From: a candidate division WOR-3 bacterium | GTDB lineage: Bacteria; Hydrothermota; Tepidihabitantia; Tepidihabitantales; JAOUPE01 | Assembly (NCBI GenBank): GCA_039801565.1 | Contig: JBDRUX010000001.1 | Coordinates: 51,403 to 115,402 of the forward strand | Length of the DNA stretch: 64,000 bases | Reading direction: 5' to 3' | Shown: positions 1 through 64,000 of the stretch, one piece after another | Layout: each line of letters starts with the position of its first letter | Position numbering within the stretch: position 1 is the first letter of the stretch | Notes under the pieces: model-generated | The model's database searches: none | What the model was told of the DNA's origin: nothing | What the model saw: the letters and a program-made list of their open reading frames with translations, nothing else | Position numbers and translations under genes: made by a program

Positions 1-19
1 TTCGAAATTCAAAATTCTT

Positions 20-970
20 ATGATTGGTTATCTTGGGGTTGATGTTGGGTCAATCTCAACCAAAGGGGTTATTATTGACCAGGAGTATAAGGTAATTGCT
101 AATACTTATCTGCGCACTCAAGGGAGACCAATTGAGGCAATAAAAGAACTCTTGAACTCCTTAGCCCGACAAGTAGACAATAAAATAAAAATTGCTGGTG
201 CTGGCACAACTGGTTCAGCCCGAAGATTAGCTGGAGTGATGCTCCAAGCCGATATAGTGAAAAATGAGATAATTGCCCATGCGGTTGCTGCCAGCCACTT
301 TTATCCACAAGCGAGAACGGTAATTGAGATTGGTGGCCAAGACTCTAAGATTATTATCTTAAGGGATGGCATCCCAGTAGACTTTGCAATGAATACGGTT
401 TGTGCTGCCGGCACTGGTTCATTTTTAGACCATCAGGCAACCCGGTTAGGAATTCCCATTGAAGAATTTGGCAAAAAGGCGTTGCAAGCAAAGAATCGCG
501 TGAACATTGCCGGTCGGTGCACGGTTTTTGCTGAGAGCGATATGATTCATAAGGCGCAATTAGGGATTGCCACCGAAGACATTATTAGTGGACTATGCGA
601 TGCAATTGTTCGGAATTATATGAATGCGGTAGCAAAAGGAAAAGAGATTAAGCCGTTAATTCTCTTTCAGGGCGGGGTAGCGGCAAATATTGGGGTGCGC
701 AAGGCATTTGAACGGGCATTGGAACAAGAAATAATTGTTCCAAAACATTTTTTAGTGATGGGTGCAATTGGTGCTGCAATCCTTGCCCGAGAACAGACTG
801 AAGGAAAGGTTAGTAAGTTTGCTGGTTTTGAAATTGCAACAATACCCTTCCAAACCCGAGCCTTTGAGTGTGAGGGTTGTCCCAACCATTGTGAGGTCGT
901 CGAGACTTTAAAAGAAGGTGTTGTCATTGACCGTTACAGCGGTCGCTGCGGCAGGTGGTCCGAAATTTAA
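20..970 (+). CDS. BadF/BadG/BcrA/BcrD-family ATPase (CoA-substrate-specific enzyme activase, HgdC-like) with a C-terminal Cys cluster
   Basis: N-terminus MIGYLGVDVGSISTKGVII is the actin-fold phosphate-1 motif of HgdC/BadF activases. A glycine-rich GTTGSARR motif is present. The C-terminal CEGCPNHC suggests a metal or Fe-S ligand. The ORF may start upstream of the window. Confidence 0.65.
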   Translation: MIGYLGVDVGSISTKGVIIDQEYKVIANTYLRTQGRPIEAIKELLNSLARQVDNKIKIAGAGTTGSARRLAGVMLQADIVKNEIIAHAVAASHFYPQARTVIEIGGQDSKIIILRDGIPVDFAMNTVCAAGTGSFLDHQATRLGIPIEEFGKKALQAKNRVNIAGRCTVFAESDMIHKAQLGIATEDIISGLCDAIVRNYMNAVAKGKEIKPLILFQGGVAANIGVRKAFERALEQEIIVPKHFLVMGAIGAAILAREQTEGKVSKFAGFEIATIPFQTRAFECEGCPNHCEVVETLKEGVVIDRYSGRCGRWSEI

Positions 971-980
971 ACTCTGAAAG

Positions 981-1886
981 GTGAGAATTATCGAAAATTT
1001 TAAAGATGATTTATCCAAAACCGTTGAGGATTTAAAACGATTTATTAAGACCGAAGTCGAAAGACAAAATAAAGATGGCGTTGTGATTGGAATATCAGGT
1101 GGCATTGATTCAGCAGTCTGTGCTTATTTAGCCGTAAATGCCTTAGGTAAAAATCAGGTATTGGGATTAATCTTACCGGAAAGGGATACTAATCCCCCAA
1201 GTCTCGAAGACGCGCTCTTGGTATGCCAAGCATTAGCAATTGATTATAAAAAGATTGATATGACAAAGGTATTAACTAAAATTGGTATTTATCGTTTAGT
1301 CTCGGCTTTAGGGGGATTGGTGCCATATCGCATAAAGGCAAACTATGCCAGGAAGCGGTTGCAAAAGTTACAAGAATTGACCGGAGGCAATGCCTATCAA
1401 CAAAATCTTTTAGGATTTAAACAACCCGAATTACGCAAAGCAACTGCTTATTATCGGGCTAAAAATCGTTTAAGATTGCTTTATCTTTATTATTATGCTG
1501 AACTAAAAAACTTATTAGTCGTCGGCACGACAAATCGCACCGAATATCTAATTGGTTTCTTTGTCAAATATGGCGATGGCGCAGCCGATATAATGCCTTT
1601 GCTAAATCTCTACAAAACGCAAGTTTGGGAATTGGCAAAATTTTTGAGTGTGCCAAAAAGAATTATTGAAAAAGTCCCATCTCCGGATTTAATTCCTGGG
1701 CTAAATGATGAAGAAATAATTGGTCTTAATTATTTGGAATTGGATTTAATTTTATTGGGCTATGATTCTGGTCAGAGTTCGGAAGCGATAAATAAATCTA
1801 CCGGAGTACCTATAGAAAAAGTAGAATATGTCTTAAAACTTATTCGAAACTCGGAATCGTTCCGCCAACATAATTTACATCCATAA
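981..1886 (+). CDS. nadE: NH3-dependent NAD+ synthetase
   Basis: PP-loop motif GISGGIDSAV sits near the N-terminus. Length (301 aa) and overall architecture are typical of NadE. Confidence 0.85.
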   Translation: MRIIENFKDDLSKTVEDLKRFIKTEVERQNKDGVVIGISGGIDSAVCAYLAVNALGKNQVLGLILPERDTNPPSLEDALLVCQALAIDYKKIDMTKVLTKIGIYRLVSALGGLVPYRIKANYARKRLQKLQELTGGNAYQQNLLGFKQPELRKATAYYRAKNRLRLLYLYYYAELKNLLVVGTTNRTEYLIGFFVKYGDGAADIMPLLNLYKTQVWELAKFLSVPKRIIEKVPSPDLIPGLNDEEIIGLNYLELDLILLGYDSGQSSEAINKSTGVPIEKVEYVLKLIRNSESFRQHNLHP

Positions 1887-1973
1887 AAGAAAAAGGCGGT
1901 CAAAAGACCGCCTTCAGTTTTATTTTATTCATTAGAGTTTACATAAGGTAGCAGTCCGACAAGAAATAATGAG

Positions 1974-3803
1974 TCATTTACTCTGATGACCGGTCAAACG
2001 GATTGATTTTATTTGACTTTTCCAATCCTTGCCACCTTGCTCTTTGGACAGTGTAAAGAGTACAATATTGGCATTGTTCACAGTCTGGCCAGGTTGAAAT
2101 GTTAGCATATCGTCCCATTGACCGTTGCCATTAGCGTCCCAATAACCGAGGCCTTCGCCCGGGTCACTATAACCATTATTGTTCACATCATCAAATGCCT
2201 CAACATATGCCTCAAGCGGTGCCGAAAGTGAATAGATAATTGTGTAGGCTCCGGTGGCGGGATTGACGCTAACTATACCGACGGGAATAATAGTATTTGT
2301 GTGTGAAGTATCAAGGAAGGCAATACAGTAGTTAGATAGAGAATGCCCAGGCCAAGTAACCACTCCGGAAACAGTAAGATTTTGTCCACCACCTTGCTGT
2401 TGTAATGTTGCATTTATTGTAGTTGTCTGACCAGCGTTGACTGTGACCGTATCAATCCAATCATAATATCCGCTCAAAGTCAGTTTTACTTCATAATTAC
2501 CTGGATTGATGGTAAATGTCACATTGGTGGTGTGACCGGTATTTGTGCCGTTAATCCAGACCGTAGCACCGGTTGGGGTTGAATTAACCACTAATGTTCC
2601 GGTATTTCCACCACCTCCGCCGCCACCAGTTGAACTTATGAACTTGGATAAAAATGCATGCCAGTTAGTGGAACGAAATTGACATTGGACATATTTGGTA
2701 GATTCAAATAACTCGGCTCGATACGGAAAGTGAATATTTAATCCGCCCCGCGTCAATCCGGTAACATTAGTCATCGTCATTGGTACTGCATCATTTATTC
2801 CATCAATAACCTCTTGTGCCGCATTTTTAATAAGGTTGATATTCTGAAGATTCGGTTCCTGTAACACCTTTTTGCAGAACTCACGCAAATCACAAAATGC
2901 TGGGTCATCCCATTGCGTGTAGTGAGTTGAGTTGAAGGCATCTAAAACTTCATTCCAATTATTGCCGGTCTCAGTTACTAACATATTACCAAGATTGGAA
3001 ATCCGAGAGGCGAGCGCAGTCATTTTGCTTAAATCAGTTACTGCCATATGCGCCTGTTTCTGCTTATTATTTGCCGTCGCATATACCGCCTCAACAATCT
3101 TCTTAGAAATCTCAAGCGGAGTTGTGTTTGGGTTAGCGGAAAGGTGCCCCAGCCATTGTTCTGAACCAAGAATACTCTGCATCGGCATCGTGAATTGACA
3201 GGCAACCATATAGTCAGCATTGTCTTTTAGTTCATAAGCGACCTCAACCATTGACATCAAGCAAGCGTGAAAGACAATAACATCAAAATGAAAGGTGTCT
3301 AGTGCCTGTTTCATATCCGGCATTGACATTAAATCACCAGCGCCATTCTGCTCATCCGAACACGCACCACGCCAGCCACCACCATGGTCATCAATTATCA
3401 ACATATAATGCTCAGCTGGATATTTCTCTTTACCGGCTTTGATGAAATTATGCAAGGTCGTTTTATCTGACATATCTTTAGTTCCCAAGTTCTCAATCAC
3501 AGTTGAACTGAGCGAATCTGGCATTTCGTTTTCAAACTTCTCAATATGGTAATACTTACAGTTGCCGCCGGTCTTTAAAGAACCAAGCATAACCATAATT
3601 TGAACCTTATCGGTTGAGCCAATCTTCTCCATCTCTTGGGCATCGGCTATGCAATAGGAATTTCCGTTCAATGAGACATCAAGGTTATTATTCCCGTCCA
3701 TATAGGCAAGTATTGTCCAAGTGGCTTTTTTCGTCTTATGGCAGGTGAGGGATAAAAAGCCCATAACCATTACAATTAGGAGAAGGAACTTCGATAGTTT
3801 CAT
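1974..3803 (-). CDS. Clostripain-like (C11) cysteine peptidase lipoprotein with Gly linker and PEGA-like beta domain
   Basis: Lipobox LSLTC follows the signal peptide. The DDHGGGW and FHACLM motifs match the C11 His/Cys dyad context. A poly-Gly linker leads into a PEGA-like segment (NGTNTG...PGNYEVKL). Confidence 0.6.
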   Translation of the reverse strand: MKLSKFLLLIVMVMGFLSLTCHKTKKATWTILAYMDGNNNLDVSLNGNSYCIADAQEMEKIGSTDKVQIMVMLGSLKTGGNCKYYHIEKFENEMPDSLSSTVIENLGTKDMSDKTTLHNFIKAGKEKYPAEHYMLIIDDHGGGWRGACSDEQNGAGDLMSMPDMKQALDTFHFDVIVFHACLMSMVEVAYELKDNADYMVACQFTMPMQSILGSEQWLGHLSANPNTTPLEISKKIVEAVYATANNKQKQAHMAVTDLSKMTALASRISNLGNMLVTETGNNWNEVLDAFNSTHYTQWDDPAFCDLREFCKKVLQEPNLQNINLIKNAAQEVIDGINDAVPMTMTNVTGLTRGGLNIHFPYRAELFESTKYVQCQFRSTNWHAFLSKFISSTGGGGGGGNTGTLVVNSTPTGATVWINGTNTGHTTNVTFTINPGNYEVKLTLSGYYDWIDTVTVNAGQTTTINATLQQQGGGQNLTVSGVVTWPGHSLSNYCIAFLDTSHTNTIIPVGIVSVNPATGAYTIIYSLSAPLEAYVEAFDDVNNNGYSDPGEGLGYWDANGNGQWDDMLTFQPGQTVNNANIVLFTLSKEQGGKDWKSQIKSIRLTGHQSK

Positions 3804-4080
3804 AGGTCCTCCGTTTCTAATAATAACTTAATAGTTCTGTTTATTCGAGGGACTATTCCTCTCCCTATCCTTTATCTTCCAAGAATGGGGAACAGCGAGG
3901 TGATTTGCCCCTCGTTCCGATTATAATCAAGAAAATTTATCGGGTCAAGCATTACTTTTCATTAAACTTAATTTATTTAAGGTGGCAATTTAATAATTTT
4001 AGCTACTGGCTGGATAGCCGAAGAGATAGATTATGAACGAAAAGGGTTGACAAAAGGCAAAGTCTTTATATCCTACTTGA

Positions 4081-4596
4081 GTGCCAAAGGTTTTGCTTTT
4101 TGGTAAGCCGAAATCGGGTAAGACGACTTTGGTGAAAAAGGTCTTAGCCGAACTGCCCAAAAATTCTTACGGCGGTTTTTGGACCGAGGAGATAAAAGAG
4201 CAAGAGGAGAGAGTCGGGTTTAAAGTTGTCACCACCGAAGGTGAGGAAGGTATCTTGGCACATAAAGACTATCGCAGTCCCTACCGAGTGTCAAAATATT
4301 ATGTCAATGTGACGGATTTTGAACGAGTAGCATTAAAAACACTCGACAATGCCGAAAAAAGCAAGGATTTAATTGTGATTGATGAGATTGGCAAAATGGA
4401 ATTATTTAGCCAAAAATTTGCCCAAGTGATTGAAAAGATTTTTGCCAACAAGCATAAGAAAGTCCTTGCTACCATCCCGATTAGCAATATCCCTTTGATT
4501 GAAAAACTTAAAAAACTATCTGACGCAACGGTGATGGAAGTGACACCAGCTAATCGTGATTTCTTGGCAACTAAAATCCTTAAACTAATTAAATAG
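4081..4596 (+). CDS. THEP1-type nucleoside-triphosphatase (P-loop NTPase)
   Basis: Walker A GKPKSGKTT at the N-terminus, a DEIGKME Walker B-like motif, and a length of about 170 aa fit the THEP1/MJ1559 family. GTG start. Confidence 0.55.
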   Translation: MPKVLLFGKPKSGKTTLVKKVLAELPKNSYGGFWTEEIKEQEERVGFKVVTTEGEEGILAHKDYRSPYRVSKYYVNVTDFERVALKTLDNAEKSKDLIVIDEIGKMELFSQKFAQVIEKIFANKHKKVLATIPISNIPLIEKLKKLSDATVMEVTPANRDFLATKILKLIK

Positions 4597-5949
4597 ATGG
4601 CGCGTTTCAAACAACCGGTTAATCCAGCCCGTACCTTAATTTTTGGTTATCTTATCATTATCCTCTGCGGAACCGCACTGCTAATGTTACCAATATCAGC
4701 TACCAATATTAAACCGGTGGAAGCTTTATTTACTGCTACCTCAGCGGTATGCGTCACTGGTCTAATCGTAAAAGATACGCCAACCGAGTTTACTCTATTT
4801 GGGAAGTTTATCATCTTGCTTTTAATTCAAATCGGTGGAATCGGTTATATGACATTATCCACTGCTTTTTTCTTTTTCCTAAGAAGGGGAATAAGTTTAA
4901 GAGATAGACTTTTGATGAAAGAATCAATAAGTTACCTTTCCTATGAGAACCTACGCCGGTTTGCCTTCACAATAATTAGAGTTACGATTGTGATTGAAGG
5001 TATTGGGACAATTTTACTTTTTGGCTATTTTGCTCGACTCGGCATGCCAATTGGATATGCTTTTGGTCATGCGGTCTTTCATTCGATTTCAGCATTTTGC
5101 AATGCCGGTTTCTCAACTTTTTCGAATAATCTTACCGGCTTTGCCAACAGTTTCTTTATCCCAATTGTCATTTCTTTACTTCTCATCAGTGGTGGGATTG
5201 GTTTCATTGTAATCAGCGATATTTATAAGACCTGGATAACAAAAAAGAATCTGCGGCTTTCGGTTCATTCCAAAGTTGTTCTAACAACTACTTTGATTCT
5301 AATTATCGGCGGAACGGCACTTTTGCTTTTATTAGAATGGAATAACTCATTAGCCCCTTATCCCTTGGCCCAGAAAGTTTTAGTTGCCTATTTTCAGGCG
5401 GTGACGCCAAGAACCGCTGGGTTTAGCACAATTCATCTTGGCGCTTTTAACCCAGCGGCGCTTTTATTACTAATATTTTTGATGTTTATCGGCGCTTCAC
5501 CCGGTGGAACCGGTGGCGGCATTAAAACCACCACCTTCAGTCTATTGCTATTGGAAATTAAGAACTTGTTACGAGGCAGGAGTGAAATTTTAATTTTTAA
5601 GAAAAAACTGTTACCAGGATTGACCGGACGGGCTTTTTTAGTTTTTACCCTATCTTTATCTTGGCTATTGACAGTAGGCTTTTTGCTCTTAATCTTAGAA
5701 GGTAAAAAAGGAGATTTATTGCGATTGGTTTTTGAATTGACATCAGCTTTTGGCACAGTTGGCTTATCATTGGGCTCAAAACTCCAAGCCCATGTCTCGG
5801 CATCTTATGATTTCTCAACGTTAGGAAAGCTAATTGTGATTGCAACGATGTTAGTGGGCCGAGTAGGAACTTTAACCGTTGGCACAGCCCTTATAAGACC
5901 CAAAAAACTTAACTACACTTACCCGGAAGGGACGGTATTAGTTGGCTAA
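4597..5949 (+). CDS. trkH: Trk/Ktr-type potassium uptake membrane subunit
   Basis: Multiple TM segments. Selectivity-filter-like GGIGY and GGTGGGIKTTTF motifs are characteristic of TrkH/KtrB. Confidence 0.85.
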   Translation: MARFKQPVNPARTLIFGYLIIILCGTALLMLPISATNIKPVEALFTATSAVCVTGLIVKDTPTEFTLFGKFIILLLIQIGGIGYMTLSTAFFFFLRRGISLRDRLLMKESISYLSYENLRRFAFTIIRVTIVIEGIGTILLFGYFARLGMPIGYAFGHAVFHSISAFCNAGFSTFSNNLTGFANSFFIPIVISLLLISGGIGFIVISDIYKTWITKKNLRLSVHSKVVLTTTLILIIGGTALLLLLEWNNSLAPYPLAQKVLVAYFQAVTPRTAGFSTIHLGAFNPAALLLLIFLMFIGASPGGTGGGIKTTTFSLLLLEIKNLLRGRSEILIFKKKLLPGLTGRAFLVFTLSLSWLLTVGFLLLILEGKKGDLLRLVFELTSAFGTVGLSLGSKLQAHVSASYDFSTLGKLIVIATMLVGRVGTLTVGTALIRPKKLNYTYPEGTVLVG

Positions 5950-6631
5950 GAAATTTGCCGTAATTGGCTTAGGCCGTTTTGGTTCGGCTACCGCCCAAGC
6001 TTTAGCCGAAAAGGGATTTGAAGTGATGGTAATTGATACCGATGAAAATAAGGTCTCAGCTTTAAGTGATATCGCATCACAAAGCTTAGTCTTAGACGCT
6101 ACCGATTCCAAAGCCCTCAAAGACGCCGGGATTGCTGATATTGATATTGCAATTGTCTCGGTTGGGCAAAAAATTGATTCCAGTATCCTAATAACCTTAT
6201 TGTTAAAGGAATTAGGGATAAAAGAAGTGATTGTCAAAGCGGTCAATTCTTTGCACGGTACAATCTTAAAGCGCATCGGCGCGGACCGGGTCATTTTCCC
6301 AGAACGAGAAGTGGCGGTTAAACTGGCGGAGAGCTTTGTCTCGCCCAAAATTTTCGATTACATTGAACTCTCACCAACTCACAGCGTAGTAGAAATCGCG
6401 GCGCCCAAACTATTCTTTGGTAAGACCTTAAAGCAACTGGCACTGCGCGAACGCTACAAAGTCCAAGTTATTGCCATCAAAAGGAAAATTCCATTCATAA
6501 CCGAAAAAGGATTGCCGGACTTCAAAGAAGAAGTGAATATTGCACCGAATGCCGATGACGAAATCAATGAAGGTGATATTTTAGTCCTATTGGGGCGTTA
6601 TGAAGACTTAGAAAAGATTGAACGGATGTGA
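5942..6631 (+). CDS. trkA: Trk/Ktr-type potassium uptake NAD-binding subunit
   Basis: Rossmann motif VIGLGRFG (TrkA-N) at the N-terminus and a TrkA-C-like C-terminus. Overlaps the trkH stop, indicating an operon. Confidence 0.85.
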   Translation: MAKKFAVIGLGRFGSATAQALAEKGFEVMVIDTDENKVSALSDIASQSLVLDATDSKALKDAGIADIDIAIVSVGQKIDSSILITLLLKELGIKEVIVKAVNSLHGTILKRIGADRVIFPEREVAVKLAESFVSPKIFDYIELSPTHSVVEIAAPKLFFGKTLKQLALRERYKVQVIAIKRKIPFITEKGLPDFKEEVNIAPNADDEINEGDILVLLGRYEDLEKIERM

Positions 6632-6908
6632 GACTTTCCCAATGAAAAAAACGCCAGCAAATCCAGAAGACTTATTGGAGACAGGCCAATTTTACCTTTT
6701 GAACCAAAAGTTTTCCGAGGCGATAAAGAAATTTAAGGAAGCCTTGAAACTGAAGCCTGATGACCCGAAAATCTATTTCCAATTAGGACTGGCTTATGAA
6801 GGTGCCTGCCAAATCAATGAAGCGAAAGAGATGTTTCGAAAAGTATTAGAATTGGATGCCGGGGCAAAAGAAGCCGCCGAACACTTGGAACGCCTGGCAG
6901 GAAAATAA
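6618..6908 (+). CDS. small TPR-repeat protein
   Basis: TPR-like helices (AIKKFKEALKLKPDDPKIYFQLGLAYEGACQINEAKEMFRKVLELD). Overlaps the trkA stop. Confidence 0.45.
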   Translation: MNGCETFPMKKTPANPEDLLETGQFYLLNQKFSEAIKKFKEALKLKPDDPKIYFQLGLAYEGACQINEAKEMFRKVLELDAGAKEAAEHLERLAGK

Positions 6909-6911
6909 TTA

Positions 6912-7040
6912 GTGTATTGTCCAAGGTGTAAAACAAAAATGGTTGAACAGAAGCGAAGTTTTCATAAGAAACGAAAATGGGTATGTCCAAAATGTGGCAA
7001 GGTACGGATGCAGTTACCAAAATTAGCTAAAGAACAATGA
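6912..7040 (+). CDS. 42-aa zinc-ribbon small protein (CxxC...CxxC)
   Basis: Hand translation from GTG gives VYCPRCKTKMVEQKRSFHKKRKWVCPKCGKVRMQLPKLAKEQ. It is below the ORF-track size cutoff. Two CxxC pairs are present. Confidence 0.3.
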   Translation: MYCPRCKTKMVEQKRSFHKKRKWVCPKCGKVRMQLPKLAKEQ

Positions 7041-7177
7041 TGAAGAGCGAAAGTTTAACTTTTAAAGATAAACCAAAGAGACCAGACTTGATTGGGGTTT
7101 GGTTATTATCTTTAGTAATCTTTACCCTGAATCAAGTTCAGGGTAATCCGCCCCAGGTGGCGAAAAAGGAGGGAATT

Positions 7178-8593
7178 ATGCGCGAACCAGCGGTTGCCGG
7201 GCAGTTTTATCCAGGTAGTAAAGAAACATTAGATAAAACTGTAACTAAACTACTTAATAGTGTGACCGTTCCTAAGATTACCGGGAAAATCATCGGGATT
7301 GTTGCACCCCATGCGGGTTATGAATATTCTGGGCAAGTTGCCGCGCATAGTTATAAATTGATTGCCAACTTAGACTATAAGACAGTAATCATAATTGGAC
7401 CAAGTCATCGGACATTTTTTGAAGGGACTGCAGTTTATAGCCAAGGGATATGGAAGACACCATTAGGCGAAGTGGCAATTGATTCGAAATTAGCCCAAGC
7501 CATAATTAATCATAATCCCAAATTGATTAAGGATTTGCCCCAGGCCCATAAATTGGAACACTCCTTAGAAGTCCAATTACCATTTTTACAAAAGACGCTA
7601 AAAGATTTTAAAATTGTACCCATTATGTTACTCGAACCAACTTTCCAAGATTGTGAGGCTTTAGCCGATGCGCTAAGTAGTGTGATTAAAGATAATTCAG
7701 CTCTTCTCTTAGCTTCCTCGGATTTATACCATGGCTACTCCTACAATGAGTGTGTAGCGACAGATAAACGGACCTTGGGCTTGATTGAAAAGATGGACGC
7801 CAAGGCACTATTTAATGCCCTAAAGACAGGAGAAGCACAAGCTTGTGGTGGAATGCCAATTGTGGTGGTAATCCTGGCATGCCAAAAATTGGGTGCCAAT
7901 AAAGCCAAGGTTTTAAAATCAACTAATTCCAATGAAGTAACCGGTGAAATTGGTGGTTATTGTGTTGGTTACGGCTCAGTGGTTTTTTACCAGTCACAAG
8001 CCCAAGAAGGCAAAAAACCAAGTATTGAAGAAATGAGCGGCACAATTGGTTTGAGTCCTGAAGAGAAGAAAGAGTTATTAAAGATTGCCCGCACCACCTT
8101 AGAAAAACACATCCGAAAAGAAAAAATTCCTGAGTTCAAACCGAGTTCAGAAAAATTAAAAGAAAAGCGTGGGGTATTTGTCACCTTAAAAAAACATGGC
8201 GAATTGCGGGGTTGTATTGGTTATGTCGAAGGTATTAAACCGACCTACGAAGCGGTAAAGGAGAATGCAATCAATGCCTCAACCAATGACCCAAGATTTT
8301 CACCGGTCCGACCCGAAGAATTAAAAGACATCGACATTGAAATAACCGTGATGACGCCACTGCAAAGAATCACCGACCCAAAAGTTATTGAAGTTGGTAA
8401 ACACGGAATTCTAATCAAACGGGGTTGGAATCAAGGCTTACTCTTGCCCCAAGTCGCCACGGAATATGGTTGGAATCGAGAGGAATTTTTAGCCCACACC
8501 TGTTTAAAAGCTGGTTTGCCGATTAATGCCTGGAAAGAAAAAGATACCGAAATCTATATCTTTTCCGGCGAGGTCTTTGGGGAAAAGGAATAA
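7178..8593 (+). CDS. AmmeMemoRadiSam system protein B (Memo-like) fused to an AMMECR1 domain (protein A)
   Basis: Memo-like N-terminus (MREPAVAGQFYPG, APHAGYEYSG). AMMECR1 C-terminus (RGCIGYVEG...LLLPQVA). An AAGGAGG Shine-Dalgarno (7166-7174) sits upstream of the internal ATG at 7178, so the 7037 start in the ORF track is probably a 5' over-extension. Confidence 0.75.
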   Translation: MREPAVAGQFYPGSKETLDKTVTKLLNSVTVPKITGKIIGIVAPHAGYEYSGQVAAHSYKLIANLDYKTVIIIGPSHRTFFEGTAVYSQGIWKTPLGEVAIDSKLAQAIINHNPKLIKDLPQAHKLEHSLEVQLPFLQKTLKDFKIVPIMLLEPTFQDCEALADALSSVIKDNSALLLASSDLYHGYSYNECVATDKRTLGLIEKMDAKALFNALKTGEAQACGGMPIVVVILACQKLGANKAKVLKSTNSNEVTGEIGGYCVGYGSVVFYQSQAQEGKKPSIEEMSGTIGLSPEEKKELLKIARTTLEKHIRKEKIPEFKPSSEKLKEKRGVFVTLKKHGELRGCIGYVEGIKPTYEAVKENAINASTNDPRFSPVRPEELKDIDIEITVMTPLQRITDPKVIEVGKHGILIKRGWNQGLLLPQVATEYGWNREEFLAHTCLKAGLPINAWKEKDTEIYIFSGEVFGEKE

Positions 8594-9130
8594 ATCCGGG
8601 ATATTGTCAAAAACTTTATGAAAGAGACCACAGAGAATCCGAATGGGATTAAGAAAGAAAAAGGGAACTCTGAAACAAGTTCAGAGTCGACTTCGTCGAA
8701 TCACAGAGATAAATTAAGTTCTTTGTGTTCGCCTCACGCAGTGAGATTCTTCTCAATATGCTTCTTCATCTTTTTCCTGTTTATTTGTGTTCATTCGTGG
8801 TTTTCCCCTTTTCGTTCGGTGGACGCTGCGTGTAGCTCGTAAGAGATTCGCTTTAAGGAACATAGTTCATCAAACGCGGATTGAAGGAAGGTCTAAAAAG
8901 ACTGAAATTCAAGGAACACAGAGGGGGAGCCCGATTTGGGTAAGTTCTTGAGCTTAAAAAGAATTCTCTGTGTTCTCTGTGGTTGATTTTGACAATACCA
9001 AATCTGATTTGAGGAAAAACCCCTCAACTCCCCATCTTTAAAAGAGATGGTTCAAAATTGTTTCCGCCTCAGGCGGATTCAATTTGGGGATTTAAAGGGA
9101 CAAAGCCCTTTGGTAGTTTTGCATCGCAAA

Positions 9131-9262
9131 GGTTAGTTAAAACTAACGTTTCCCAATGACCAGTTTTTCTTCTATCATATTGATTATCCAAGTAGTTAGT
9201 CGTAAGACAGCTTAGAGGGAGGGTATGGCGGGGTGGCAGTATCCGGGGCAGTGGCAGGGCTA
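9131..9262 (+). repeat. Copy E (short) of the dispersed repeat family: 16-bp palindrome GTTAGTTAAAACTAAC plus G-rich head TTAGAGGGAGGGTATGGC
   Basis: The palindrome (9131-9146) and head sequence are shared with copy A at 36753. The head matches copies B and D. Confidence 0.5.
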
Positions 9263-9477
9263 GCTTATAAAGCAACCCAATTAGTTGTTTTTGGTACATA
9301 TTCAGACTTTACCTTCGACTCTATCCGAATTACTACTTAGAGGAAAGTTTTCCGGCCTGGTTAGCGAATAGGTTCAAAGGCTGGCTGATAGGATAGAAGA
9401 CAAACAAAATAAGCAGTGAACTGGAAAATTAGATAGTCAATCGCCTGAGAAGATAATCTTCAGTCCCTTCCAGTGGA

Positions 9478-10884
9478 TTAACTGGGATAATCGGTAGGTG
9501 GATAAATCCCTGAAGGCGGTTTGCCAAATTCAGGAATTTCAATTTTTAACTGACGGAGTTTCCGATAAAGGTGGGTTCGGTCAATAGCTAAGACCGCCGC
9601 GGTCCTTTTCAAATTCCAATTGTTACGGGCTAACATCTTTAAGATGTAATCCCGTTCAAATTCTTCCCGGGCTTGTTTGAGCGTAACCAATTTTGATTTC
9701 ACTTGTGGCTCACCTATCTCCATAATTCTAATTAAATCTTCCGCATTGATTTTTGGATTTTTCACCATTATCACTGCCAGTTCCATAAGGTTGCGTAATT
9801 CCCGACAATTTCCGGGCCAGGGTTGATTCTTTAAAAACTCGATAGCATTATCGGTTAAAATCTTCTTCGGCACTCCGTGTTCTTCACAGAGTGTAGTCAG
9901 GAAATAATCGGCTAAGACTGGCACGTCTTCGGGTCGATTCCTTAATGGTGGAATATAGACATTAACCACATTGAGCCGATAGAATAAATCTTCCCGGAAG
10001 CGGTGTTCTTTAATTTCTTCCCATAGATTCTTGTTGGTGGCAGCAATTATCCGAACATCAACTTTATGGGTCTTAACACTGCCTAACCGTTGAAATTCCC
10101 CTTCCTGAATGAATTGGAGTAATTTGGCTTGGGCGGGTAGGCCCAAATCACCAATCTCATCTAAGAACAAGGTGCCGCCATCCGCCATTTCCAACTTGCC
10201 TTTTTTCTGGGTCTTGGCATCAGTAAAAGCCCCCCGTTCGTAACCAAAGAGTTCGCTTTCAATCAATTCCTTAGGTATTGCGGCACAATTGATTTTGTAA
10301 AAAGGTTGGTCCTTTCTTAAACTGCGGAGATGGATGGCTCGAGCCACCAAATCTTTACCAACCCCGCTTTCACCAACAATTACGACGCTCACTTTCTCGG
10401 GTCCAACATTTTCAATTAATTCAAAGATTTTTTTCATTGCCGAAGAAACCCCAACCATCTGGTAGCGTCTTAACAACTCTTCTTTAAGGAGCTGGACTTC
10501 TTTTTCGATTTGCTCCCGTTCCACTGCCCGTCGAATTAACAAAAGCAATCTATTTTTATCAAAATTGCTTTTTTCTAAGAAATCGTAGGCACCCTCTTTG
10601 GTGGCTGCGACCGCATCTTTGACGGTACCGAAACCAGATATGATAATTACGGGTAGCAGCGGATGGATTTTTTTAATTCTTTTCAGAACTTCGATGCCGT
10701 TGATATCGGGTAAAATTAGGTCGAGGAGGACAACATTCAGATTATTTTCTTGCACCAATTTAAGTGCCGACATACCATCTTCTGCCGTAATAACCGAATA
10801 GTGTCCTTCGGTCAATATATTAGTCAAAGTCTGACGGGCTCGCTCGTCATCATCAACAACTAAAACTCGAGGATTTATTATCAT
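9478..10884 (-). CDS. sigma-54-dependent two-component response regulator (NtrC family: REC + AAA+ + Fis-type HTH)
   Basis: REC domain (VLVVDDD...LDLILPD). Walker A GESGVGKDLVARAIH. GAFTDA variant of the GAFTGA loop. C-terminal HTH. Confidence 0.85.
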   Translation of the reverse strand: MIINPRVLVVDDDERARQTLTNILTEGHYSVITAEDGMSALKLVQENNLNVVLLDLILPDINGIEVLKRIKKIHPLLPVIIISGFGTVKDAVAATKEGAYDFLEKSNFDKNRLLLLIRRAVEREQIEKEVQLLKEELLRRYQMVGVSSAMKKIFELIENVGPEKVSVVIVGESGVGKDLVARAIHLRSLRKDQPFYKINCAAIPKELIESELFGYERGAFTDAKTQKKGKLEMADGGTLFLDEIGDLGLPAQAKLLQFIQEGEFQRLGSVKTHKVDVRIIAATNKNLWEEIKEHRFREDLFYRLNVVNVYIPPLRNRPEDVPVLADYFLTTLCEEHGVPKKILTDNAIEFLKNQPWPGNCRELRNLMELAVIMVKNPKINAEDLIRIMEIGEPQVKSKLVTLKQAREEFERDYILKMLARNNWNLKRTAAVLAIDRTHLYRKLRQLKIEIPEFGKPPSGIYPPTDYPS

Positions 10885-10886
10885 GA

Positions 10887-13346
10887 TTAGGCTGGTAAGT
10901 TGATAGTAACGGTTGTGCCAACCCCTTCTTTACTTTGAATCTCAATTGTGCCTTGATGTTTTTCGATAATCTGTTTAGCCAAAGTCAGACCAAGTCCGAT
11001 TCCAGTCGGTTTATCAAAAGTGAAATAAGGGTCAAATACCGATTGCAAATATTTTTCCGGGATTCCCTTGCCAGTATCTGATATCATAACCCTTACCCAG
11101 TTTTTAATTTTGCCTTCAAAGGTTTGGTGAAAAAGCGAAGTTATAACCAATGTTCCTTTGTTTGCCATTGCCTCTACTGCATTATTGATAATAACCTCAA
11201 GGGCATATTCAATTTCTTTTCGGTCAATCCGCACTAAGGGGAGTTTTTCACCTAATTCTAATTTTAATTTAATCCCAGAACCGATGGTTAACGAATATTT
11301 ATCAATAAGTTCTTTTAATATGCGATTAATATCTTCGGCTTGCAAATCGAGTGGAGCGAACCGAGTGAACCGGAGAAAACTATCGGTTAATTTACGCAGC
11401 CTGGCTATCTCTTCCCTGATATTATGGACCAGCTCTTTTGCCCGTTGTTTATCTTCTACTTGGCAGACTTCTGCCAATTGTTCGGTTGCCAGTTGGATAT
11501 TCATTAACGGCGTCCTCATACCGTGCGCCAACTTTTGAGCGACCGGTGCCCAAGTTTCGATTTGACCAAGATGGCGCAATTTCGTAATGTCTTCAATTCT
11601 TAAAGTATAGGTGTTGCGTCGTGGCAACTGATAAAAATTTAGCGATAAAATCTTCTCATCGGCTGCGTCTTTAATTGTAAATGTCTCGTTTTCGAATTGC
11701 TGAAAATCTTTTAGCTTATTGGAAAGTTCTGTAAGCCCAGCCTTTTGCAACTCTGCGAAAAGGTTGGCATTGTTTAAATTCTTGATGCCGAGCAGATTAC
11801 AAGCCGACACATTCGCGACTTTTATCTTTCCTTGGCGATTGAAGAGAATGTAGCCGATTTGGGTAATTTTGCTATAAAATTTCTTGGCAACCCTTTCCGA
11901 GTAAGTTAATAGCCACCACAAGATGTAAGAAATAATCAGCCCTAAAATGATGAGATTGAGTAAAATCGCGTTAAATAAATGTCCGGTCCTTTTAGCAATT
12001 GGGGTTGGTTCAAATCGGTAGAGAATAAACTCGGTTTCATCTTTAGCCGGTTGACTAATCAGGACCTTTTTGGTCTTCTGCTCCCGTACCAATTTAATAG
12101 CTCCTGAATTTAAGCCAACGCCTTGGTCTACAAGACTTTTGGCTAATGGCAATTGGGCGATAACTTTTAACTGATGATTGAAGATCACTAACTTATTATC
12201 TTCGGTAGTGGTGATGATTTCTTTTCGGCCATCGCCAATTAAATCGTAGACTCCCATCACATCGATACCACGATGGTTGTCATAGGTCAAGATTTCATCT
12301 AAATCCGAATTGAAGACTCGAATTTTACCATCTAAGTTACCGGTGATGATTTCATCGCAACCATCAAGGTTGATATCTGAACATGCCATTCCCCAAAAGT
12401 TTTCTCCGGTCTGGATAGATTTTTTTAACTTGCCATCGGGTGTCAAGATTAAAATTTTATCCGATTCATAGGATTCCCGTTTTGAAGATGTAGCTACAAT
12501 CACCTCCTTTCTACCATCTTTATCAATGTCTGAGGCGGCGATTTCGGTTTCACAGAAGTACTCACCGGTTTGTTGTTGCCATAATAATTTACCTTTGCAG
12601 TCCAAAACAATCACATAACTCGCAAGGTCAGTAGTATTATTTGCACTACTGCCATTAGCTGGGGAATAAGTTCCAACAATAATTTCGGGTTTTAGGTCAT
12701 CATTAATATCTTCAACGATTATTTTTACAACGATTGGACCAATCCAATAGTGCCACAGTTCTTTTCCGGTCTTTAGGTCATAAACGGCTAAACCGCGGGG
12801 TTGCAAATCAAAACCGCAGCCAACATTCAATAATAAATCCAAGTTTCCATCGTCATTGGCATCAATACAGTTTATTGCCGTAACCGAGCCATCCCATTTG
12901 CCATCCTGATTCTTATCGGTCATCTTTACGGTGGGCAAGCTCTTTATTAAATTGCCCGATTTGGTTGAACCGTAACAATTAACAATTTCGGTTGCACCTT
13001 TAGTATAACTGGCAAAGATTTCTTTTATACCATCTTGATTGATATCCAAGACGGAAAAAGTTTTAAAACGATTTGATAGAAAATAATAATCCCAACAGAC
13101 CCTTCCCTTTTGGTCTAAAAGTTGCATATTGTAATCGCTGATTTTTAATAATTCATCGGTTTTATCCTGATTGATATCTAAAGGAAAAATTTCGATACCG
13201 GTGAACTTTCGCTCCTCTTTTAAGCAAAATGGCAATTTCTCGGCTGGAATCGCCAAAGAAGTTAAAAATAAAATGGTGATAACCGCCTTCTTTCTCATAC
13301 ACTCATAGCTATTTTGTATAATACAATATCCATTAGTCTCTGTCAA
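10887..13346 (-). CDS. sensor histidine kinase with periplasmic FG-GAP-like beta-propeller sensor domain
   Basis: Signal/TM, then repeated DxNxDGxxEI motifs (DINQDGIKEI, DANDDGNLDL, DIDKDGRKEV, DINLDGCDEI). A TM segment and PAS follow. HisKA H-box (LAHGMRTPL) and HATPase_c (GIGLGL). Adjacent to the NtrC-like regulator on the same strand. Confidence 0.8.
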   Translation of the reverse strand: MTETNGYCIIQNSYECMRKKAVITILFLTSLAIPAEKLPFCLKEERKFTGIEIFPLDINQDKTDELLKISDYNMQLLDQKGRVCWDYYFLSNRFKTFSVLDINQDGIKEIFASYTKGATEIVNCYGSTKSGNLIKSLPTVKMTDKNQDGKWDGSVTAINCIDANDDGNLDLLLNVGCGFDLQPRGLAVYDLKTGKELWHYWIGPIVVKIIVEDINDDLKPEIIVGTYSPANGSSANNTTDLASYVIVLDCKGKLLWQQQTGEYFCETEIAASDIDKDGRKEVIVATSSKRESYESDKILILTPDGKLKKSIQTGENFWGMACSDINLDGCDEIITGNLDGKIRVFNSDLDEILTYDNHRGIDVMGVYDLIGDGRKEIITTTEDNKLVIFNHQLKVIAQLPLAKSLVDQGVGLNSGAIKLVREQKTKKVLISQPAKDETEFILYRFEPTPIAKRTGHLFNAILLNLIILGLIISYILWWLLTYSERVAKKFYSKITQIGYILFNRQGKIKVANVSACNLLGIKNLNNANLFAELQKAGLTELSNKLKDFQQFENETFTIKDAADEKILSLNFYQLPRRNTYTLRIEDITKLRHLGQIETWAPVAQKLAHGMRTPLMNIQLATEQLAEVCQVEDKQRAKELVHNIREEIARLRKLTDSFLRFTRFAPLDLQAEDINRILKELIDKYSLTIGSGIKLKLELGEKLPLVRIDRKEIEYALEVIINNAVEAMANKGTLVITSLFHQTFEGKIKNWVRVMISDTGKGIPEKYLQSVFDPYFTFDKPTGIGLGLTLAKQIIEKHQGTIEIQSKEGVGTTVTINLPA

Positions 13347-13355
13347 TAATTTTGT

Positions 13356-13391
13356 TAAAAAAGGTCCCTCAGAGTGTACATCTGAGGGACC
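13356..13391 (-). terminator. rho-independent terminator (11-bp perfect stem, 7-nt loop, U-tract)
   Basis: ggtccctcaga-gtgtaca-tctgagggacc, followed on the minus strand by a 6-nt T-run. It lies upstream of the HK start. Confidence 0.5.
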
Positions 13392-14340
13392 CTGCCTAAC
13401 CGACTTGACCCCAAAAACGGACTGGGGTGGGAAGGAAACTTCACCTTAGCACACAACGAGAGAGACCCGACCTCTCATATCTATTATTGCAAAATTTGTG
13501 CCAGAAGATTAAATTAAAGTTCGATTTTCTTTCTTATTGTAAAATAATAACTTAAATTAAGGGTCAATTAAACCACTCTTTTTAAAAGTCATTGATGTTG
13601 CATTTATGCAAATTTTGTTGTAAATAAGCAGCACAATTGATTTGGGTGTGGGTCATAATAGATTGCGGTTCTTGACCATTTAGTATGGAAGACACTTGAG
13701 GCATCGCTTCAATCCTTTGTCCACCATAAAGCCAATCTCTTCACTCAATCCTAAATATTACCTATACCGTCACCAATATTGGATCAAATAACAATCCTTT
13801 CTCAGTCTCAAAAAAACGAAACCATTCCAATTTCATAAACAATTATACACAATCGGCTCAATATTTTAACCATTTGGTTGGTAATATTCCGATAGCCACT
13901 ACAGTGGTTGCTTCTCGGAGTGCTATACGGGACTACCGAAGAAGCAAGGAGATTAGTGAATAGAAATTAACGAAGATGTTGCGATGTGATTTATCGCAAA
14001 ACAGCGGTTGTTCGGTAGCGTTGTTGGATTGGCCATTCGTGATGAGGTCAGTTGTGCCAGCATCTTTTGGTTTCTTTGTTTAAGATCGATTCTATCCGGC
14101 TCTTTTAAAAATTTCACTGAAGACGCACCACAAACTCTAAGGCACTTAAGAATTGTATTCAAAGATGAATTTTTTACCCTACCCTTTTCCTGAATTTAAA
14201 GACAAGCCAATACCTTTAGCCACCTCGGCTTGTGACAAATTTACCTTCTGACAGGTTTTAATTAAAAGCTTTACTATTGCTTGGGTTATAATTGTTTAAT
14301 TATTTTAAGGTTTTAAAAAGTATACTATTTAGTATATACC

Positions 14341-14556
14341 AAAAATCAAGCCGAAATTTCTTTTAACTAGTAGCCTCGTAGGTTGGTTCAGGGGTTAGCT
14401 GAGGACCAAGTTCGCAAGCGAGTTGGGAGGCAACTTGGGAAACGGGTTAGGGATTTGGTTAGGAAATTAGCTGGGGAGCTGGTTCGGAGGCGGCCCCGTG
14501 AGCTACCTCAGGGATTGGCTAGTAGGCAAGCTGGAAAGTAAAATCGTAGGCTGACT
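14341..14556 (+). repeat. Copy C of the dispersed 12-nt periodic repeat family
   Basis: Leader AAAAATCAAGCCGAAATTTCTTTTAAC (shared with copy A), then a degenerate 12-nt periodic array (agttgggaggca/acttgggaaacg/ggttagggattt/...) containing cgtagg words. Confidence 0.55.
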
Positions 14557-14662
14557 TTTTCCTAATAATAAAGATTTAAAAAAATAAGATTCTTTCGCAT
14601 CTCAATTTTGCCAATTTTGTTCATATTAAAATCTTAATTTTGCTCACTTTTTGCAATTTAAA

Positions 14663-15631
14663 TTAAAAAATATACCGCATCGCTTGTTTTAAAAGCGGAA
14701 CGCCGCGTATCTCTTTATCCATTTCGGGCAAGATTCCTAAGACATTGGGAAAGGTTAATTTTATCTCAGCCAAATATTTTTCTTGCATCGCAATGCGATT
14801 CAAAACAAATTCGGGAGCATTGTCTTTGACCAAACTCTTATCAATCACTCGATTCACAATCACCCCGCCGACCGGAATGCCGAATTCTTTAAACCAACCG
14901 ATGAACCTTTTAATCACCGCAATCGGTAAGGCTTCGGGTAAAGTGACAAAGAAGAATGCGGTTAATTGGTTATCGGTTAAGAGGTTGTGGACGCGTTCAA
15001 TCCGTTCTTTAAAATTTAAAAGATAAGTTAGTAAAGGGTCCTTTTCATCTTTTTGCGAAAAGGATAATTTCTTTCTTAATTCCGTAGCCTCTTTGCGGCT
15101 GGCGAGCATCTTTTCAACCCATAAGGTATAGACCTTTGACATACCAAGTAATCTTCGGGCATTAGCGGTTGGCGCAGTATCAAAAACGTAGCAATCGTAT
15201 TTATTCTCAAACATCAAATCTACCATCTTTTCAAACATCGCCGACTCTTCAAATGCCGGATTCATCGTAGCGGATTCAATAAAATCTTCGGTCTTTTGAC
15301 CTGAGATATCAGCATATTTTAAGAACCATTCAATCTTCTCTTTGATTTCACCTTTCTTTTTGCTAATAATCTCTTTGGTCTCAATCTCTAAGGCATAGAG
15401 ATTAGTATTGCTAACCTTGGTCTCTTTACCAAAGACATTTTGTTCTAACAAACCAGAAAGGCTGTGCACTGGATTAGTTGAAGCGAGTAAGACCTTCTTA
15501 CCAGTTTCGGAAAGATAGAGTGCGGTCATTCCTGCCAAGACAGTTTTACCGACACCGCCCTTACCACCAAAGAAAATATACTTTAAAGTTGGGTGACTGT
15601 TAATAAATTCTTTCATTTTTTTTGAAACCAC
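14663..15631 (-). CDS. ArsA/Get3-family anion-transporting ATPase (half-size), paralog 2
   Basis: Deviant Walker A FFGGKGGVGKT at the N-terminus. 322 aa. Confidence 0.75.
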   Translation of the reverse strand: MVSKKMKEFINSHPTLKYIFFGGKGGVGKTVLAGMTALYLSETGKKVLLASTNPVHSLSGLLEQNVFGKETKVSNTNLYALEIETKEIISKKKGEIKEKIEWFLKYADISGQKTEDFIESATMNPAFEESAMFEKMVDLMFENKYDCYVFDTAPTANARRLLGMSKVYTLWVEKMLASRKEATELRKKLSFSQKDEKDPLLTYLLNFKERIERVHNLLTDNQLTAFFFVTLPEALPIAVIKRFIGWFKEFGIPVGGVIVNRVIDKSLVKDNAPEFVLNRIAMQEKYLAEIKLTFPNVLGILPEMDKEIRGVPLLKQAMRYIF

Positions 15632-15643
15632 CGAGAAATAAAA

Positions 15644-15684
15644 AATTTTAAAACCGCGGATGGGCGCGGATTCACACGGATATA
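15644..15684. repeat. Left arm of a ~40-bp imperfect inverted repeat flanking the GxxExxY gene
   Basis: aaaattttaaaaccgcggatgggcgcggattcacacggatata. The reverse complement of 16132-16168 is ttaaaaattttaaccgcggattcacgcggattata. Confidence 0.5.
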
Positions 15685-15694
15685 ATTATTTTTG

Positions 15695-16126
15695 TCAATC
15701 AGTATGTAATCGCTTTTCATTCTTTTTATTTTTCCTTGATAAAACCAATCTTTTATATTCTAACTTGGGTTTGGCAAAATTAAGGATTACTCCAACTTCG
15801 ATACCTGTCGCTTTCAAATAATTTAGTATTTGTGCTTCGTGGATTTTTTCAATCTTATCGCAGGCTTTTACCTCGACAATTACTTTTTTATCAATAATTA
15901 TATCAGAAATGTAATTACCAACTTTTTTCCTTTTGTAAAAAACTTCAATCAATTTTTGATTTTCGACCGGAAGATTTCTACTTCGAAATTCTTCAAGCAA
16001 GGCATTCTCATATACTTTTTCCAAGAATCCACAACCTAAATAATTGTGAACCTCAAAAGCAGCATTAAGTATTTTATGAGTCAATTCGCTATGTAATAGG
16101 TCTTTTGGTAAATTAATATTTTCCAT
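15695..16126 (-). CDS. GxxExxY-family protein
   Basis: Motif GFLEKVY (G-x-x-E-x-x-Y) in the N-terminal helix. About 140 aa, as expected for this family, which is known from rRNA intervening sequences. Confidence 0.65.
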   Translation of the reverse strand: MENINLPKDLLHSELTHKILNAAFEVHNYLGCGFLEKVYENALLEEFRSRNLPVENQKLIEVFYKRKKVGNYISDIIIDKKVIVEVKACDKIEKIHEAQILNYLKATGIEVGVILNFAKPKLEYKRLVLSRKNKKNEKRLHTD

Positions 16127-16131
16127 CGGCG

Positions 16132-16168
16132 TATAATCCGCGTGAATCCGCGGTTAAAATTTTTAATC
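16132..16168. repeat. Right arm of the inverted repeat flanking the GxxExxY gene
   Basis: tataatccgcgtgaatccgcggttaaaatttttaa is the reverse-complement partner of 15644-15684. Confidence 0.5.
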
Positions 16169-17134
16169 ATACATTATCATTGCCATTTTTTCAATCATCG
16201 CTAAACCGGTGACATCGCGCTCTAATTCCGGCACCCAGCCCAATACTTTTTCACCGAATTTTTGCTTAATATCCGTCATCGGCTGGCGTTGGCTTGCGAT
16301 TCGATTCTTTAGATATTGCGGAATATTCTCTTTTTCTAACTCTTGCGGAATTACCCGATTGACCACAAAGCCGGTTATCGGCACACCATAACGCGAAAAT
16401 AGTCCTGCTGCCTTTTCGGTATCAATAACACTCATTGCCTCTGGTGTCAGCACAAAAAAGAAACCAGTTTTTTCTTTATCAGTAAAGATTGAAGAAGCGA
16501 GATTGATTCTTTTGCGGATATATTGCAACTCGGCAAGGATTTCGTCCTCTTCTTTTATCTCTTCACTTTTCATTTTCGCTACCACTGCTTCGTATCTTCG
16601 CATCTCTTCCCGTAATGAAGTAATCTTATTAATCCATTCATCATAGATTGAACTCATCGAGAGATAATAAAGGGCATGACCTAAAGGCACTAAGTCATAA
16701 ATATAATAATCAAAATTGGTGGTATTGACGATATCCACTACCGCATCAAAAATGGCACTTTCTTCCATTGCTGGTTCAGCTGAAGTGGCAGTAATATAAC
16801 TTTCAATCTCCTCAGGTACTTTTTCAAAGCCATAACGGTCAAGAATCTTTTTTCTTATCTCATCCTGATACTCTTGGATTCTTTTATCAGCATCAATCTC
16901 CTGAGCAAACAAATTGGGAATTATCTCTTGGGCACCTTTACCGAAAATATCCTTTTCAAAGATATCCGAAAGTGAAGCCTGGGGGTCAACCGAAAAGACC
17001 AAAACCTTTTTACCTTGCTTGGCTAACCAGAAGGCGGTTGCCGCAGAAAAAGTCGTTTTGCCCAAACCACCTTTGCCACCAAACATAATATATTTCATCT
17101 TCGGATTCTTTTGAAACACTTCTTTTAAGGTCAT
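16163..17134 (-). CDS. ArsA/Get3-family anion-transporting ATPase (half-size), paralog 1
   Basis: Deviant Walker A MFGGKGGLGKTT. 323 aa. Confidence 0.75.
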   Translation of the reverse strand: MTLKEVFQKNPKMKYIMFGGKGGLGKTTFSAATAFWLAKQGKKVLVFSVDPQASLSDIFEKDIFGKGAQEIIPNLFAQEIDADKRIQEYQDEIRKKILDRYGFEKVPEEIESYITATSAEPAMEESAIFDAVVDIVNTTNFDYYIYDLVPLGHALYYLSMSSIYDEWINKITSLREEMRRYEAVVAKMKSEEIKEEDEILAELQYIRKRINLASSIFTDKEKTGFFFVLTPEAMSVIDTEKAAGLFSRYGVPITGFVVNRVIPQELEKENIPQYLKNRIASQRQPMTDIKQKFGEKVLGWVPELERDVTGLAMIEKMAMIMYD

Positions 17135-17146
17135 AGCATTCAGTTT

Positions 17147-17707
17147 TTATCCTTCTTGAATTTTTATTGATGCCAAGGCTTTTTGGAAGGCGGTTTCGTA
17201 TTTGGTAAAGTCTTCAGGCAAGGCTCTAAAGAAAACCTCAATGACTTCACCGTCTTTGCCGATATAAAGTTCAATCACCTTATATTCTGCTTCTTTTATT
17301 ACCTCAATCGCATTAAAATTACCAATCTTCCTTTGTGTCTTAGCAACAATCCGAGTTTTGGTTACTTCTTCTAACTCCTCTTCACCGACGATATTACCTA
17401 AGGTCTTTGTCATCTTTTCAAACATTGATTCTATCTTTGCTGATTCTTTTAGCGTGTTCTCAACAAATTCTTCTACGGTCTGTTCTTCTTCCAATTGGTA
17501 TTTAACAACCATCCCCCAGTTATCATCCCTTTTGGCTGGTTCATAAAAACTGGTTGAGTCTTTGGGGTCGGTCTGCCAACCGGTAGGTAAGTTCATTGAA
17601 AATCCTAAATCTGGGATTATCACTCGGTTACTACCTTTTTGACAATCAAGTGATAACAGAAGAATAAAAGTTAAGCCACTAAATAAAATCTTAACAATTT
17701 TTACCAT
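17147..17707 (-). CDS. hypothetical acidic lipoprotein
   Basis: Signal peptide with lipobox LSLDC. Glu-rich. Tightly linked upstream of ArsA paralog 1. Confidence 0.4.
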   Translation of the reverse strand: MVKIVKILFSGLTFILLLSLDCQKGSNRVIIPDLGFSMNLPTGWQTDPKDSTSFYEPAKRDDNWGMVVKYQLEEEQTVEEFVENTLKESAKIESMFEKMTKTLGNIVGEEELEEVTKTRIVAKTQRKIGNFNAIEVIKEAEYKVIELYIGKDGEVIEVFFRALPEDFTKYETAFQKALASIKIQEG

Positions 17708-17762
17708 TCAGTTTTATTTTATCTGATTAAGAATCAAAGTCAATCGTTCGATTGGTTCGGAT

Positions 17763-18659
17763 TCAACCTAAGAAGACTAACAAGGCGCCACTGAAGGCAA
17801 TAATTATTGCGAAGAGACGAATTAGGGTTATTGGTTCTTTTAAAAGGATTGCCGCAAGGATGAAGACAAAGATATAGCTCGTTTGATTCAAAGGTGCGGC
17901 AATTGAAGCCTGGGTATATTTCATTCCGCCCAGCCAGACAACCAATGTGAAATAGGTTCCAACCAAACTGCCGCCGAGTGTATAGCCCAAACTTTTGGTT
18001 GTAAATAGAGAAGCGATAATTTGGTTACGATTAGGTAAAAATAAAGTAATAATTAAAAGGCTAAGAAAACCAGCAATCAGACGGATTTCGGTTGCCCATA
18101 ATAATGGTGTCTTAGTGAGTAGTGGTTTAATTAAAATAACACTGATTGCAGTTGCTACCGAGGCTAAAACACCACATAAGATTCCGATAAGCAATCCCTT
18201 TCTGGTTAAGTTTTTCGGTAGTTTTATCTGTGTGGTTGATGTTAAAGCAAAAAGGATTAAAATCACTCCCAAAATCTGTAATAAAGATAAGCGTTCATTG
18301 AGGAATAAGACCGAAAGGATAATAATTGAGGGACTGTACATATAACCGACAATTGCGGATAGTGAAGCACCAATTCGGTTTAGGCTCATAAAGAAAAAAG
18401 TGTCACCAATCGCCATCCCTAAGATACCACTAAGTAAAAAGATTGCGTATTCCTTTAAAGCAACCGGTCGCAATAATTGCTCACCGAAAATTGTCATTGT
18501 TGGCAGTAATAAGAGCATTGCCAGAAGGTTTTTGAAAAGGTTCAGTCCAATTGGGTGAACTGTCTCGCCACTCTTTTTAAATAGAATAACCGCAAACGCC
18601 CAGGCAAGCGCACTGAGCAGAGCTAAAGTCTGTCCTAAATAAGGGAAATTGACTGGCAT
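17763..18659 (-). CDS. EamA/DMT-family transporter
   Basis: About 10 predicted TM helices and a two-EamA-repeat-like architecture. 298 aa. Confidence 0.65.
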   Translation of the reverse strand: MPVNFPYLGQTLALLSALAWAFAVILFKKSGETVHPIGLNLFKNLLAMLLLLPTMTIFGEQLLRPVALKEYAIFLLSGILGMAIGDTFFFMSLNRIGASLSAIVGYMYSPSIIILSVLFLNERLSLLQILGVILILFALTSTTQIKLPKNLTRKGLLIGILCGVLASVATAISVILIKPLLTKTPLLWATEIRLIAGFLSLLIITLFLPNRNQIIASLFTTKSLGYTLGGSLVGTYFTLVVWLGGMKYTQASIAAPLNQTSYIFVFILAAILLKEPITLIRLFAIIIAFSGALLVFLG

Positions 18660-18696
18660 AATTAGAAGAAATGATTATTTAGAAGTGATTGGGTGA

Positions 18697-18960
18697 TTAA
18701 GCTAAGGTATCGGTGAAATCCTTTTCCCTTAACATCCGACGCTTCCAAGTCGCAATCTGCGGCACACAATAAGGAAGTATCCTTAATGAATAATAAGGGG
18801 GTAGGATTGGAATCCCTAACATATCACCCATTGTGATTAGGATGAATAGATGCTCCATACTACCGCGGGTCTTTAAGGCAAACCGGGCGGTGTCATGGGC
18901 TGCCATACCGTAAACAAATTCTCTTATCGTCTTAAAAATTCCTTTTTTCTTTTCGCTCAT
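18697..18960 (-). CDS. small protein encoded immediately downstream of cstA (possible YbdD/YjiX-like partner)
   Basis: 87 aa, 5-nt gap from cstA. The synteny is analogous to the small DUF466 partner proteins of CstA-family transporters. Sequence similarity is not verified. Confidence 0.3.
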   Translation of the reverse strand: MSEKKKGIFKTIREFVYGMAAHDTARFALKTRGSMEHLFILITMGDMLGIPILPPYYSLRILPYCVPQIATWKRRMLREKDFTDTLA

Positions 18961-18965
18961 TTTAT

Positions 18966-20630
18966 TTACTCCTTTTGCTCTTCACCGGTCAATCTTTTAT
19001 ATTTTAAGAATGCCTTTAATCCGTCATAAGCCAGAATAATTGCCGCAACGAATAAGACCAGTCCAATTATCCCAGCAAAATAATTACCGATAATTGAACT
19101 GGTGGACAATCCTTTTCCGGTTACATCCAATCTCGTTATCGCCTGGCGTAAAACTGAAATACTTGTATAAATTAAAGCACTCATTGTTGTCACATACATA
19201 AATATCATTGGGTAAAAGGTAAAACCGGTGGGTTTCTTTTGGCTAACCAGCCAGACCGAGGCAATCAGTAAGGCAAGGCTTGCCATCAATTGATTGGCTG
19301 AACCGAAAAGAACCCAGATATAATTAAAAGTCCCGGTATAGACCAGGACAAAAGATAAGATTAAGGCAATCAAAGTCCCCAAGATCGGATTTCTTAAAGC
19401 GGGTATCTTTTTGCCCAAAAGTTCATTGGTCGCAATCCGCATAAAACGAACTACCAGATGTAAAATCGTGATTGCCAAAACAACAATCATCACCGGTCCA
19501 TAAGCGTTACCCCAAGTCTTAGGCAAACCGATATAACTAAATATTTCACCCATCCCTTGCCCGAATAGGGTATGCCAGGCACCTTTAGCGGTAGTGACAC
19601 TGACGATTATCAAGGCGATTAAGGCGAGTATCATCTCAAGAAACATCGCACCGGCAGTGACAACCCGAGTATCGGTATCCTTTTCCAATTGCCGAGAAGT
19701 GCCTGTGGAAGAAACATTACTATGCCAACCTGAAATCGCGCCGCAGGCAATCGTCACAAATAGCATTGGCCAAAGCGGCAGCCCATCAGCATTAAAACTG
19801 GTGAAGGCCGGGGCTTTGAAATTAGGATGACCGATGATTATTCCTAAGATTGTGCCAATCATCCCGAATAGGATAATATAAAAACCGAGATAATTGACCG
19901 GTTGGACAAAGACCCAGATTGGTAAGACCGAGCCCAAAAAAGAGAAAAGCAAGGCAAAAATTAACCAGAGCATCTTATTTGCTTCTGGACTGGCTAAGGC
20001 GATTTGGATATGACTGCCGAAAAATAACGCAACATAAAAGATAACAAGCCCGATAATCGTAACCAGAATTAGATTGAATCTAACATAATAGATTAGAAAA
20101 CCGACAATCACACCAGCGATGCCAAGAAAGATTAGCGAAAAGGGGATATTGGGGTTATTAGCCATAAAAGTGGCTACCACATTGGCAAAGGCAGCAGCAA
20201 TTAGTAAGAGATAGAAATAGATAAAAGAGAGTAAAATGATTCGGGTGCGGGGCGAGATTAGAGAGTAAGATATTCCGCCAAAGGTCTTGCCGTCGTTACG
20301 CATTGAGACGATTGCGCTCGTATAATCCTGAATCCAACCGATGAAAAATGTCCCTAAAAGAATCCAGATTAATCCGGGTAGCCAGCCCCATTTGATAGCG
20401 ATGATTGGACCAAGCACCGGTGCTGCCCCAGCGATTGATTTGAACTGATAACCGAAAAGGATATTCTTTGAGGTTGGCATAAAATCAACCCCATCAGCAT
20501 AAAGTCGGGCTGGAGTCGCTCGTTTCGGGTCGGTCTGGATTACTTTTTTGTCATAATATTTGGCATAAATTTGGAACCCAAGATAATATACTATTATACC
20601 AAGGATAATCACAACTACTGAATTCATCAT
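18966..20630 (-). CDS. cstA: carbon starvation protein A family peptide/pyruvate transporter
   Basis: N-terminus (FGYQFKSIAGAAPVLGPIIA) and multi-TM architecture are typical of CstA. Confidence 0.85.
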   Translation of the reverse strand: MMNSVVVIILGIIVYYLGFQIYAKYYDKKVIQTDPKRATPARLYADGVDFMPTSKNILFGYQFKSIAGAAPVLGPIIAIKWGWLPGLIWILLGTFFIGWIQDYTSAIVSMRNDGKTFGGISYSLISPRTRIILLSFIYFYLLLIAAAFANVVATFMANNPNIPFSLIFLGIAGVIVGFLIYYVRFNLILVTIIGLVIFYVALFFGSHIQIALASPEANKMLWLIFALLFSFLGSVLPIWVFVQPVNYLGFYIILFGMIGTILGIIIGHPNFKAPAFTSFNADGLPLWPMLFVTIACGAISGWHSNVSSTGTSRQLEKDTDTRVVTAGAMFLEMILALIALIIVSVTTAKGAWHTLFGQGMGEIFSYIGLPKTWGNAYGPVMIVVLAITILHLVVRFMRIATNELLGKKIPALRNPILGTLIALILSFVLVYTGTFNYIWVLFGSANQLMASLALLIASVWLVSQKKPTGFTFYPMIFMYVTTMSALIYTSISVLRQAITRLDVTGKGLSTSSIIGNYFAGIIGLVLFVAAIILAYDGLKAFLKYKRLTGEEQKE

Positions 20631-21494
20631 TTAGAATTCTATAAATTTTTGTCCAAAAGTCAATCCACCCGAGTAAATCAAGTTGCTATTTTTCTTATCT
20701 TCACAATGAGAAAGGTCATCTTAAAATGAAGATTTGTATTTTGTGCGTGGTCAATAATTGAGTATCCAAGGTGATTAATCATCTTTTGAGGACCGCTCTT
20801 TGACAATTTGGTTTGTGTCTAATAAACCACTGCAACTCGTTAAAAAACTCCAACATCTTAACTTTCAATCAAAGGAGCAAAGCCCCTTTAAAACTCCAAT
20901 TCTTTTCTTAAATCCGAGGAGATGAGGGGTTTCCCCTCATCCACAAACTTGAAAGTTATCATTAGAATCAAAAGCAATATCGCCTATGACTTTCTTTACC
21001 TTCACATTGGGATGGAGTTACTTAAATATTGAGTAATCACCGAAGAAAATTGCTGAGTCTTGGATTCGTTACCTGAAACTACTTCGACGGCGATAGGAAA
21101 TGAGGAGGCTTTTACGCTAACCAAAATGAATCCCTTCATCACTATGAGCTCAATATGATTGGTTTTGGTTAGGGCAAAGATTTAAGTGACGAAGCTGTGG
21201 AAGAGTCGAAAGATTTTATCGTCTTTGCGGAGGTTCTTTTCGATAAAGAAAGTATTAGGTATGGGCAGGGGTTTTGAAATGTCTCACAGAAAATGAGAAA
21301 AAAGTGACAGACAAATCGGCGAAGCCGATTTAGAAAGAGAAAAAGAAAATTCCTTAAGAATTCGTTTCTTCTTTTAAACTTATTATACTCATTTAAATTT
21401 CCACGACTAATAGGGGACTACCAGAGCTAGTGGCTTATTTTATAATCTTTCATAAAGTTTTTGACAGTACCTTTAATTTGATAAAATCCGGCAA

Positions 21495-21545
21495 GCTTAA
21501 TACAAACGAAATCCCCTGCTTCCCGCCCGGAGCGGAAAGCAGGGG
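21495..21545 (-). terminator. putative rho-independent terminator after the Pro-rich repeat gene
   Basis: Stem cccctgctt / aagcagggg with a 15-nt loop, followed on the minus strand by a U-rich stretch. Confidence 0.4.
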
Positions 21546-21616
21546 TAAAGGATGGCTCCTGCTTATGCCTTCGATTTATTCATTAGCGAAAAGCAGATAG
21601 TGCGCCAACTTTAGCT

Positions 21617-21919
21617 TCAAGTGCTAATAGTCGGTGGAACCGGTTTCGGTGGCTGAGGAATACCATCCGGTGGCACCGGCTTCGGTGGTTGCGGAATACC
21701 ATCAGCAAAAATCAGAGGAGGTACGGGTTTAGGAGGTTGGGGAATACCATCGGTGTAAAGCCCCGGTGGAACCGGTTTCGGTGGCTGAGGAATACCATCC
21801 GGTGGCACCGGCTTCGGTGGTTGCGGAATACCATCAGCAATCACTGCGAAGACAGTGATCAGGAGCACAATCCATAAAAGCGCGGTAGTATGTCGCACAG
21901 AGCCTCCTTTCTTGGGCAT
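21617..21919 (-). CDS. small membrane-anchored protein with five tandem DGIPQPPKPVPP repeats
   Basis: N-terminal TM (ALLWIVLLITVFAVIA). A 36-nt tandem coding repeat, present 5 times. Confidence 0.55.
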   Translation of the reverse strand: MPKKGGSVRHTTALLWIVLLITVFAVIADGIPQPPKPVPPDGIPQPPKPVPPGLYTDGIPQPPKPVPPLIFADGIPQPPKPVPPDGIPQPPKPVPPTIST

Positions 21920-22085
21920 ACGCCCATTATTATTAATATCATTTCTAATTCCACCCGGTACTAATTTATAAGATGTTAATATTACAATTCTTAAAAAAAT
22001 AATGCAAATTTTTTAATTCTAACAATGAAAATAAAATTGTCGCACCGCTCAAAAAGTTTTATAAGTTTTGTATTATCAGTTAATT

Positions 22086-25000
22086 TTAAGAACTCTGGAA
22101 GTCTTCTTTATTGATATTATAACGTCGGAGCAATCGTTGAATTTGTCGCCGATGGGTGGAGAGCATTTGAGCAGCACGACTCACATTGCCTTGGGTGGCT
22201 TTGAGTGCTTCAATTACTTGTTCCCTCTCCAAACTTTTCTTTTGACCTTTCTCAATTTTCATCGTCTTTGCAAAATTAACAATTTTCGGACCGAGATTTT
22301 CTAAACTGATTTTTCGCTTTTGCGCCATTATCACTGCTCGTTCGATTACATTTTGCAGTTCTCGGACATTACCTGGCCAGGGATATTCGGTAAGAATTTG
22401 GGGAATGTTATCTTCAAAACCCAGAATCGGCTTATTGAGTTGTTTCGCATACCGTTTTAAAAAATATCCGGCTAATAGCATAATATCGCTTTTCCGCTCT
22501 CTTAACGGTGGCACCTGAATTGTTACAACATTCAAGCGATAATAAAGGTCTTCGCGAAACCGATTAGCTTTAACTTCTTCTTCAAGATTTTTGTTAGTGG
22601 CACAAATCAGTCGCACATCTACTCTTCTCGGTTCAGTTTCTCCCACCCGTCGAATAATCTTGTCCTCCAAGACCTCTAAAAGTTTTGCTTGGATACTTAA
22701 TGAGGTATTGGCAATCTCATCCATAAAAATTGTACCATGTTCAGCAATTTCGAATAAGCCTTCTTTGTCCCGAATCGCTCCGGTAAAAGCACCTTTGCAA
22801 TGCCCAAATAGTTCGGATTCAAATAGTGTTTCAGGCAATGTGCCGCAGTTGATTGAAACAAATTTGTTGGCACGTCGGTTACTATTGGCATGAATTAATC
22901 GAGCTAATACCCCTTTACCTGAACCAGTCTCACCTAATAATAGCACAGTACAATCAGTTGGAGCTATCTGTTCGATTATCGAATAGACATCCTTTATCGC
23001 TTTAGAACGTCCTAAAAAATAGCCAGTTACCGCATCGGTCAAAATATCCTCCCGCAGCGCGGAAAAATCCTCTTGCATCTTCTTGAAAGCAAAAGAGCGG
23101 TCAATAGTGGCAGCAAGAAGATTGGCTACCGAGATGAGTAAATTTTTGTCTTCTTCGACAAACACATTGGGATTGATTCGGGAATCAAGATAAATTGTCC
23201 CGATAACTTTATCATCAATCCGCAATGGTACACAGACTAAAGAACGAATTTTATTTAATACCACACTATTAGAATTAACAAACCTTGGGTCCGATAAAGC
23301 ATCAGCGCAAATTATCGGTTCCGCACGTTTTTTAACCTGACGAATCACAGTTCGCGAAATTGTATGTGCATCTTCTAAAGTGGTGTGGTCAACATTACGC
23401 GCCGCCACCGGGAATAACTTATCCCCTTGAATTAAGAAAAGAAGACCGCGCTCGGCCTGGGTTACATCAATGATTAAATCTAATAACCGGTCAGCAAAAT
23501 CCTCTTTCTCTAAGTCAAGATTAATTAATTCACTTAATTCATAGAAGACTTTTAAATATTCGCCACGCTCCCGCCCTTTTAATTTATGGGTTGCTTCAAG
23601 TTGACTAATATGATTTAACATATATCTCACCCTTTCTTGTTCAACTTTCGCTCCTAAACTTGTAAAAATTGTCTCAGCCTCTTTTAAATCATCCAATACC
23701 CGGGTAAGTTCCTGTTCCGATAATGGCTTGTAAGTAATTGGTAGGGGCTCGCCTTGGTTATAAGTTTTAGGTGCAGTAAGAAGTAACAGGCTTGCCTGGG
23801 CTTGGTAATAAAGCGATTTTGCCATTTCATATTTTGCACCTAAGCTCCGAAGAATCTCAATACTTCGATTCAATTCTTCTTTCCCATCATCCGTAAAACC
23901 AAGGGCATGTTTAGCTAATCCTCGCCACCGTAATAAAAGGGAGTATAGTCTCGGATTAGCATTATATGCTTGACCTTCTGCTGCTGGTAAAGTTAATAAA
24001 TTCTGAGCTCGTTCACAGGTGGTTAAACACTTAGACCAATCGGCTTCAGCCGCCCGTATCCCAGCTGCAGTTAAAAGCATTTCAATCAATTTCTGTTTAT
24101 TTCCTTTCGCATAAATTCTTTGCACATTAAGGGCAAGGGCAAGAGATTTAATTGCTGAATCTACTTGATCGCGCATCAAGTGTAATTTCGCCCAAGCTAA
24201 GTAAATTTGACCCAAAATTTGTTGATTTTTGTTCTGTTTGGTCAAATTTTCTGCTTCTTTAAGCAAAGGTTCAGCATCAATGAAGTCGCCTTTTTTCGTA
24301 AATAGATTAGCCAGATTAATTAGTCCGATGACCAACCCATTATCGTCCCTAATATTTTGCCGAATTTCGATATCCTTTTGGTAATAAGCGGTTGCTTTTT
24401 GCCAGTCCCCCATCTCTTCTAAGATAATACCTAGGTTACACAATGTATCACCCAATCCGGCTGAATCACCAATTTTTTCGCAGAGTTCTTTTGCTTCTTT
24501 AAAATATTCTAAGGCTTGATGCCAATCGCCAGTTTCAAAATCAACCAAACCAAGACCCTGAATGGTACGAATCCGAAAGTAAACATCGCTCAATTCCCAA
24601 AGTGGTGAGGATAGGATGGAAGAATAAGTTTCTTTTGCCTTATTTAATTCCCCTTTCTGCCAGTAGATTGTCGCTAAGAACTGACCAATTTTTCCCCGGA
24701 GATTGGACTTGGAAGAAATCCAGTTTGATTCTACTTCTTCTCGCGCAGGGGCTGGTTTCTCATATAATGCAAGACCACGATTCGCATATTCTAAGGCCAA
24801 ATCAATCTCCCCTTTATACCAGGCAAGGGCACTCATTCCATAAAGAGTTCGTGCCTTTAGGTCAACCAACGATTCGGAATTTTTTAAATCAATCGTTTTT
24901 AAGGCTAAAGAATAAAACTCCTCGGCTTTCTTAAAATCACCTTTAGCGGTTAACGACCAGCCGATGTCATTCCAAAGGGTTATTGTTCCAACTGCGTCTT

Positions 25001-27428
25001 TTTCTTTAAGGGTGGTGAGTGCTTGTTTGAAATAACTGATTGATTCATCTACTTTACCTTGTTTCTGATAGATTAGTCCTAATCGGCGCAAAACACTGGC
25101 TAATAGCGAAACATAGTTGGGTTCTCTTCTTAAGGTATTGTCGGAAAAGAGAATACCCAGTCCTTGAGTATAAATGTCAATGGCATCGGCAAAGCGTCCC
25201 GTGATTTCCCGCAAGCGCCCAACAGCTTCAATTAACTCAATCCGTTCTCGGGCTGATACAAAGTTGGATGATAAGGCAAGCGCAGTTTCATAAAAACCAA
25301 GTGCCAATTCTGTCAGATTTAATCTTTTTGCTTTGGCTCCTGCCTCACGACAATAGTTAAAAGCTCGATCTTTTATCCCAGCCTGGGTGTAGTGGTGAGC
25401 TAAATCAAAAAGGTAACGATCTTGTTCCCGCGGGTAAAGCAATTCGATTGCCAGGGCAACTGAGCGATGATAATCCCGTCTTTCTTGCACACTAATTCCT
25501 TCGGTAATAATCGCTTCTAAGGTCTTGGAGGATAAGACAAAACCATCCGAATCGGGTAGGGGGCGCAGTAAATTAATCGCCCGTAACCTTGAAAAAATTG
25601 AATAGAGGAGATGTTCCTCATAACCTAAAACCGCACGAACAAAATCAACTGTGAAAGGAGTTCCAGTAATCGCTCCCACCTTTAAAACTTCTAATTCTTC
25701 TCGAGTGAGAGTACTCAGTCGTTCTTTAATCAGCGAGTAGACAGTGTCTGGTAATTTGAAATCGCCTGATGTCAATCGGTTACGGTCTAATCTCCAACGA
25801 CCGTATTCCAATTGAATGACCTTGCTGGCCAAAAGGGAATAAAGCGATTCAATCACAAATAGTGGATTACCGCCGGTACTGGCAAAAAGCCAGGTGCTCA
25901 ACTCGGCGCTTGATGGATGAGGACCAAGAATTGCTTCCACTAAAAGTTGAGTCTCCTCTTGAGTTAGTGGACCAAGCGTAATGTGTTGAAAAAATTCTTT
26001 TCCCAAAAATTCTTTACTGAGTTCTAAAATTCTCCGCTCATTCAAACTGCTCACCACCACAAAAATTTTCTCCTTCTCAATGCTAAATCCTAAGAATCGG
26101 AGAAATTCGAGACTCATTGAATCAAATAATTCAAAATTATCAATCAGCAATAAAAGGCTGTGTTCAACCTTTGATGAATTAGCTAACGCTTTGAGCTTTT
26201 TTATTATTTCTTCAAATAATTCATATTTTGTTGCCTCGTCTTCCTGCTTTGCTACAATGTTTTTGATATCTTTACCATCATAAATTGATAAATTAGCTAA
26301 AATGTCTTCAATTAAAGATGGGGGGCGAGCACCTAATGCAGTATGAGCCGATTGTAAAATTGAAACACCTTCTAATTTAGCGAGAAATTTAAATTCTTGT
26401 AAAAGCCTACTTTTACCCACGCCGCGTTCCCCGGTGATAAAAACTAATTGTCCATTTGAACCTTTGGCTGATTCTAACCGGTTTCTAAGAACGTTTAACT
26501 CATTTTCTCGGCCAATAAAACTCGAAGCTTGAAGAGAAAAAACACCTTCTCCGCTTCGCCGAATGCCAATAGTCGGTATTTTTTCCTTTAAAGATTCTGG
26601 TATTATATCACTTATCGTCTCGATAACTTCTAAGGCAGAAATTGGACGCCGAAAAGCATCCCGTGCGAGTAAACGCATACAAAGGTTAGAAAACTTCTCG
26701 GGGATTTTGCTATCAATCTCACTTGGTGGCGCGAAGTTGGAATAATATTGAGTCCGTAGCCAATTCCGTAAATCTGTTTCGGTTGACGGTCCCCGACCGG
26801 TTAGGATTTCATAAATTACCATACCTAATGAGTATAGGTCAGCCCGACCATCCGCTTCGGTTCCCTTAAAAATTTCTGGTGCAATGTAACCAAGTGTTCC
26901 GCGTGGTATCTGATTGGAAGAAGAGAAATAATTAGCAAACCCAAAATCTAATAATTTGGCTCTTGCCTTGTTACCGGTGTCAGAGTCGATCGCCGTATTG
27001 ACCAGGATATTCTGAGGTTTCAAATCACAATGAATTAATCCCTGGCTGTGAATAGTATCTAAGGCATACAATATCTCAATCAACACTAATAATAAATCTT
27101 CGGAATATCCTTTAAAAAATTTGTTAATCGGCGCACCTGGAAAATATTCCATTGTAAAGAATGGCTTTCTTTCAGTTATCCCAAAATCGAAAGGTGCGAC
27201 AATATTCGGATGATTAAAGCGACTGAGCATGAAAAATTCTTGATTTAATTGATTCTCAATTTCTTTTGTCGCAGGTTCTCGGGAGATTTTTAGGGCTACG
27301 ATGCGGGCACCAACCAAATCCTTTGTTTTGTAAACCTCAGTTATTTCACCACCACCCAGATAATCTAAAACCTGATAACGGCCGGCAATTAAACTGCCGG
27401 TTTTAAAAGCACCCTCTTTTTGATTCAT
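22086..27428 (-). CDS. Giant multidomain regulator: Ser/Thr protein kinase + STAND/AAA ATPase + TPR array + GAF + sigma-54 activator (AAA+) + Fis-type HTH
   Basis: Kinase motifs HCDLKPQN, DFG and APE. A P-loop GERGVGKS follows the kinase. About 600 aa of TPR-like repeats. A GAF-like region. An EBP core with GETGSGKGVLARLIH and intact GAFTGA. A C-terminal HTH (NVSRAAQMLS). Confidence 0.8.
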   Translation of the reverse strand: MNQKEGAFKTGSLIAGRYQVLDYLGGGEITEVYKTKDLVGARIVALKISREPATKEIENQLNQEFFMLSRFNHPNIVAPFDFGITERKPFFTMEYFPGAPINKFFKGYSEDLLLVLIEILYALDTIHSQGLIHCDLKPQNILVNTAIDSDTGNKARAKLLDFGFANYFSSSNQIPRGTLGYIAPEIFKGTEADGRADLYSLGMVIYEILTGRGPSTETDLRNWLRTQYYSNFAPPSEIDSKIPEKFSNLCMRLLARDAFRRPISALEVIETISDIIPESLKEKIPTIGIRRSGEGVFSLQASSFIGRENELNVLRNRLESAKGSNGQLVFITGERGVGKSRLLQEFKFLAKLEGVSILQSAHTALGARPPSLIEDILANLSIYDGKDIKNIVAKQEDEATKYELFEEIIKKLKALANSSKVEHSLLLLIDNFELFDSMSLEFLRFLGFSIEKEKIFVVVSSLNERRILELSKEFLGKEFFQHITLGPLTQEETQLLVEAILGPHPSSAELSTWLFASTGGNPLFVIESLYSLLASKVIQLEYGRWRLDRNRLTSGDFKLPDTVYSLIKERLSTLTREELEVLKVGAITGTPFTVDFVRAVLGYEEHLLYSIFSRLRAINLLRPLPDSDGFVLSSKTLEAIITEGISVQERRDYHRSVALAIELLYPREQDRYLFDLAHHYTQAGIKDRAFNYCREAGAKAKRLNLTELALGFYETALALSSNFVSARERIELIEAVGRLREITGRFADAIDIYTQGLGILFSDNTLRREPNYVSLLASVLRRLGLIYQKQGKVDESISYFKQALTTLKEKDAVGTITLWNDIGWSLTAKGDFKKAEEFYSLALKTIDLKNSESLVDLKARTLYGMSALAWYKGEIDLALEYANRGLALYEKPAPAREEVESNWISSKSNLRGKIGQFLATIYWQKGELNKAKETYSSILSSPLWELSDVYFRIRTIQGLGLVDFETGDWHQALEYFKEAKELCEKIGDSAGLGDTLCNLGIILEEMGDWQKATAYYQKDIEIRQNIRDDNGLVIGLINLANLFTKKGDFIDAEPLLKEAENLTKQNKNQQILGQIYLAWAKLHLMRDQVDSAIKSLALALNVQRIYAKGNKQKLIEMLLTAAGIRAAEADWSKCLTTCERAQNLLTLPAAEGQAYNANPRLYSLLLRWRGLAKHALGFTDDGKEELNRSIEILRSLGAKYEMAKSLYYQAQASLLLLTAPKTYNQGEPLPITYKPLSEQELTRVLDDLKEAETIFTSLGAKVEQERVRYMLNHISQLEATHKLKGRERGEYLKVFYELSELINLDLEKEDFADRLLDLIIDVTQAERGLLFLIQGDKLFPVAARNVDHTTLEDAHTISRTVIRQVKKRAEPIICADALSDPRFVNSNSVVLNKIRSLVCVPLRIDDKVIGTIYLDSRINPNVFVEEDKNLLISVANLLAATIDRSFAFKKMQEDFSALREDILTDAVTGYFLGRSKAIKDVYSIIEQIAPTDCTVLLLGETGSGKGVLARLIHANSNRRANKFVSINCGTLPETLFESELFGHCKGAFTGAIRDKEGLFEIAEHGTIFMDEIANTSLSIQAKLLEVLEDKIIRRVGETEPRRVDVRLICATNKNLEEEVKANRFREDLYYRLNVVTIQVPPLRERKSDIMLLAGYFLKRYAKQLNKPILGFEDNIPQILTEYPWPGNVRELQNVIERAVIMAQKRKISLENLGPKIVNFAKTMKIEKGQKKSLEREQVIEALKATQGNVSRAAQMLSTHRRQIQRLLRRYNINKEDFQSS

Positions 27429-27436
27429 TCAATAAA

Positions 27437-27464
27437 ATTATACTAAAAATTTTATATTTGTCAA
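27437..27464 (-). promoter_or_regulatory. sigma-70-like promoter (TTGACA-N16-TATAAT) placing the TSS at or next to the start codon of the giant regulator
   Basis: Minus-strand reading: ttgacaaatataaaatttttagtataat. The ATG is at 27428. A 7-bp inverted repeat TGCGACA-N6-TGTCGCA lies at 27473-27492, just upstream. Confidence 0.45.
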
Positions 27465-27557
27465 CAATAAAGTGCGACAGATGTTTGTCGCATTTAGAAA
27501 TGCTATGTTTTATCAATTTAAATAGTTAAAATAATCTATGTAGGGGAGAATATAGAA

Positions 27558-27631
27558 TGGGCCGTGCAGGACTCGAACCTGCGGCCACCGGATTAAAAAT
27601 CAGGTGCTCTACCAGCCTGAGCTAACGGCCC
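27558..27631 (-). tRNA. tRNA-Lys (anticodon UUU)
   Basis: Reverse complement GGGCCGTTAGCTCAGGCTGGTAGAGCACCTGATTTTTAATCCGGTGGCCGCAGGTTCGAGTCCTGCACGGCCCA. The 7-bp acceptor stem, D arm and T arm (GCAGG/CCTGC) pair correctly. Anticodon loop TT-TTT-AA. One T-C mismatch occurs in the anticodon stem. Confidence 0.8.
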
Positions 27632-27721
27632 ATTGAGATTTTTTATATAGATTTTACTCAGGTTAAAACTTGCACTCATTTTACTGAAAAGTTATTTTAT
27701 TGTCAATAATAAACATCCCCC

Positions 27722-28969
27722 TTAACTTTTTGTTAATGCCTGGTCTAAATCTTTAATAATATCATTAACATTTTCAATACCTACCGAGAGTCGTACCAAA
27801 TCGTCGGTAATCCCCGCAGCGATGCGATCTTTAGGGCTAAGGTGAAAGTGGGTCATTGAGGCTGGGTGTTCGATAAGGGTCTCGACACCCCCTAAGCTTA
27901 CTGCAAGAGTGCAGAGTTGAACGTTATTCATTAGGGATTTGGCAGCTTTAAAACCACCTTTTAGACCAAAGCTTATCATCCCGCCGCCTGCCTTCATTTG
28001 TTTTTTTGCAACCGAATGATGGGGATGGCTTTTAAGCCAGGGGTAGCGAACCCATTTCACCTTGGGATGGTCTTGAAGATAATTAGCGACTTTTAAAGCG
28101 TTAAAAGAATGACGCTCCATCCTTAATGCCAAGGTTTTGATTCCACGATGCACTAAGAAGGCTTGCAGAGGGTCAATAATGCCACCGGTGTCATTTAAGA
28201 CGGTTCGTAACTTATCGAATAGGCCTTGGTCTTTTACGACAATCATTCCAGCCACAACATCAGCGTGGCCGTTAAGATATTTGGTCATACTGTGAATTAC
28301 AATGTCAGCACCTAATTCTAAGGGTTTTTGGATGATTGGAGAACAGAATGTATTATCCACTACCAAAATAATTTTATTGGAGGAGTTTGAGGCTAATCGA
28401 GCGATTGCTGAAATATCGGAAATCGCTAAGGTCGGGTTAGCAGGTGTCTCGAGGAAGATGAGTCTGGTGTTTGACTTTATAGCATTTTGACACTCTTTTA
28501 AAGAAGAGGTGTCTACGGGTGATATCTCAACACCGAATTTGGTTAGGATATTTTTTAAAAGACTTGTAGTGGCACCATAGAGGACGTTACCGCAAATTAC
28601 GTGGTCGCCTTGGCTTAGCAGTGTCTGAAAAACTGTGTTGATTGCAGCCATACCGCTGGCACAAGCTAATGCGCCGACCCCATTTTCTAAACTGGCAACA
28701 CAGTCTTCAAGGGTCTTGATCGTTGGGTTGCCGAGTCGGGTATAGATATAACCTTTTTGGGTACCTTGAAAGATTTTTACCCCTTGGTTAACATTTTTGA
28801 ATCGAAAGGTTGATACTTGATAGATAGGTGGCACTACCGCACCATATGCGTCCTGCATCCCACCGGCGTGAACAGTTAAAGTATCAATAGCGAGCTTGGA
28901 AATTTTGTTGCAATTTGGTTTATGGTGTTTGATTGTACGGATTTTGTTGGTTTTAGGCTTTTTTTTCAT
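27722..28969 (-). CDS. Cys/Met-metabolism PLP-dependent enzyme (methionine gamma-lyase / cystathionine gamma-synthase family)
   Basis: Trans-sulfuration family features: IDTLTVHAGG, GMAAINT, and a PLP-lysine context (VIHSMTKYLNGH). The Lys-rich N-terminal extension suggests the true start may be internal. Confidence 0.8.
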   Translation of the reverse strand: MKKKPKTNKIRTIKHHKPNCNKISKLAIDTLTVHAGGMQDAYGAVVPPIYQVSTFRFKNVNQGVKIFQGTQKGYIYTRLGNPTIKTLEDCVASLENGVGALACASGMAAINTVFQTLLSQGDHVICGNVLYGATTSLLKNILTKFGVEISPVDTSSLKECQNAIKSNTRLIFLETPANPTLAISDISAIARLASNSSNKIILVVDNTFCSPIIQKPLELGADIVIHSMTKYLNGHADVVAGMIVVKDQGLFDKLRTVLNDTGGIIDPLQAFLVHRGIKTLALRMERHSFNALKVANYLQDHPKVKWVRYPWLKSHPHHSVAKKQMKAGGGMISFGLKGGFKAAKSLMNNVQLCTLAVSLGGVETLIEHPASMTHFHLSPKDRIAAGITDDLVRLSVGIENVNDIIKDLDQALTKS

Positions 28970-29046
28970 CTGAGAATTATAAAGGTTAAATTTTATTGAG
29001 TCAAGGTCTGGATTTAGCTGTTAAATATTGGTCATTTGTTGTTGGA

Positions 29047-30924
29047 CTAAAAACTAATTCGGATGGTTTGGTTCGGTTTAATTTTTTTTATTAATATAGT
29101 ATAACTTTGATTACCTTCATCATAATACCAATTTAATGATTGCTCATCGGGAGATTTGAAAAAGTTCAAGTGGTTCGAGGTAAAAACTTGAAGGGCGATA
29201 TCGGTGGATATACTACCGCTGTGATTGGTTAGGATTAAATTGAACCGTGGAGTATCCGATGATAGGTTCAAGGGTTCAAGAGATTTAAGAGATTCAAGGG
29301 TAAGTTCTAAGTTTAAGAGGTTATGCCACCATTGGACAAATTCCTGTCCAGTAGTAAGCCAAGTCTTCTTATTTTTAATGTAATCAATCAGTTCGGCGAT
29401 AATCGGATAATAGGTTGGGTTGGCCAGAATCTGAGTATGATAGACGAGAAGGTAGTAACTGCCCAAGTCATAGAGGCGTTCGAACTCTTCTTTCAACTCC
29501 TGTAGAACTGCCTGAGGATTTTGCATCGAATCTCGAAAAAAGATATCGTAATCGTCGCGGTTTGGCTTAGCAATAATCATAAAATCATTATAATTGCTTC
29601 TTGAAATCTTGGGGGCCAAGTAATTTCCTTCGGCTATCGCTTCTAATAAATATTTCAGACCAATTTTATTAAGGGCTCGAATCGTATTAAAATCGTAACT
29701 GCCATAGGGTGGTCGAAACCCAACAATTTTTTGACGGCTGATTTTTTCTAAACACCGCTTGGCTTGGGCTAATTTTTTTAATTGCAACTCGTAAGATAGA
29801 CCTGCTGGCTCGGTGTGGTGGTCGCCGTGCAATCCAATTTCGCCATTTTGCACCATCATTTTCACAAAAGAGGCTCTGGATTTAGCTAAACTGGCAAGAA
29901 GAAAAAAAGAACCCTTAACATTTTTAGCTTCGAGGATTTTTATTACATTTTGGACATTGTCAAAATCTTGTTCGATGTCGCCACAGATGATTGCGCAAGC
30001 TCGATAATCAAAGGGCCAGGGTTTTATTTGGACTAATGGGTTTTTCGTTACCCATAGTAATGCATTGGTGAACAGTTTTTGTGCAAAAATTTGACTTTGG
30101 TTATCGCCAGTAATCAAATTTTTGTTGAAGCCAAACCAGACGAACCTTCCATTGGCATAGTAACCGTGACATAGGGCGACACTATTTTTAAAATCCTTGG
30201 CTGTACCACCAAAATCAATCGGCGGATTACACCAGTATCCATCGGGAATAGTCCGGGTTTCGATTATTCGGGCTCGAATCCGTCCAAAACCGGTTGTACC
30301 AATTTTAGCACCTAAAGGAAGTCCGATGCTTAAAGGTGAATTGGATTTGATAGTTAAGGGAAAATATTCCGGATGAATTTCAGTGATTTTAGTAATACCG
30401 ATGATACGATTGAGAAGGGAAATTTTTCGAACCCTACCTTTTTCATCCATTGCTCCACAATCACCAAACGCTATCAATCCGCCGCCACGCTCTAAGAATT
30501 CGGTTATAGACTCAATTGCCGCCTCGGAAAGTTGAGAAATTCCCGGTAAGATTAAAACAGTGAAATCATTAAGTCTTTGGTTAAGGGCAAAAACATTTAA
30601 TGTGCTAACTTGAACATTCTGGTTAGAGGAAAAATCGAGCCAGTCGGATAGATTAGCCATTGCGTTCGTATCTTCAACATTCGGAAGTAAAATACCAATC
30701 CGGGCTGTAATTGATGGTAAATTAACTTTTGGCATAGCCGGTAGAATGGTTTGGTTTTGCTCGGAGAGAGTATCGGTTTTCGTTTCTGGGATTTTTCTGC
30801 CACCGGCAAAAATGGCATTGAGCTCGCCGCGAACAAGTAAAAGCGTAAAGTAATATGCCAAAAAACTGCAGGATAGAATAAAAGCACCTAAGATAAAAAT
30901 GGTTAATAAGTTAATTTTTCGCAT
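29047..30924 (-). CDS. membrane-anchored polysaccharide deacetylase family protein (PgaB-like)
   Basis: N-terminal TM. A CE4/NodB-like segment (CGDIEQDF ... GLHGDHH). Last gene of the pga-like operon. Confidence 0.5.
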   Translation of the reverse strand: MRKINLLTIFILGAFILSCSFLAYYFTLLLVRGELNAIFAGGRKIPETKTDTLSEQNQTILPAMPKVNLPSITARIGILLPNVEDTNAMANLSDWLDFSSNQNVQVSTLNVFALNQRLNDFTVLILPGISQLSEAAIESITEFLERGGGLIAFGDCGAMDEKGRVRKISLLNRIIGITKITEIHPEYFPLTIKSNSPLSIGLPLGAKIGTTGFGRIRARIIETRTIPDGYWCNPPIDFGGTAKDFKNSVALCHGYYANGRFVWFGFNKNLITGDNQSQIFAQKLFTNALLWVTKNPLVQIKPWPFDYRACAIICGDIEQDFDNVQNVIKILEAKNVKGSFFLLASLAKSRASFVKMMVQNGEIGLHGDHHTEPAGLSYELQLKKLAQAKRCLEKISRQKIVGFRPPYGSYDFNTIRALNKIGLKYLLEAIAEGNYLAPKISRSNYNDFMIIAKPNRDDYDIFFRDSMQNPQAVLQELKEEFERLYDLGSYYLLVYHTQILANPTYYPIIAELIDYIKNKKTWLTTGQEFVQWWHNLLNLELTLESLKSLEPLNLSSDTPRFNLILTNHSGSISTDIALQVFTSNHLNFFKSPDEQSLNWYYDEGNQSYTILIKKIKPNQTIRISF

Positions 30925-30944
30925 CGGTTATCTTATTAATATTT

Positions 30945-31238
30945 TCATTTCCACTCGGGACGAGATTCTTTTGGCTCTTTTGGCTGGTAACGGCGAAGGA
31001 GCGAGGGTGATTTGGGTTCTGTCGGTGGAGGCTGAGCAATTTCGGTCGTTGGTGCTTCATTAACTCTTGGTTTCGTTTCTTCAACCGGAGTTGGCTCAAT
31101 TCTTACTTCGGCAATTGGTTGTTTTGGACTTGCCCGTTTTCTCATCTTATAGACAATGTAGGCTAAAATCCCTAAAAATAAGGTGAGAACCGTAACTGCC
31201 AAAATGATTGTTGATAAAATTGTAATGACGACATTCAT
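30945..31238 (-). CDS. small single-TM protein with Pro-rich tail (possible PgaD-like accessory)
   Basis: N-terminal TM helix. Lies between the GT2 and deacetylase genes with short gaps. Confidence 0.3.
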   Translation of the reverse strand: MNVVITILSTIILAVTVLTLFLGILAYIVYKMRKRASPKQPIAEVRIEPTPVEETKPRVNEAPTTEIAQPPPTEPKSPSLLRRYQPKEPKESRPEWK

Positions 31239-31260
31239 ACCAGCTCCTTCTTAACAGTTT

Positions 31261-32640
31261 TCATAACACCTTCACGCCATTAATTCGACCATTCCGCTCT
31301 AACTTATCCCAACTCATACCAAGACTTAAGAATTCTTCAACCGTAGCCAAGACTTTGATAATATCAATAATTAAGATAAAGAATAAGCGATAGGGCACAG
31401 CACAAAGGACAAGATTCGTTGCTTCTTTTTCACAGGCAACACAAAACAGAGCTGCCATCATATCTAAGGCTAAGAGTTGTAACCACCAAAAGACAATTAA
31501 AGGTGAAAAACCAAAGCTTAAGGCGATGACAATGAAGAATAGGTGGGCAAAAATATTCATCGCGGGCCAAAGGATTGCTTCATAAATCATTTGCCAAAAT
31601 ACTAAGGTCGCGGCAAAATTAATTTTAGGGTTGAAAAGAATATTTTTATGTTTTCGAATTGATTGGATGATGCCACGGGTCCAGCGATAACGTTGTTTGA
31701 CCAAATCAAGCCAATTTTCAGGCACTTCGGTAAAGGCACAAGCCTCGGGTTCGTATTGGACCTGAAAGCCCGCCCTTAAGATTTTTAAAGTGACATCACA
31801 GTCCTCGGCAGAGGTATCCGAGGAGTAATGTCCAACCACATCTAAGACAGAACGGCGGAAAAAACCAATCGGTCCTGGAACAATATTCACTAAGCCAAAT
31901 AATCCCTGGGCGCGTCGCGGCATATTTAGTCCTTCAACATATTCTAAACCTTGTAGCACCGAGACCAATTTTTGCCGGTTTACCGCTTTAACATTTCCAG
32001 CTACTGCTCCGACTTTTGGGTTTTGAAAGTGACGAATCCCTTGCCGCAGCGCTTCGGGATTAACCAAACTGTCACCATCCACGCAGACAATGAATTCACC
32101 CTGAGCGGAGTCTAAACCATAGTTAAGTGCCTTTGCCTTGCCACCATTGGGTTTTGAAAGCACCAAAACTTTGGGTTTAGTGGGAAGGGTGGAAGTAATC
32201 CGCTCCAGTCGCTCTTTAGTATCATCAGTTGAACCATCATCAATTATGATTATCTCATAATTTGGATAATCAAGATTTAAAAGAGAATGAACGACAGATT
32301 CAATCACTTTGCCTTCATTGTAGACCGGTACTAAAATCGAAACCAACGGTAAATCATCAATTTTCTCTTTCGGCAAAATTTCCGGTGGTAGGCTACTGGT
32401 GTGGTGAAGATAAGCGAAAATCAAAATGAAAAAATAGCGAAGAAGCAACATAATCAAAAAGGCAAGTAGCACAACTGTCAAAGCAAGAATAAAGGTTGTG
32501 CCAAAAGCCAGAGCTGACCGTTGGTGAAAATGATAAGTGAGAAAGCCAAAAAGCAGACATAAGACTAAAAGCAAAATAAACCACAAACCATATCTGGTTT
32601 TGTTCATTTCGCTTCGTCTAAGCAAAGTTTTTGATTGCAT
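31261..32640 (-). CDS. family-2 processive beta-glycosyltransferase (PgaC/IcaA/NodC-like)
   Basis: DDGSTD and DGD motifs. QRYRWTRG (QxxRW) motif. Flanking TM helices. Confidence 0.8.
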   Translation of the reverse strand: MQSKTLLRRSEMNKTRYGLWFILLLVLCLLFGFLTYHFHQRSALAFGTTFILALTVVLLAFLIMLLLRYFFILIFAYLHHTSSLPPEILPKEKIDDLPLVSILVPVYNEGKVIESVVHSLLNLDYPNYEIIIIDDGSTDDTKERLERITSTLPTKPKVLVLSKPNGGKAKALNYGLDSAQGEFIVCVDGDSLVNPEALRQGIRHFQNPKVGAVAGNVKAVNRQKLVSVLQGLEYVEGLNMPRRAQGLFGLVNIVPGPIGFFRRSVLDVVGHYSSDTSAEDCDVTLKILRAGFQVQYEPEACAFTEVPENWLDLVKQRYRWTRGIIQSIRKHKNILFNPKINFAATLVFWQMIYEAILWPAMNIFAHLFFIVIALSFGFSPLIVFWWLQLLALDMMAALFCVACEKEATNLVLCAVPYRLFFILIIDIIKVLATVEEFLSLGMSWDKLERNGRINGVKVL

Positions 32641-32641
32641 A

Positions 32642-34498
32642 TTAAAGACCCAATTTTAAATAGGCGGTTAATGATTGATACCAATAAGCCGGTGCTGCGG
32701 TCACCGATGCTGCTGGTAGGGTCCGGCGGGTATCCGAATAGGAGAATTGAATGCCAAGTACCAATTTGGTTTTGGGCGGATTAAGTGCGAAATTAGCAAC
32801 GATCGCCCGTGCCCAAGTTGCTAAGTTGGTCACTTTCGCAATTTCCAAACTTACATAATATGACAGTGGTGACTGTGAACCATTAGCCAATTCAATCCAT
32901 AGGGAATGTGTTTGATAAAAATCTGGCGACCAGTAATAATGCGAGGTGTCGGAATAGGTAATTAAATTGTAACGATAACCAAGTGTCAAGATATGAAACA
33001 TTTTGTAAAAGATTTTAGCTTGCGGGTTTTGCAGTTGATTTAAATCCGAATAACTGCCATAAAGATAACTGGCAAATAGACCATAATTCTTCTCAAATTG
33101 GTAATAACCTTGAATCAAAAAATTATCGGTGGTAATACCTTGAATCAAGGAACGGGTTGTTAAGACATCGTTTATGATGTCATAATGGTCATAACTGAAG
33201 TTAAAATTGCTATTTGGATAAGGTGTATAATCAAACTTTATCCCGTAAGAATGGGTATTATCCAAACAATCATAAAAGTTATAGGTATACCTAACCACTC
33301 CCCACACTGACTCGGAGAATTTTTCTATTAGCCGAATCGAATAAGAATAAGCGCTGATGTAATCCTCCTGTTGTTTGAATTCGCAATAAGCAAATCCTGG
33401 CTCAAGAGCGGTCTTGGTACTCAAATTTAATTGCAAATTGGCACTGAATCGTTTTAAACTAAAATCTTCGTTATCCCATAGCGAATTGCCTGAAGCTTGA
33501 AATTGGGGACCGCCGATGATTTTGGCTTTTAACTCTTTTTGTCTTTTTAAAGCGGTAAGATTTTTGGGGTCTTTTTCCAAAATCTTTTCATAAATCGCTA
33601 AAGCCCCAGTATTGTTCCCCTGCCAATAATAAGTTTCGGCCAATCCGGTTAGGACCTTAAGGTCAGTAGTGTCGAGTTTTAAATATTGGTGAATTGCGGA
33701 ATCGTAGGCACCACTCCAGCTTAAGACCCGAGCCAATTCCAAAGCCGATTTTTGGTCGTTAGGATTAAGGGTTAACAGTTGGCGATAGGCGATGATTGAC
33801 TTTTCATACTTGCCCGCCCAACTTAACATCGCAGCATATTCACCCCAGGCAGTCGTATCAAGCGGATTTTTACGCAAATAGACCTCGTACAGTGATTCGG
33901 CTAAAGGATAGGCCTCTTGACCAACTAAAGTTCTGGCTCGGTTTAAAAGGTCGTTCGAAGTTGGATTCTGATTTAAGTATGATTCCACTCCTCGTTTATT
34001 TTCTTTACTTTCTTTTACCCATCTCACTTTTTTCCTATTAGCGGCGAAATCGGTTGCTGATTCTGTCTGTCCACTAGTTAAAGTCTGATACTCTTTGTAC
34101 AACTGTGTCAACTTAAGTCTTGCTTCGTTATCTTTTGGATAGCGCAAAGAATAATTAGTATACTGCGCAATCAAAGATTCCAATTTTTCCTTTTTTCTTC
34201 TTGTTACTTCTTGTAATAATTGGTCAATTGTTGGGTCAGCCACGAGCGCTTTTGCCTTTTTTAATGCCATAATTGCCTTTGATTCATCCTCAATCATCGA
34301 AAAACATTGTCCAAGTAGTTTCCAAGCCGGTCCGTTTTGGGGATTCATCTGCAATTCTTTCTCTAAAAGGAAAATTGCCTCGGAATAAAGCCTTTGGTCG
34401 AATTTGTTTTTTGCCTTATAGAAATAATCAAAATAAGCAAAAACGAAAAATGGAAAAAGGAGTAGAAAAATTGCGTTGGTTTTGAATCGTTTCAGCAT
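32642..34498 (-). CDS. TPR-containing outer-membrane export protein (PgaA-like: N-terminal TPR, C-terminal predicted beta-barrel)
   Basis: Signal peptide. TPR helices over about 300 aa. The C-terminal half is rich in alternating aromatic/hydrophobic Y/F/W residues, typical of an OM barrel. Confidence 0.5.
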   Translation of the reverse strand: MLKRFKTNAIFLLLFPFFVFAYFDYFYKAKNKFDQRLYSEAIFLLEKELQMNPQNGPAWKLLGQCFSMIEDESKAIMALKKAKALVADPTIDQLLQEVTRRKKEKLESLIAQYTNYSLRYPKDNEARLKLTQLYKEYQTLTSGQTESATDFAANRKKVRWVKESKENKRGVESYLNQNPTSNDLLNRARTLVGQEAYPLAESLYEVYLRKNPLDTTAWGEYAAMLSWAGKYEKSIIAYRQLLTLNPNDQKSALELARVLSWSGAYDSAIHQYLKLDTTDLKVLTGLAETYYWQGNNTGALAIYEKILEKDPKNLTALKRQKELKAKIIGGPQFQASGNSLWDNEDFSLKRFSANLQLNLSTKTALEPGFAYCEFKQQEDYISAYSYSIRLIEKFSESVWGVVRYTYNFYDCLDNTHSYGIKFDYTPYPNSNFNFSYDHYDIINDVLTTRSLIQGITTDNFLIQGYYQFEKNYGLFASYLYGSYSDLNQLQNPQAKIFYKMFHILTLGYRYNLITYSDTSHYYWSPDFYQTHSLWIELANGSQSPLSYYVSLEIAKVTNLATWARAIVANFALNPPKTKLVLGIQFSYSDTRRTLPAASVTAAPAYWYQSLTAYLKLGL

Positions 34499-34503
34499 AA
34501 AAT

Positions 34504-35862
34504 TTATCCGGTTCTAATAATGGTTTCAATATCGTTACTGTTTCGAATATCGTCGGGATAGGCATAGGCGATTACTTGGATGTCAATCCCCGGCAAGTTA
34601 GGTGATTCAGCGAGCATCGTCTTTACGATTTTTTCTCTAATCTCGGGAACCATTGTTTGCATTTCCGATTTTGTCACCTTATGGAGTAAGACAATAATCT
34701 TATCGGAGTATCTACCAACCGGCACTGGCTTATTTATTACTTGTTTGACCGCTTTGGCGAGGTTTTGGGAAAGAAGTAACCTTTTGGCGCGACTCTCAAC
34801 CCCACCAGTTATTGTCACCAACATTATGGAGAAAGGGTGCTTCTTCTCAAGCACACCATTGACAATTTGCAACAATCCATCAAAATTGAAGAATCCAGTA
34901 AAATCATCACGGTCTAAGTCTCGAATTGGATATTCCGGAATTGCTTCTTCTATTACGATCGGTGGGATTCTATCGGTTTCGATAGTTGGACTAATACTTT
35001 TTTCTGGCTGGGGTGGTGGTTCTTTTGGTATAATCTCCGTTATTGCTTCTTTTTCGGTTGGTATGACCGCAGTTTCAATTGTCTTGCTCGGTTCGGCGAC
35101 TTCGGGCTTGATAGCGATTTCGGCTGATTCTCCCTTTTCAACCAAGGTTGGTTGTGGTGTAATTTCCGGTTGAGGTGTTGGTTCGAACCGACTCAAACCA
35201 ATTCCAATTCGGATTTGATAGGAATCGGTATGAGTCAATGGATAATGCCCTAATCTTGCCTGTAAGGATAAAACCCGCGAGTTATCCGCTAACGGTTGGG
35301 TCAACTTTAAAGTAGCGGTAACTATCGAAGTTAAAAAATCAAAGATTTGTTGAGCCAAAGCATTGACTGGTTCACCTAAGGTGATTATAGTTGTTACCTT
35401 AAATTCTTCCCAGGCATAAATTAATTCGGTAATTTTTTCTTTTAGGATAGCAATGTCTTCAAATTGTAATAAGGGAGCAAATGAATCAAAAATTAATCTT
35501 TCCGGTCTCTCTTGCTCAATAATTTGATTGATTTCATTTATTGTTTTACTTAACAATTCATTAGTTAATGAAGAACTTTTTTGATTTAAGTTAAAGATTA
35601 AAAGTTCGTTATGTTCTAAGGGTTTTGCCAGTTCAAATTGTAAGGCTTCAGCGCGCAAAAGAAGGTCTTCAGCCCTTTCGTCAGTAAAAAAGACCACCTT
35701 TCCTCTTGTCCGTAATCCAGTAAGAGCAAATTGAAGGCAAAAGGTGGTCTTACCAGAATTTACCGGGCCGGTTAATAGATAAGTTCTGCCTTTATAGAAT
35801 CCTTGCCACAGATTGTCAATTATGTCAAAGCCCGTGGCAATCTTCGGGAACAACATCAACAC
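34504..35862 (-). CDS. KaiC/RecA-like ATPase fused via a Pro-rich linker to a degenerate GGDEF domain
   Basis: Walker A GPVNSGKTT in a KaiC-like domain. C-terminal GGDEF-fold signature (DFTGFFNFDGLL ... GRYSDKIIVLL, where YSDKI replaces GGDEF). First gene of the pga-like operon. Confidence 0.55.
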   Translation of the reverse strand: MLMLFPKIATGFDIIDNLWQGFYKGRTYLLTGPVNSGKTTFCLQFALTGLRTRGKVVFFTDERAEDLLLRAEALQFELAKPLEHNELLIFNLNQKSSSLTNELLSKTINEINQIIEQERPERLIFDSFAPLLQFEDIAILKEKITELIYAWEEFKVTTIITLGEPVNALAQQIFDFLTSIVTATLKLTQPLADNSRVLSLQARLGHYPLTHTDSYQIRIGIGLSRFEPTPQPEITPQPTLVEKGESAEIAIKPEVAEPSKTIETAVIPTEKEAITEIIPKEPPPQPEKSISPTIETDRIPPIVIEEAIPEYPIRDLDRDDFTGFFNFDGLLQIVNGVLEKKHPFSIMLVTITGGVESRAKRLLLSQNLAKAVKQVINKPVPVGRYSDKIIVLLHKVTKSEMQTMVPEIREKIVKTMLAESPNLPGIDIQVIAYAYPDDIRNSNDIETIIRTG

Positions 35863-36104
35863 CTCCTTACCGCTTCGCTTTTATTCGTTTAAGGCGGATA
35901 AGATTATTTAGCGTTTGGTCATATACCTTTCTGGCTGCCAAATAGCATCCGCCTCCTTGCTAACGACCTTAAAGTTTAGGCCTTAGCTAAAATATAATAA
36001 CATAAATTTAACTTTTTGTCAAGCCTGCAATTTGCGAAGCGGTTAAGTCGGTAGGTTTAATTGCGAATTAACCCCTCAATTTATAACGGCTATTAGCTAA
36101 CTTT

Positions 36105-36629
36105 TTAATAATTAAGTCGCCAGAGCACGAAATTAAGAATCGCAGCGAAACTTACCCATAAGAGATAGGGAAACAGTAACAATCCAGCGGTCTTAGATAT
36201 TGGATAAAAGAACAAGACTGTAACTAATATTAAAACCCAAAGGATTATGATTTCGATGAAGGCAATAAAAGGAGAACGAAGTCCAAAGAATAAGATAGAC
36301 CATAAGATATTAAAAACCAATTGAATACCAAAAACGATTAAAGCTGGTTTAAGTTGTGGGAAACTCATTCCCTTTTGCCAAACCAAAAATACCGCTATGC
36401 CCATTAGCAGAAATAGACCTGTCCAGACCGGACCAAAAAGCCAGTTTGGCGGATTAAAAATAGGTTTCTTAAGCGATGCGTACCAGGTTGGAATCGAACG
36501 GGTAGTGAAAATTGAACCAATAACCCCTGCTAACTGGCAAATGATTATACTTCCGACCAACTTCAATATGGTAATTGATTTCATTAGCCTAATGATAATT
36601 AAAATGTTGCTTTCGTCAATAACAATCAA
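36105..36629 (-). CDS. tspO: TspO/MBR family tryptophan-rich sensory protein
   Basis: Five TM helices and a Trp-rich sequence (PNWLFGPVWTGLF, WQKG). Confidence 0.8.
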   Translation of the reverse strand: MIVIDESNILIIIRLMKSITILKLVGSIIICQLAGVIGSIFTTRSIPTWYASLKKPIFNPPNWLFGPVWTGLFLLMGIAVFLVWQKGMSFPQLKPALIVFGIQLVFNILWSILFFGLRSPFIAFIEIIILWVLILVTVLFFYPISKTAGLLLFPYLLWVSFAAILNFVLWRLNY

Positions 36630-36752
36630 TTACAAACTTAGGTGACCAAACTCCGAAGTCGGCTTTAAGGCTATCTGATTGGCTATTAAAGTCAATTTGG
36701 CTTGCGTTAAGTTTCTTCGCCATTGCTTCAGTAACAATCAACATCACAAAAG

Positions 36753-37050
36753 GTTAGTTAAAACTAACACCAAAATCGAGCCGAATTTCTTTTAACCTTT
36801 TGATATTTAAATATCTTATATTTAAGATTGCTTTGGGAGGGGGTATGGCCTCGGGGCAACCCCGTAGGCTACCCCCTAAGTCTTCCTATAGGTTGCTTGG
36901 GGAGTTACTTCGGCAGCTGATTGGCAGGTAGGTTCGGGAGCGACTTCGCAGGCAACTCCCGAAGCGGGTTAGAGAACAATCTGGCAAGCACCCTCGGGAG
37001 TTGGTTTGGGGGCTACCCCCGTAGGCTACATAGGAGTCTGCTCGTAGGCC
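36753..37050 (+). repeat. Copy A (full length) of the dispersed repeat family: palindrome, leader, promoter-like AT stretch, G-rich head, then 12-nt periodic array
   Basis: GTTAGTTAAAACTAAC (36753-36768). CAAAATCGAGCCGAATTTCTTTTAAC. TTGATA-N17-TAAGAT. TTTGGGAGGGGGTATGGC. About 200 nt with 12-nt periodicity, co-linear with copy B (ccccgtaggctaccccctaag, ggttcgggagcgacttcg). Confidence 0.6.
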
Positions 37051-37363
37051 AGCAATAGAATCTTTTAGAATTCATCAATCCTGGTTTTTAATGGCTCCTG
37101 ACGGATGACTAATATTATCAGAGAAAAATGAAGTTTTAACATTTAGGTAGCGGGTATTATCGGGGAAGATATTAGAGAATGCGAAGCGACTCTTCAGGTG
37201 CAGAGTTTAAATTTTATGCGTTAGCAGATAGTATTTAGGAGTGGATTTGGTCCGCCTTTGAGAGAAAAGAAAAAAGCGAAACATCCGCTGACAATTTTCA
37301 TTTATGAGAGAGATTCCTAAAATTTACCCTTGACGAGTTGTTTTTTCTAATTAATATTATAAA

Positions 37364-38578
37364 GTGAAGAATGCAATCGCTTTCATCTTAGCCGGTGGTC
37401 AGGGCGAACGGCTCTATCCTCTAACCAAAGACCGGGCAAAACCAGCGGTACCATTTGGGGGCATTTATCGAATCATTGACTTCACCCTGTCGAATTGCGT
37501 TAATTCGAATCTGAAACGAATTTATGTTCTAACCCAATACAAATCATTCGCTCTTGACCGTCACATCAGTCTTGGCTGGAATATCTTCAATCCGGAGCTT
37601 GGTGAGTTTTTACATTGTTTGCCACCGCAGTTCCGAATGAAAGATGATTGGTATTTAGGAACCGCTGATTCAGTTTATCAAAATCTCTATTCCCTCAAAT
37701 CGGCTAATCCCGAATATGTCTTTGTTCTTTCTGGTGACCACATCTATAAGATGGATTATCGCAAGATGTTAAAATTTCATCGGACTAAAGAGGCTTCGGT
37801 AACGATTGGATTGTATGAAGTGCCGATTGAACAGGCTTCACGGTTTGGGGTCTTAGAGGTTGACTCCGAACTGCGCATCGTTGGTTTTGAGGAAAAACCC
37901 CAAAAACCAAAGCCTAATCCTAATGACCCATCCAAGGCACTGATTTCGATGGGTGTTTATCTTTTCAATACCGAGGCATTGGTCGCAGCACTGATGGTTG
38001 ATGCTGAAGACCCCAACTCTTCCCATGATTTTGGTCGAGATGTCTTACCAAAGATGTTTGAAGGTTATAAGGTTTATGGTTATCCGTTTGAGGATGAAAA
38101 CCGCGGACCAATAAAATACTGGCGGGATGTCGGTACGATTGATGATTATTATCTGGCAAATATGGATTTAGTGGAGGTTGCACCAATCTTTAACCTTTAT
38201 GATAAGCGCTGGCCAATTCGAACTTACCAACCGCAATTGCCACCGGCCAAAACTGTATTCTTTGACTATCGGTCGGGTCGAGTCGGCGAAATTTTGCAAT
38301 CAATTATTGCTCCAGGAGCGATAATCAGCGGCGGTAAGGTTTGTCGTTCAATTATATCGCATCAAGTGCATATTCATTCTTATACCGATATTGCCGATTC
38401 AATCCTTTTGGAAGGGGTTGAGGTCGGTCGTTATGCTAAGATTCGGCGCGCCATCATTGATAAATGGGTGAAGATTCCGGAAAGAATGGAAATTGGTTAT
38501 AATCTCGACGAAGACCGAAAACGATTCTTTGTCACTGATTCGGGAATTGTGGTCATTCCTAAAGATACTAAATTTTAA
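37364..38578 (+). CDS. glgC: glucose-1-phosphate adenylyltransferase
   Basis: N-terminal AFILAGGQGERLYPLT, KPAVPFGG and a LbH C-terminus. GTG start. Confidence 0.9.
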   Translation: MKNAIAFILAGGQGERLYPLTKDRAKPAVPFGGIYRIIDFTLSNCVNSNLKRIYVLTQYKSFALDRHISLGWNIFNPELGEFLHCLPPQFRMKDDWYLGTADSVYQNLYSLKSANPEYVFVLSGDHIYKMDYRKMLKFHRTKEASVTIGLYEVPIEQASRFGVLEVDSELRIVGFEEKPQKPKPNPNDPSKALISMGVYLFNTEALVAALMVDAEDPNSSHDFGRDVLPKMFEGYKVYGYPFEDENRGPIKYWRDVGTIDDYYLANMDLVEVAPIFNLYDKRWPIRTYQPQLPPAKTVFFDYRSGRVGEILQSIIAPGAIISGGKVCRSIISHQVHIHSYTDIADSILLEGVEVGRYAKIRRAIIDKWVKIPERMEIGYNLDEDRKRFFVTDSGIVVIPKDTKF

Positions 38579-38634
38579 CCTAATGCCTTCACAAGAATCC
38601 AAGATTAAAAATCAAAACGCTAAGGAGAAATAAA

Positions 38635-40218
38635 TTGCCCGGAGCGGGAATCGAACCTTACCTTTCAGCATTATTAAAACCTGATACCTACGGCGAAAAT
38701 GTTAAAGCGGTTCGATTAATTCAAACTCATACTTCCTGGGTCTTTCTTACTGGTGATTTTGCCTATAAGATTAAAAAACCGGTCTTTTTTGGTTTTCTTG
38801 ATTACACAACCTTAGAAGCAAGAAAATTTTTCTGTGAAGAGGAGTATCGGTTGAACCGACGGCTTTCGCCCGAGATCTATTTAGCGGTGCTGCCCGTAGC
38901 TAAAAAAAGTGACGGGAAAATAGTTTTAAGTGAAGATGGTGAGATTATTGACTATGCGGTTAAAATGAGAGAGTTACCCCAAGACCGATTGATGACCGAA
39001 CTTCTAAAGCAAGACAATATCCCCTACTCAACAATTGATGAAATTGCCAAGATTGTTGCTAACTTTCATCAGACCGCTGAGACCGGTCATCGGATTAATC
39101 AATTCGGCAGTATCGAGACGATTAAGTTTAACTGGGATGAGAACTTTGCCCAAACTGAAGAATTTATCAATCGAACCATTAGTCGCCGGACATTTCACTT
39201 GATTAAACGGGCAGTATACAAATTTATGTGGGATAACCAAGACCGATTCGCGCAGCGAATTGAGACGGGTAAAATTCGTCAGTGTCATGGCGACCTCCAT
39301 TCCAAAAACATATTTTTGACCGACAAGGTTTATATCTTTGACGCCATTGAGTTCAATCAAAGATTCGCCTGTTGCGACACTGCTTCCGAGGTAGCTTTTT
39401 TTGTGATGGATTTAGATTATTACGATAAACATCATCTGGCTAATTTTTTTATTGACCGCTATCTACAATATACCAAAGATTATGATTTATTGGCGTTATT
39501 AGATTTTTATAAATGTTATCGGGCTTATGTGCGGGGCAAGGTGACAAGTTTTAACCTTAAGGATAAAGGGATTAGCGCTGATGATAAATTAGTTGCTCAG
39601 AAGACGGCTCAAAAATATTTTCGGTTGGCAGCAAATTATGCCCAAAATCTATTCAGTTCACCAAAGTTAATTGTGATGATTGGACTGCCCGGGGTTGGCA
39701 AGACCCATTTTGCTCAAACCTTGGCTCCGAAAATAAATGCTTACCATTTGCGAACCGATATTATCCGTAAGGAGTTAAGCAATTTACCGCTTGACCAACA
39801 TCACTATACTGGTTATGGCAAAGGAATTTACACCGGTGACATCTCAGCCCGAACTTATGATGAGATGTTTAGTCGGGCACGCCGCTATCTTTCTTACGGC
39901 AAGTCCTGTATATTGGACGCCACATTTTCGATGGAGGCATCTCGCCAAGCTGCGCAAAAAATTGGACAAGAATTTAATGCTAACTTTCTAATGATTGAAT
40001 GTTATTGCCCCAAAAAAATGGTCTTAAAACGGATGCGTAAGCGGGAGCGTAGTTTCGATTTCTCGGATGCCAATCCCGAAGTATATGAAGCAATGCGCAA
40101 ACATTTTGATCCAGTGGCAAGGACTAAAAATGTTATTAAGGTTAATACGGCAAAACCATTAAAACCATATATCAAAAAGATTGTTGCGAAGTTGCGGGAG
40201 GACAAAAGAAATCGGTAA
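38635..40218 (+). CDS. bifunctional phosphotransferase-family (APH/choline-kinase-like) protein fused to a P-loop kinase (AAA_33-like)
   Basis: Brenner-like HGDLHSKN and DxxE motifs in the N-terminal half. Walker A GLPGVGKTH in the C-terminal half. Confidence 0.55.
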   Translation: MPGAGIEPYLSALLKPDTYGENVKAVRLIQTHTSWVFLTGDFAYKIKKPVFFGFLDYTTLEARKFFCEEEYRLNRRLSPEIYLAVLPVAKKSDGKIVLSEDGEIIDYAVKMRELPQDRLMTELLKQDNIPYSTIDEIAKIVANFHQTAETGHRINQFGSIETIKFNWDENFAQTEEFINRTISRRTFHLIKRAVYKFMWDNQDRFAQRIETGKIRQCHGDLHSKNIFLTDKVYIFDAIEFNQRFACCDTASEVAFFVMDLDYYDKHHLANFFIDRYLQYTKDYDLLALLDFYKCYRAYVRGKVTSFNLKDKGISADDKLVAQKTAQKYFRLAANYAQNLFSSPKLIVMIGLPGVGKTHFAQTLAPKINAYHLRTDIIRKELSNLPLDQHHYTGYGKGIYTGDISARTYDEMFSRARRYLSYGKSCILDATFSMEASRQAAQKIGQEFNANFLMIECYCPKKMVLKRMRKRERSFDFSDANPEVYEAMRKHFDPVARTKNVIKVNTAKPLKPYIKKIVAKLREDKRNR

Positions 40219-40966
40219 GGGTCATTATTTCATCTCCGATGCCCATATCAGTAATAATGATTGGCACAATACCAATTTATTGCTCTCATTTTTTGAATCG
40301 ATAAGCAACAAGGCAAAAAGTCTCTTCATTCTCGGCGACCTGTTTGAACTGTGTTTTCGTTATCGGCAGAGAATCCCCGAAACCAACCGCCAAATCTTAA
40401 AACGCTTAAAAGAATTACGAGCGACAGGTATCCCAGTATATTATCTTTTGGGTAATCACGATTATTGGGTACGCGATTTTGTGAGAAACGATGACGAGTT
40501 GAGCGAATTTTTACCAACCGAGCAGACCAACGAAAGCGATGACGGAATTTTAGCCAAAACTTTTCAAATTGCGAATTTAGATGGCAAGAAAGCTTATGTT
40601 GGACATGGCGACGAAATTGACCATTCGATTCTCACGGTATTAAGTCGCACCATCTTAAGAAGTCAATCCAATCCCTTTGTCTATTGTCTACTCCATCCCA
40701 AACTTGGTTTAGCTTATGCCCGTTGGATTGAGAGCGTGGCGCGGAATTTAGCGGATTCAATGGGTGTGGTCGGTAAATTTGAGTCCTTTGCTCAAAAGAA
40801 GATTGTACGCGAAGGCTATGATATAGTTATTTTAGGTCATACCCACAAACCAAGATTTCAAAAAATCGGGGCTGGTTATTATTTAAATACCGGCAATTGG
40901 ATTGATGATTACAACTATGTTGTTATTGAAGATTCCCAACCCCGATTAGAAAAATTCAAACCTTAA
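40181..40966 (+). CDS. calcineurin-like metallophosphoesterase (LpxH-like)
   Basis: Motifs ISDAHI, ILGDLFE, GNHDYW and GHTH. The annotated start overlaps the upstream gene, so the true start is probably slightly downstream. Confidence 0.6.
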   Translation: MLRSCGRTKEIGKGHYFISDAHISNNDWHNTNLLLSFFESISNKAKSLFILGDLFELCFRYRQRIPETNRQILKRLKELRATGIPVYYLLGNHDYWVRDFVRNDDELSEFLPTEQTNESDDGILAKTFQIANLDGKKAYVGHGDEIDHSILTVLSRTILRSQSNPFVYCLLHPKLGLAYARWIESVARNLADSMGVVGKFESFAQKKIVREGYDIVILGHTHKPRFQKIGAGYYLNTGNWIDDYNYVVIEDSQPRLEKFKP

Positions 40967-41016
40967 AACTCCGATTTTCTTGACTCAAACAGTGTAATTC
41001 TATAGAGTATTAAAGA

Positions 41017-43986
41017 ATGAACCAAAAATTGCTAATTATTATTTTAATAACAAATTTGAATGCGATTCAATTGGATGCGAGATTCCTTTCAAAAGCAAAT
41101 CGAGTTATTGAAAATTTTGACGATGGGCAGATTGAACTTTTATCTTATCCGGGTGAGGATATTCAACCTGATGCCTGGATTTTGGATTCGACCAATACCT
41201 ATAATAATTCACTCTATTCGCTCAAATTATACGGCAATACCTGGAAGATTGAGATGATTGATTCGATTGAACTTGATACTAATGATGTTTGGCAGGTAGC
41301 CGGATTTATTGAACAACTTGGCGAAATTCAAGGATTTGGTTTAATGGATTCGGTTAATACTTTATTTTACTCTTTTGCCGGGACCGAACAGTTAAATGTT
41401 CAAAATTGGGTTACCGTTTATCAAGGCGCTTTCCCCTTAAACACCTGGAATATTTACCAACTACCGGTGGGCGAAGATTGGCTCAACTGGTTTGGTTATC
41501 TGCCAATAATTACCGGCATCGTCTTTATCAATGACCGTGACTCTGATACCAGTGCGGTTGCCTATTTTGATGAGATAATTGATATTACTGATGACTTACC
41601 AATCGCACCAAAAGTTGTGATATGGGATTCGATTGGTGAAATCTTGATAAATCGTCAAGGAGTCAAGAGTGTCACTGTTCATTTTTATTCCAAGGTGATT
41701 GACCCGGATAGTTATAGCCATCAATATTTCTGGTATTTTGGTGACGATTCGACCAGCAATGATTCCAATCCGATTCATACTTACATTATCGAAGATGACC
41801 ACGAATATACGGTATTATTAGAAGTCTGCGACAGCACTGGATTATGGGGTAGAGCGACTTGTCAGGTTAGGATTGACCCAGGACCGACCACCTTTCCGAT
41901 CACGATGAATTTTGTTGGTGATATTATGTTGGCAAGAAGATATGAACTGCCTGGTGGCATCATTGATACGCTTGGGGTAGAGGGTATTTTTGAACCAACT
42001 TTACCATATTTGAACAGCGCCGATATCACTGTAGCCAATCTTGAGTCGCCGCTCACCAACCGAGGAACCCGCCATCCAACCAAACCGATTGTATTCCGAG
42101 GTAGGCCAAGTAATGTGGCTGGTTTGGTCTATGCTGGGATTGATATTGTCTCATTGGCAAATAACCATATCATTGATTATGGCTTAGAAGGATTGCAACA
42201 GACCCAAAGTGTCTTGGCCGAAAATAATATTTTATATTCTGGTGCTGGAGCAAATTCTTATGAGGCATATCTACCTTTATTTAAATTAAAATCCGGGGTC
42301 AATATTGGATTTTTAGCCTATAGTGACCGGACTGGTCAATATGATAACTATCAACCCTATTTGAATGCTGGCTTTAATAAACCAGGCTTTGCCAATCTTG
42401 ATACCTTTTATCTTGTCCGCAATATCAGTAATATCCGAGAAGATGCGGATTTGATTGTAGTTGAGATGCATTCGGGCAGTGAGTACTCATTAGTGCCTCA
42501 ACCATTGAACCCTTTAAGTGATGAATTCTATTCCCCAACATTTTTAATCCCTTGCACCAGTGACATCCGGGTTCGACGCTTGGCAATTGATGCTGGGGCG
42601 GATTTGGTTGTCTGTCATCACCCCCATATCATCCAAGGCTTTGAAGTCTATAACGGTAAATTGATTGCTCACTCTTTAGGCAATTTCTGCTTTGACTTAG
42701 ATTATCCCGAGACCTATCCTTCAATGATTCTTTCGGCTAAAATTAATGGAACCGGATTTTATGAATACTCAGTAATTCCGGTCTATATTGACGATTATAT
42801 TCCGGTCCGTGCCCAAGGTGAATTGGGTATTCATATCCTTGACTATCTGGCAAGACGGTCAAAAGAATTAAAGACCTATTTGATTGTTGACCGGGATAGT
42901 GTTATGGCAAAGATTGTCCTTGACACCTTAACCCTAAACCCAGTTGTCAATTCTTATGACCAAGAATTACAATTGAAAGAAGAGAATGGGTATTGGGTGT
43001 CACAACCAATTAGGCTACCGCGAAATGGCAGTATCGCGAAGATTCTTGCCATTATGCCAGAAAGAGATTGGCAATTCCGTTTGGGTAGGGACTTGACTTG
43101 GTTTTGGTGCGGAAATTTTGAAGATGAAGGCTCGTCGCTTTGGTTAATTAATCAAACCGATGAGTTTTATGATACGGTTGCCTATCAAGGTCAAAGGTCA
43201 TTATGCCAAAGACGGCAAGCTGGTTCAAATCCAATTGTCACAAACCTTGAAGACCGGATTATCTGTTATTCGGATTCTACTGCTTATACGCTTTATGGTA
43301 ACATCAAGACCCAAAATAGCGACAGTGCTTTGATTCAAGTTCGATTTTATCGGTCAAGGACTTCGGGTTATAATGGAGCGGTTAACCTTGATACAACAAT
43401 AAATGGGACGAACAATTGGGAATTTTATTACAATGAATTTGTTCCAAATACTGAAACCCAATTCTTTGATATTATATTACAAAGCAGTGCACCGGATTCG
43501 GGTATTGGCTACACTTGGTTTGACAATGTTGGGATAATTGAATGGGAAGCTTGGCAGGAATTTGATAGCACACAGATATCAACCCCGAACGATTTTTATT
43601 GGCTTCAAATTAGAACCGACGAAGCGATTGACAGCGCAAGAATATCCTATCAAGAAATAGATTACAACCCACAGGTTGAAATTACGGATAATAAAAAGAC
43701 TAAGATTAGCTTTAAATCGTTACAATGTTTTCCCAATCCATTTAAGAACAAGATAAAGATTAGTTGGCAGATAAAAGAATTCGGAATTCAAAATTCAAAA
43801 TTCGAAATTAAAATTTATGACGCAATGGGTAGGTTAGTCTTAAGTCACAAGTTACCAGCTACGGCCAATTATTTTGTCTGGGATGGCAAAGATAGTTACG
43901 GAAAAGAGTTAGGTCCAGGAATCTATTTCTGCCGATTCCAGGCTGGCAACTATCAGCAATCGAGAAAACTTATCTTACTCAAATAA
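41017..43986 (+). CDS. secreted CapA/PGA_cap-family metallophosphatase with PKD-like domain and T9SS C-terminal sorting domain
   Basis: PKD-like YFWYFGDDSTSNDSNPIHTY. CapA motifs VGDIMLARR, NLESPLT, ANNHIIDYG and VVCHHPHIIQG. C-terminal CFPNPFKNKIKISW...IYDAMGRLV...GIYFCRF...KLILLK is typical of Por/T9SS CTDs. Confidence 0.65.
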   Translation: MNQKLLIIILITNLNAIQLDARFLSKANRVIENFDDGQIELLSYPGEDIQPDAWILDSTNTYNNSLYSLKLYGNTWKIEMIDSIELDTNDVWQVAGFIEQLGEIQGFGLMDSVNTLFYSFAGTEQLNVQNWVTVYQGAFPLNTWNIYQLPVGEDWLNWFGYLPIITGIVFINDRDSDTSAVAYFDEIIDITDDLPIAPKVVIWDSIGEILINRQGVKSVTVHFYSKVIDPDSYSHQYFWYFGDDSTSNDSNPIHTYIIEDDHEYTVLLEVCDSTGLWGRATCQVRIDPGPTTFPITMNFVGDIMLARRYELPGGIIDTLGVEGIFEPTLPYLNSADITVANLESPLTNRGTRHPTKPIVFRGRPSNVAGLVYAGIDIVSLANNHIIDYGLEGLQQTQSVLAENNILYSGAGANSYEAYLPLFKLKSGVNIGFLAYSDRTGQYDNYQPYLNAGFNKPGFANLDTFYLVRNISNIREDADLIVVEMHSGSEYSLVPQPLNPLSDEFYSPTFLIPCTSDIRVRRLAIDAGADLVVCHHPHIIQGFEVYNGKLIAHSLGNFCFDLDYPETYPSMILSAKINGTGFYEYSVIPVYIDDYIPVRAQGELGIHILDYLARRSKELKTYLIVDRDSVMAKIVLDTLTLNPVVNSYDQELQLKEENGYWVSQPIRLPRNGSIAKILAIMPERDWQFRLGRDLTWFWCGNFEDEGSSLWLINQTDEFYDTVAYQGQRSLCQRRQAGSNPIVTNLEDRIICYSDSTAYTLYGNIKTQNSDSALIQVRFYRSRTSGYNGAVNLDTTINGTNNWEFYYNEFVPNTETQFFDIILQSSAPDSGIGYTWFDNVGIIEWEAWQEFDSTQISTPNDFYWLQIRTDEAIDSARISYQEIDYNPQVEITDNKKTKISFKSLQCFPNPFKNKIKISWQIKEFGIQNSKFEIKIYDAMGRLVLSHKLPATANYFVWDGKDSYGKELGPGIYFCRFQAGNYQQSRKLILLK

Positions 43987-44190
43987 CCAAATTTTCTTCT
44001 TTCAGATTTTTCGATTCGAGTTGAACCCCTCTCCACTAATTACCCAATAGCAATGGGCTTTTTCCCAAAAGAAGTTTGGGTCGTTTTGTTTCTGAAATTT
44101 TGCTAATTCTTTTATTTAAGAAATAGGGTTCATTCGTTAATAATCATTTAACCTATTGATTTTTCATATCTAATGTTCTCTTGACATATC

Positions 44191-44430
44191 ATAGGGGGCT
44201 AGCCCTGGGCTACCTTATGGCTATCTCGTAGGTAGTATAGGGAGCGGTATTCGGGGTAGGTCTCGGGCTTGTCTCATGGGTAGTCTAGATATTTGGCACA
44301 GGGAAAGTGTCGAAGGCGAGTTTGGCGGTTGATTCGGAAGGTGGTTGAGAAGTGGGTTTGTCTCTAGGCAGGTATATTGGCGGGAGGACCGGCTTGGAAG
44401 GTAGCGGATAGGTTGACTCGTAATCGGAAA
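44191..44430 (+). repeat. Copy D (diverged) of the dispersed 12-nt periodic repeat family
   Basis: Head ATAGGGGGCTAGCCCTGGGCTACC, then tcgtaggtagtatagggagcgg and a G-rich array with 12-nt periodicity. Lies between the convergent CapA-like gene and dnaA. Confidence 0.45.
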
Positions 44431-44922
44431 GGGAATCTCTAAAAGGTAAACTGATAGGGTTGGAACGAAGCAGGTCGAAAAAAGAAGCTGGCTAGGGAGC
44501 CGCTTGTTACAAAAAGACCGATTAGTTCGAAAAGTACAGATGTCCTGAAAAGTAAGATACCAACAGAACTTTATTAGTTTATTACTTCTGTCGAAGAGAA
44601 TATAATTGGATAATCCTTTGGTAAGAAAGAAAAAATTTTTCCAAAGCACTGATATGGTTCTTTTACGGTTGGTTCAATGGCGAGTTGAGTATTTGTAAAA
44701 GTTAATCATAATCTTGTAGCAAAAATTCTATTATTTTAAATACTAATAAATAATAGGTTGTTGTTATTGTAATGTGAATTGTGAATATAATTTAATTATT
44801 ATAACATCGAATTGTTTAACTGATTGATTTTTAGTGACATACATCTCGACATATTTATTATTAGTACCGGTGGGGTGGTTTAAGGTAGTGGAAATCTTGT
44901 GAATGAACCCAAAAGGAAAGAT

Positions 44923-46383
44923 TTAAACCAGATATCCATAATTTATCCACTGAGTTATCTTTTTGATTTTATCATCAAAATCTGGTCTACGGCGCCTTTC
45001 TTGTTCGATTTTTTGACAGGCGTGAAGAACTGTAGTATGGTCACGGCCGCCAAAGTAGTCGCCGATGTCTTTAAGAGTGTAATTGAGAATTTGGCGCATC
45101 AAATACATTGCGACCTGCCTTGCTTCGACCTCAACTTTAGTTTTTTGGCGCGTCCTGATTTTACTCGGACTTATATTATATTCATTAGCGGTAGCTTGGA
45201 CTATTTGGTCGGCGGTAATTTTAACGGTTGGGGGTATAATTGCTTTCAACACTGCCTCTACTTGTCCCTTAGTAATTGGTTCGGACCGAATGGAACTCAT
45301 TGCTATCAGTCGGATTAATACACCTTCTAATAGCCTAATATTGGTAGTTACTCGCGAGGCAATTAGATAAGCTATGTCTTGACTTATCGGAAAACCTTCC
45401 TCTTCAGCTTTTCTTTTAATTATTGCTATTCTCGTTTCTAACTCCGGCGGTTGAATATCCACAACTAACCCGGCTTGTAATCTTGAGGCTAACCTTTCTT
45501 CGATAGTTGGAATCTCGTAGGGTGGACGGTCTGAAGTGAATGCCACTTGCTTACCAGCTTGATGTAAATAATTAAACAAATGGAAAATTTCTTCTTGTAA
45601 CCGTTCCTTACCTTTTAGATAATGAATATCATCAATTAACAATATATCACAGGACCGGTACCGTTGTTTAAAAGACAGGGTATTACCTCGGCCAATTGCT
45701 TGGATTAATTCGATGAAAAGATTTTCTGCGGGGGTATAGAGTATTTTCAAAAGAGGGTTAATTTTTTTAGCATGGTTACCTATTGCCTGAAGCAAATGGG
45801 TCTTACCTAACCCTACGCCTCCATATATAAACAGGGGATTATAACTTCGTGCCGGAGATTCAGCCACTGCTTTTGCCGAGGCATACGCTAAGCGGTTGCT
45901 TTCACCCACGATAAAATTACTAAATGTATATCGTTCATTAATATTATCCAACCCCTGAACCTTATACTTAAACGCTTCAATCTCATCTTTAAACTCTTGG
46001 GTCACTTCATTAGCTGCCACAAAACAAACCTTTATTGGTTGGTCCGAAACTTTTTTAACAGCAAGCTCAATCATTTTTAGATAGTACTGGCTGATCCAAT
46101 CAATAAAAAAATGGTTTGGGGTTTGCACGGTTAAGATATTATTTTTCATAGAGATGCCTTTAGTGGGTAGTAGCCAAGTTGTAAAACCTTCCTTGTTGGT
46201 CAATTCAGAACTTAATACGTTAAGGACCTTATCCCAGAAAAGACGGGCTATATCGTATTCGGACACTGTCCCGGACCCATCATTAACAGAATTAGCTTTA
46301 AGCTCCGTACTTGAAAACCCAAATTCGTAACTGGAATTTGGAGTATTTTCCATTTTTCCTGGCTGATTCAAAATAGTATCCAT
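44923..46383 (-). CDS. dnaA: chromosomal replication initiator protein DnaA
   Basis: AAA+ Walker A GGVGLGKTHLL, LLIDDIH, and the C-terminal DNA-binding signature DIGDYFGGRDHTTVLHA. Confidence 0.9.
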   Translation of the reverse strand: MDTILNQPGKMENTPNSSYEFGFSSTELKANSVNDGSGTVSEYDIARLFWDKVLNVLSSELTNKEGFTTWLLPTKGISMKNNILTVQTPNHFFIDWISQYYLKMIELAVKKVSDQPIKVCFVAANEVTQEFKDEIEAFKYKVQGLDNINERYTFSNFIVGESNRLAYASAKAVAESPARSYNPLFIYGGVGLGKTHLLQAIGNHAKKINPLLKILYTPAENLFIELIQAIGRGNTLSFKQRYRSCDILLIDDIHYLKGKERLQEEIFHLFNYLHQAGKQVAFTSDRPPYEIPTIEERLASRLQAGLVVDIQPPELETRIAIIKRKAEEEGFPISQDIAYLIASRVTTNIRLLEGVLIRLIAMSSIRSEPITKGQVEAVLKAIIPPTVKITADQIVQATANEYNISPSKIRTRQKTKVEVEARQVAMYLMRQILNYTLKDIGDYFGGRDHTTVLHACQKIEQERRRRPDFDDKIKKITQWINYGYLV

Positions 46384-46455
46384 TTTCTTATCCTTACCAC
46401 GGGTTGATATTACAAAAATTAATTTTAGAAAAAATCATTGCTCGGCGCACGGACG

Positions 46456-46540
46456 ATATCCACACAGATATCCACAAAGTTCGAATATTTAAGTTTCTGA
46501 TAATTCGAGACTTAATCATCAGAACCAGAAATTTCCACAA
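46456..46540. promoter_or_regulatory. cluster of three DnaA-box-like 9-mers (ATATCCACA x2, TTTCCACAA) immediately upstream of dnaA; oriC / dnaA promoter candidate
   Basis: Boxes at 46456-46464, 46468-46476 and 46532-46540 match the TTATCCACA consensus at 8/9 or 7/9 positions. An AT-rich stretch follows at about 46560-46640. Confidence 0.45.
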
Positions 46541-47972
46541 ATCGTTTTTCATTGTCTTTCTTTGTATGATATAATATTTAAAAAAAGCTATTAGTCAAGT
46601 TACAATATTGAAACTAATTTTTCAATGTTACGCCGGTGGGGTTAAAAATGTCATACCTCTTTGCAATGTTAAACAATCCCTAAAGAGGTATTCAAATTTT
46701 CTCTTTCTTCTACGGCGCGCGGGGATGGTGTTTTAAGGATAACAATCCTAAATTCGGTTAGTGCCTGACCTATTTGCGCTGGCTCAGCCTCGGATACTTT
46801 TGATAATTAAATCAGTATAAAGGGTCTCGAACGTGCCGTATTTTCTACCGTTTTTAGAGCAAGCGTATTTTCCCAGTGGTTAAGAAATTCTGGCGACAAG
46901 ATGTTTTTCGGAGTTGGTCATTAAAGAAGAAGTAAATTTAATTTTTTCATCAATAGCTGGTATCTAATAATGATTTTAAGGAAAAACATCTTTCCGAACT
47001 AATTTGCCGAATTTTCCAGTTTCAAGTCTTTTTGGGATATCGTTTCTGTTTGATACTTTAGGGTATGAGGATGGTGGGTAGTGTTTTATGAGAGATGGTG
47101 ACGGCCTATTTTTAAAAATTAAGCTAAATGGCAATAATTGATTATTGGGTTCGTTCCTTAATTACTTAAATTTCTTTTCTAATTTCGATGGTGGTTTTAT
47201 TGCAAAGTGGTTTGTGCGTTTTTAATATCGGTCAATATTGCGCTTCTATTCCTTAGTCGATATGCTGTTTTGCTGGCTTTTGCATTTACCTTTTAAACAA
47301 CTTCGTTAACTACCACGAGACAAACCTTAGCGCTCGGTCAGAAATTTTTAATAGCATTCTTAAAATAGTGGCAAACCAAGGAACGAAAATTAGAAATTGC
47401 CGGTGGGGCGATACTTTAATCCAGCCGGTTTCTTAATCCAGTTTTTAAGAATAAAATTAAGTGGAAAGCCACTCAAGAGGACATTGCTGAGATAGATTGG
47501 CCCTTGTGAGAAATCGAATGATAACTGATTTGTGGTTACAGAAGGTATTATTGGAACTTAAGTTATTAATTTAGTTAGGGTCATCAATAATACTCCCTGT
47601 TTTACATAAGCTTAAAAAATTTAATTATTAAACCATAAGACACAGAATCGAAACGGCAGTTTACTTTTCGGCTATTGGTTTTTATGCCCCAGGTGAGCCA
47701 AAAGCCAACAAAAATTTTTGACAACAAAGTGAACAAATGTTTCACGTGAAACATTTAATGAATTAAAGTTAAGATTCTTCTGTCTTGTAGTCTTGATATG
47801 GGCTTATCTCCAATTTAGTTGGGGATTTTTAGAATAAAGTATTCCGTATCTGAAGTCAATAAACTCGCTGTTTGATATACTTATAATTGTTTATCTCTTC
47901 TAATCCACTGGGGTTAATTCAGATACTCGCTATCAGCCTGGGCACAATGATACTTAATATTTACGGATCCTA

Positions 47973-48440
47973 TTAATCCCTCGATTGAAATCCGCTACCA
48001 CTATTTAATATCTTCTCGCTCCGACCTGCGTCCATCCAAACCACCTGTTCCGTCTTGTAATCTAATACCGCGGTCAAATACTTATGTCTATGCCAAATCG
48101 CAATCTCATCAATAGCCAAAATCCTTAAACCCCTATAGTCCACTTCGCCAAATTCCTCTTGCAATGCCTACTTGTATCAATCTCTTTCACTGTTTTCCAA
48201 CTAATCCTAAATGCTCTGCAACCTCTTTAGCGCTCATATGCTTACATAAAGCGGGAATGCACCCGGAGATAAACTTTGGAAGTAGCAAGATTCAAATTCC
48301 TAATTGCTCGGTTGGTATGAGAATGAATTTCCATCTACCTTGGGCGGATTTCGGACAAAGGGTACAAAGTGGAGTAAAGCGGCGATCCGAAGTAAAATTG
48401 ATGATTGCCTTTAAACAATTTTTTCTACTGACTGCCCAAT
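47973..48440 (-). pseudogene. frameshifted remnant of an ISL3-family transposase
   Basis: The minus-strand translation gives SAKEVAEHLGL..WKTVKEID followed, in another frame, by YRGLRILAIDEIAIWHRHKYLTAVLDYKTEQVVWMDAGRSEKIL. These match the ISL3 motifs (W-x-TV ... IDE-x-A ... H-x-Y-x-T-v-v-D ... GR). Stops occur in all frames around it. Confidence 0.45.
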
Positions 48441-49607
48441 AATTTTACGGAGGTAATAAGGGAAGTATGTTTTGATATTTGCAACAGGTAATTTGGTTGC
48501 CTCACTTTAATTATAGACGCATATTTGTAATCTCAGATAATTACATCACCTTTAATTTCCAACTTTTTGGATAATAACCAAATTTATAAGCTCTTCTTAA
48601 TTAAGTATGAAAACAATGTGTTAGACGAGATGGGTTTTAAAATTTGGGATATTTTCGCCGTAAGTGTTTTTAATTTAATTACTTATATATTCTTCAAACT
48701 TAACTGCTTGTTCTAACTTCCTTGCGTGCTCCGTGAGACGAACTCGCGGATTTTCTCGACAGTAATCAATTGGATATAAATAAGTGGCAGCGCGGGAGAC
48801 GCTTGTAATTGTAGTAATCACTCCAACGTCCCATAGCCGCTAAAGCCTTGTAGCAACTCCCTAAATCTTCTACAGTTAAACCTTCGTCACAATGAGTCCG
48901 ATGCAATCTTTCCGATCGACTATTAGACTCAGGATGCGCTACACGAGTCTTAACATCAATTGAGCCTTGAGCCCGTTAAGTTAACGTTCCGCCCGCAGCG
49001 TCAAGGTGAAATTCCGATGCTCAGGAACCCGACTATAAAATTATTCCATAATATCTACCAAGCAATACCAACGCGGTAAAATAAAAAAGATACATCAACT
49101 TTATATCCAAAACTTAATCCAAGTGGTTTGACTAAAGCAGTCTTACTAAACTTTGCTTTGCGGTCTCTCTTCGGCATAAGAGGTTATACTCATTTAAAAT
49201 CCGATAATGTCGAAGATAAACTACATCGTTTTCATCTACCGGCTACTATACCGTCTACTAAGGTCGGTCGTTTATTATGACTTGTGGTGTTGGAAAGTAT
49301 TGGTCGGCTTATTGTTTGTCTCAAAAGCAACAATAAATCCACTCTTATCCGTCGCACAAATTTGAGCATTGCAAGTCCGTTTTATCATCCTATTACCCAT
49401 CAATATAAACCGATAATCCTAATCAACTAACAAAACCTGGATCTTCGCCAGCAGTAACTGTTCCTATTCATTCTTGACCAATTTTCTTTCGCCGCTCTTG
49501 AATCTTGCCTACATCCGCAATCCTCTGTTCTGACTTTACCAGCGAAACATCAATCTGAATCTTTATCCTATTTTAGGAAAGACCTCTGCGGAGATAAGAC
49601 CAAGAAA

Positions 49608-49892
49608 CTAATTTACAGATTTCTTATATTCGGCAAGCCAAAGCTTTGCCTTACCTTTAAGGACTTTTAAGATTTTATCGAGGTCTTTTTGCTCAATTAA
49701 GATTACGCCGGGTAAAATTCTTTGATGCGGGATTTGGGCTAAAATTCCAGCTCTTGAATACCGGTACTTACCAAACTGAGAGAAGTCGGTATAACCATAG
49801 AGCTTACGGCGGATTTTTATGGCTTGGGTTGGGGTTAAGTTGCTTTTCATTTTAAAGGCGACAAGCAATAAATTAGCATTTACTTTTTTCAT
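49608..49892 (-). CDS. hypothetical protein
   Basis: 94-aa ORF with no recognisable motifs. Sits at the edge of the gene-poor region. Confidence 0.3.
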   Translation of the reverse strand: MKKVNANLLLVAFKMKSNLTPTQAIKIRRKLYGYTDFSQFGKYRYSRAGILAQIPHQRILPGVILIEQKDLDKILKVLKGKAKLWLAEYKKSVN

Positions 49893-50105
49893 ATAAGAAG
49901 TATAGTTAACGTTTTTGGTTTGTCAAGGCGGAATTTGAAATCTTGCTTCAAAATTTGTCCTAAATTAGATGAGCCGGGTTAATGGTTACTACATTTTTGC
50001 ACAGTCTCGATTAAGACGAGAACTGTCGAACCTTAGAATAGGTGGGAATGATAAAGAGCAAAAATTCAAAACCACATTTTTTTTCAGAGTTCTCATATAT
50101 AAGCA

Positions 50106-50133
50106 TTGACAACGATTTTGCTAAGCGTATAAT
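50106..50133 (+). promoter_or_regulatory. sigma-70 consensus promoter TTGACA-N16-TATAAT, 10 nt upstream of the cupin ATG (near-leaderless)
   Basis: ttgacaacgattttgctaagcgtataat. The ATG is at 50143. Confidence 0.5.
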
Positions 50134-50142
50134 ACCATTACG

Positions 50143-50466
50143 ATGGAAAAAATTAATTTCGATTCCTTAGCCCAGAGTATCAAAAAACCTTGGTCGCCGA
50201 TTGAAATTGTCCGGATGAATGGTTATCATTTACTTCTCTCAAGGTTTGAGGGAACTTATCGTTTTCATAAGCACGATGCCGAAGAATTATTTTTTGTTTT
50301 AAAGGGACAAATTACGATTGAATTAGAAAAAGATGAAAAAGTTAGTTTAAAAGAAGGCGAAGGTTTATTATTACCAAAAGGTTTGGCGCATCGTTCAATT
50401 GCTTCTGAGCCGGCTTTAGTTATGATGTTTGAACGCACCAATCTCAAGACGATTTTTGTGCCTTAA
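50143..50466 (+). CDS. cupin-domain protein
   Basis: 107 aa. Two-His-containing cupin-like motifs (HKHDAEELFFVLKG ... LPKGLAHRS). Confidence 0.6.
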   Translation: MEKINFDSLAQSIKKPWSPIEIVRMNGYHLLLSRFEGTYRFHKHDAEELFFVLKGQITIELEKDEKVSLKEGEGLLLPKGLAHRSIASEPALVMMFERTNLKTIFVP

Positions 50467-50711
50467 TAAAATGAATGCACAATTAACGACCGCAAGCAAT
50501 AAATTTTCCTTGACAAAGTCCTAAACCGAGTTATGATTTTATGTAATTCTAATGGTTGCGAAGCAATGGACTTGGGGTTTGGCAGCGATTTTACCGAAGG
50601 CGATAAAATTTTAGGAATTGCTCTTTTCCTTTATTTTTGTGAACAGACTGATTCGCCACAAACCTAATGGCGAATCGGTTAAAACTTGAAAACAAAAAGA
50701 AGGAGGAACAA

Positions 50712-53700
50712 ATGGATTTCAGCAGTAATAAACAAAAGAGGTTAGGCAAGAAGACCTGCTTTTCGATTTTTACCTATATGCTAATCCTATTAGCACTCGT
50801 AAGCACCGGACTCCAAGCTGGTTCAATTACCGAAAAGTTCAATTTTGCAAAAAGTGAAATAGGATTCAAGAAGATTGGCGAATTCGATTTGCCGGTAATA
50901 CGGGATTGGCTTTATACCGCGGAGGTTGGTAAGCCAATGATTCCTTATCTAATTTTTCAGGTTTTAGTTCCACCAACGGCAGAAGTTACTGAGGTAAAGG
51001 TCTTGTCATTTAAGAAAGTTGAAGTTGAAGGCAAATATTATATTCATCCCAGTCAACCACCAGTGCCAATTTCTTACAAAGGCGAGATTCCTTTTGTGCC
51101 ACCTGATGAAGCAACTTATAATTCAACTGAAGAGTATCCAGCCCGGTTGGTTGATTTTGTGCCGACTGGTTCAAAAAGTGGCTACCGGATTGCTGGGGTT
51201 GAGGTTTATCCTTTACATTATGTGCCTAAGGAACGGAGGCTTTTCTTATACACCGAACTGGTCTTAGAAATTATTTATGAAGAAGGTAAGGTTGCACCGC
51301 AACTTTTAACCGAATCCCAGAAGAGACTTTTTGGTCAAGAAGTGCGAAGTTTAATAATCAACAAAAAGGATTTAAAACGTTTTGAACCACCGACGAAACT
51401 GATTGACCAAGGTAACGAGATTGATTACTTGATTATAACCAGTAGCACCTTGGAATCGAATTTCCAGCCCTTAGCCGAATGGAAGACTAAAAAAGGCTGG
51501 AACACCAAAATTCGAAATACTAACTGGATAAATACTAATTATTCCGGCCGGGACTTACAAGAAAAAATCCGAAATTACATTCGAACCTGTTTCGCCGATT
51601 CAGGTTTGAAGTTTGTGCTTCTGGCAGGTGATAATTCGATAATCCCAAAACGAGGAACATATGCCTGGGTTTCACCTCATATTGACAGTTTCATACCTTG
51701 CGATTTGTATTTTGCTGATTTAGATTGGAGTTGGGATGGTAACCAAAACAATGTTTTTGGCGATACTTGGACAATAGGCGGTAGGCGAGACACGGTTGAC
51801 CTTTATTATGATGTTTACATCGGAAGGGCATCAGTAGAAACAGCGAGCGAAATTTCCAATTTCTTGAATAAATTATTTACCTATGAGAAGAATCCAAATA
51901 CTGATTACATCAAAAGAATCCTTTTACCTTGGGGGGTACTATGGTCAGGTTATGATAGCAAACAATCGCAAGATTCGATAGCGAAATATACACCGGCTGG
52001 TTGGACTGACCGCTATATCAATGATACAAGAGTGGTTAATGAAGTTAGGGATTCGTTAAATAATGGTTTTCAATTCTGCCATTTGGTTGGGCATGGCAAT
52101 GATGTTGGGGTTTATTGGACAAGCACCGGACCAGCAATGTATCATACCGGCCATCCCGGAACACAGACCAATGTTAATAAGTATCTTATTGCTAATTCGA
52201 TTGCTTGCTATCCAGGTAATTTTGAATACTCGGATTGTCTTGCTGAATCTATGGTGAATGTCCAGAATTGTGCGGTGGCGGTGATTATGAATTCAAGATA
52301 TGGTTGGGGAACGCCGCCTAACATTGGTCCTTCAGAACTTCTTGATTTTCAATTTTATTATTTCTTTTTTAATTATGATACCTTCCGAATCGGTATCACC
52401 CATGCCGAATCGAAAGAATTTTATCGGAACTCAGCTCTTAACCAACAGGTTTGGCGTTGGTGTTATTACGAGTTAAATCTCTTTGGTTGTCCGGAGATGC
52501 CGATGTGGCAGGATGTTCCTTTGACAATGACTCTTGCCTTTGACGATACAATAAACACTGGTAGCCAAACTTTTACTGTAACCGTCACTGACCCGAGTGA
52601 TGCGCCGGTTGTGAATGCTTTAGTTTGTCTTTGGAAAGGAAATGAAGTTTATGTGCGGGGGTATACTAATGCCAGCGGTATCGTTAACTTTACAATAAAT
52701 CCTACCACTGTTGGTCAAATGTTTGTTACCGTCTCGGCTTTTAATCATTACCCGAAAGAGGATACTTGTTACATTATTGAGCAGAACGAGGATGTCGGCG
52801 TTACGACTATTATTACACCAACCGGCAATATTGACTCGAGTGCGGTCTCCTCAATTATACCTCAAGCAACAATTCATAACTATAGCATTTCCGATACGCT
52901 AAGTTTCCCAGTAATTTTCTATATCTATGACAGTGGCTGGAATTTAGTATGGGCGGATACTCAGCAGATATTAGACCTTGGTCCTAACCGCGATACGACA
53001 ATAAATTTTGCTGCTTTAGGCATTGAATTGTCACGTGGCATTTATAACACTAAATGCACAACCGCCCTGGTTGGTGATATTAACCCATCCAATGACTGGC
53101 AGGATAGTTCATTTACGGTTATTGTCCACGATGCTGGGATGATTGATATTGTGACGCCAACCGGACTTATTAAGAAAAATAGTGTTATCACACCTCAAGT
53201 AACAGTGCGGAATTTTGGCAGTGTTAGAGATTCTTTTGATGTGATATTAACGATTGGAGCGACTTATGTTGATACCGTCTTCACAACCCTTGACCCTAAC
53301 AACCAAACAACACTTAGTTTTAATCCTTGGACCGCAACTGCAATTGGGACATTTCAAGTTCGCTGCACCACCGCTTTAATTGGCGATTTAGTCACAGTCA
53401 ATGATACTTTATCGGATTCGGTAATAGTCTACGATGATGATGTCGGTGTGGTGGCAATTTTGGAGCCAGTTGGTCCGACCGATTCGACTGCGACGATTGT
53501 GCCCCGCTGTAGTGTTTACAATTATGGTTCATCACCAGCTACTTTTTCGGTTACTTTTAGAATCTTAGAAGCGGGTTATAGCAATACGCAAACCGTTACC
53601 GCATTAGCCCCCAATACCGGCACAGCGATTCCTTTTGCGCCCTGGTTGGTCGGGCCAAGGGGCAATTATACGACAAGATGTTCAACCGGAATGAGTCCCG

Positions 53701-56700
53701 ACACCAATGCATTGAACGACACTTTATCCGGTTCGTTTACGATTCGGGTGCATGATGTTGGTGTTACGGAAATTCTTGCCCCAATTGGTGTCGTTGCCTT
53801 AAATAGTTCAATTACACCCCAAGCAGTAGTTAGAAATTTTGGTACCGAGACCGATACCTTTGATGTTTCGCTTGTTGTTCTAACATCGCCGTCGAGTTCT
53901 TGGACGGAAACTGGAATAATTTTAGATTCTGGTGCGGTTGATACGGTCAGTTTTGCCCCGAACTGGACCGCAAGTCCTTTAGGAACATTTGAAGTCCGTT
54001 GTTCGACATCTTTAACTAATGATTTAGTCGTTGCTAATAATCTGAAGATTGATACGGTCATTGTTACGGATTTTGATGTTGGCGTAGTAGCGATTCTTGC
54101 TCCGGTAGACACATTAGATTCGACTGCTACCCTTGTTCCACAATGTAGTGTTTATAATTATGGTTCATCAGCGGTAACTTTCCCGGTGACTTTCCGAATC
54201 TTAGAAGCGGGTTATACCGCTACCGAGACAGTAATTGGCCTGCCACCAAATACTGGGACAACGGTTTCCTTTGCGCCTTGGACAGTAGGACCGCGCGGTT
54301 CTTATACAACCCGATGTTCAACCGAACTTATGCCAGATTTTAATCCAGTAAACGACACTTTATCTGGTTCATTTGTGATTCGAGTGCACGATGTTGGGGT
54401 GACTGAGATACTAGCACCAGTGGATACCGTGATTCTTAATCACGCTTATAATCCGAAAGCGGTTGTCACTAACTTTGGGTCGGTGCGTGAGACTTTTAAT
54501 GTCTCATTGGTTATTCTTCCGACAATACCACCACCAAATTCGTTTACGCAATCCGTCACATTACCGGCAGGTGAAACCGATACGGTAGACTTTAATTTAG
54601 CACTCTGGGTGGCAACACCACTTGGAACTCATCAGGTCCGCTGTTCTACGGATTTGGCTAACGATTTAGTCCCCAATAACAATCTAATAATTGATTCGGT
54701 GACGGTTTCCGATGCGGATGTTGGAGTGACGGCAATCGTCTTTCCTACCGGCAATGTTGATTCGACAGCAACAATAACACCACTGGTTAGTTTTTATAAC
54801 TATGGTACTAATCCAGCGTCATTCCCAGCAATTCTTACTTTCACCGGGCCAGCTAATTATGTTGATACTCAAATTGTCAATTTGGCCGGTAATAGTGGCT
54901 TGACGATACCGTTTGACCCTTGGACTGTTGGACCGCGTGGCACTTATCAGGTGAAATGCACTACTGCCCTTGCCTTTGACACCGCAGCAGTAAATGATAC
55001 GATGTCAGGTTTCTTTTCCATTATTGTTCATGATGTCGCGACAATTGAAATTATTGCGCCGAAGGGAGTGATGCCGTTGAATCGAAGTGTCACTGCCCAA
55101 GCGGTAGTACGAAATAATGGAACCCAAGCTGAGAGTGTTGATGTTTCGATGATTGTTTTGACACCAGTGCCGACTACTTGGACGGTGACGATAGATAATT
55201 TAGGGGCTGGTGTGACCGATACGGTTGATTTTGGGTTATGGACGGCAACACCACTTGGCACCCATCAGGTTCGTTGTTCGACCGATTTGGCTAATGATTT
55301 AGTTCCAAGTAATAATCTAATAATTGATTCGGTGACGGTTTCCGATGCGGATGTTGGAGTGACCGAAATCTTGTATCCAACTGGAACAATTGATTCAACG
55401 GTATCATTGATTCCAGAAGCGGTTGTCTTCAATTATGGTTCGCAAGCTATATCCTTCCCAGTTATTATGAGAATTTTACCACCAGCAACTTATGTTAATA
55501 TTCAGTGGGTGAATAATCTTCCACCCAACACCGCTGATACAGTTCAATTTGCGCCTTGGACAATCGGACCGCGGGGAACTTATACTGTTCGATGTTCTAC
55601 CGCTTTAAATATTGATACCAGTGCGGTAAACGACACAGTCTCACGACAATTTGAAATCATTGTTCACGATGTTGGAACTACTGAAATTCTTGCCCCCAAG
55701 GGTATTGTTCCTTTAGGTAGTCCGGTTACACCTCGTGCAGTGGTGAGAAATTTTGGGACTGAGACCGATACCTTTGATGTCTCGCTTACCGTTCTGACCG
55801 TGCCACCAAGTTCTTGGACCCAAACCGGGATAGTCTTGAACCCAGGTGAAGTTGATACCGTCAGTTTCGCACCAAACTGGACAGCAGGTCCGGTTGGAAT
55901 TTTCCAGGTTCGCTGCTCAACTTCGATGGTGCAGGATTCGGTATTGGCTAATAATCTTCAAATTGACACGGTTCAGGTGGTCGCATTTGATGTTGGTGTA
56001 AATGCCATTGTTGCACCAGTTGGAACCATTGATTCTTCTACTACTCCAACGGTTGTGCCTCAGGCAAGCATAACGAATTATGCAACTATACCGGTTAGTT
56101 TCCCCGCAATTTTCCGTATCACCCGTGGTGCTTATATTTGGGCTGATACCCAGACTATTAATCTAAATGCTGGACAAACTACTACGGTTAGTTTTGACCC
56201 TTGGACAGTTGGGCAAACCGGTATTTACACAACACGCTGCACAACTGGTTTGATTGGTGATGTCGACCCAACTAATAATCACACTGACAGTACTTTCCGA
56301 GTTGTAACCCCGGGTGGTGATGTGGGAGTGACCGCATTGATTCTTAACCCATCTGGACCGAATGTTGATTCCGGCACAACCATTCAAATTTCTGCCCGTG
56401 TTAAAAACTTCGGTACCGAGGTCTCCACTTTCCAGGTGAAGACAAAGATTGGTACTTTTTATCTCGACAGCCTACCGACACCACTTACCTTAAATCCTGG
56501 CGATTCCGCAACGGTAAGTTTTAGCAATTGGGTTGCAGTCCGGCGTGGCCAACACATTGTGCGATGTAGCACCGAATTAGATGGCGACATTGACCATTCT
56601 AATGACCGTCAGACAAGAAATATTACAGTCTTGGTTCGCGATGTGCGAACCTATTCAATTTTGGCACCAACCGGCAATATTGATTCAACCGCTAATCCAA

Positions 56701-59168
56701 TCACACCACAGGCAATAGTTGAAAATTCAGGCAATGTTTTAGTAGATAGCTTCCCGGTAATATTCACTATAACTGGACCAGCCACCTGGACGAATACTCA
56801 GATGGTTAGGAATTTGCCGGCTGGACAACAGCGGACAGTAGACTTTGCACCTTGGACAATTGGTCCGGTTGGTGCTTATACAACGGCTTGTAGCACCGCT
56901 TATGCCCTTGATATGAACCCGTCTAATGACCGGCGTACCTCACAATTCTGGATTCAAAGGGTTGATATCAGCGTTGACTCCATTGTCTCACCATTAGGTG
57001 TGGTAGATTCCAATTCGGTTGTGCCAGTCCAAGCCTGGGTATCAAACCAAGGCACCTCAAACAAAACCTTCTTGGCTATTTTCCGAATCGGCACCTTTTA
57101 TACTGATACTGTAATCATAACCCTTAATTCACTTGCCGATTCGTTAGTCACCTTTGACACTTGGCGTATCTCACAACCAAAAGGGATTTATCCAGTCCAA
57201 TGCACGACAGTGATTGCCAATGATGCCAATCCCAATAATAACCAAGATACAGGTTCGGTGCAAGTGCGCGTCAAAGATGTCGCAATAGATTCAATCATTT
57301 CGCCAAGCCCAGTTATTCCACCCGGCATAATGAATCCAATTGCCCGAGTCATCAATAATGGCAGTGATTCACTTGATTTTTATGTCTATTTCCGAATTCG
57401 TAGTGCCAGTGGTACGGTTTATTTCGATTCCGCTTATGTTCCACTCTTGGCACCGGATTCGAGTTACGACGCCACTTTTCCGGCTTGGGATGCAGTGCCT
57501 GGTATTTATATTGCTCGTTGTTCCTTAGCAATAGCTGGTGATATGGTTCGAAGCAATGACACCTTATCAATTACTTTTAATGTTGCGACTCGGGATGTGG
57601 GTGTCTCAAGAATTGTCTTTCCAGGAAGACGGACTTTATTAGGACCAATTCAACCGCGCGTTGTTGTGAAAAACTATTCCAGTACTATCGAATCATTCTG
57701 GACTTGGTTCAGCATCACTGATACAGCGAGTGGTAGTAATGTCTATTTTGATTCGGCATTTTGTGCCGACTTAGGTCCTTGGATGGAACAAATTCTTGAC
57801 TTCCCAATCTGGACCGCTAACCTTGGCGGTTATCGGCTTGTTTCGTATACGGCTTTAGTTGGTGATGATAGCACAGCTAATGATACAGTTACTGCCTACT
57901 GTCAGGTTGATTCAATTATTTTGCCAAAATGGGCACAAAAAATGGATATGCCACTTGGACCAAGAGGCAGACCAGTGAAACGGGGTGGTTGTATTACCTT
58001 TGGTGGTAATAACCTCTTATTCGCCCTCAAAGGTGCCGGTACCAACGAATTCTACTCCTACAATATTACCTCGGACACTTGGGTAACCTTGGAAACGATA
58101 CCCTATGCCTTAAATAAGAAAAAGAAAGTAAAGGGTGGCTCTGCAATTTGTTATGATGGCAATAACACAATATTTGCCCTCAAGGGCAATAACACTCTTG
58201 AATTCTGGGCTTATTCAATTCCTTACTCTACCTGGATCCAATTAACTGATGTCCCAGCTGGGAGCAAACGAGCTAAAGGCGGCTCGGGTCTTGCTTTCGT
58301 CCCAGGTCCAACTGGTGGTTTAATCTATTGTCTGAAAGGTAGTAAGACCTTTGAGTTTTATGCCTATTCCATTGCCACTAATACTTGGATTTTCCTGCGC
58401 AATGCGCCAGCCGGCTATCGGGGCAAACCATTTGACAAAGGTAGTTGTCTCACCTATGACCCAAGTACCAATCAAATCTTTGCCTTAAAAGGCTATGAAA
58501 ACGAATTCTTCGCCTATGATATCATTGCTGATTCTTGGACAATTAAAGCATCGCTACCAATATATGGCTTTGCTGGACAAAAACGAGCCAAAGAAGGTGC
58601 AGCACTGGTTGCCGATGGTTCTGGTCTTATCTATGCCTTCAAAGGCAATAATTCACAAGAATTCTGGGTCTATCACATTGCCGGTGACTGGTGGGAACAG
58701 GTTGACCCGATTCCGATTGGACCAAACAATCGCAAAGTCAACCAAGGTGGCGCTCTCGCCTATGTTCCGAGCATTGGCAAAATTTATGCTCTAAAAGGAA
58801 ATCGAACTCGAGAACTTTGGGCTTATGACCCCAATGCATTATCACTTTTGAACTCGTTGAACGATTTGAACTCTTCATCGGGCACTATGGAAACAGAAAC
58901 CCGTCCGCTTGAGTTAATTAACTTCAAAGTAACCCCGAACCCGAACAAAGGAAATTTCATATTAAAATACAATGTAGATAAGATTCGTCCGATTACAGTT
59001 AAACTTTACAATGCCTTGGGTGAACGAGTCTTTGAACAAACTAAGCAAGTTACGAATAAATCAGGAACGATTACGATTGACACTGAAAAACTGGCGATCG
59101 GCATCTACATTATGCGGATAGAGTTCGATGGCGTAAGGTATAGCGAAAAGGTTCTAATTCAGAGGTAA
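50712..59168 (+). CDS. Giant T9SS-secreted gingipain-family (peptidase C25) protein with ~15 CARDB-like repeats, a Kelch-like beta-propeller and a T9SS C-terminal sorting domain
   Basis: AAGGAGG sits 6 nt upstream of the ATG at 50712, so the track's 50667 start is likely over-extended. Signal peptide. C25 catalytic contexts (LLAGDNSIIP, HLVGHGND, NSIACYPGNF). Repeats of about 100 aa (DVGVTEILAP...TPQAVVRNFG...VRCST). About 8 blades of the (K)GG-x-[LA]-x~10-IYALKG-x4-EFWAY-x5-W type. CTD VTPNPNKGNF...KLYNALGERV...GIYIMRI...KVLIQR. Confidence 0.8.
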   Translation: MDFSSNKQKRLGKKTCFSIFTYMLILLALVSTGLQAGSITEKFNFAKSEIGFKKIGEFDLPVIRDWLYTAEVGKPMIPYLIFQVLVPPTAEVTEVKVLSFKKVEVEGKYYIHPSQPPVPISYKGEIPFVPPDEATYNSTEEYPARLVDFVPTGSKSGYRIAGVEVYPLHYVPKERRLFLYTELVLEIIYEEGKVAPQLLTESQKRLFGQEVRSLIINKKDLKRFEPPTKLIDQGNEIDYLIITSSTLESNFQPLAEWKTKKGWNTKIRNTNWINTNYSGRDLQEKIRNYIRTCFADSGLKFVLLAGDNSIIPKRGTYAWVSPHIDSFIPCDLYFADLDWSWDGNQNNVFGDTWTIGGRRDTVDLYYDVYIGRASVETASEISNFLNKLFTYEKNPNTDYIKRILLPWGVLWSGYDSKQSQDSIAKYTPAGWTDRYINDTRVVNEVRDSLNNGFQFCHLVGHGNDVGVYWTSTGPAMYHTGHPGTQTNVNKYLIANSIACYPGNFEYSDCLAESMVNVQNCAVAVIMNSRYGWGTPPNIGPSELLDFQFYYFFFNYDTFRIGITHAESKEFYRNSALNQQVWRWCYYELNLFGCPEMPMWQDVPLTMTLAFDDTINTGSQTFTVTVTDPSDAPVVNALVCLWKGNEVYVRGYTNASGIVNFTINPTTVGQMFVTVSAFNHYPKEDTCYIIEQNEDVGVTTIITPTGNIDSSAVSSIIPQATIHNYSISDTLSFPVIFYIYDSGWNLVWADTQQILDLGPNRDTTINFAALGIELSRGIYNTKCTTALVGDINPSNDWQDSSFTVIVHDAGMIDIVTPTGLIKKNSVITPQVTVRNFGSVRDSFDVILTIGATYVDTVFTTLDPNNQTTLSFNPWTATAIGTFQVRCTTALIGDLVTVNDTLSDSVIVYDDDVGVVAILEPVGPTDSTATIVPRCSVYNYGSSPATFSVTFRILEAGYSNTQTVTALAPNTGTAIPFAPWLVGPRGNYTTRCSTGMSPDTNALNDTLSGSFTIRVHDVGVTEILAPIGVVALNSSITPQAVVRNFGTETDTFDVSLVVLTSPSSSWTETGIILDSGAVDTVSFAPNWTASPLGTFEVRCSTSLTNDLVVANNLKIDTVIVTDFDVGVVAILAPVDTLDSTATLVPQCSVYNYGSSAVTFPVTFRILEAGYTATETVIGLPPNTGTTVSFAPWTVGPRGSYTTRCSTELMPDFNPVNDTLSGSFVIRVHDVGVTEILAPVDTVILNHAYNPKAVVTNFGSVRETFNVSLVILPTIPPPNSFTQSVTLPAGETDTVDFNLALWVATPLGTHQVRCSTDLANDLVPNNNLIIDSVTVSDADVGVTAIVFPTGNVDSTATITPLVSFYNYGTNPASFPAILTFTGPANYVDTQIVNLAGNSGLTIPFDPWTVGPRGTYQVKCTTALAFDTAAVNDTMSGFFSIIVHDVATIEIIAPKGVMPLNRSVTAQAVVRNNGTQAESVDVSMIVLTPVPTTWTVTIDNLGAGVTDTVDFGLWTATPLGTHQVRCSTDLANDLVPSNNLIIDSVTVSDADVGVTEILYPTGTIDSTVSLIPEAVVFNYGSQAISFPVIMRILPPATYVNIQWVNNLPPNTADTVQFAPWTIGPRGTYTVRCSTALNIDTSAVNDTVSRQFEIIVHDVGTTEILAPKGIVPLGSPVTPRAVVRNFGTETDTFDVSLTVLTVPPSSWTQTGIVLNPGEVDTVSFAPNWTAGPVGIFQVRCSTSMVQDSVLANNLQIDTVQVVAFDVGVNAIVAPVGTIDSSTTPTVVPQASITNYATIPVSFPAIFRITRGAYIWADTQTINLNAGQTTTVSFDPWTVGQTGIYTTRCTTGLIGDVDPTNNHTDSTFRVVTPGGDVGVTALILNPSGPNVDSGTTIQISARVKNFGTEVSTFQVKTKIGTFYLDSLPTPLTLNPGDSATVSFSNWVAVRRGQHIVRCSTELDGDIDHSNDRQTRNITVLVRDVRTYSILAPTGNIDSTANPITPQAIVENSGNVLVDSFPVIFTITGPATWTNTQMVRNLPAGQQRTVDFAPWTIGPVGAYTTACSTAYALDMNPSNDRRTSQFWIQRVDISVDSIVSPLGVVDSNSVVPVQAWVSNQGTSNKTFLAIFRIGTFYTDTVIITLNSLADSLVTFDTWRISQPKGIYPVQCTTVIANDANPNNNQDTGSVQVRVKDVAIDSIISPSPVIPPGIMNPIARVINNGSDSLDFYVYFRIRSASGTVYFDSAYVPLLAPDSSYDATFPAWDAVPGIYIARCSLAIAGDMVRSNDTLSITFNVATRDVGVSRIVFPGRRTLLGPIQPRVVVKNYSSTIESFWTWFSITDTASGSNVYFDSAFCADLGPWMEQILDFPIWTANLGGYRLVSYTALVGDDSTANDTVTAYCQVDSIILPKWAQKMDMPLGPRGRPVKRGGCITFGGNNLLFALKGAGTNEFYSYNITSDTWVTLETIPYALNKKKKVKGGSAICYDGNNTIFALKGNNTLEFWAYSIPYSTWIQLTDVPAGSKRAKGGSGLAFVPGPTGGLIYCLKGSKTFEFYAYSIATNTWIFLRNAPAGYRGKPFDKGSCLTYDPSTNQIFALKGYENEFFAYDIIADSWTIKASLPIYGFAGQKRAKEGAALVADGSGLIYAFKGNNSQEFWVYHIAGDWWEQVDPIPIGPNNRKVNQGGALAYVPSIGKIYALKGNRTRELWAYDPNALSLLNSLNDLNSSSGTMETETRPLELINFKVTPNPNKGNFILKYNVDKIRPITVKLYNALGERVFEQTKQVTNKSGTITIDTEKLAIGIYIMRIEFDGVRYSEKVLIQR

Positions 59169-59185
59169 AACTTTAGCCAACTTGT

Positions 59186-59219
59186 AGCCCGCACCTTTTG
59201 GTGCGGGCTTTCCCTTTTG
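59186..59219 (+). terminator. rho-independent terminator after the giant C25 gene
   Basis: agcccgcacc-tttt-ggtgcgggct followed by ttcccttttgg. Confidence 0.55.
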
Positions 59220-59291
59220 GTAAATAACTTGACTTTGGTTCTTTATGAGGGTAAATTGTTGGCAATGCAAGCGAAACAATCGGTCCATTAT

Positions 59292-61202
59292 ATGCCTGAT
59301 AAAAAATTATGGTGTGCTGTAGCCATTTTAATTTTGGTAGCGAAAAATCCAATTTACTCCGCTAAGACGAAGCAACTCAACAATCCAGTGAATTGGGATA
59401 CAACAAGAATTTATTCAGGGTCCGGAACATTACAAAAAATTTCAGTGGGTAATAAATTAAAAGGAGTAAACGATGATACCTTTCGGATAGCTACCGGTCA
59501 ATCAACACTCAGACGAAATGCTTTAATCCTCACTGATACTTCCAGTGCACCACCAATGAAATGGCGAGCCGATTCTATTTTCTCAGGAATGGATAATAAT
59601 GGCATATTGAGTGTTGCAATTGGTGATGTTGATGGTGATGGAACAAATGAGGTTATTTTTGGTCAAGCTGGGGGTAACCTGAAAAGAGTTAAATGGATTG
59701 CAAATTCCTGGAATGTAACTCAGATTGATTCTCAAGGTGGTCAGGTGTATGACATTGCGATTGGCGATGCCGATAATAATGGAATCCAAGATATAATTTT
59801 TGCTCGTTACAATTATGTTTTTAGAAGTTATTGGGCTGGCAGTTCTTGGCAGACCAATCAAATCTGGTCTGGGGATGGTAATCGTTGCCACGGCGTTGCA
59901 ATTGGTGATTTTGATACTTCTTCCTCAGGAAATGAGGTTGTTGCGGTTACTTATAATGGCAAGGCGGTGCGAATTAGATGGAATGGTTCAAGCTGGGAAA
60001 ATTATGTAATGTATGATAATTCCAGTTGTCGGTTTTATGAACCAGCGATTGGTGATTTTGATATTTTAAATCTTGGACAAGAGGTTGCTTTCGGGAATGC
60101 TTTGCCAACCCCAAGTTATGGGTCAGTTATTGAACTTTTTGGCTCAGGTACAAACTGGTCAGTTAGAGCGATTTATAATCCGATAGGTAGTGAAGCTTGT
60201 TACAATCTTGCGATTGGCGATATCTTTGATGAGCATGAAGGTCTGGAAGTTATTGCTATTGGTATTAGAAGCGGCGACGATTCAATTCGAGTTATTTATG
60301 GAAGCGGTTCAAGTTGGACAAATCAAGCAATTATAGGTTTTTCTCAGATATTAGGTGACAATGGCATTGCCGTTAGTGATATTAATAAATACCGAAATCA
60401 TAATCAGGAAATTGTCTTTGCCCGAAATACAATCCTTTACGAAGCTGAACAGAGAATTCCTCCCGGACCAACTATAACTAATATCTCCCATAACCCAAGA
60501 ATTCCTTTGTCATCAGAAAGTGTTACAGTAAGAGCAAAAATTCTCGACACATTGACCTTAACTGCTGATAGCCTTTATTATGCAATAAATAGTCCAAACA
60601 ATTGGCAATCAATTTATCATTCCAATCTTGACTCATTTTATTATTACACAATTCCCACTCAAGATACCGGTGCAATAATTTATTATTTTATAACCGCCAA
60701 AAATAATGGCGGTGGCAGAAGCCAAAGCCTAATCTTTTCCTATCAAGTTGCTTACGAACATAGTATCTATCAGATTCAATATACTTCTGGTTCTTCTGAT
60801 ACTTCACCGGATAATAACAAATATGTTTTTACTAAAGGAATTGTAACTGGGATATTTGGACGATTTTTCAATATTGAAGAGAAGCCCGGAGGTGCCTGGC
60901 ACGGTATTCATATTCGAAGACCAGCGTTTAGTGATACCACACCCAATTTAGTTATTGGCGATAGTGTTGAAGTTCTCGGTCGCGTGCAGGAATTAGCCAA
61001 TCAGACTGTAATCAATGTCTTTTATGATAGTGGCGGTCGAGTGCAAAGAATTGAGCCAGCACGACCATTACCCTGCACCACCCTAACCACAATTAGCCAA
61101 ATCGCTGAATCGTTAGAAGGCACATTGGTGAGGATTGATACTCTGCGTTTCAAAATTACCGGAATATTTCAACCCAACACAGTTTATTGGGTATATAATT
61201 AG
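59292..61202 (+). CDS. FG-GAP-repeat beta-propeller protein; probable N-terminal part of a split T9SS cargo gene
   Basis: Signal peptide MPDKKLWCAVAILILVA. The track's 59217 start overlaps the upstream terminator. FG-GAP motifs IGDVDGDGTNEVIFG, IGDADNNGIQDIIF and IGDFDTSSSGNEVV. No T9SS CTD. The stop at 61200 comes 2 nt after the downstream frame opens. Confidence 0.55.
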   Translation: MPDKKLWCAVAILILVAKNPIYSAKTKQLNNPVNWDTTRIYSGSGTLQKISVGNKLKGVNDDTFRIATGQSTLRRNALILTDTSSAPPMKWRADSIFSGMDNNGILSVAIGDVDGDGTNEVIFGQAGGNLKRVKWIANSWNVTQIDSQGGQVYDIAIGDADNNGIQDIIFARYNYVFRSYWAGSSWQTNQIWSGDGNRCHGVAIGDFDTSSSGNEVVAVTYNGKAVRIRWNGSSWENYVMYDNSSCRFYEPAIGDFDILNLGQEVAFGNALPTPSYGSVIELFGSGTNWSVRAIYNPIGSEACYNLAIGDIFDEHEGLEVIAIGIRSGDDSIRVIYGSGSSWTNQAIIGFSQILGDNGIAVSDINKYRNHNQEIVFARNTILYEAEQRIPPGPTITNISHNPRIPLSSESVTVRAKILDTLTLTADSLYYAINSPNNWQSIYHSNLDSFYYYTIPTQDTGAIIYYFITAKNNGGGRSQSLIFSYQVAYEHSIYQIQYTSGSSDTSPDNNKYVFTKGIVTGIFGRFFNIEEKPGGAWHGIHIRRPAFSDTTPNLVIGDSVEVLGRVQELANQTVINVFYDSGGRVQRIEPARPLPCTTLTTISQIAESLEGTLVRIDTLRFKITGIFQPNTVYWVYN

Positions 61203-61324
61203 CCGAAACCGAATCAATTCCAGTATTCATTCGCAGTGAAACCAATATACCCAATGAATCAATCCCAAATGGCTTTTTCCTTCTGACTGGCTGTTTAAAT
61301 CAATATATTCAGGATTATCAAATT

Positions 61325-63214
61325 ATGCCAAGAATAATAGAAGATTTTAGTCTCTTGCTAGTTGATTTTGGTCCAACTGAAATTTTATCTCCGCCGGATA
61401 CCGTCAATTATGGTGATAGTATCTTCCCAAAGGTTATAATCCGTAACTACCAAATGACGCCGGTGACGAACCTATCAGTCTGGCTTCGGATTGGTAACAC
61501 TTATACCAACGAGCGATTCTTCCCAAAACTGGCATCCCAGCCTTATGACACTATTGAATTTAATCTATGGTTAGGCAGTCCAGGGTGGCAGGAGATTAAG
61601 ACTTGGACGAGATTGCGCAACGACTTAAATCCCAATAACGACACGCTCTTAGATTCAGTTTATGTCCGTCCGCCGGCTTTACCACCTGATGTTGGCGTAA
61701 CCGAAATCATCCTAATGAATGATACCGTTTCAATTGGTGATACTTTCATTCCAAAGGCAATAGTAAAGAATTTCAGCCCAACACCGGCTGTTAATTTCTT
61801 TGTCCATTTTAAGATTGGCAATGTTTTCTCCGATTCGGTCTTTATACTAAATTTTGGTCCTTATCAGATTGATACAATCCAATTCCAACCTTGGGTTGCT
61901 CAACTCGGTATTTATCAACTAACCGCCTATACTAATCTTTACCTTGACCCTAATCCAAATAATGACACTGCCTATGGTTCGTTATTGGTTAGAACTATCA
62001 CTGGTGGTTGGCAGGAGCGAAGTAGTATGCCAATTGGTAGTGGGAAAAGAGTCAAGCAAGGCGGTGCTTTGGTTTATACCCGCCACGATACAATTTATGC
62101 CCTCAAAGGCAATAACACTCTTGAATTTTATGCCTATAATACAACTACCGATTCCTGGGTGAAAAAAGAATCGTTGCCGATGCTTGGCACAAAGCCAAAA
62201 CGGGTGAAAAAAGGCGCGGCATTAACCTATGACAGATGGAATAATAAAATCTATGCCTTAAAAGGTAATAATACCCGTGAGTTCTGGCAATACGACCTAT
62301 TAAAAGATAGCTGGATTTATTTAGGCGAAGTCCCTTCGGCAAATGGCAAGGGAATAAAAGGCGGGTCAGCACTCGCTTGTGCTAAAATTGGTCAGAATAT
62401 TTACATCTACTTTATGAAGGGCACAAAAACTTCCGAGTTCTACGCCTATGATGCCACTCCCGATACTTGGATTAAAAGTTTGAAACCGATTCCGATTCTG
62501 CCGAGCGGCAAACCAATGAAAGATGGCAGTTGTATGGTCAAAGGTGATAGTGTCCTATTTTGTCTAAAAGGTGGCTATAATGACTTCTATGCCTATAGTA
62601 TTGGTTCGGATACCTGGTATCTAAAGAAGTCACTACCGATAATGGGTGCCAGCCAGCGAAAAAAGAAAGTAAAAGATGGTGCTGGTTTATGTTATGACGA
62701 TGCTCATAATGTTGTTTATTGCCTCAAAGGCGGCAATACCCAGGAATTTTGGGCTTATTATCCAGATTTGGACACCTGGATGGAATTAGAGACAATTCCA
62801 AAAGGATCTTCTAACAAACGAGTAAAAAGTGGTGGTGCTTTAACTTTTGCTGATGGTTTAATTTTCGCTTTAAAAGGTAATAATACTCGTGAATTATGGT
62901 GTTATACGCCGAACTCAATCAAACTTCAAAACCCAATTCGCTTATCTGCGGTGTGCGCGAATCAAACTGCAATACCCAGGGGCATTACAATCCAAAGCAA
63001 AAGCAATACAATAAATATTAAATTCGGTCTAAATATTCCATTAATTGATTACAGTTTATACGATGTTTTAGGCAGGGTGGTTAAAAGCGAAAAAATTAAG
63101 ATAAAAAATAATATCTTATCAATTAATATGAAAGGTATGCCTTCCGGCATTTATATTCTCAAATTGAATTATAATAGGACCACAATTACCCAAAAAATCA
63201 TCTTAAATCATTAA
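61325..63214 (+). CDS. CARDB-like repeats + Kelch-like propeller + T9SS CTD; probable C-terminal part of the same split gene (lacks its own signal peptide)
   Basis: Three CARDB-like repeats (DFGPTEILSPPDTVNYGDSIFPKVIIRNY). Seven IYALKGNNTxEF blades. CTD IDYSLYDVLGRVV...GIYILKL...KIILNH. The reading frame is open back to 61199. Confidence 0.55.
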   Translation: MPRIIEDFSLLLVDFGPTEILSPPDTVNYGDSIFPKVIIRNYQMTPVTNLSVWLRIGNTYTNERFFPKLASQPYDTIEFNLWLGSPGWQEIKTWTRLRNDLNPNNDTLLDSVYVRPPALPPDVGVTEIILMNDTVSIGDTFIPKAIVKNFSPTPAVNFFVHFKIGNVFSDSVFILNFGPYQIDTIQFQPWVAQLGIYQLTAYTNLYLDPNPNNDTAYGSLLVRTITGGWQERSSMPIGSGKRVKQGGALVYTRHDTIYALKGNNTLEFYAYNTTTDSWVKKESLPMLGTKPKRVKKGAALTYDRWNNKIYALKGNNTREFWQYDLLKDSWIYLGEVPSANGKGIKGGSALACAKIGQNIYIYFMKGTKTSEFYAYDATPDTWIKSLKPIPILPSGKPMKDGSCMVKGDSVLFCLKGGYNDFYAYSIGSDTWYLKKSLPIMGASQRKKKVKDGAGLCYDDAHNVVYCLKGGNTQEFWAYYPDLDTWMELETIPKGSSNKRVKSGGALTFADGLIFALKGNNTRELWCYTPNSIKLQNPIRLSAVCANQTAIPRGITIQSKSNTINIKFGLNIPLIDYSLYDVLGRVVKSEKIKIKNNILSINMKGMPSGIYILKLNYNRTTITQKIILNH

Positions 63215-63333
63215 GAAGACCAGCAGAAAAGAATCTGTAAAATAGTCAAAAACTTGAAATATATTTCAACCTAAAAATGACCGATTTTTTCGTCTATCGT
63301 GTTGGTCTTCCGTCGGTTACACCAATTTTCCCT

Positions 63334-63635
63334 TAGGGAGGGGGTACCGTATAGGGGGTGACCCCGTAGGCTACCCCCTAAGCTATCCCGTAGGTTGCTT
63401 GGGGAGTTGCCTCGGGAGTTCCTTCTGGAGCTGGTTGGTAGGCAGGTTCGGGAGCGACTTCGTAAGCAACTTCCGAAGCAGGTTAGGAGGCTACTTGGGG
63501 AGCAACCAGGGGAGCTACCCCGTAGGCTGCCCAGTAGGCTACCTCGTAAGCAAGCCGGTAGGCTGGCATCTTTCCCAATTTCGAAATTCGAAATTCTTTA
63601 AGAAAACCCCGTAGGCTACCTCGTGGGCTGGGGTT
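63334..63635 (+). repeat. Copy B (full length) of the dispersed repeat family: G-rich head plus ~15 units of a 12-nt periodic array
   Basis: Head TTAGGGAGGGGGTACCG. The ccccgtaggctaccccctaag word is shared with copy A. Units ggttgcttgggg / agttgcctcggg / agttccttctgg / agctggttggta / ggcaggttcggg ... with consensus rGCnrsyTnGGr. The ORF-track ORFs at 63395 and 63399 are translations of this array. Confidence 0.6.
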
Positions 63636-63679
63636 AGAAAAACAAATCCAACTAACAATTTCTAAATAACAGCTTTCGA

Positions 63680-64000
63680 TTACCTCGCGAGAATTATTTT
63701 TCTTGTTACTCCATAACCTTTTGTTTTAAATCTTAGAAAATAAATTCCCGAAGTCAGTGGATTATTATTGGAATCGGTGCCATCCCAAATCAAGGAATAT
63801 TCCCCTGGATTCTCAATATTCTCTTTCAGAACCTTAATCAATTTACCGCCAGTATCATAAACCTTAAGACTTATCATCGCACGTCGAGCGATTTGGTATC
63901 TAATCACCGTCCGCTTGGAAAAAGGATTAGGTTGGCTAACTTCTAATTTCGGCTCAAGGGTAAAGTCAAATCTACCTTCTTCTATACCCGACGGAAAATC
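63680..64000 (-). CDS. 3' end (T9SS C-terminal sorting domain) of a secreted protein whose body lies beyond the window end
   Basis: The minus-strand translation continues past 63907 (…LEVSQPNPFSKRTVIRYQIARRAMISLKVYDTGGKLIKVL...SGIYFLRF...RKIILAR), which is the Por/T9SS CTD pattern. Partial. Confidence 0.6.
   Translation of the reverse strand, partial: DFPSGIEEGRFDFTLEPKLEVSQPNPFSKRTVIRYQIARRAMISLKVYDTGGKLIKVLKENIENPGEYSLIWDGTDSNNNPLTSGIYFLRFKTKGYGVTRKIILAR

Follow-up and report, generated by a model that had tools for sequence, protein, structure and literature searches.

GacA-type response-regulator boxes keep one consensus, TGTAAG-N6-CTTACA. XRE-type C proteins, on the other hand, bind palindromes directly ahead of the genes that encode them; these genes are often leaderless, and the operators fall into about 10 motif classes (PMC2632904). 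The site described here is a 16-bp near-palindrome, GTTAGTTAAAACTAAC, from a window of 64,000 nucleotides (the whole stretch of DNA that was analysed) belonging to a candidate division WOR-3 bacterium. A first, sequence-only reading had compared it to a site of the GacA kind. Comparison with homologous elements from related genomes led us to a different view: on balance, we consider it probable that the near-palindrome is an XRE-type operator within a divergent promoter region, and that it is orphaned in this window.

The near-palindrome within a dispersed repeat family

An exact-match search of the 64-kb window located GTTAGTTAAAACTAAC at exactly two places, both on the + strand, in the repeat copies designated A and E. 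The motif consists of 7-bp arms, GTTAGTT and AACTAAC, flanking a non-self-complementary AA centre; its reverse complement mismatches at two positions, so the earlier description as a perfect 16-bp palindrome does not hold, and the truly perfect form, GTTAGTTATAACTAAC, is present in related genomes. In copy E the arms can be extended, with one mismatch, to AAAGGTTAGTT and AACTAACGTTT. That the two sites are identical was correctly noted by the sequence-only reading, as was the position of the second; the first, placed at 9131-9146, was off by one. Both sites share the upstream flank AAAGG, and both are followed by a conserved box, the element TTGATw-N17-TAAGAy and a G-rich head (GAGGGAGGGTATGGC at 9215-9229 in copy E and GGGAGGGGGTATGGC at 36835-36849 in copy A). 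Because homology reaches beyond the motif on both sides, the double occurrence reflects common descent within a repeat family, not chance.

Several further points of the sequence-only reading were borne out. The distance from the start of the motif to the GGGTAT of the head, which it gave as the same in both copies, is 89 nt in copy E and 88 nt in copy A. Its claim that the palindrome is position-locked to the repeat heads agrees with the palindrome class TTAGTTAWAACTAA, for which all 10 sites that occur in 570 kb of related DNA have their 3' end 69-71 nt before GGGGGTAY, in a sample that is biased because its loci were fetched via the element. The leader that it reported before copy C was found at 14337-14367 with one substitution and small indels, and its promoter-like element, placed so that it could start transcription at the G-rich head, occurs in copies A and E and in many relatives.

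About 50 homologous elements from WOR-3 metagenomes share a single rigid layout. Read along the G-rich strand, it begins in many cases with TTGGTATTTTTGTGCCAG and continues with AAAAG, the inverted repeat and a 22-nt box (consensus TCGACCCAAAATTTCTTCTAAG, with AAAA or TTTT before it); then come 41 nt, GGGAGGGGGTAYCGCCTAGGGGGTGACCCC, a 12-nt-periodic tract and a 3' GGGGGTAGCCCCC hairpin. The interval between the end of the box and GGGGGTAY measures 41 nt (40-42) in all copies and is filled by one of three or four alternative modules, of which modules 1 and 2 carry a -35/-10-like pair placed for a transcription start at the head and module 3 has no -35. The TTGGTATTTTTGTGCCAG-type motif had no further occurrence in the window. 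A sigma-54 promoter within it, judged by eye, was rejected: on one strand the GG-to-GC spacing is 1 nt short, and the other strand has no -12 GC.

A metagenome scan with the head pattern gave 56 loci, about 42 of them true members. When one genome per species was scanned with the box-plus-head pattern, only one species representative, a MAG from WOR-3, had the family, in 17 copies or more; the remaining matches were all single chance ones. Judged by these scans, the cassette is known from one uncultured bacterial lineage (WOR-3) alone. Contigs often end at the head, which would be expected of a multi-copy repeat. In close relatives the element lies elsewhere in the genome, with no copy upstream of glgC; copy A was accordingly dropped as a candidate glgC leader, the element not being syntenic upstream of glgC at the orthologous loci of relatives. 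Of 33 loci, about 24 have a convergent gene next to the tract, and half of these convergent genes are T9SS cargo genes.

Other repeats were observed alongside the family. A second dispersed repeat, of the type AACCACAGATTAACACAGATAAACACAG, made of short ACAGA/CACAG units and intergenic in these WOR-3 genomes, occupies the upstream flank of the element at loci L007, L033, L042, L076 and L090. A conserved linker, TTCACTAGCCACTATGCACTAGTCACTGATTTTTT, followed by a second, headless G-rich tract, lies 3' of the tract at L016, L033, L038, L050 and L053; compound arrays therefore exist. Within the window, a gene with a T9SS tail runs off the end on the minus strand from 63680. The ORF at 50667-59168 (+ strand, 2833 aa) has internal repeats of about 636-645 nt, and Kelch-type beta-propeller repeats of about 153 nt occur in its C-terminal part and recur in the next-but-one protein (61325-63214, + strand), which ends in a T9SS sorting domain. 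Near-perfect tandem repeats of 36, 48 and 132 nt (GGTGGAACCGGTTTCGGTGGCTGAGGAATACCATC...) at 21630-21840, on the 3' side of the gap between the ORFs 18966-20630 and 22086-27428, probably encode a repetitive linker on the minus strand.

What stays constant in the family is the place of the inverted repeat, and what changes is its sequence. Directly 5' of the box, at least 7 Watson-Crick pairs can be formed in 42 of 52 distinct copies (mean 8.5), as against 21-22% of shuffled regions or random AT-rich windows (mean 5.4), and the spacing of the repeat to box and head is constant to within 1 nt across divergent copies. The 52 copies contain 19 distinct 7-nt arms, with three to four pair types per ring of the repeat and symmetric changes; the four copies of the window alone hold three different palindromes, GTTAGTTAAAACTAAC in A and E, TATACTAttTAGTATA in C and TTGAAATATATTTCAA in X. 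Mismatches are without strand preference (8 GT/TG vs 5 AC/CA), and several classes are perfectly symmetric through the centre, two features to be expected of a site read as double-stranded DNA more than of an RNA hairpin. If both predicted divergent starts are right, the palindrome lies between them and is hence untranscribed, which also argues against a role as an RNA hairpin.

The predicted opposite-strand promoter and the XRE-family gene

In a subset of copies, an XRE-family HTH gene (Pfam HTH_3/HTH_31) starts 10-55 nt past the inverted repeat on the opposite strand. At every XRE-family locus examined, five of them reached independently via a protein search, the element lies upstream of the gene in an unchanged register; that search gave only 51 clusters of this XRE family, and the named sources are all WOR-3. 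Only the HTH domain of the protein was recognised, the C-terminal part having no match in Pfam or PHROGs. A small ORF after the XRE gene (MAIGFTKYRIKIE..., L099 3684-3959) is fused in frame in longer members (C-termini of P0131 and P0132); many XRE genes are thus frameshifted, and the intact protein, whose C-terminal domain is uncharacterised, has at least about 300 aa.

Consensus matches to a sigma-70-type promoter for this gene occur in fixed register. The opposite-strand -35 coincides with the 5' end of the box (TTGATT, TTGACT or TTGACA), and the inverted repeat takes up the spacer of 16-17 nt and extends into the -10 (TATAAT, TACAAT, CATAAT, CACAAT, TAGAAT or TAATGT), so that the pattern TTGAYT-N16/17-TAnAAT would place a dyad-symmetric site over the promoter of the regulator gene. 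Near-consensus examples are TTGATT-N17-TATAAT (L030), TTGATT-N16-TACAAT (L053), TTGATT-N17-CATAAT (L093 and L045) and TTGACA-N17-TAATGT (L106). Since the XRE start codon stands 5-16 nt past the -10, many of the mRNAs would be leaderless. Palindrome class appears to track HTH subfamily despite the shuffling of the 41-nt modules: the class-1 palindrome, TTAGTTATAACTAA, pairs with an RIGIKTK(S/Y)G subfamily (L099, L106, L107) and the class-4 palindrome, TGCCTAnTAGGCA, with an LGKEIGQ...GYISRLE subfamily (L093, L045, L081), a match that is based on three loci per class and is confounded by physical linkage.

Most copies, A, E and X of the window among them, have no XRE gene, yet the inverted repeat is retained in them. 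Solo copies generally have a degenerate minus-strand -35 (TCGAtt) and a -10 from which the final T is absent. What the window retains of the gene is remnants only (Table 1). In copy A, where the 17-nt spacer of the promoter holds most of the palindrome, the first 13 or so codons, MLIVTEAMAKKL, resemble MFIFNKEMAEKL of intact XRE N-termini, and beyond them the similarity is gone; XRE homology stops ahead of the TspO gene, and copy A is a truncated cassette. No ORF of at least 90 aa was called in the pseudogene region of copy C, and no XRE gene was found in the window at copies E and X.

Table 1. Features of the four repeat copies in the window (positions counted from the first letter of the window)
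Feature	Position	Strand	Basis
Copy A near-palindrome GTTAGTT-AA-AACTAAC, proposed XRE-type operator	36753-36768		Exact match; palindrome class 1 (TTAGTTAWAACTAA) at the same place in relatives
Copy A sigma-70-like promoter: -35 TCGATT (36779-36774), N17, -10 TAACCT (36756-36751)	36751-36779	-	Sequence match, in the register of intact XRE cassettes
Copy A XRE-gene 5' remnant, ATG at 36744-36742, 7 nt past the -10	36700-36744	-	Alignment with L099, L106, L107
Copy A conserved box CAAAATCGAGCCGAATTTCTTTTAAC; 5' end is the minus-strand -35	36771-36796	+	Family comparison
Copy A promoter-like element TTGATA-N17-TAAGAT	36800-36828	+	Read from sequence; position kept in module types 1 and 2
Copy A G-rich element: head hairpin and degenerate 12-nt-periodic tract	36835-37055	+	RNA fold -103 kcal/mol, z -2.7
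Copy E near-palindrome, same sequence as in copy A	9132-9147		Exact match
Copy E conserved box	9152-9175	+	Family comparison
Copy E promoter-like element TTGATT-N17-TAAGAC; -10 weak, without final T	9180-9208	+	Read from sequence
Copy E G-rich element: head and short truncated tract	9215-9265	+	
Copy C inverted repeat TATACTA-tt-TAGTATA; same place relative to the box, other sequence	14321-14336		
Copy C minus-strand promoter: TTGATT (reverse complement of 14344-14349), N16, TAGTAT (reverse complement of 14322-14327)	14344-14349; 14322-14327	-	Consensus match, good
Copy C XRE-family pseudogene, fragments LSQAEVAKGIGLSLNSGKG* and ..ILKCLRVCGASSVKFLKEPDRIDLKQRNQKM	13953-14300	-	Comparison with P0122-P0134
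Copy C 12-nt-periodic tract; without head and without plus-strand promoter module	14368-14560	+	
Copy X perfect 16-bp palindrome TTGAAATA/TATTTCAA, same place	63254-63269		
Copy X G-rich element	63336-63572	+	RNA fold z -3.4 (+ strand), -1.3 (- strand)

We propose a divergent promoter region with the 16-mer as its dyad-symmetric core, within a cassette that appears to be specific to the WOR-3 lineage. In an intact cassette, the opposite-strand sigma-70-type promoter, with its -35 (TTGAYT or TTGACA) in the box, would drive the XRE gene, often as a leaderless transcript. By analogy with XRE/Cro-type repressors and with the C proteins of restriction-modification systems, a dimer of the XRE regulator would bind the palindrome; the bound protein would control its own promoter and possibly also the predicted back-to-back promoter of the G-rich element some 40 bp away. 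Paralogous cassettes would have different palindromes for different HTH subfamilies. Both GTTAGTTAAAACTAAC copies are orphaned, copy A with only about 13 codons left and copy E with the gene absent, from which it follows that the site is a relic or the target of an XRE paralogue elsewhere in the genome; it has probably been left behind or works at a distance.

Some observations temper the operator reading. Palindrome class and HTH subfamily could match simply because the two lie only 10-55 nt apart and were duplicated together with their cassette; the retention of the repeat in gene-less copies with degenerate promoters fits recent copying, or another function, equally well; and a TA to AA mutation at the centre breaks the symmetry in copies A and E. 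A more far-reaching form of the proposal, which we put forward tentatively and do not expect to hold in full, is that these are members of an undescribed multi-copy WOR-3 cassette composed of an XRE regulator and a divergent, highly structured RNA of about 230-300 nt built from 12-nt units, that its regulator/operator pairs fall into at least eight orthogonal specificity classes, and that the orphans in the window remain active, as trans-acting sites that control non-coding RNAs of a new class.

The nature of the G-rich element

The 12-nt period of the tract is evident in the window copies, where identity at lag 12 is 0.43-0.60 as against about 0.25 at other lags; 12 nt is about one turn of an A-form helix. 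Compared with dinucleotide shuffles, the RNA folds of the G-rich strand have a mean z of -3.8 and those of the other strand a mean z of -2.45, and among 34 copies the G-strand is the better folder in 27. About 93% of the cells of the head hairpin are paired, and the variation is almost entirely from G-C to G-U, changes that the G-rich strand alone tolerates; the covariation of the hairpin is one-sided and not significant against shuffles. GGA or GGGAG motifs recur about every 12 nt in the G-rich RNA.

A protein-coding tract, with a glycine-rich four-residue repeat, was considered and rejected, as the pattern resides at the nucleotide level and a start codon is not conserved. Of 32 tract copies, 23 do have one open frame. 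TGA, however, is depleted in all three frames, so the depletion of stops is not frame-specific. Many copies either offer no start in that frame or carry a stop shortly before the conserved head; the variable codons keep a fixed G at the second position (R/S/C/G/W), and the tracts of copies A and E are out of frame. Taken as a whole, the pattern suggests that the G-rich element is probably a structured RNA rather than a protein gene or an inert repeat.

An Rfam search of the window gave tRNA-Lys as the sole match and none to the G-rich element, and a search of four element loci at a permissive E-value gave only hairpin-type matches far below threshold; no account matching the element was found in the literature on small or non-coding RNAs of WOR-3. 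The tRNA-Lys gene (UUU; 27557-27632, minus strand) has upstream of it, up to 27710, the sigma-70 promoter TTGACA-N17-TAAAAT, which indicates that the organism uses canonical sigma-70 promoters. The element might also belong to the convergent gene as its 3' UTR, or its C-rich strand might serve as a Rho-utilisation site; this possibility is retained as a minor one only, because several convergent genes have terminators of their own ahead of the tract (L007, L032 and copy X of the window) and because the C-rich strand folds worse than the G-rich one.

Alternative readings and comparison with known systems

Could the inverted repeat instead be a structural hairpin, a weak intrinsic terminator or insulator that stops transcription from entering the cassette and isolates the promoter of the element? 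Such a hairpin would act on C-rich-strand read-through in most copies, and both ways where an A-run and a T-run flank the stem. The compensatory variation of the arms suits this idea, as does the prevailing convergence of the tract-side neighbours. So do the flanks: AAAAG stands directly 5' of the repeat in about two thirds of the copies, giving a hairpin plus CUUUU on the C-rich strand, and in about a third (some 15 of 52) there is a T-run 3' as well, an arrangement that has, by sequence, the form of a weak intrinsic terminator. The GC-rich stem-loop with a U-tract that marks a Rho-independent terminator was, however, not found: the stems are rich in AT and weak, at -2 to -13 kcal/mol, next to the GC-rich clear terminators of this genome, the U-tract is present on one strand only in about two thirds of the copies, and class-4 copies have neither A nor T runs. 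The reference terminator at 1892-1915, between two convergent genes, is canonical, GC-rich and bidirectional (GAAGGCGGTC-TTTT-GACCGCCTT, with flanking A/T runs). The convergent genes that possess a terminator before the tract, the lack of a G-U over A-C bias, the symmetry that in several classes runs through the would-be loop, and the location of the repeat in the spacer and -10 of a good promoter in intact cassettes likewise speak against termination, which we regard as unlikely. We think it quite unlikely, too, that the repeat is a functionless relic, carried along as part of a ~350-nt element copied by transposition, gene conversion or recombination, with conservation in solo copies reflecting nothing but youth. 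High copy number in the one MAG and the breaking of assemblies at the head are what such copying would produce, and decay is apparent both in the degenerate promoters of solo copies and in the window, with its truncated gene, its pseudogene and the frameshifted or short tracts of A and E. Against this, the differences between arms are paired and preserve symmetry, unlike random decay, and the divergent copies hold the spacing of box and head within 1 nt.

Two further readings seem to us highly improbable. One takes the hairpin and box as the DNA target through which a recombinase or HUH-type nuclease would mobilise the element, in the manner of oriT, REP/RAYT or the ends of IS200/IS605. A variable hairpin adjoining a conserved box, in a multi-copy, dispersed family with shuffled modules, is compatible with it; yet the family has no linked gene for a transposase or relaxase, a search for terminal inverted repeats and for target duplications of the element gave none, and the 3' end has a different, GC-rich hairpin. 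The other is the model of the sequence-only reading, a GacA/UvrY-type upstream activating site at about -75 of a sponge-RNA gene like rsmY, rsmZ or csrB. In systems of this kind all sRNA copies share one palindromic consensus, also across species, the site stands about 60-80 bp ahead of the sRNA start, and a cognate NarL/FixJ-type response regulator goes with a CsrA/RsmA protein that is titrated by GGA motifs in hairpin loops. The geometry of this model has a counterpart throughout the family, the centre of the repeat lying about 74-76 nt upstream of the presumed G start (itself placed from -10-like hexamers) at a constant box-head spacing, and the strongly structured RNA with its recurrent GGA/GGGAG motifs would also suit it. 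The repeat, however, varies in sequence at a fixed position, even among copies in one genome, and is therefore not one conserved GacA-type box; it has no likeness to the GacA consensus, many 12-nt units are without GGA (e.g. CGTAGGC and CCTAAGT), Rfam has no matching family, and the gene linked to the family encodes an XRE protein, not a response regulator. Beside copy E lie a sigma-54-dependent response regulator and an FG-GAP/histidine-kinase pair (9478-13346, minus strand). The window encodes just this one response regulator (9478-10884), which belongs to the sigma-54-dependent NtrC type, and no sigma-54-type -24/-12 promoter was seen at the element near copy E; as the element adjoins unrelated genes elsewhere, this regulator is an incidental neighbour. 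The analogy with response-regulator boxes was thus given up. The broader notion of a regulator site survives, binding by a regulator being the most likely explanation for a palindrome position-locked in its family, and so does the RNA half of the claim that the elements are regulated RNA genes and not inert repeats, given the folding of the G-strand and the G-C to G-U changes in the head; control by a response regulator is the part that falls away.

If the site is indeed an XRE operator, the palindrome is what can be seen of a WOR-3 cassette of XRE regulator, operator and 12-nt-periodic G-rich element, present in tens of copies per genome and now decaying. The family would then offer a natural set of matched regulator/operator variants and a candidate new structured RNA that has no Rfam counterpart, and it would explain why WOR-3 assemblies break at these sites. 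For annotation, palindromes of this type should not be read as response-regulator boxes, nor should the open frame in the tract be called a gene.

Among described systems, the operators that XRE/Cro-C1-type regulators have in their own promoters, above all the C-boxes of restriction-modification controller proteins, offer a close likeness: a dyad site upstream of a small XRE-type gene overlaps a sigma-70 promoter, the transcripts are often leaderless (in WOR-3 by prediction), and several operator classes go with protein subfamilies, as they appear to do in WOR-3. Unlike the C proteins, the WOR-3 proteins are longer (about 220-330 aa), with their uncharacterised C-terminal part, and the cassettes are linked not to restriction-modification genes but to the divergent 12-nt-periodic G-rich element; the site is a single palindrome in place of a double C-box, and most copies are orphaned. 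The boxes of GacA/UvrY at rsmX/Y/Z and csrB/C share with it a palindrome placed about 75 bp ahead of where a small, structured and G-rich RNA, with several copies in a genome, is presumed to begin, whereas the WOR-3 site differs between copies and has no response regulator linked to it. At oxyR-oxyS, gcvA-gcvB and sgrR-sgrS, too, a regulator gene stands back to back with a gene for a non-coding RNA, which in the WOR-3 cassette is a probable one, and the binding site, in WOR-3 a putative one, lies in the short gap between them; those regulators are of the LysR or SgrR type and single copy, and the WOR-3 cassette is XRE-type, multi-copy and decaying, with a putative RNA. With the REP/BIME, Correia, BOX and MITE-like repeats the family has in common tens of intergenic copies per genome, often past gene ends, as well as hairpins, a modular build and a tendency to break assemblies. 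It differs from them in its much greater length (about 350 nt), in having no terminal inverted repeats, and in its promoter-like modules, its 12-nt-periodic tract and its ancestral link to a regulator gene.

Follow-up and report, generated by a model that had tools for sequence, protein, structure and literature searches.

The gene for a 143-aa GxxExxY protein that separates two ArsA-type ATPase genes in a candidate division WOR-3 bacterium is very probably the cargo of an inserted member of a mobile cassette family. The reading that we favor, with a probability of roughly 0.6, is that of a selfish cassette that lacks a promoter and moves horizontally, comparable to the intervening sequences (IVS) found in 23S rRNA but residing in an mRNA operon. 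Complementary arms enclose the gene, related loci lack it or carry another cassette in its place, and the same architecture recurs in other phyla.

The ArsA locus and the cassette gene

In the part of the 64-kb window (the whole stretch of DNA that was analyzed) considered here, the minus strand carries every gene. An ORF without a Pfam or NCBIfam match (17147-17707), labeled as a lipoprotein in the initial annotation, lies upstream of ArsA-1 (16163..17134), a TRC40/GET3/ArsA ATPase (PF02374, 236 bits; TIGR00345, 226 bits) with its TAA stop codon at 16163-16165. The 143-aa ORF (15695..16126) follows, and then ArsA-2 (14663..15616; PF02374, 222 bits), a paralogue of ArsA-1 with 36% identity. 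ArsA-2 had been listed as an ORF of 14663-15631; alignment of N-termini points to the ATG at 15616-15614 as the probable start, and the gene is called as 317 aa in the identical contig. The identical sequence is present in the candidate division WOR-3 genome bin GCA_965649045.1. Besides the two ArsA proteins, called neighbors include CstA, DUF7990, EamA, a 186-aa protein without family match, a histidine kinase and a sigma-54 regulator. Matches to PF13366 and TIGR04256 for the middle gene and to PF02374 for its neighbors confirm that a GxxExxY gene (motif GFLEKVY) sits between two ArsA/Get3-type genes, as had been annotated initially.

The gene is enclosed by a 5' arm (16125..16163, minus strand) and a 3' arm (15642..15684, minus strand), both recognized by direct reading of the sequence, by repeat and motif searches and by their pairing with each other. 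A spacer between the cassette and ArsA-2 (15617..15641, minus strand), delimited by alignment of filled and empty junctions, is without a counterpart in the empty alleles and contains GGTGG 11 nt ahead of the ArsA-2 ATG. The G+C content of the cassette is 0.29-0.31, versus 0.38-0.40 in the flanks.

The cargo protein is classified as a small PD-(D/E)XK nuclease by its matches to PF13366 (PDDEXK_3; 141.5 bits, cut-off 22) and TIGR04256 (GxxExxY; 143.7 bits, cut-off 35). PF13366 was the sole Pfam match, with no hit to Y1_Tnp. An alignment of 32 relatives shows no variation at G33, E36, Y39, D75 or K87, and conservation of E85 is 90% or higher. The AlphaFold2 model (pLDDT 87) has a PD-(D/E)XK-type fold. 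Among solved structures it comes nearest to Cas4 SSO0001, lambda-type exonucleases, tRNA-splicing endonucleases and the Holliday-junction resolvase Hjc, all with low TM-scores (0.4-0.5). A sequence search of solved structures returned no match, PADLOC gave weak Cas4 profile matches (E = 1e-5), and PHROGs gave a marginal match only. The dN/dS of the gene relative to its relatives is 0.13-0.33. Conserved residues, model and dN/dS together indicate an intact nuclease, encoded by a gene under purifying selection. At 50% identity and E <= 0.001, the family falls into 32,444 clusters. Many members are 250-295 aa long and made up of two domains in tandem, a hint that the protein works as a dimer.

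Empty, filled and exchanged alleles

A search of metagenome contigs with ArsA-1 yielded 80 loci. Whenever both ArsA genes are present they are neighbors, and 7-100 nt separate the final codon of ArsA-1 that aligns from the first such codon of ArsA-2. This adjacency is conserved in about 60 related loci, where the genes abut or overlap and no gene lies between them. In the closest empty allele (L007; 90% / 89% amino-acid identity) the junction is TAG T ATG; other stop/start junctions are TAGATG (L018) and ATGAATAG (L009). Additional WOR-3 relatives likewise have an empty junction or overlapping ArsA genes. The initial annotation had called for a comparison of orthologous ArsA loci, in which a constant separation of the two genes by this gene, without repeats, would have spoken against a cassette; relatives without any gene between them are the opposite.

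Two further loci have a cassette whose arms are of the same type; its protein is 93% identical in L004 and 77% identical in L005. A GxxExxY gene that is 40-46% identical, with CGCAGAT / ATCTGCG arms, occupies the same junction in three high-G+C loci (L013, L020 and L072). The closest relatives (L167-L169) have 96% nucleotide identity in ArsA-1, ArsA-2 and the upstream genes, and at their junction the GxxExxY gene is replaced by one for a 122-aa 23S_rRNA_IVP protein (PF05635, a four-helix bundle). The arms of this IVP cassette are different, a weaker, AT-rich inverted repeat. A candidate remnant of a GxxExxY arm in the IVP-bearing allele (ATGGGCGC) is an 8-mer match that falls within chance expectation, and was rejected.

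A neighbor-joining tree built from ArsA-1 plus ArsA-2 interleaves filled alleles with empty ones and nests the IVP-bearing lineage within the GxxExxY-bearing one. Synonymous divergence is two- to threefold lower in the cassette than in ArsA-1 (0.11 vs 0.31; 0.90 vs 2.1), suggesting that the lineages had already split when the cassette arrived or was exchanged, the estimate being a rough one for so short a gene. Judged by the alignment of these alleles, the GxxExxY cassette is an insertion at the ArsA-1/ArsA-2 stop/start junction, and the junction evidently gains, loses and swaps cassettes among close relatives. The swaps could be the result of ordinary homologous recombination via the conserved ArsA genes.

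Structure and pairing of the arms

The initial annotation described a near-perfect inverted repeat of about 40 bp that exactly brackets the gene. The bracketing repeat is real and its arms (15642-15684 and 16125-16163) are complementary; it is not near-perfect. Three units of about 10 nt (CGCGGAT plus spacer) make up each arm, an array ending in AACC...GGTT. The repeat search delimited arms of 30 nt (15643-15672 and 16135-16164), with a core of 17 nt and 94% complementarity. Written along the sense strand, the sequence of the 5' arm is AACCGCGGAT-tca-CGCGGAT-tata-CGCCGAT(G), and that of the 3' arm is ATCCGTG-tga-ATCCGCG-ccc-ATCCGCGGTT. From the outside in, the 5' arm (sense strand) is composed of the palindrome AAAATTTT (16156-16163), AACC (16152-16155) and units at 16146-16152, 16136-16142 and 16125-16131. 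The innermost of these is degenerate and contains the ATG of the cassette gene. Read on the plus strand, the 3' arm is composed of AAAATTTT (15642-15649), AACC (15652-15655), two copies of CGCGGAT (15655-15661 and 15665-15671) and CACGGAT (15675-15681).

The arms, with their conserved termini AACC...GGTT, constitute terminal inverted repeats of the kind that mark DNA transposons and miniature inverted-repeat elements. The palindrome lies outside both cassette ends, and its copy at the 5' end extends into the ArsA-1 stop codon. Because it is palindromic, AAAATTTT is a direct and an inverted repeat alike and does not allow a target-site duplication to be called; the closest empty allele is too diverged to be decisive.

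With up to three mismatches, the motif CGCGGATTCACRCGGAT matches three times in the window, where 0.10 matches are expected, and all three are within the two arms. This confinement speaks against a generic promoter or terminator sequence, a possibility that had been raised initially. The window contains no second cassette copy, IVP gene, unit array or cargo-less hairpin, and the lack of a further copy or hairpin counts against the favored reading. Other periodic array matches in it were dismissed as low-complexity noise. Folding of the transcript across the cassette, also proposed in the initial annotation, pairs the two arms in the minimum-free-energy structure of the sense RNA (z = -3.0). 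The arm-arm duplex has a predicted energy of -44.5 kcal/mol, against -22.1 ± 4.1 for shuffles (z = -5.5), and equal stability was reached by just one of 653 equally spaced genomic segment pairs. Alternative pairing registers between the arms are possible.

Folded singly, the arms are no better than shuffles (z = 0.08 and -1.4), and no terminator-like site was found within 14500-17900, where 2.4 are expected. On these grounds we rejected an intrinsic (rho-independent) terminator, and with it the suggestion that the stem is a terminator that insulates the two ArsA genes.

A family of cassettes at operon junctions

With a GxxExxY alignment as query, 80 loci were fetched (one genome per species) from Planctomycetota, Verrucomicrobiota, Acidobacteriota, Desulfobacterota, Chloroflexota, Nitrospinota, Bacteroidota, Ignavibacteria, Latescibacterota, WOR-3 and a Methanosarcinales archaeon. 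Flank alignment identified inverted arms around the gene in 59 of 86 distinct GxxExxY loci from about 15 phyla. Arms most often have three units. Of 213 unit spacings, 158 are 10 nt, 51 are 9 nt and three are 11 nt. The unit consensus is A-C-R-C-R-G-A-T plus two or three variable bases. Variants are lineage specific (CACAGAT, CGCGGAT, CACGAAT, CACAGAA, CACAGAC, ACAGGAT), and the variant is always the same in both arms of one cassette. The cassettes usually begin with (T)AACC or (T)AGCC and end with GGTT or GGCT. Gene callers often read the arms into the ORF, creating false N-terminal extensions such as NTDKHG and NRGFTRIY.

Covariation was counted over the two outermost units of both arms in 31 loci, which were picked via the alignment, a choice that favors pairing. 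In this set 93.7% of cells pair, versus 79% in shuffles. Of the 20 pairs of the arm helix, 15 have changed on both sides, with 86 such cells against 23 ± 4.5 in shuffles (0/500 reach 86), and both shuffle and slide controls separate clearly despite the selection of loci. These alignment-based counts and the covariation count replace a mismatched-pair control, which failed as a null because arms of different loci share units and cross-pair at -54 kcal/mol. Core unit positions are 94% complementary. The spacers between units reach 61%, against 49% expected from composition, and beyond the units there is locus-specific sequence that is 84% matched. G-U mismatches on the sense strand exceed those on the antisense strand weakly (81:59 and 65:44), a trend that does not demonstrate selection on an RNA stem.

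The cassette gene has the same orientation as its upstream neighbor in 71 of 82 cases and as its downstream neighbor in 55 of 79. The host stop codon precedes the first unit by 2-21 nt in 33 of 49 loci, and it often overlaps the cassette terminus (TAACC, TAGCC, TGAACC). A host ribosome-binding site and ATG are often found 10-35 nt past the 3' end of the cassette. Thus placed, the cassettes sit in operon spacers, without room for a promoter or terminator of their own. Junctions other than that of the ArsA genes include histidine kinase | sigma-54 response regulator (L006) and gatA | gatB (L092 and L171).

Derivatives of the cassette also occur. Other genomes (L058, L093 and L158) contain cargo-less hairpins built of the same units, located behind stop codons and arranged in tandem, and there are solo arms and multiplied arms as well. 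Five surveyed loci have two GxxExxY copies within 8 kb. In L093, genes for the HepT and BrnT toxins are found among similar hairpins.

Joint inheritance of protein and arms

The nearest-neighbor protein from another locus is flanked by the same unit variant in 59 of 66 cases, versus 26.5 expected. Amino-acid identity between phyla is as high as about 75% for copies that share a variant (for example Opitutales/Dehalococcoidia and Anaerolineae/Blastocatellia; 75% between Verrucomicrobiota and Chloroflexota), which implies horizontal transfer of the whole unit. By these comparisons, protein and unit variant are inherited together, including across phyla. The units also differ with the type of cargo where both cassette types share a locus, or this junction in near-identical relatives. 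Those of GxxExxY and PF05635 cassettes are, respectively, CRCAGAT and CCCAAAT / TCCGAAT in L006, CGCGGAT and CTAATTA in the clade of the window, and CACAGAT and CGAATG in L123, for instance. Units next to PF05635 genes measure about 8 nt (CGAATG / CAAAG).

Relatives of the protein are present in only six of 72,556 plasmid records, all typed as non-mobilizable and mostly large replicons (0.4-1.6 Mb). Plasmid carriage does not explain the spread. One protein (P0101) was found on 24 contigs, in the gatA|gatB context in all of them, with no evidence of recent transposition. The initial suggestion that the cassette may be a mobile unit fits the patchy distribution, the replacement by a PF05635 cassette in the nearest relatives and the family-wide architecture.

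Comparison with known systems

The proteins encoded by IVS belong to the four-helix-bundle family PF05635 in open-access papers (PMC4990558, PMC11270868). RNase III excision has been shown experimentally for stem-bounded, ORF-carrying IVS, whose origin, mobility and ORF function have been questions since the early 1990s (PMC4990558). The two families, PF05635 and PF13366, continue to carry the label uncharacterised (PMC11270868, PMC3424549). The cassette resembles the IVS of Leptospira, Coxiella and Xanthomonas (S23p / PF05635) in size (428 nt in Coxiella vs about 500 nt here), in the single small ORF bracketed by ends that pair with each other into a stem of about 28-40 bp, and in RNA-tolerated insertion sites, sporadic distribution and a G+C content below that of the host (PMC4990558). 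It differs in residing in an mRNA operon, in its PD-(D/E)XK nuclease cargo and in arms that are unit arrays with a 10-nt period. The complementary ends enclose an ORF in a long stem, as in IVS, but the location within a 23S rRNA helix that defines IVS is lacking, so that the cassette is not a member of this class.

The initial annotation had linked GxxExxY proteins themselves to 23S rRNA IVS. This link is not supported: the open-access papers name PF05635, and the first 166 loci fetched, about 90 of them with a GxxExxY gene, lack conserved rRNA motifs. Rfam also detected no rRNA in the window. A connection to IVS survives indirectly, through the PF05635 cassette at the very same junction in sister genomes.

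REP/REPIN sequences with their RAYT (TnpA_REP) genes share with this family a small gene between inverted short repeats, cargo-less hairpins and a repeat variant that co-evolves with the protein. In contrast to RAYT, an HUH/Y1 transposase, the cargo here is a PD-(D/E)XK nuclease; some genomes encode more than one GxxExxY gene, whereas the RAYT gene of a REP family is typically single; and the ends are arrays of three units rather than a single palindrome. Correia (NEMIS/CREE) and ERIC elements occupy operon spacers as inserts bounded by inverted repeats; RNase III or RNase E is reported to target their RNA stems, which alter mRNA stability. The ArsA cassette is likewise bounded by inverted repeats and placed in an operon spacer. 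Correia and ERIC elements, however, encode no protein, measure about 100-150 bp and do not extend beyond a genus, whereas the GxxExxY family is gene-bearing and spans phyla.

Free-standing homing endonuclease genes are similar in that a small nuclease gene has entered between conserved host genes, is polymorphic for presence and absence, and has hit one site repeatedly. Known homing enzymes are of the LAGLIDADG, GIY-YIG, HNH and His-Cys box types, with a few of PD-(D/E)XK type. Unlike the cassette, such genes are not known to have inverted unit arrays at their ends. An integron gene cassette (single attC, integrase, attI) was considered and rejected, as there are repeats on both sides of the ORF and no integrase among the called neighbors. 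No description of GxxExxY cassettes, heptamer arrays or operon-junction placement was found in the open-access literature; comments by database curators may hold parts of it.

A proposed mechanism

We propose that the cassette is co-transcribed with its host operon, given that it has no room for a promoter or terminator of its own, and that in the transcript the two arms form a duplex of about 40 bp with interruptions. This duplex would bring the ArsA-1 stop and the ArsA-2 start together again and would hide the start codon of the cassette gene. By the precedent of 23S rRNA IVS it is a likely substrate of RNase III, and processing at this stem is plausible. Pairing and processing would make the insertion tolerable to the host. 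We put the chances of co-transcription with a functional RNA stem at about even.

At the DNA level, the units are about one helical turn apart and specific to the type of cargo, and may be binding sites of the cassette's own protein. The nuclease would then participate in moving or homing the cassette. That the nuclease acts on its own arms is a tentative proposal, with the odds somewhat against it. IVP cassettes without the nuclease behave alike, and the nuclease may therefore not be the mobility enzyme. A broader version postulates an autonomous class of mobile elements of about 0.5 kb, in which a dimeric PD-(D/E)XK nuclease reads three heptamers per end and inserts or homes precisely at stop/start junctions between co-transcribed genes, the RNA stem neutralizes the insertion, and rRNA IVS and cargo-less hairpins are special cases or derivatives. 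We regard this version, taken as a whole, as speculative and rather unlikely.

An RNA-level role is favored by the orientation bias, the operon position, the buried start codon, the locus-specific extension of complementarity and the RNase III precedent. The conservation of unit sequence across phyla, the 10/9-nt period, the poor pairing of spacers, the conserved termini and the cargo specificity suggest that the sequence is also read, most simply by a protein on DNA. Thus, both levels probably matter.

Alternative explanations

An old, vertically inherited gene of the ArsA operon would account for the same cassette position in three lineages with 77-100% protein identity, the repeat then being due to chance or to a generic terminator or promoter. 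We consider this barely credible. The empty alleles contradict it, since most relatives are without the cassette and have abutting or overlapping genes, and so do the interleaved distribution on the ArsA tree and the recurrence of the arm architecture at unrelated junctions (histidine kinase | response regulator; gatA | gatB). A chance repeat is difficult to reconcile with the confinement of the motif to the two arms (3 matches vs 0.1 expected) and with the stability of the duplex (z = -5.5), and a generic terminator with the lack of a terminator-like site. Somewhat better placed, yet improbable, is a module that benefits the host, such as a Cas4-like defense nuclease or a toxin-like gene, which is silenced by the stem that hides its start and is exchanged in the manner of variable defense genes, with the heptamers as sites for a host regulator. 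The weak PADLOC matches and the nearest fold both involve Cas4, the cargo gene is under purifying selection, its ATG is within the innermost unit, toxin genes (HepT and BrnT) are found among similar hairpins in L093, and alternative cargo occupies a single slot. Neither cassette nor locus encodes a partner gene (antitoxin, sensor or cas), though, and a family of 32,444 clusters with paired copies in five 8-kb loci and cargo-less derivatives is more typical of selfish repeats. In addition, the type of unit tracks the cargo and not the host.

The arms may instead matter as RNA alone. The cassette would then be an IVS-like or REP-like insert with a stem that is processed by RNase III, or that stabilizes the mRNA and determines how strongly ArsA-1 is expressed relative to ArsA-2, spread only by horizontal transfer and homologous recombination without involvement of the cargo in mobility. 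The pairing of the arms in the sense transcript, an orientation bias that tracks the upstream gene and the locus-specific complementarity past the units (84% matched) speak for this explanation. It would also accommodate the cassettes with non-nuclease cargo (PF05635) at the same junction, the ArsA genes, which at about 70% identity across phyla offer long homology arms, and the documented excision of IVS by RNase III (PMC4990558). A stem requires complementarity, however, and not a unit sequence that is shared across phyla at a fixed 10-nt period. The poor complementarity of the spacers, the weak G-U strand asymmetry, the existence of solo and multiplied arms and a unit type that is set by the cargo within one genome also argue against RNA as the only level, and we consider this alternative unlikely. 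The selfish, promoterless cassette with arms that act at both levels remains the reading that we prefer.

Significance

Stem-bounded cassettes at operon gene junctions apparently form a very large and undescribed family that extends across many phyla. Because gene callers misread the arms into ORFs, recognition of the architecture would improve genome annotation. The ArsA junction itself is a natural experiment, in which a single site is empty, GxxExxY-filled or PF05635-filled in genomes that are 79-96% identical at the nucleotide level in the flanking ArsA genes. Its alleles provide defined sequences from before and after the insertion, together with predicted binding sites, for work on mobility, RNase III processing and translational recoupling.

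Occupants of the ArsA junction

In the genomes represented by loci L167, L168 and L169, whose flanking genes are 96% identical to those of the window at the nucleotide level, the GxxExxY cassette at the ArsA-1/ArsA-2 junction is replaced by a gene of the four-helix-bundle family 23S_rRNA_IVP (PF05635), which encodes 122 aa and lies between AT-rich inverted arms (L167:3384-3881). Another genome has an inter-ArsA spacer with degenerate unit-like motifs (ACGGATTCCGTCGCGCGAT; L019:3958-4056), and this long spacer may be a scar left by a lost cassette. At ~100 nt it is unusually long. In a WOR-3 relative with an ArsA-1 identity of 87%, only 49 nt of sequence follow the ArsA-1 stop before the contig runs out (L008:2298-2346). 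These contain a periodic motif of another kind (GATTACAGCGATGATTAACCAGATTACAACGATG), which may be an arm of a further cassette type at the ArsA junction.

Downstream of ArsA-2 in the window is a 1.3 kb stretch (13347-14662) in which a long ORF is absent and Rfam found no RNA family. A 32-nt unit is present twice at 14599-14662.

Arrangement of arms and cargo

Two Verrucomicrobiia genomes carry cassettes at a shared host junction (L089:3984-4420 and L134:3985-4400). The cassette proteins are 72% identical, and every unit of both arms is of another variant (CACAGAT vs CACGAAT). Because all units differ, concerted change or replacement is indicated.

Composite cassettes occur at the gatA/gatB junction (L171:1225-2660, L092:3953-5106 and L090:511-1947), in the order 5' arm, GxxExxY gene, second 5' arm, a gene for a protein of 305-316 aa, and 3' arm. 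This protein, which has no Pfam match and shows 69% identity between genomes, is a second cargo.

Arms may also be multiplied. At L103:3472-4736 the 5' arm occurs twelve times in succession and the 3' arm six times around a single GxxExxY gene, and three 3' arms follow one another downstream of the gene at L013:2682-2875. Hairpins made of GxxExxY-cassette units but without cargo were identified at L093:7800-8363, L058:2351-2410 and L158:38-262, those of L093 being repeated in tandem every 98 nt. Also in L093, HepT and BrnT toxin genes sit between unit-built hairpins.

Gene starts and protein architecture

One cassette copy has an altered start (L004:4001-4483). The ATG of its GxxExxY gene is gone, with AAG in its place, and the protein carries a G31D substitution at a position that is otherwise nearly invariant. 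An alternative ATG is available, overlapping the ArsA-1 stop (ATGATTAA), and the ORF from this start translates the 5' arm as NRGFTRIYAEE. This readthrough shows how arms become false N-terminal extensions in annotation.

Many family proteins of 250-295 aa (e.g., P0241-P0247 in the protein library) contain two tandem GxxExxY domains. This two-domain layout suggests that the single-domain GxxExxY protein works as a dimer.

What the first reader, a model, noticed from the sequence alone, without database searches (positions are those of the whole stretch)
22086..27428. Single 1780-aa polypeptide joining a Ser/Thr kinase, STAND ATPase, TPR array, GAF domain and a complete sigma-54 activator with HTH
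All of these signatures are directly readable in the translation: HCDLKPQN/DFG/APE, then GERGVGKS, then about 600 aa of TPR, then a GAF-like region, then GETGSGKG...GAFTGA...HTH. Bacterial enhancer-binding proteins are normally driven by REC, GAF, PAS or V4R input domains. Here a eukaryotic-like kinase and a MalT/PknK-like STAND module sit upstream of the sigma-54 ATPase in one chain. This would couple phosphorylation and oligomerisation sensing directly to sigma-54 open-complex formation. A TTGACA-N16-TATAAT promoter places the TSS next to the ATG, so the mRNA is leaderless, and a TGCGACA-N6-TGTCGCA operator lies just upstream. The nearest co-oriented downstream gene is a small membrane protein of (DGIPQPPKPVPP)5 repeats, a candidate target, but I could not find a TGGCAC-N5-TTGC sigma-54 promoter in front of it.
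Basis: partly seen in the sequence, partly recalled or inferred. Interest (0 to 1): 0.8.

Follow-up and report, generated by a model that had tools for sequence, protein, structure and literature searches.

The report
Kinase–STAND sigma-54 activator with proline-peptide partner
A real 1780-residue regulator from an uncultured WOR-3 bacterium joins a protein kinase, a MalT-like molecular switch and a sigma-54 activator, and across its relatives it is always followed by a tiny proline-rich peptide gene that it very probably switches on.

Summary
ORF 22086-27428 (-) encodes 1780 aa with Pkinase, AAA_16/STAND, TPR, GAF, Sigma54_activat and HTH_8. All catalytic motifs are intact.

It is not an assembly chimera. 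115 of the 120 best database hits are 1550-1940 aa and share these domains, at 30-70% identity. They come from WOR-3 and allied candidate phyla.

The perfect TTGACA-N16-TATAAT promoter, its fixed 8-nt distance to the ATG, and the TGCGACA-N6-TGTCGCA element are all conserved in orthologous loci.

The new finding concerns the downstream gene. In about 20 orthologous loci the big gene is followed by TGCGACA/TGTCGCA sites. About 90 nt further on lies a canonical -24/-12 sigma-54 promoter. About 55 nt after that lies a 16-25 aa micro-ORF (for example MDGIPIPPRPGPLGPP), or a signal-peptide protein carrying 2-5 copies of the same unit. The window's (DGIPQPPKPVPP)5 gene is that partner.

In the window's low-GC clade the positionally homologous promoter reads TGGAATTAGAAATGAT. 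The -12 GC has become GA, so sigma-54 dependence here is probable but not shown.

Best reading: a STAND switch with a TPR sensor, with a kinase and a GAF-EBP as outputs. It appears to be autoregulated and to activate its partner peptide gene. No biochemistry exists for any of this.

Verdict: a new variant of known kinds, with moderately high interest.

The parts
22086..27428 (-). Complete ORF, 1780 aa: kinase, STAND, TPR, GAF and sigma-54 EBP in one chain
   Evidence: A 100% identical protein, P0001, is annotated 'sigma 54-interacting transcriptional regulator [candidate division WOR-3 bacterium]'.
26643..27377 (-). Hanks-type Ser/Thr kinase domain (aa 18-262)
   Evidence: Pfam Pkinase, E 4e-41. 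K47, H133-x-D135-x-K137, D161-F-G and A-P-E are invariant or nearly so in 115 homologues; N140 is N in 79 and H in 36.
25533..26519 (-). STAND nucleotide-binding oligomerisation domain: NBD, helical domain and winged helix (aa about 304-632)
23589..25526 (-). Arm plus TPR-type helical repeat sensor (aa about 635-1280; Pfam-supported for 777-1104)
23103..23504 (-). GAF domain (aa 1309-1442)
   Evidence: Pfam GAF, E 1e-14. NCBIfam NifA and NorR models align from aa about 1293.
22266..23015 (-). Sigma-54 interaction AAA+ domain plus lid (aa 1472-1721)
   Evidence: Pfam Sigma54_activat, E 6e-70, and AAA_lid_14. Walker A, GAFTGA, Walker B DE and the R-finger are conserved in 115 homologues.
22119..22232 (-). 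Fis-type HTH_8 DNA-binding domain (aa 1733-1770)
   Evidence: Pfam HTH_8, E 2e-7. The helix 'THRRQ(L/I)QRL' is conserved in all loci that carry TGTCGCA sites. It differs in L030, which has different upstream repeats.
27437..27464 (-). Sigma-70-type promoter TTGACA-N16-TATAAT, with its -10 ending 8 nt before the ATG (leaderless or near-leaderless mRNA)
   Evidence: 12/12 match. The hexamers and the 8-nt spacing are invariant in L001 and L002. The same layout with GTG starts occurs in high-GC orthologues.
27473..27492 (-). TGCGACA-N6-TGTCGCA element, 8 nt upstream of the -35; inferred autoregulatory binding site
   Evidence: The arms are invariant in L001 and L002 although the distance to the tRNA differs by more than 100 nt. 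Of the 18 orthologous loci printed, 14 carry two TGTCGCA/TGCGACA heptamers just upstream of the -35 (12 as direct repeats) and L006 carries one. L014, L015 and L022 have only a distal TGCGACA.
22038..22044 (-). TGCGACA site 42 nt after the stop codon and 91 nt upstream of the -24/-12-like element; inferred enhancer (UAS)
   Evidence: It is aligned in L001, L085 and L086. Sites lie at -89 to -95 and/or -52 to -65 from the sigma-54 promoter in 14 loci.
21938..21953 (-). TGGAATTAGAAATGAT: positional homologue of the sigma-54 promoter, with -24 GG kept and -12 GC changed to GA
   Evidence: It is invariant as TGGwATTrGAnnTGwT in five low-GC loci. It differs from the canonical L036 promoter TGGCATTAGAAATGCT by two C-to-A changes. 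The distances are the same: 91 nt from the site and 55 nt to the start codon.
21617..21898 (-). Small gene: signal peptide plus five DGIPQPPKPVPP units (93 aa from the GTG start)
   Evidence: The units differ by 4-8 synonymous and 0 non-synonymous codons. Orthologues occur in L001, L002, L085 and L086. Single-unit micro-ORFs occupy this position in high-GC loci.
21513..21545 (-). Strong intrinsic terminator after the small gene
   Evidence: 15-bp stem with 10 GC pairs and a T-tail.

Best explanation
The locus is a two-gene regulatory module of candidate division WOR-3.

Gene 1 encodes a cytoplasmic STAND-type switch:
- A MalT-like nucleotide-binding oligomerisation domain (NOD) is gated by a long TPR sensor.
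- It carries two effector ends. One is an N-terminal, catalytically competent Hanks Ser/Thr kinase, as in PknK. The other is a C-terminal NifA/NorR-like GAF-AAA+-HTH sigma-54 enhancer-binding module.

Inferred mechanism:
- Ligand binding to the TPR array lets the NOD exchange ADP for ATP and multimerise.
- Multimerisation brings the kinase domains together for trans-phosphorylation. It also raises the local concentration of the AAA+ domains, so that they form the ring that remodels the sigma-54 holoenzyme.
- The GAF domain adds a second, small-molecule checkpoint.

Through its unusual HTH (THRRQLQRL) the protein binds TGTCGCA heptamers at two places. One is next to the -35 of its own leaderless sigma-70 promoter, giving autoregulation. 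The other is about 90 bp upstream of the promoter of gene 2.

Gene 2 encodes a proline-rich peptide unit, DGIPxPPxPxPP. The unit occurs either as a 16-25 aa micro-ORF or, as in this window, as 3-5 tandem units behind a signal peptide. In most relatives gene 2 has a canonical -24/-12 promoter. In the window's clade the -12 GC is GA or GT, so activation may be weaker or leakier.

Shown here: the domains, motifs and fold, plus the conservation and enrichment of the sites, the promoter and the peptide gene.
Inferred: who binds TGTCGCA, sigma-54 dependence in this clade, the order of events, and the ligand.
For: - Domains and residues.
- Not chimeric: 115 of the 120 best hits are at least 1550 aa, at 30-70% identity, from many independent assemblies. 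A further 26 genome loci carry a complete ORF of more than 1500 aa containing GAFTGA.
- Own promoter: the layout is conserved.
- Downstream module: 16 of 21 loci have a promoter with at most 2 mismatches within 600 nt, and 8 of 21 have at most 1 mismatch. The density is 0.64/kb against 0.013/kb elsewhere. Geometry is regular: the promoter lies 150-170 nt after the stop in most loci, sites lie at about -90 and -55 to -65, and the start codon follows 47-65 nt later in most loci.
- Motif specificity: TGTCGCA/TGCGACA occurs at 4.05/kb in the flanks against 0.09/kb in 284 kb of surrounding DNA.
- HTH co-variation: the HTH helix co-varies with the motif.
- The peptide ORF is under selection as a protein: 5 synonymous and 0 non-synonymous differences between L015 and L022, and 8 versus 0 between units in the window. 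The Shine-Dalgarno sequence is conserved.
- The organism uses canonical sigma-54 promoters: a perfect TGGCACAAATTTTGCA precedes a histidine kinase/REC-EBP operon in the same window.
- STAND logic, with effector domains at either end, a repeat sensor and inducer-driven multimerisation, is described in PMC4381067 and PMC6468293.
Against: - No experiment exists for any family member.
- In the window's clade all five loci lack the near-universal -12 GC, reading TGA or TGT. An AT-rich -10-like hexamer follows the element.
- rpoN itself is not in the window.
- Binding of TGTCGCA by this protein is inferred only from co-occurrence and HTH co-variation.
- Site orientation and spacing vary: inverted with N5/6 or N3, or direct with 14-38 nt periods. 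This is unusual for a single dimeric HTH.
- Sites upstream of a -35 do not reveal whether autoregulation is positive or negative.
- Some loci (L014, L015, L022) lack the promoter-proximal pair at gene 1 and instead have the sites before smpB.
- The kinase substrate is unknown. Most of the peptides contain no Ser or Thr.
Confidence: 0.6

Rival explanations
1. In the window's low-GC clade the repeat-protein gene has escaped sigma-54 control. It is transcribed by sigma-70, or constitutively, and the EBP module acts on other, unseen targets elsewhere in the genome.
For: All five clade members have TGw instead of TGC at -12, and A or T instead of C at -24. An A/T-rich -10-like hexamer lies 14-17 nt downstream (TATAAT in L001). 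No other GG-N10-GC promoter precedes the gene.
Against: The TGG-N9-TG block is invariant in five loci whose surroundings diverge. In contrast, its spacing to the -10-like hexamer varies from 14 to 17 nt. It sits at exactly the homologous position, 91 nt after TGCGACA and 55 nt before the start codon. It differs from the bona fide L036 promoter at only two bases. L088 shows another TGGCAT-N5-TTGAT in front of a small ORF next to a family member.
Confidence: 0.25
2. TGTCGCA is the site of a different transcription factor, or a lineage-specific promoter element. Its presence at both genes would then say nothing about this protein's DNA specificity.
For: There is no binding data. Orientation and spacing are heterogeneous. 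In L014, L015 and L022 the sites precede the sigma-70 promoter of smpB.
Against: The motif is enriched 45-fold around this gene pair compared with 284 kb of flanking DNA. It is therefore not a general promoter element. It persists from 40% GC to 68% GC genomes, and in L089 at 31% protein identity. The HTH recognition helix is conserved wherever the motif occurs, and it differs in L030, whose upstream repeats differ. No other regulator gene is conserved in the neighbourhood.
Confidence: 0.12
3. The palindrome at 27473-27492 is simply the intrinsic terminator of the tRNA-Lys gene 64 nt upstream.
For: The scan flags it as terminator-like: a 7-bp stem, a 6-nt loop, then CTTTATTGTT. tRNA-Lys lies directly upstream on the same strand. 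The loop length varies between 5 and 6 nt.
Against: The distance to the tRNA differs by more than 100 nt between orthologues, whereas the distance to the -35 is fixed. The arms show no compensatory changes. In most high-GC orthologues the two heptamers are direct repeats that cannot form a hairpin, yet the proximal one keeps its position a few nt from the -35 (7-8 nt where measured). The same heptamer recurs at the downstream gene. A dual role in this clade is not excluded.
Confidence: 0.07
4. The micro-ORF is not translated. The sigma-54 transcript would be a small regulatory RNA, or a leader whose polyproline codons merely sense translation or EF-P status.
For: The ORFs are very short (16-25 aa) and are absent from gene calls. 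Polyproline runs are known ribosome-stalling sequences (established knowledge). smpB, the ribosome-rescue gene, follows the peptide gene in 10 loci. In the window the transcript ends at a strong terminator.
Against: A conserved Shine-Dalgarno sequence (AACGGAGG or AAGGAGG) lies at the correct distance. Differences between orthologues and between repeat units are synonymous only. The same unit is fused in frame behind Sec-type signal peptides, and is multiplied, in at least eight of the loci examined. This only makes sense for a protein product. No Rfam family matches.
Confidence: 0.1
5. The long ORF is an assembly or frameshift artefact that joins a kinase-STAND gene to a GAF-EBP gene.
For: Some database entries contain only the kinase-STAND-TPR part (P0092-P0096). 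Most sit on short contigs and at least one is labelled 'partial'.
Against: 115 of the 120 best hits are 1550-1940 aa, and the listed full-length hits align over 95-100% of the query. They come from NCBI, JGI, ENA and Logan assemblies. A further 26 genome loci have an uninterrupted frame. There is no composition break across the gene.
Confidence: 0.01

Closest known systems
MalT (E. coli) and the MalT-like STAND transcription activators
   Different: MalT uses a LuxR-type HTH and activates sigma-70 promoters by recruitment, and it has no kinase. Here the output is a GAF-AAA+ sigma-54 remodelling ATPase, so two different oligomerising ATPases sit in one chain.
PknK (M. tuberculosis) and other Ser/Thr-kinase STANDs, including the TOMM kinase/cyclase fusion family TIGR03903
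   Same: An N-terminal Hanks kinase is followed by AAA_16 and repeats. PknK is cited as a kinase-type STAND in PMC4381067. TIGR03903 matches with E 5.6e-49.
   Different: The TIGR03903 score of 167 is far below its cut-off of 706, and there is no cyclase. Neither of those families carries a sigma-54 activator or a DNA-binding domain. That PknK lacks an EBP module is stated from memory.
GAF-type bacterial enhancer-binding proteins (NifA, NorR, FhlA)
   Same: The C-terminal 490 aa align end to end with the NifA and NorR models as GAF, AAA+ with GAFTGA, and HTH_8.
   Different: The scores are below the equivalog cut-offs (374 against 529 for NifA, and 368 against 476 for NorR). About 1290 extra N-terminal residues are present. 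The HTH helix THRRQLQRL and the TGTCGCA site are unlike the NifA TGT-N10-ACA site (the NifA site is quoted from memory).
RNPP, Rgg and AimR peptide-receptor regulators (PlcR-PapR, NprR-NprX, Rap-Phr, arbitrium)
   Different: Those are small sigma-70-type regulators or phosphatases of Firmicutes and their phages. Here peptide binding is untested, TPR similarity is generic, and most of the peptides lack an export signal.
Myxobacterial links between Ser/Thr kinases and sigma-54 activators (FHA-domain EBPs)
   Same: Both couple Hanks-kinase signalling to enhancer-binding proteins. This is recalled from Jelsbak et al. 2005 and Perez et al. 2008, which were not retrievable here.
   Different: In those systems the kinase and the EBP are separate proteins that communicate through FHA domains. 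Whether direct kinase-EBP fusions were noted there could not be checked.

Membership tests
Bacterial enhancer-binding protein (sigma-54 activator, AAA+) | Sigma54_activat AAA+ domain with Walker A, Walker B (DE) and an arginine finger | tested here: met
   PF00158, E 6e-70, full length 2-168/168. GETGSGKG, FMDEI and RxDVR are conserved in 115 homologues.
Bacterial enhancer-binding protein (sigma-54 activator, AAA+) | GAFTGA loop that contacts sigma-54 | tested here: met
   GAFTGA lies at aa 1546-1551. F, T and the final A are conserved in at least 112 of 115 homologues.
Bacterial enhancer-binding protein (sigma-54 activator, AAA+) | C-terminal HTH that binds upstream activating sequences about 80-150 bp from a -24/-12 promoter | tested here: inconclusive
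   HTH_8 is present. TGCGACA/TGTCGCA sites lie at -52 to -95 from canonical promoters in relatives. Binding has not been shown.
Bacterial enhancer-binding protein (sigma-54 activator, AAA+) | ATP-dependent activation of E-sigma54 open-complex formation | not testable with these tools
   This needs in vitro transcription. rpoN is not in the window, although a perfect TGGCACAAATTTTGCA promoter and a REC-EBP are.
Sigma-54-dependent promoter (for the window's small gene) | GG at -24 and GC at -12, spaced by 10 nt | tested here: not met
   The window element reads TGGAATTAGAAATGAT. GG is present but GC is replaced by GA. The positional homologues in relatives do meet this criterion.
Hanks-type Ser/Thr protein kinase | Catalytic Lys (VAIK), alpha-C Glu, HxDxKxxN catalytic loop, DFG and APE | tested here: met
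   K47, E64, H133/D135/K137/N140, D161-F-G and A183-P-E are present. K, H, D, K, DFG and PE are invariant or nearly so in 115 homologues, and N140 is N or H. The Gly-rich loop is atypical (GGGxxT).
Hanks-type Ser/Thr protein kinase | Phosphotransfer activity | not testable with these tools
   This needs an autophosphorylation assay.
STAND NTPase (MalT clade) | NOD made of a P-loop NBD, a helical domain and a winged-helix domain | tested here: met
STAND NTPase (MalT clade) | C-terminal repeat sensor following an arm domain | tested here: met
   TPR_12 and TPR_MalT hits. The model is helical-repeat from aa about 635 onward.
STAND NTPase (MalT clade) | Inducer-triggered multimerisation | not testable with these tools
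   This is inferred from family behaviour (PMC4381067, PMC6468293).
NifA / NorR equivalogs | A score above the NCBIfam equivalog cut-off | tested here: not met
   TIGR01817 scores 374.2 against 528.85, and NF003451 scores 367.8 against 476.
TOMM kinase/cyclase fusion (TIGR03903) | A score above the cut-off, and a C-terminal cyclase | tested here: not met
   The score is 166.9 against 705.75, and no cyclase domain is present.
RNPP-type peptide quorum-sensing pair | An adjacent small peptide gene under control of the TPR receptor | tested here: inconclusive
   Adjacency and an inferred regulatory link are conserved in about 20 loci. Control is inferred, not shown.
RNPP-type peptide quorum-sensing pair | The mature peptide binds the TPR groove of its receptor | not tested
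   No multimer modelling or binding assay was available.

The most novel reading that the evidence does not exclude
The proline-rich unit DGIPxPPxPxPP is the cognate ligand of the TPR sensor. The pair would then form a peptide-based autoinduction or feedback circuit. This would be an RNPP-like peptide signalling system outside the Firmicutes, read out through a STAND switch that fires a Ser/Thr kinase and a sigma-54 activator at the same time. The signal-peptide, multi-copy forms, as in this window, would be secreted pro-peptides that release several signal units. The 16-25 aa forms would act inside the cell or leave by another route.
Probability: 0.22. Interest if true: 0.82.

Novelty: new variant of a known kind. 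Interest (0 to 1): 0.62.

Why it matters
Sigma-54 activators are normally gated by receiver, PAS, GAF or V4R domains. Here the AAA+ remodelling ATPase is subordinated to a second oligomerising ATPase, a MalT-like STAND, that also carries a eukaryote-type kinase. A single ligand-sensing event could therefore produce both a transcriptional and a phosphorylation output.

Comparative genomics supplies what is usually missing for regulators of uncultured phyla:
- a predicted DNA motif (TGTCGCA);
- a predicted direct target with canonical -24/-12 promoters in relatives;
- a conserved, previously uncatalogued family of proline-rich micro-peptides. Only two database homologues of the window's form exist, and it has no Pfam family.

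This makes the system directly testable in vitro with E. coli sigma-54 holoenzyme. It also raises the possibility of peptide signalling in WOR-3.

Tried and rejected
- Chimera or frameshift artefact: rejected.
- Palindrome as a tRNA-Lys terminator only: rejected as the main explanation.
- Canonical sigma-54 promoter before the window's small gene: none found. The only nearby hit with at most 2 mismatches, TGGCGCACTATCTGCT at 21592-21607, lies after the gene's stop codon.
- Sigma-70 reading of the conserved TGG block as a -35: disfavoured by the variable 14-17 nt spacing.
- Extra TGCGACA copies at 21891, 27195 and 27267: judged to be coding coincidences. The first is not conserved in orthologues, and 27267 is an Ala-Thr codon pair shared with L001.
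- Other copies of the peptide unit elsewhere in the window: none.
- Anti-phage defence reading: PADLOC gives only generic kinase and EBP domain hits, and the locus has stable chromosomal synteny.
- Rfam: only the tRNA is found.
- Resemblance of the peptides to insect proline-rich antimicrobial peptides (oncocin and apidaecin, sequences recalled from memory): considered and set aside, because the bacterial units are net-neutral rather than strongly cationic.
- Peptide as kinase substrate: unlikely, because most units contain no Ser or Thr.
- Literature: seven full-text searches found no description of a kinase-STAND-EBP fusion. Perez et al. 2008 and Bush & Dixon 2012 were not held, so prior mention of such fusions in myxobacterial kinome surveys cannot be excluded.
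- One look-up (P0020) found no contig.
Full report
**Observation.** The window contains an uninterrupted ATG-initiated ORF at 22086-27428 on the minus strand, 1780 aa long. Pfam finds, in order:
- Pkinase (aa 18-262, E 4e-41)
- AAA_16/nSTAND1 (aa 304-447, E 3e-24)
- a long series of TPR_12, TPR_2 and TPR_MalT hits (aa about 777-1104)
- GAF (aa 1309-1442)
- Sigma54_activat (aa 1472-1638, E 6e-70)
- AAA_lid_14 and HTH_8 (aa 1733-1770)

NCBIfam aligns the last roughly 490 residues end to end with NifA and NorR, but the scores are below both equivalog cut-offs. Base composition shows no break across the gene.

**Not a chimera, and not rare.** A search of the protein collection returned an identical protein annotated only as 'sigma 54-interacting transcriptional regulator [candidate division WOR-3 bacterium]'. 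Of the 120 best hits, 115 are 1550-1940 aa long and share these domains, at 30-70% identity. The full-length hits align over 95-100% of the query. They come from NCBI, JGI, ENA and Logan assemblies. Where named, they are WOR-3, Stahlbacteria or Edwardsbacteria, plus one 'Theionarchaea' bin that is probably mis-binned.

In an alignment of the 115 long homologues the following are invariant or nearly so:
- kinase K47, H133-x-D135-x-K137, DFG and APE
- STAND Walker A, and Walker B (DD in most, DN in this clade)
- EBP Walker A, GAFTGA, Walker B DE and the arginine finger

All three enzymatic modules are therefore under selection as active units. A scan of species-representative genomes with the N-terminal 700 aa gave 26 further loci with an uninterrupted ORF of more than 1500 aa containing GAFTGA. 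Nearly all are WOR-3, and one is Latescibacterota.

**Fold of the middle part.** An AlphaFold model of aa 290-1000 has pLDDT 87.3 and pTM 0.82. It shows an alpha/beta P-loop domain, a helical domain, a winged helix and then helical repeats.
- The best Foldseek PDB hit is the TPR-sensor STAND protein PH0952 (6mfv, E 7e-15), followed by Apaf-1 and MalT.

Membership of the MalT-like STAND class is therefore supported by both sequence and fold. The TPR similarity to peptide receptors is generic and is only a lead.

**Promoter, leaderless start and 'operator'.** The scan finds TTGACA-N16-TATAAT at 27464-27437, a 12/12 match, with the -10 ending 8 nt before the ATG. No Shine-Dalgarno sequence is present. 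Orthologous loci L001 and L002, at about 65% protein identity, keep several features:
- the upstream Cys/Met PLP-enzyme gene and a tRNA-Lys(UUU);
- both hexamers, invariant, and the 8-nt spacing, even though the spacer sequence differs;
- the TGCGACA-N5/6-TGTCGCA arms, invariant.

The distance from the palindrome to the tRNA differs by more than 100 nt between these loci. High-GC orthologues (59-68% GC, 47-52% identity) have the same TTGAC(A/C)-N17-TATAAT layout followed by 5-8 nt and a GTG or ATG start. Of the 18 orthologous loci printed, 14 carry two TGTCGCA/TGCGACA heptamers just upstream of the -35 (12 as direct repeats, which cannot form a hairpin), and L006 carries one. The proximal copy sits a few nt from the -35, 7-8 nt where measured. 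L014, L015 and L022 lack this pair and have only a distal TGCGACA.

The element is therefore a sequence-specific site tied to the promoter, and not just the tRNA terminator that the scan suggested. Leaderless organisation is real but ordinary in this genome. The Cys/Met gene (-10 at 28976, ATG at 28969) and cstA (-10 at 20636, ATG at 20630) are built the same way, as is smpB in relatives.

**The downstream gene is a conserved partner.** The window's small gene most likely starts at GTG 21898, behind AAGGAGG. It encodes a signal-peptide-like N-terminus and five exact DGIPQPPKPVPP units. The units differ by 4-8 synonymous and no non-synonymous codons. It has no Pfam family and only two database homologues.

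The low-GC orthologues L001, L002/L005, L085 and L086 have the same gene with 3-4 units. I scanned 1.5 kb downstream of the stop codon in 26 loci, and the pattern was regular:
- The sigma-54 promoter lies 150-170 nt after the stop in most loci.
- TGCGACA/TGTCGCA sites lie at -89 to -95 and/or -52 to -65 relative to that promoter.
- Three promoters match perfectly: L014 TGGCACCAATATTGCT, L019 TGGCACGATAATTGCA and L025 TGGCACCGTAGTTGCT. Five more have one mismatch.
- In most loci a Shine-Dalgarno sequence and an ORF follow 47-65 nt later.

The ORF is either a 16-25 aa micro-ORF or a signal-peptide protein with 2-3 units.
- Micro-ORFs include MDGIPIPPRPGPLGPP, MDGIPILPRPRPITGPPR, MDGPIVPILPPPKPAPPGK, MPVFGIPIPPRPGPVAPPVR and MMGTPFPIPPMPLPITPPPY.
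- Signal-peptide forms with 2-3 units occur in L006, L011 and L027.

Enrichment is strong:
- Promoters with at most 1 mismatch occur at 0.64/kb in the 600 nt downstream, against 0.013/kb elsewhere. 16 of 21 loci have one with at most 2 mismatches.
- The heptamer occurs at 4.05/kb in the gene's flanks, against 0.09/kb in 284 kb of surrounding sequence.
- L015 and L022 encode the same peptide with five synonymous differences.

A relative at 31% identity (L089) has three TGCGACA-N3-TGTCGCA palindromes, AGGCACGGTTTTTGCA, and a signal-peptide ORF ending in GGTIPRPPPPSPN. More distant relatives use other repeats and other downstream targets: L030 has a 62-aa ORF and L087 a T9SS-tailed protein. The HTH helix THRRQLQRL is conserved in every TGTCGCA locus, and it differs in L030, whose upstream repeats differ.

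**The window's own promoter.** The window has TGGAATTAGAAATGAT (21953-21938) at the homologous position, 91 nt after TGCGACA (22044-22038) and 55 nt before the GTG. All five low-GC loci share TGGwATTrGAnnTGwT. The bona fide L036 promoter TGGCATTAGAAATGCT differs only by two C-to-A changes. The GG is kept, but the near-universal -12 GC is GA or GT. The defining feature of a sigma-54 promoter is therefore not met here.

Two observations favour a derived sigma-54 promoter over a sigma-70 one. The TGG-N9-TG spacing is invariant, whereas the distance to the following A/T-rich hexamer varies from 14 to 17 nt. This remains unproven. The organism does use canonical promoters: a perfect TGGCACAAATTTTGCA (13488-13503) precedes a histidine kinase/REC-EBP operon in the same window.

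**Mechanism proposed.** STANDs are described in PMC4381067 and PMC6468293. By that logic the repeat domain is the sensor, the NOD is an ADP/ATP-controlled multimerisation switch, and the effector domains sit at the protein ends. Applied here:
- The TPR array is the input, with the GAF domain as a second input.
- The N-terminal kinase and the C-terminal AAA+-HTH are two outputs.
- Multimerisation would promote kinase trans-phosphorylation and assembly of the sigma-54-activating ring on the TGTCGCA enhancer.
- This would switch on the peptide gene, while sites next to the regulator's own -35 give autoregulation of unknown sign.

The domains, motifs, fold and comparative patterns are shown. DNA binding, sigma-54 dependence, the order of events and the ligand are inferred.

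The peptides mostly lack Ser and Thr, so they are unlikely to be kinase substrates.

**What the peptide does is open.** The arrangement of a TPR receptor gene followed by a small peptide gene under its control is that of the PlcR-PapR, NprR-NprX, Rgg-SHP and arbitrium systems. This suggests the peptide could be the TPR ligand. I give that about 0.2. Alternatives are a secreted or periplasmic effector, or a polyproline translation-stalling leader. The stalling idea is prompted by smpB following the peptide gene in ten loci, with TGTCGCA sites before smpB in three of them. However, the signal-peptide and multi-unit forms, together with synonymous-only variation, argue for a functional peptide.

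**Comparison with known systems, and novelty.** The parts are all known kinds: a Hanks kinase, a MalT/PknK-type STAND, and a NifA/NorR-type GAF-EBP. Kinase-STAND fusions with other outputs exist, for example PknK and the TIGR03903 kinase/cyclase family. The combination with a sigma-54 activator is present in public databases in over a hundred clusters, but only under generic names. Seven full-text searches found no description of it. Two likely sources were not available. I therefore rate it a new variant of a known kind. The conserved TGTCGCA sites and the sigma-54-driven proline-rich micro-peptide partner are the really new pieces.

**Limits.** Everything rests on sequence comparison among uncultured genomes. 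rpoN is not in the window. aa 1000-1290 were not modelled. Site orientation is heterogeneous. No expression data were examined.

Noticed in passing
window 27557-27632 (-): A tRNA-Lys(UUU) gene sits between the Cys/Met PLP-enzyme gene and the big ORF, with its own TTGACA-N17-TAAAAT promoter (27706-27678). This synteny is conserved in L001, L002, L085 and L086.
   Followed up: yes
window 13488-13503 (-), with genes 10887-13346 and 9478-10884 (-): A perfect sigma-54 promoter, TGGCACAAATTTTGCA, lies 142 nt upstream of a histidine kinase with FG-GAP repeats, followed by a classical REC-AAA+-HTH_8 activator. This is probably an autoregulated two-component operon.
   Followed up: partly
window 28969-29004 and 20630-20663 (-): The Cys/Met PLP-enzyme gene and cstA also have strong -35/-10 promoters ending 5-6 nt before their ATG. 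Leaderless mRNAs therefore seem common in this genome. smpB in relatives (L003, L010, L014 and others) is built the same way.
   Followed up: partly
window 21592-21607 (-): A -24/-12-like sequence, TGGCGCACTATCTGCT, lies right after the stop codon of the repeat-protein gene and about 45 nt before the strong terminator at 21545-21513. It may be chance or a very short transcript.
   Followed up: no
window 20631-21512: About 880 nt between the terminator and cstA contain no ORF longer than 56 aa and no Rfam match. This could be a decayed gene or unannotated RNA.
   Followed up: partly
L014 15538-15690; L015 10375-10470; L022 15938-16030: In one high-GC subclade two or three TGTCGCA sites sit just upstream of the -35 of smpB, the ribosome-rescue factor, which follows the peptide gene. 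These loci lack the promoter-proximal pair at the regulator gene. smpB follows the peptide gene in ten loci overall.
   Followed up: partly
window 29047-35862 (-): A cluster resembling an exopolysaccharide (PNAG-like) system lies upstream. It comprises a polysaccharide deacetylase (29047-30924), a family-2 glycosyltransferase (31261-32640), a TPR protein (32642-34498) and a KaiC/RecA-like ATPase (34504-35862).
   Followed up: no
window 44923-46383 (-) and 46400-50100: dnaA lies next to a low-GC (35-38%), ORF-poor stretch, probably the replication origin. It is followed by a giant 2833-aa ORF (50667-59168, +) and by T9SS-tailed proteins.
   Followed up: no
window 14663-17134 (-): Two ArsA/Get3-like ATPase genes flank a PD-(D/E)XK nuclease-family gene (15695-16126).
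   Followed up: no
L087 309-3842 (+): In a distant relative (P0113) the kinase-EBP gene is directly preceded by a guanylate-cyclase-AAA_16-TPR STAND gene. Two STAND regulators with different outputs therefore sit side by side. Its target, behind a perfect TGGCACAAAACTTGCT promoter, is a 575-aa T9SS-tailed protein.
   Followed up: partly
P0108: A full-length family member is labelled 'Theionarchaea archaeon DG-70'. A sigma-54 activator in an archaeal bin is most likely a binning error.
   Followed up: no
L016 and L028 (both from MAG CAZAKP01): One genome carries two paralogues of the regulator on different contigs.
   Followed up: no

Follow-up and report, generated by a model that had tools for sequence, protein, structure and literature searches.

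The intergenic element at positions 36752-37053 of the window (the whole 64,000-nt stretch of WOR-3 DNA analyzed here) is best explained as the best-preserved window copy of a lineage-specific, two-part WOR-3 module. It comprises a palindrome, a leader, a predicted promoter, a G-rich head, and a 12-nt periodic array, which is co-linear with the arrays of the copy at 63.3k and of copy F outside the window and is followed by a T run at 37063-37066 (Table 1). The adjoining stretch on the opposite strand, which shares 64% nucleotide identity with the sequence preceding copy F, is probably the remnant of an HTH gene; this assignment is weak alone and leans on the layout of the module elsewhere.

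An earlier note on this DNA had described five mutually homologous loci, all intergenic and all on the + strand, and a profile search bore this out. The nhmmer profile was built from the 36.7k, 63.3k, and 14.3k copies together with the copy on L001, and it recovered the two left-out copies at 9123-9236 (E=4e-8) and 44144-44347 (E=4.6e-6). Apart from reverse-strand self-matches of the arrays, the window contained no further profile matches, and there were none in 1.09 Mb of non-WOR-3 DNA. The word CCCGTAGGCTAC, with up to two mismatches, occurred nine times against 1.65 expected, with eight of the nine occurrences on the + strand within the elements. Independent contigs excluded collapsed repeats in the assembly as the source of the periodicity, since an NCBI MAG contig was 99.99% identical across window positions 1-10970 and a Logan contig was 100% identical across 36851-39534. 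The sixth copy suspected just upstream of the window is not there, because positions 1-19 sit inside a DUF2229 coding gene; the real sixth copy, copy F, lies at L001 4119-4470, about 5.5 kb upstream of the window. The note was silent on the XRE gene remnants, the divergent promoter, and the WOR-3-wide spread of the module.

The copies are unequally preserved. Co-linearity was confirmed for the 36.7k and 63.3k copies, which are separated by a single 12-nt deletion and are the only complete ones within the window. A head followed by a 150-250 nt array, which had been ascribed to all five loci, is accordingly present in these two and not in the 9.1k, 14.3k, and 44.2k copies. The diverged copies had also been said to carry indels that break any reading frame; the 14.3k array keeps strict phase throughout its 15 units and therefore has no indels that shift the phase. 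Its decayed HTH gene reached Pfam HTH_3 at E=0.013, short of the cut-off, its product shares 42% amino acid identity with the remnant beside copy F, and a 97% identical strain contig (L081) retains a 74-aa ORF (P0001) at this gene. The few recognizable units of the 44.2k copy, at 44219, 44327, and 44411, share one 12-nt phase. In the 63.3k copy an AT-rich insert separates the array from two extra units (63603-63635), and neither a conserved promoter-like block nor an HTH remnant is visible. HTH remnants adjoin three copies in this genome, and an IS3-type remnant adjoins copy F. With the regulator genes decayed or lost and several copies shortened, the family is here mostly made up of relics; promoter, head, and array are retained in the 36.7k copy and copy F, and head and array in the 63.3k copy. 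A polarity tied to replication was considered and rejected, since dnaA lies within the window, yet the copies on either side of it are co-oriented.

Table 1. Features of the element family in the window, with module loci found elsewhere (E-values as remarks).
Feature	Position	Strand	Remark
XRE-family HTH gene, 5′-end remnant (MAKKLNASQIDFNSQSDSLK...), probable	36630..36723	-	rest of gene missing
Palindrome GGTTAGTTAAAACTAAC	36752..36768		exact second copy at 9131-9147
Conserved leader CAAAATCGAGCCGAATTTCTTTTAAC	36771..36796	-	kept in all loci
Sigma-70-like promoter TTGATA-17-TAAGAT, directed into head	36800..36828	+	predicted
G-rich head GGGAGGGGGTATGG..GGGGCAACCCCGTAGGCTACCCCCTAAG, nested hairpin	36835..36880	+	best-conserved block
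12-nt periodic array, 13 units, consensus RGYNRSYTNGGR	36880..37053	+	tiling, autocorrelation
Shortened copy: palindrome, leader, promoter-like block, degenerate head; lacks array	9123..9262	+	nhmmer E=4e-8
XRE HTH gene of 14.3k copy, decayed (frameshift and stops)	13953..14339	-	translations
Palindrome GTATACTATTTAGTATATAC of 14.3k copy	14320-14339		within the 13953..14339 feature
Leader and 15-unit array of 14.3k copy, strict phase	14340..14556	+	promoter and head deleted
Heavily decayed copy, ~500 nt past dnaA stop codon	44144..44430	+	nhmmer E=4.6e-6
Full copy	63247..63635	+	head 63337-63382, array 63383-63568
Module locus L080			E=5e-40
Module locus L082			E=9e-70
Module locus L089			E=4e-53
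Module locus L092			E=5e-43
Module locus L093			E=3e-59
Module locus L096			E=6e-64

Linkage to an opposite-strand XRE-family HTH gene

The element is one half of a module of about 0.6-0.7 kb, the other half being an XRE-family HTH gene on the opposite strand. When the reconstructed products of the HTH pseudogenes were used as queries, intact XRE proteins were retrieved, for which Pfam HTH_3/HTH_31 is recorded and all named matches of which belonged to WOR-3. In every independent locus with enough upstream DNA, the leader, head, and array lie divergently upstream of the HTH gene. The block homologous between modules extends from the end of the array to inside the HTH gene and measures 560-655 bp; no transposase was found within it.

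The palindrome at this position differs from one paralogue and species to the next (GTATACTATTTAGTATATAC, GTATATTATTAATATAC, ATGCCTAATAGGCAT, GTGACTAATAATCAC, GTGCCTAATAGGCAC), and it is likely the operator of the linked HTH protein. The proposal that the array itself is a series of operator sites was not upheld, the putative operator being a separate palindrome beside it. The reverse complement of the leader contains the -35-like hexamer of the HTH gene promoter, which reads TTGATT in intact loci and CTCGAT in the 36.7k copy, and HTH promoters (TTGATT-16-TATACT and TTGATT-17-CATAAT) are predicted just upstream of the intact genes of L082 and L089. On the + strand, the -35/-10 hexamers recur in copy F, L082/L093/L096, L089, and L092, and roughly in the 9.1k copy, with a distance from the first hexamer to the G run fixed at 34-35 nt across species. 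The promoters of window genes are similar (TTGACA/TATAAT) to the predicted head promoter; the block is not conserved in the 63.3k copy, nor clearly in L080. A run of four to six T lies within ~10 nt of the array end in seven of ten loci, and L092 has a terminator-like match. The conserved promoter and the T run thus suggest transcription pointing away from the HTH gene.

In the DNA sampled, the element is so far known only from WOR-3. The head word CCCCGTAGGCTRCCYCCTRAG, searched as an exact pattern in 185k species genomes, had no match, and a relaxed head pattern gave four matches in JGI metagenomes, all of them chance hits in GC-rich coding DNA without the 12-nt period. Two viral scans yielded chance matches only, and blastn against plasmids and phages yielded none. 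In the two nearest WOR-3 species (contigs L007 and L008, with GlgC identities of 83% and 75%), the intergenic stretch preceding glgC lacked the element. Six metagenome variants of one locus differed at two variable sites only, too few to be informative. The family looks like an undescribed regulator-plus-RNA module.

The 12-nt array and the G-rich head

Autocorrelation confirmed the proposed 12-nt period well above background, with a window mean of 0.277 (sd 0.05) for identity at lag 12 compared with 0.39 in the 44.2k copy and 0.43-0.58 in those at 14.3k, 36.8k, and 63.3k. The arrays consist of 12-16 phased units, each with a purine run (GGGAG, GGAGG, GGGGG, or GTAGG), and adjacent units resemble one another. 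Only two one-base phase slips were found among 114 units in eight arrays, five unit positions vary by transitions only, and single units are conserved and co-linear across species, with indels in 12-nt steps. The rarity of phase slips, the transition-only positions, and the conservation of single units were counted as constraint favoring an RNA.

The + strand folds of seven of nine arrays had z-scores of -2.6 to -6.0. A specific long array hairpin initially appeared convincing, with 92% of cells paired, seven compensatory pairs, and none of 500 shuffles reaching the observed value. It failed a unit-permutation control, in which the native order folded no better than permuted ones (z ~0 on both strands, in seven of eight arrays); the hairpin is thus a property of the units and not a selected structure. 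A mutual-information scan detected no base-pair-type covariation in the array, and the excess of G.U over A.C (100 vs 48) is that predicted from base composition alone.

The head is 80-84% identical among the three full copies, and that of the 36.7k copy has a folding energy of -30.3 kcal/mol (z=-4.7). All nine loci compared are compatible with one shared hairpin, with 93% of cells paired, and the variation is mostly from G-C or U-A to G.U on one side. Seven of the 13 head pairs vary by G.U wobble only, which gives 93% pairing on the + strand vs ~77% on the other. Covariation in the head across the nine loci was not significant.

Readings of the module

Our preferred reading, to which we assign a probability of roughly 0.45, is that the module specifies a divergently transcribed, regulator-linked non-coding RNA of ~230-270 nt serving as a periodic binding platform. 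A small XRE-family HTH regulator gene would possess its own promoter and a paralogue-specific palindromic operator, and the RNA would be transcribed divergently from the sigma-70-like promoter, starting at the G-rich hairpin head. Its body would be the 12-16 strictly phased units of RGYNRSYTNGGR, usually ending at the T run, so that on the + strand the RNA may extend from about the G of TTTGGGAGG to that run. The regulator would control the adjacent RNA, as in divergent regulator-sRNA pairs, and the RNA would act as a periodic multivalent platform whose partner reads one motif per 12 nt. The analysis establishes the family, the layout of the module, its confinement to WOR-3 in the DNA sampled, its non-coding character, and the strict phase; we infer the transcribed strand, the HTH regulation, and the RNA function. 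The model leaves the period of 12 unexplained. The arrays also outlive dead regulators, so the regulatory link may be dispensable, and at most loci a gene reads into the C-rich strand, which is better explained by Rho loading. A more speculative proposal, which we consider unlikely, is that the strict phase is itself functional. The arrays would then be a natural multivalent lattice, maintained by evolution, on which an RNA-binding machine of ring or helical shape takes one motif per 12 nt. The concrete candidate partner is the Rho hexamer on the C-rich strand, which would make the cassettes portable "super-rut" terminator-insulators joined to a regulator gene; the other is an oligomeric protein on a G-rich RNA scaffold.

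According to the main rival, Rho loading, for which the odds are long, it is the C-rich strand that functions, and RNA read in the direction of the HTH gene would form a strong Rho-loading (rut) site. The cytosines every 12 nt would match the spacing of the six Rho subunits, the head hairpin would be the downstream pause site, and array and head together would halt transcripts running on from the gene upstream and insulate the regulator. This is the sole hypothesis that predicts a period of about 12, and it would account for the survival of arrays after regulator decay. The operational definition of a rut site asks for C/G>1 and a cytosine every 11-13 nt within 78 nt, and for a pause site beyond (PMC6407284, RhoTermPredict). 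On the C-rich strand C/G is 1.4-2.4 for whole arrays and reaches 1.9-4.4 in the best 78-nt window, C occupies fixed unit positions over 12-16 units, and every unit has two to four YC dinucleotides, kept in strict phase for 144-192 nt. The G content of this strand is still 16-25%, and the formal definition is lenient. The head follows directly after the array on this strand (-29.5 kcal/mol in the 36.7k copy) and may serve for pausing, and the C-rich RNA is predicted to have far less structure than its G-rich counterpart. A gene reading into the C-rich strand ends 4-490 nt before the array in four of six copies (the five in the window and copy F), and likewise at L082, L092, L093, and L096/L097; the expected orientation in eight of ~10 loci is marginal (p ~0.05). 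However, rut function needs merely C-richness and spaced YC, which leaves 10/12 constrained unit positions unexplained, together with the transition-only positions and the unit-by-unit conservation between species. This explanation gives no role to the -35/-10 block and its constant spacing from the head, or to the T run behind the array. We know of no natural rut site that is a strict tandem array.

It is also improbable, in our judgment, that the array acts as double-stranded DNA or has no function at all. In one variant it would be a periodic binding lattice for a DNA-binding protein; in the other, the ~0.6-0.7 kb cassette would be selfish or duplicative, slippage and gene conversion would hold the phase, and the window copies would be neutral relics. 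Several observations fit such an element: the copies are dispersed, variously shortened, and missing from the same site in the nearest species (L007, L008), short-read contigs end at the element in several metagenomes, neighboring units are alike, HTH genes decay repeatedly, and the IS3-type remnant lies beside copy F. Paralogous arrays are ~91% identical despite differing operators and HTH genes, which suggests gene conversion. Against a selfish cassette, no transposase or integrase was noted, and mapping of the block boundaries, short of a systematic search of the ends, showed neither terminal inverted repeats nor target duplications. Single units keep their identity from species to species and one-base indels are nearly absent, although units diverge from each other by ~40-45%; such a pattern is hard to obtain in the absence of selection. 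Since 12 bp does not match the helical repeat of DNA, a simple protein lattice along one face of the duplex appears unlikely, and the only linked candidate binder is the HTH protein, whose likely site is the palindrome.

The element had further been likened to a protein-sequestering sRNA of the CsrB/RsmZ type. GGA does occur in about half of the units, at 5-9 per copy with a spacing of 12-36 nt and a density like that of CsrB, and the copies are paralogous, as would be expected of this type. The likeness did not hold as stated, because there was no Rfam match and the predicted folds put the GGA motifs in base pairs. Rfam 15 at the gathering threshold returned tRNA-Lys only for the window, and both full window copies lacked a match to Csr/Rsm or any other Rfam family at E<=10. 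The folding check put GGA in hairpin loops in none of the three full copies, since 0/8, 0/5, and 0/7 motifs were unpaired in the minimum-energy folds and the mean predicted unpaired probability at GGA was 0.11-0.30. A tblastn search with E. coli and B. subtilis CsrA found no csrA in 177 kb of WOR-3 DNA, a sample too small to speak for the whole genome. The unit motif UNGGR + RGY differs from ANGGA, the consensus of CsrA-type binding, and CsrB-type RNAs are not known to be linked to XRE genes. We regard a CsrA/RsmA-sequestering sRNA as very improbable; the looser idea of a multivalent binding RNA survives.

The element is non-coding, and the earlier statement that no protein-coding feature explains this multicopy element stands. 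Six-frame translations of 11 copies revealed no frame that is open with a start in all loci having an intact regulator. Period-3 substitution bias was absent (variable sites per codon position 31/62, 31/62, and 28/61), and no frame showed a consistent synonymous excess among L082, L093, and L096. Five concatenated frames of the 63.3k copy had no match (E<=0.01) among 5.8 billion protein clusters, and the sixth frame contains 11 stops. The combination of GGGAGGGGG and ATG in the 36.7k copy was rejected as a ribosome-binding site and start, because elsewhere the triplet is ATC or ACC, followed by TAG within 2-4 codons; an SD-like motif of any sort precedes only 5 of 30 window genes. A small protein built from repeats of four residues (+ strand, G-S-x-L/F; opposite strand, P/A-E/Q-P-A-Y-like), with the window copies as pseudogenes, could draw on the strict absence of frame-breaking indels from the arrays, on the + strand "GS" frame being open over head and array in 63.3k, L080, L082, L092, L093, and L096, on the opposite-strand frame being open for 105 codons (a called 105-aa ORF) in L087/L089 and 63 codons in L096, and on a GS-frame unit entropy lower at the second than the first and third codon positions (0.93, 1.15, 1.23). 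This reading is already largely refuted and has hardly any likelihood left, since the start is not conserved, homologues and synonymous excess are missing, substitutions are even over codon positions, the transition-only positions are spread over all three codon phases, and few stops are expected by chance on a G-rich, A/T-poor strand. Moreover, in L080, where the regulator is intact and the array is the most regular of all, the array is devoid of ATG, GTG, and TTG, and each unit of the opposite-strand frame has a TAA, while the GS frame of L089 has two stops and the opposite frame of L092 has three.

WOR-3 is an uncultured phylum essentially without described regulatory RNAs, and the module is a concrete case of a small repressor coupled to a non-coding element and duplicated time and again. 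No curated RNA family resembles the strictly phased 12-nt architecture of this element. If the RNA is made from the G-rich strand, it would be a structurally new type among the regulator-linked and protein-titrating sRNAs. If instead the C-rich strand is active, it would be the first natural tandem-array Rho-loading site and a simple model for how Rho reads spaced cytosines. Should the lattice proposal be true, with either candidate partner, the element would represent a kind of periodic RNA element so far undescribed in bacteria. In practical terms, short-read assemblies of WOR-3 genomes break at the element and gene callers place spurious ORFs there.

Relation to known systems

CsrB, RsmX, RsmY, and RsmZ resemble the element in carrying many short purine-rich motifs on one RNA, in having paralogues, and in the idea of multivalent titration. 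They differ in that the array motifs stand in strict 12-nt phase, are predicted to be paired, and follow another motif. The rut sites share with the opposite strand an excess of C over G and cytosines every 12 nt over more than 78 nt, followed by a hairpin; natural rut sites, however, are degenerate and not conserved tandem arrays, whereas the WOR-3 unit positions are mostly constrained beyond the needs of Rho.

The comparison with REP-like repeats was correct as far as a dispersed repeat is concerned and failed for the repeated unit, which is a cassette of about 0.6-0.7 kb with a regulator gene and not a short palindrome. Like REP/BIME and MITE sequences, the copies are dispersed, intergenic, and self-complementary, and they interrupt short-read assemblies; unlike these, the WOR-3 block contains a gene and two predicted promoters. 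In ToxI of type III TA systems, a promoter is likewise followed by a tandem array of short RNA repeats with a terminator at its end. The ToxI repeat is ~36 nt vs the period of 12 in WOR-3, where no toxin gene lies downstream of the array and no conserved gene at all was found there across the loci compared. The ToxI Rfam model matched at 16.4 bits vs a gathering threshold of 50, on the other strand and outside the array, which is a sub-threshold chance match.

Divergent regulator-sRNA pairs are represented by oxyR/oxyS, gcvA/gcvB, and sgrR/sgrS. As in the WOR-3 module, the regulator and sRNA genes stand back to back with divergent promoters and a regulator site between them. Their regulators, however, belong to LysR or other families and are single-copy and syntenic, while the WOR-3 module is multicopy and unstable, and their sRNAs act by Hfq-dependent base-pairing and lack tandem periodicity.

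In Bartonella, each Brt RNA has a trp gene of the XRE family as its partner; the pairs are multicopy and clustered, and some of the trp genes are pseudogenes (PMC5387305). Brt lies upstream of trp on the same strand, whereas the conserved WOR-3 promoter is directed away from the HTH gene, and a Brt-like same-strand order with a terminator- or riboswitch-like 3′ end was not found, as the HTH-gene strand shows no T run after the head hairpin. Brt lacks a 12-nt periodic body and belongs to an unrelated phylum, so that no sequence similarity is expected; its transcription has been demonstrated, whereas the WOR-3 element is known from sequence alone. Both are lineage-specific multicopy families (the Brt RNA being ~200 nt) in which each copy stands beside a small XRE-type HTH gene, an arrangement found in WOR-3 at all six independent loci with an intact or split HTH gene, and both show genomic clustering, copy numbers that differ by species, and some regulator pseudogenes.

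Homology and modular anatomy of the copies

The repeat described in the earlier note was real, and it had more structure than had been noticed. The 36.7k (the element under study), 63.3k, 14.3k and upstream L001 copies were used to build a DNA profile, which recovered both window copies left out of it, 9.1k (9123-9236, E = 4e-8) and 44.2k (44144-44347, E = 5e-6), which confirmed the homology of the five loci first reported. No further copies were found by this profile in the window except reverse-strand self-matches of the arrays, and 1.09 Mb of non-WOR-3 DNA gave 0 matches. The word CCCGTAGGCTAC occurred 9 times versus 1.65 expected, and lag-12 identity in the copies was 0.39-0.58, compared with 0.277 (sd 0.05) on average in the window, whose G+C content is about 40%. 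Since positions 36851-39534 were 100% identical to a Logan contig from an independent run, the array is not the assembly artefact once considered. An NCBI MAG contig (GCA_965649045.1) matched window 1-10970 at 99.99% identity, and the window's GlgC shared 83% and 75% identity with its counterparts in two candidate division WOR-3 MAGs, all others being at or below 60%.

Copy alignment divided the element into five modules (see table). HTH pseudogenes with frameshifts, whose products are 42% identical to each other, adjoin the 14.3k copy and copy F, and beside the 36.7k copy the HTH gene is reduced to its first codons; all linked HTH genes in this genome are decayed or lost. Across three full copies, the head was the best-conserved block (80-84% identity), while the array reached 56-72%. 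The earlier view that every copy carries a head and an array did not extend to the three damaged ones, as 9.1k has no array, 14.3k has neither promoter nor head, and 44.2k is nearly erased. The promoter block was lost from 63.3k, and promoter, head and array are retained in the 36.7k copy and copy F. The latter is the suspected sixth copy, which lies 5.5 kb upstream and not at the window start, a position within a DUF2229 gene. All six copies have the same orientation although dnaA sits among them; therefore, their orientation is not simply tied to replication direction. A clustering of DnaA boxes of the E. coli type was not observed. Elsewhere, the L093 module lies about 4.5 kb from dnaA and the L082 module about 3.6 kb from gyrA.

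Modules of the element and other features of the window and compared contigs (window positions unless a contig is named)
Feature	Position (strand)	Description
(a) HTH gene remnants	opposite strand	small HTH gene; copy alignment
(b) Palindrome		sequence varies from copy to copy; copy alignment
(c) Conserved leader		AAAATCAAGCC..TTTCTTTTAA; copy alignment
(d) Sigma-70-like promoter	36800-28	TTGATA-17-TAAGAT
(e) G-rich head, then 12-nt array		head GGGAGGGGGTA...GGGG-loop-CCCC...; modules (a)-(e) in + strand order
Leader, promoter-like block, head and array at independent loci	L080, L082, L089, L092, L093/L094, L096-L098	divergent from HTH gene
Copy F	L001 4119-4470	sixth copy, same genome
IS3-type transposase OrfA-like frame remnant	L001 4622-4830 (+)	just past copy F, KAKLEIVLEGYRSGQ..IAAICQHRGIPKNF; surrounding DNA a graveyard of decayed mobile DNA
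ORF calls on arrays, opposite strand	L087 130-447; L089 540-857; L096 1105-1296; 44221-44649 (-)	most likely spurious
dnaA	44923-46383 (-)	Bac_DnaA, DnaA_N and DnaA_C domains
AT-rich stretch upstream of dnaA	46384-48163	1.8 kb, G+C about 0.35, no long ORFs; candidate replication origin
Second dispersed intergenic repeat	9010-9125; L001 8790-8900	unrelated to 12-nt family; (G)GGGAAA(T)CCCTCAA(A)CTCCC..TCTT(T)AAAG, then hairpin GGGG(A/T)TT(T/C)AAAGGG(G/A)CAAAGCCC(C)TTTGG
77-nt direct repeat	21632-21840	100% identical, 132 nt apart; in 36/48-nt tandem repeats of small ORF 21617-21919 (-)
Giant ORF	50667-59168 (+)	2833 aa; internal repeats at about 636-nt spacing; neighbouring genes with type IX secretion C-terminal sorting domains
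Giant ORF	22086-27428 (-)	1780 aa; neighbouring genes as in preceding row

Relatives in other WOR-3 DNA

Scanning genomes, metagenomes and viral contigs for exact patterns returned nothing real; relatives were reached using the reconstructed HTH pseudogene products as queries. These matched P0001, from a strain variant in which the 14.3k locus is less decayed, and P0002, an intact 132-aa XRE protein, which as a query retrieved 34 XRE proteins, every named one from WOR-3. At every independent locus with enough upstream DNA, the leader, promoter-like block, head and array were found divergent from the HTH gene; contigs L079, L083-L085, L095 and L099 begin 17-90 nt upstream of that gene. The block common to the modules runs from the distal array end to within the HTH gene (560-655 bp) between unrelated flanks, and in the two nearest species the region upstream of glgC lacks the element. 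Five further contigs, each almost identical to L089, came from other samples. At least three or four modules, two of them with split or truncated HTH genes, share the same metagenomes and probably belong to one population. In several metagenomes, the ends of short-read contigs fall within the element, and contig L075 starts inside it at window position 36851; the element thus seems to occur in several copies in those populations and to interrupt assemblies.

The palindrome differs from one paralogue to the next within otherwise conserved surroundings. Its L082 and L089 versions overlap a promoter -10, with the conserved leader supplying the -35; from this arrangement we infer a putative autoregulatory operator. 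Taken together, the cassette is specific to WOR-3 and pairs an XRE regulator gene with a non-coding element, in which a G-rich hairpin is followed by a 12-nt array in strict phase.

Structure of the 12-nt array

Eight independent arrays were tiled into 114 units with just two one-base phase slips, giving the consensus R G Y N R S Y T N G G R. Positions 2, 8 and 10 are nearly fixed, and positions 1, 3, 5, 7 and 12 vary by transitions only. Array indels come in 12-nt steps, the phase-breaking indels reported earlier are not present in the 14.3k array, and single units can be recognised and matched in order between the window copies and L082-type arrays. Most units have a purine run over their borders (GGGAG, GGAGG, GGGGG or GTAGG). 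Position 1 tends to alternate between A and G in adjacent units at all loci (e.g., L092 5672-5870), and adjacent units correlate at positions 4, 6 and 9, pointing to a 24-nt higher-order repeat.

Because the unit class pattern is self-complementary, any two units could pair antiparallel, which accounts for the long G.U-rich hairpins predicted in the + strand RNA. Permuted unit orders folded equally well, no covariation of base-pair type was seen in the array, and the excess of G.U over A.C was that predicted from composition. Consequently, no specific selected array hairpin is claimed.

Strand, function and known systems

On the + strand, the cassette would be a divergent regulator-plus-RNA pair, with the RNA starting at the head and running through the array. 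Our tentative reading, with a probability of about 0.45, is a putative divergent ncRNA, linked to the regulator, that would serve as a periodic platform for binding. A + strand RNA is supported by -35 and -10 hexamers whose distance to the G run is constant between species (34-35 nt), by the use of sigma-70-like promoters of this type in the organism, and by a T run that, in 7 of 10 loci, lies no more than about 10 nt from where the array ends. The predicted head hairpin fitted each of the nine loci examined, with 93% of cells paired, and its covariation across them was not significant; its variation consists mostly of one-sided changes to G.U wobble, a pattern that likewise favours the + strand.

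A Rho-loading array on the opposite, C-rich strand, the direction of the HTH gene, is unlikely, though it is the only model that predicts the number 12. RNA of that strand has a C/G ratio of 1.4-2.4 and a cytosine spacing of 12 nt, which is how Rho-loading sites are operationally defined in the literature, and the hairpin comes after the array; a gene reads into it in four of the six copies of this genome and in all four informative external loci. The Rho model accounts for neither the T run nor the promoter block, nor for most constraints on the unit. A DNA-level or selfish element is given the same low standing. The CsrB/RsmZ-type RNA proposed in the earlier note failed the membership tests on covariance models and on predicted loop exposure of GGA motifs, and a CsrA sponge is very improbable. 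An SD mimic was also unattractive because an SD-like motif was found in just 5 of 30 genes (long window ORFs, with starts from a mechanical ORF list); translation initiation in this WOR-3 organism seems to proceed largely without SD pairing.

A protein-coding array is as improbable as a CsrA sponge, and membership in protein-coding genes was rejected. Among the loci whose regulator is intact, no frame was open and provided with a start codon throughout. The most regular array, L080, has no ATG, GTG or TTG and carries TAA in each unit of the opposite-strand frame, and the + strand 'GS' frame of L089 has two stops. In the 36.7k copy, the ATG that follows GGGAGGGGG was rejected as a start, being ATC or ACC elsewhere, with TAG following within 2-4 codons. 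Substitutions among window copies were spread evenly over codon positions, no frame had a consistent synonymous excess in the L082, L093 and L096 arrays (about 91% identical), and five translated frames had 0 matches among 5.8 billion protein clusters. Gene callers and ORF lists place opposite-strand ORFs of 63-142 aa with P/E/A/Y-rich low-complexity products on the arrays.

Membership in CsrB/Rsm, ToxI or any curated RNA family was rejected, and the 12-nt lattice has a real chance of being something new. The element is best filed as a kind of regulator-paired multicopy ncRNA; among published systems, the closest parallel to an RNA family with many copies linked to XRE genes is Bartonella Brt/Trp.
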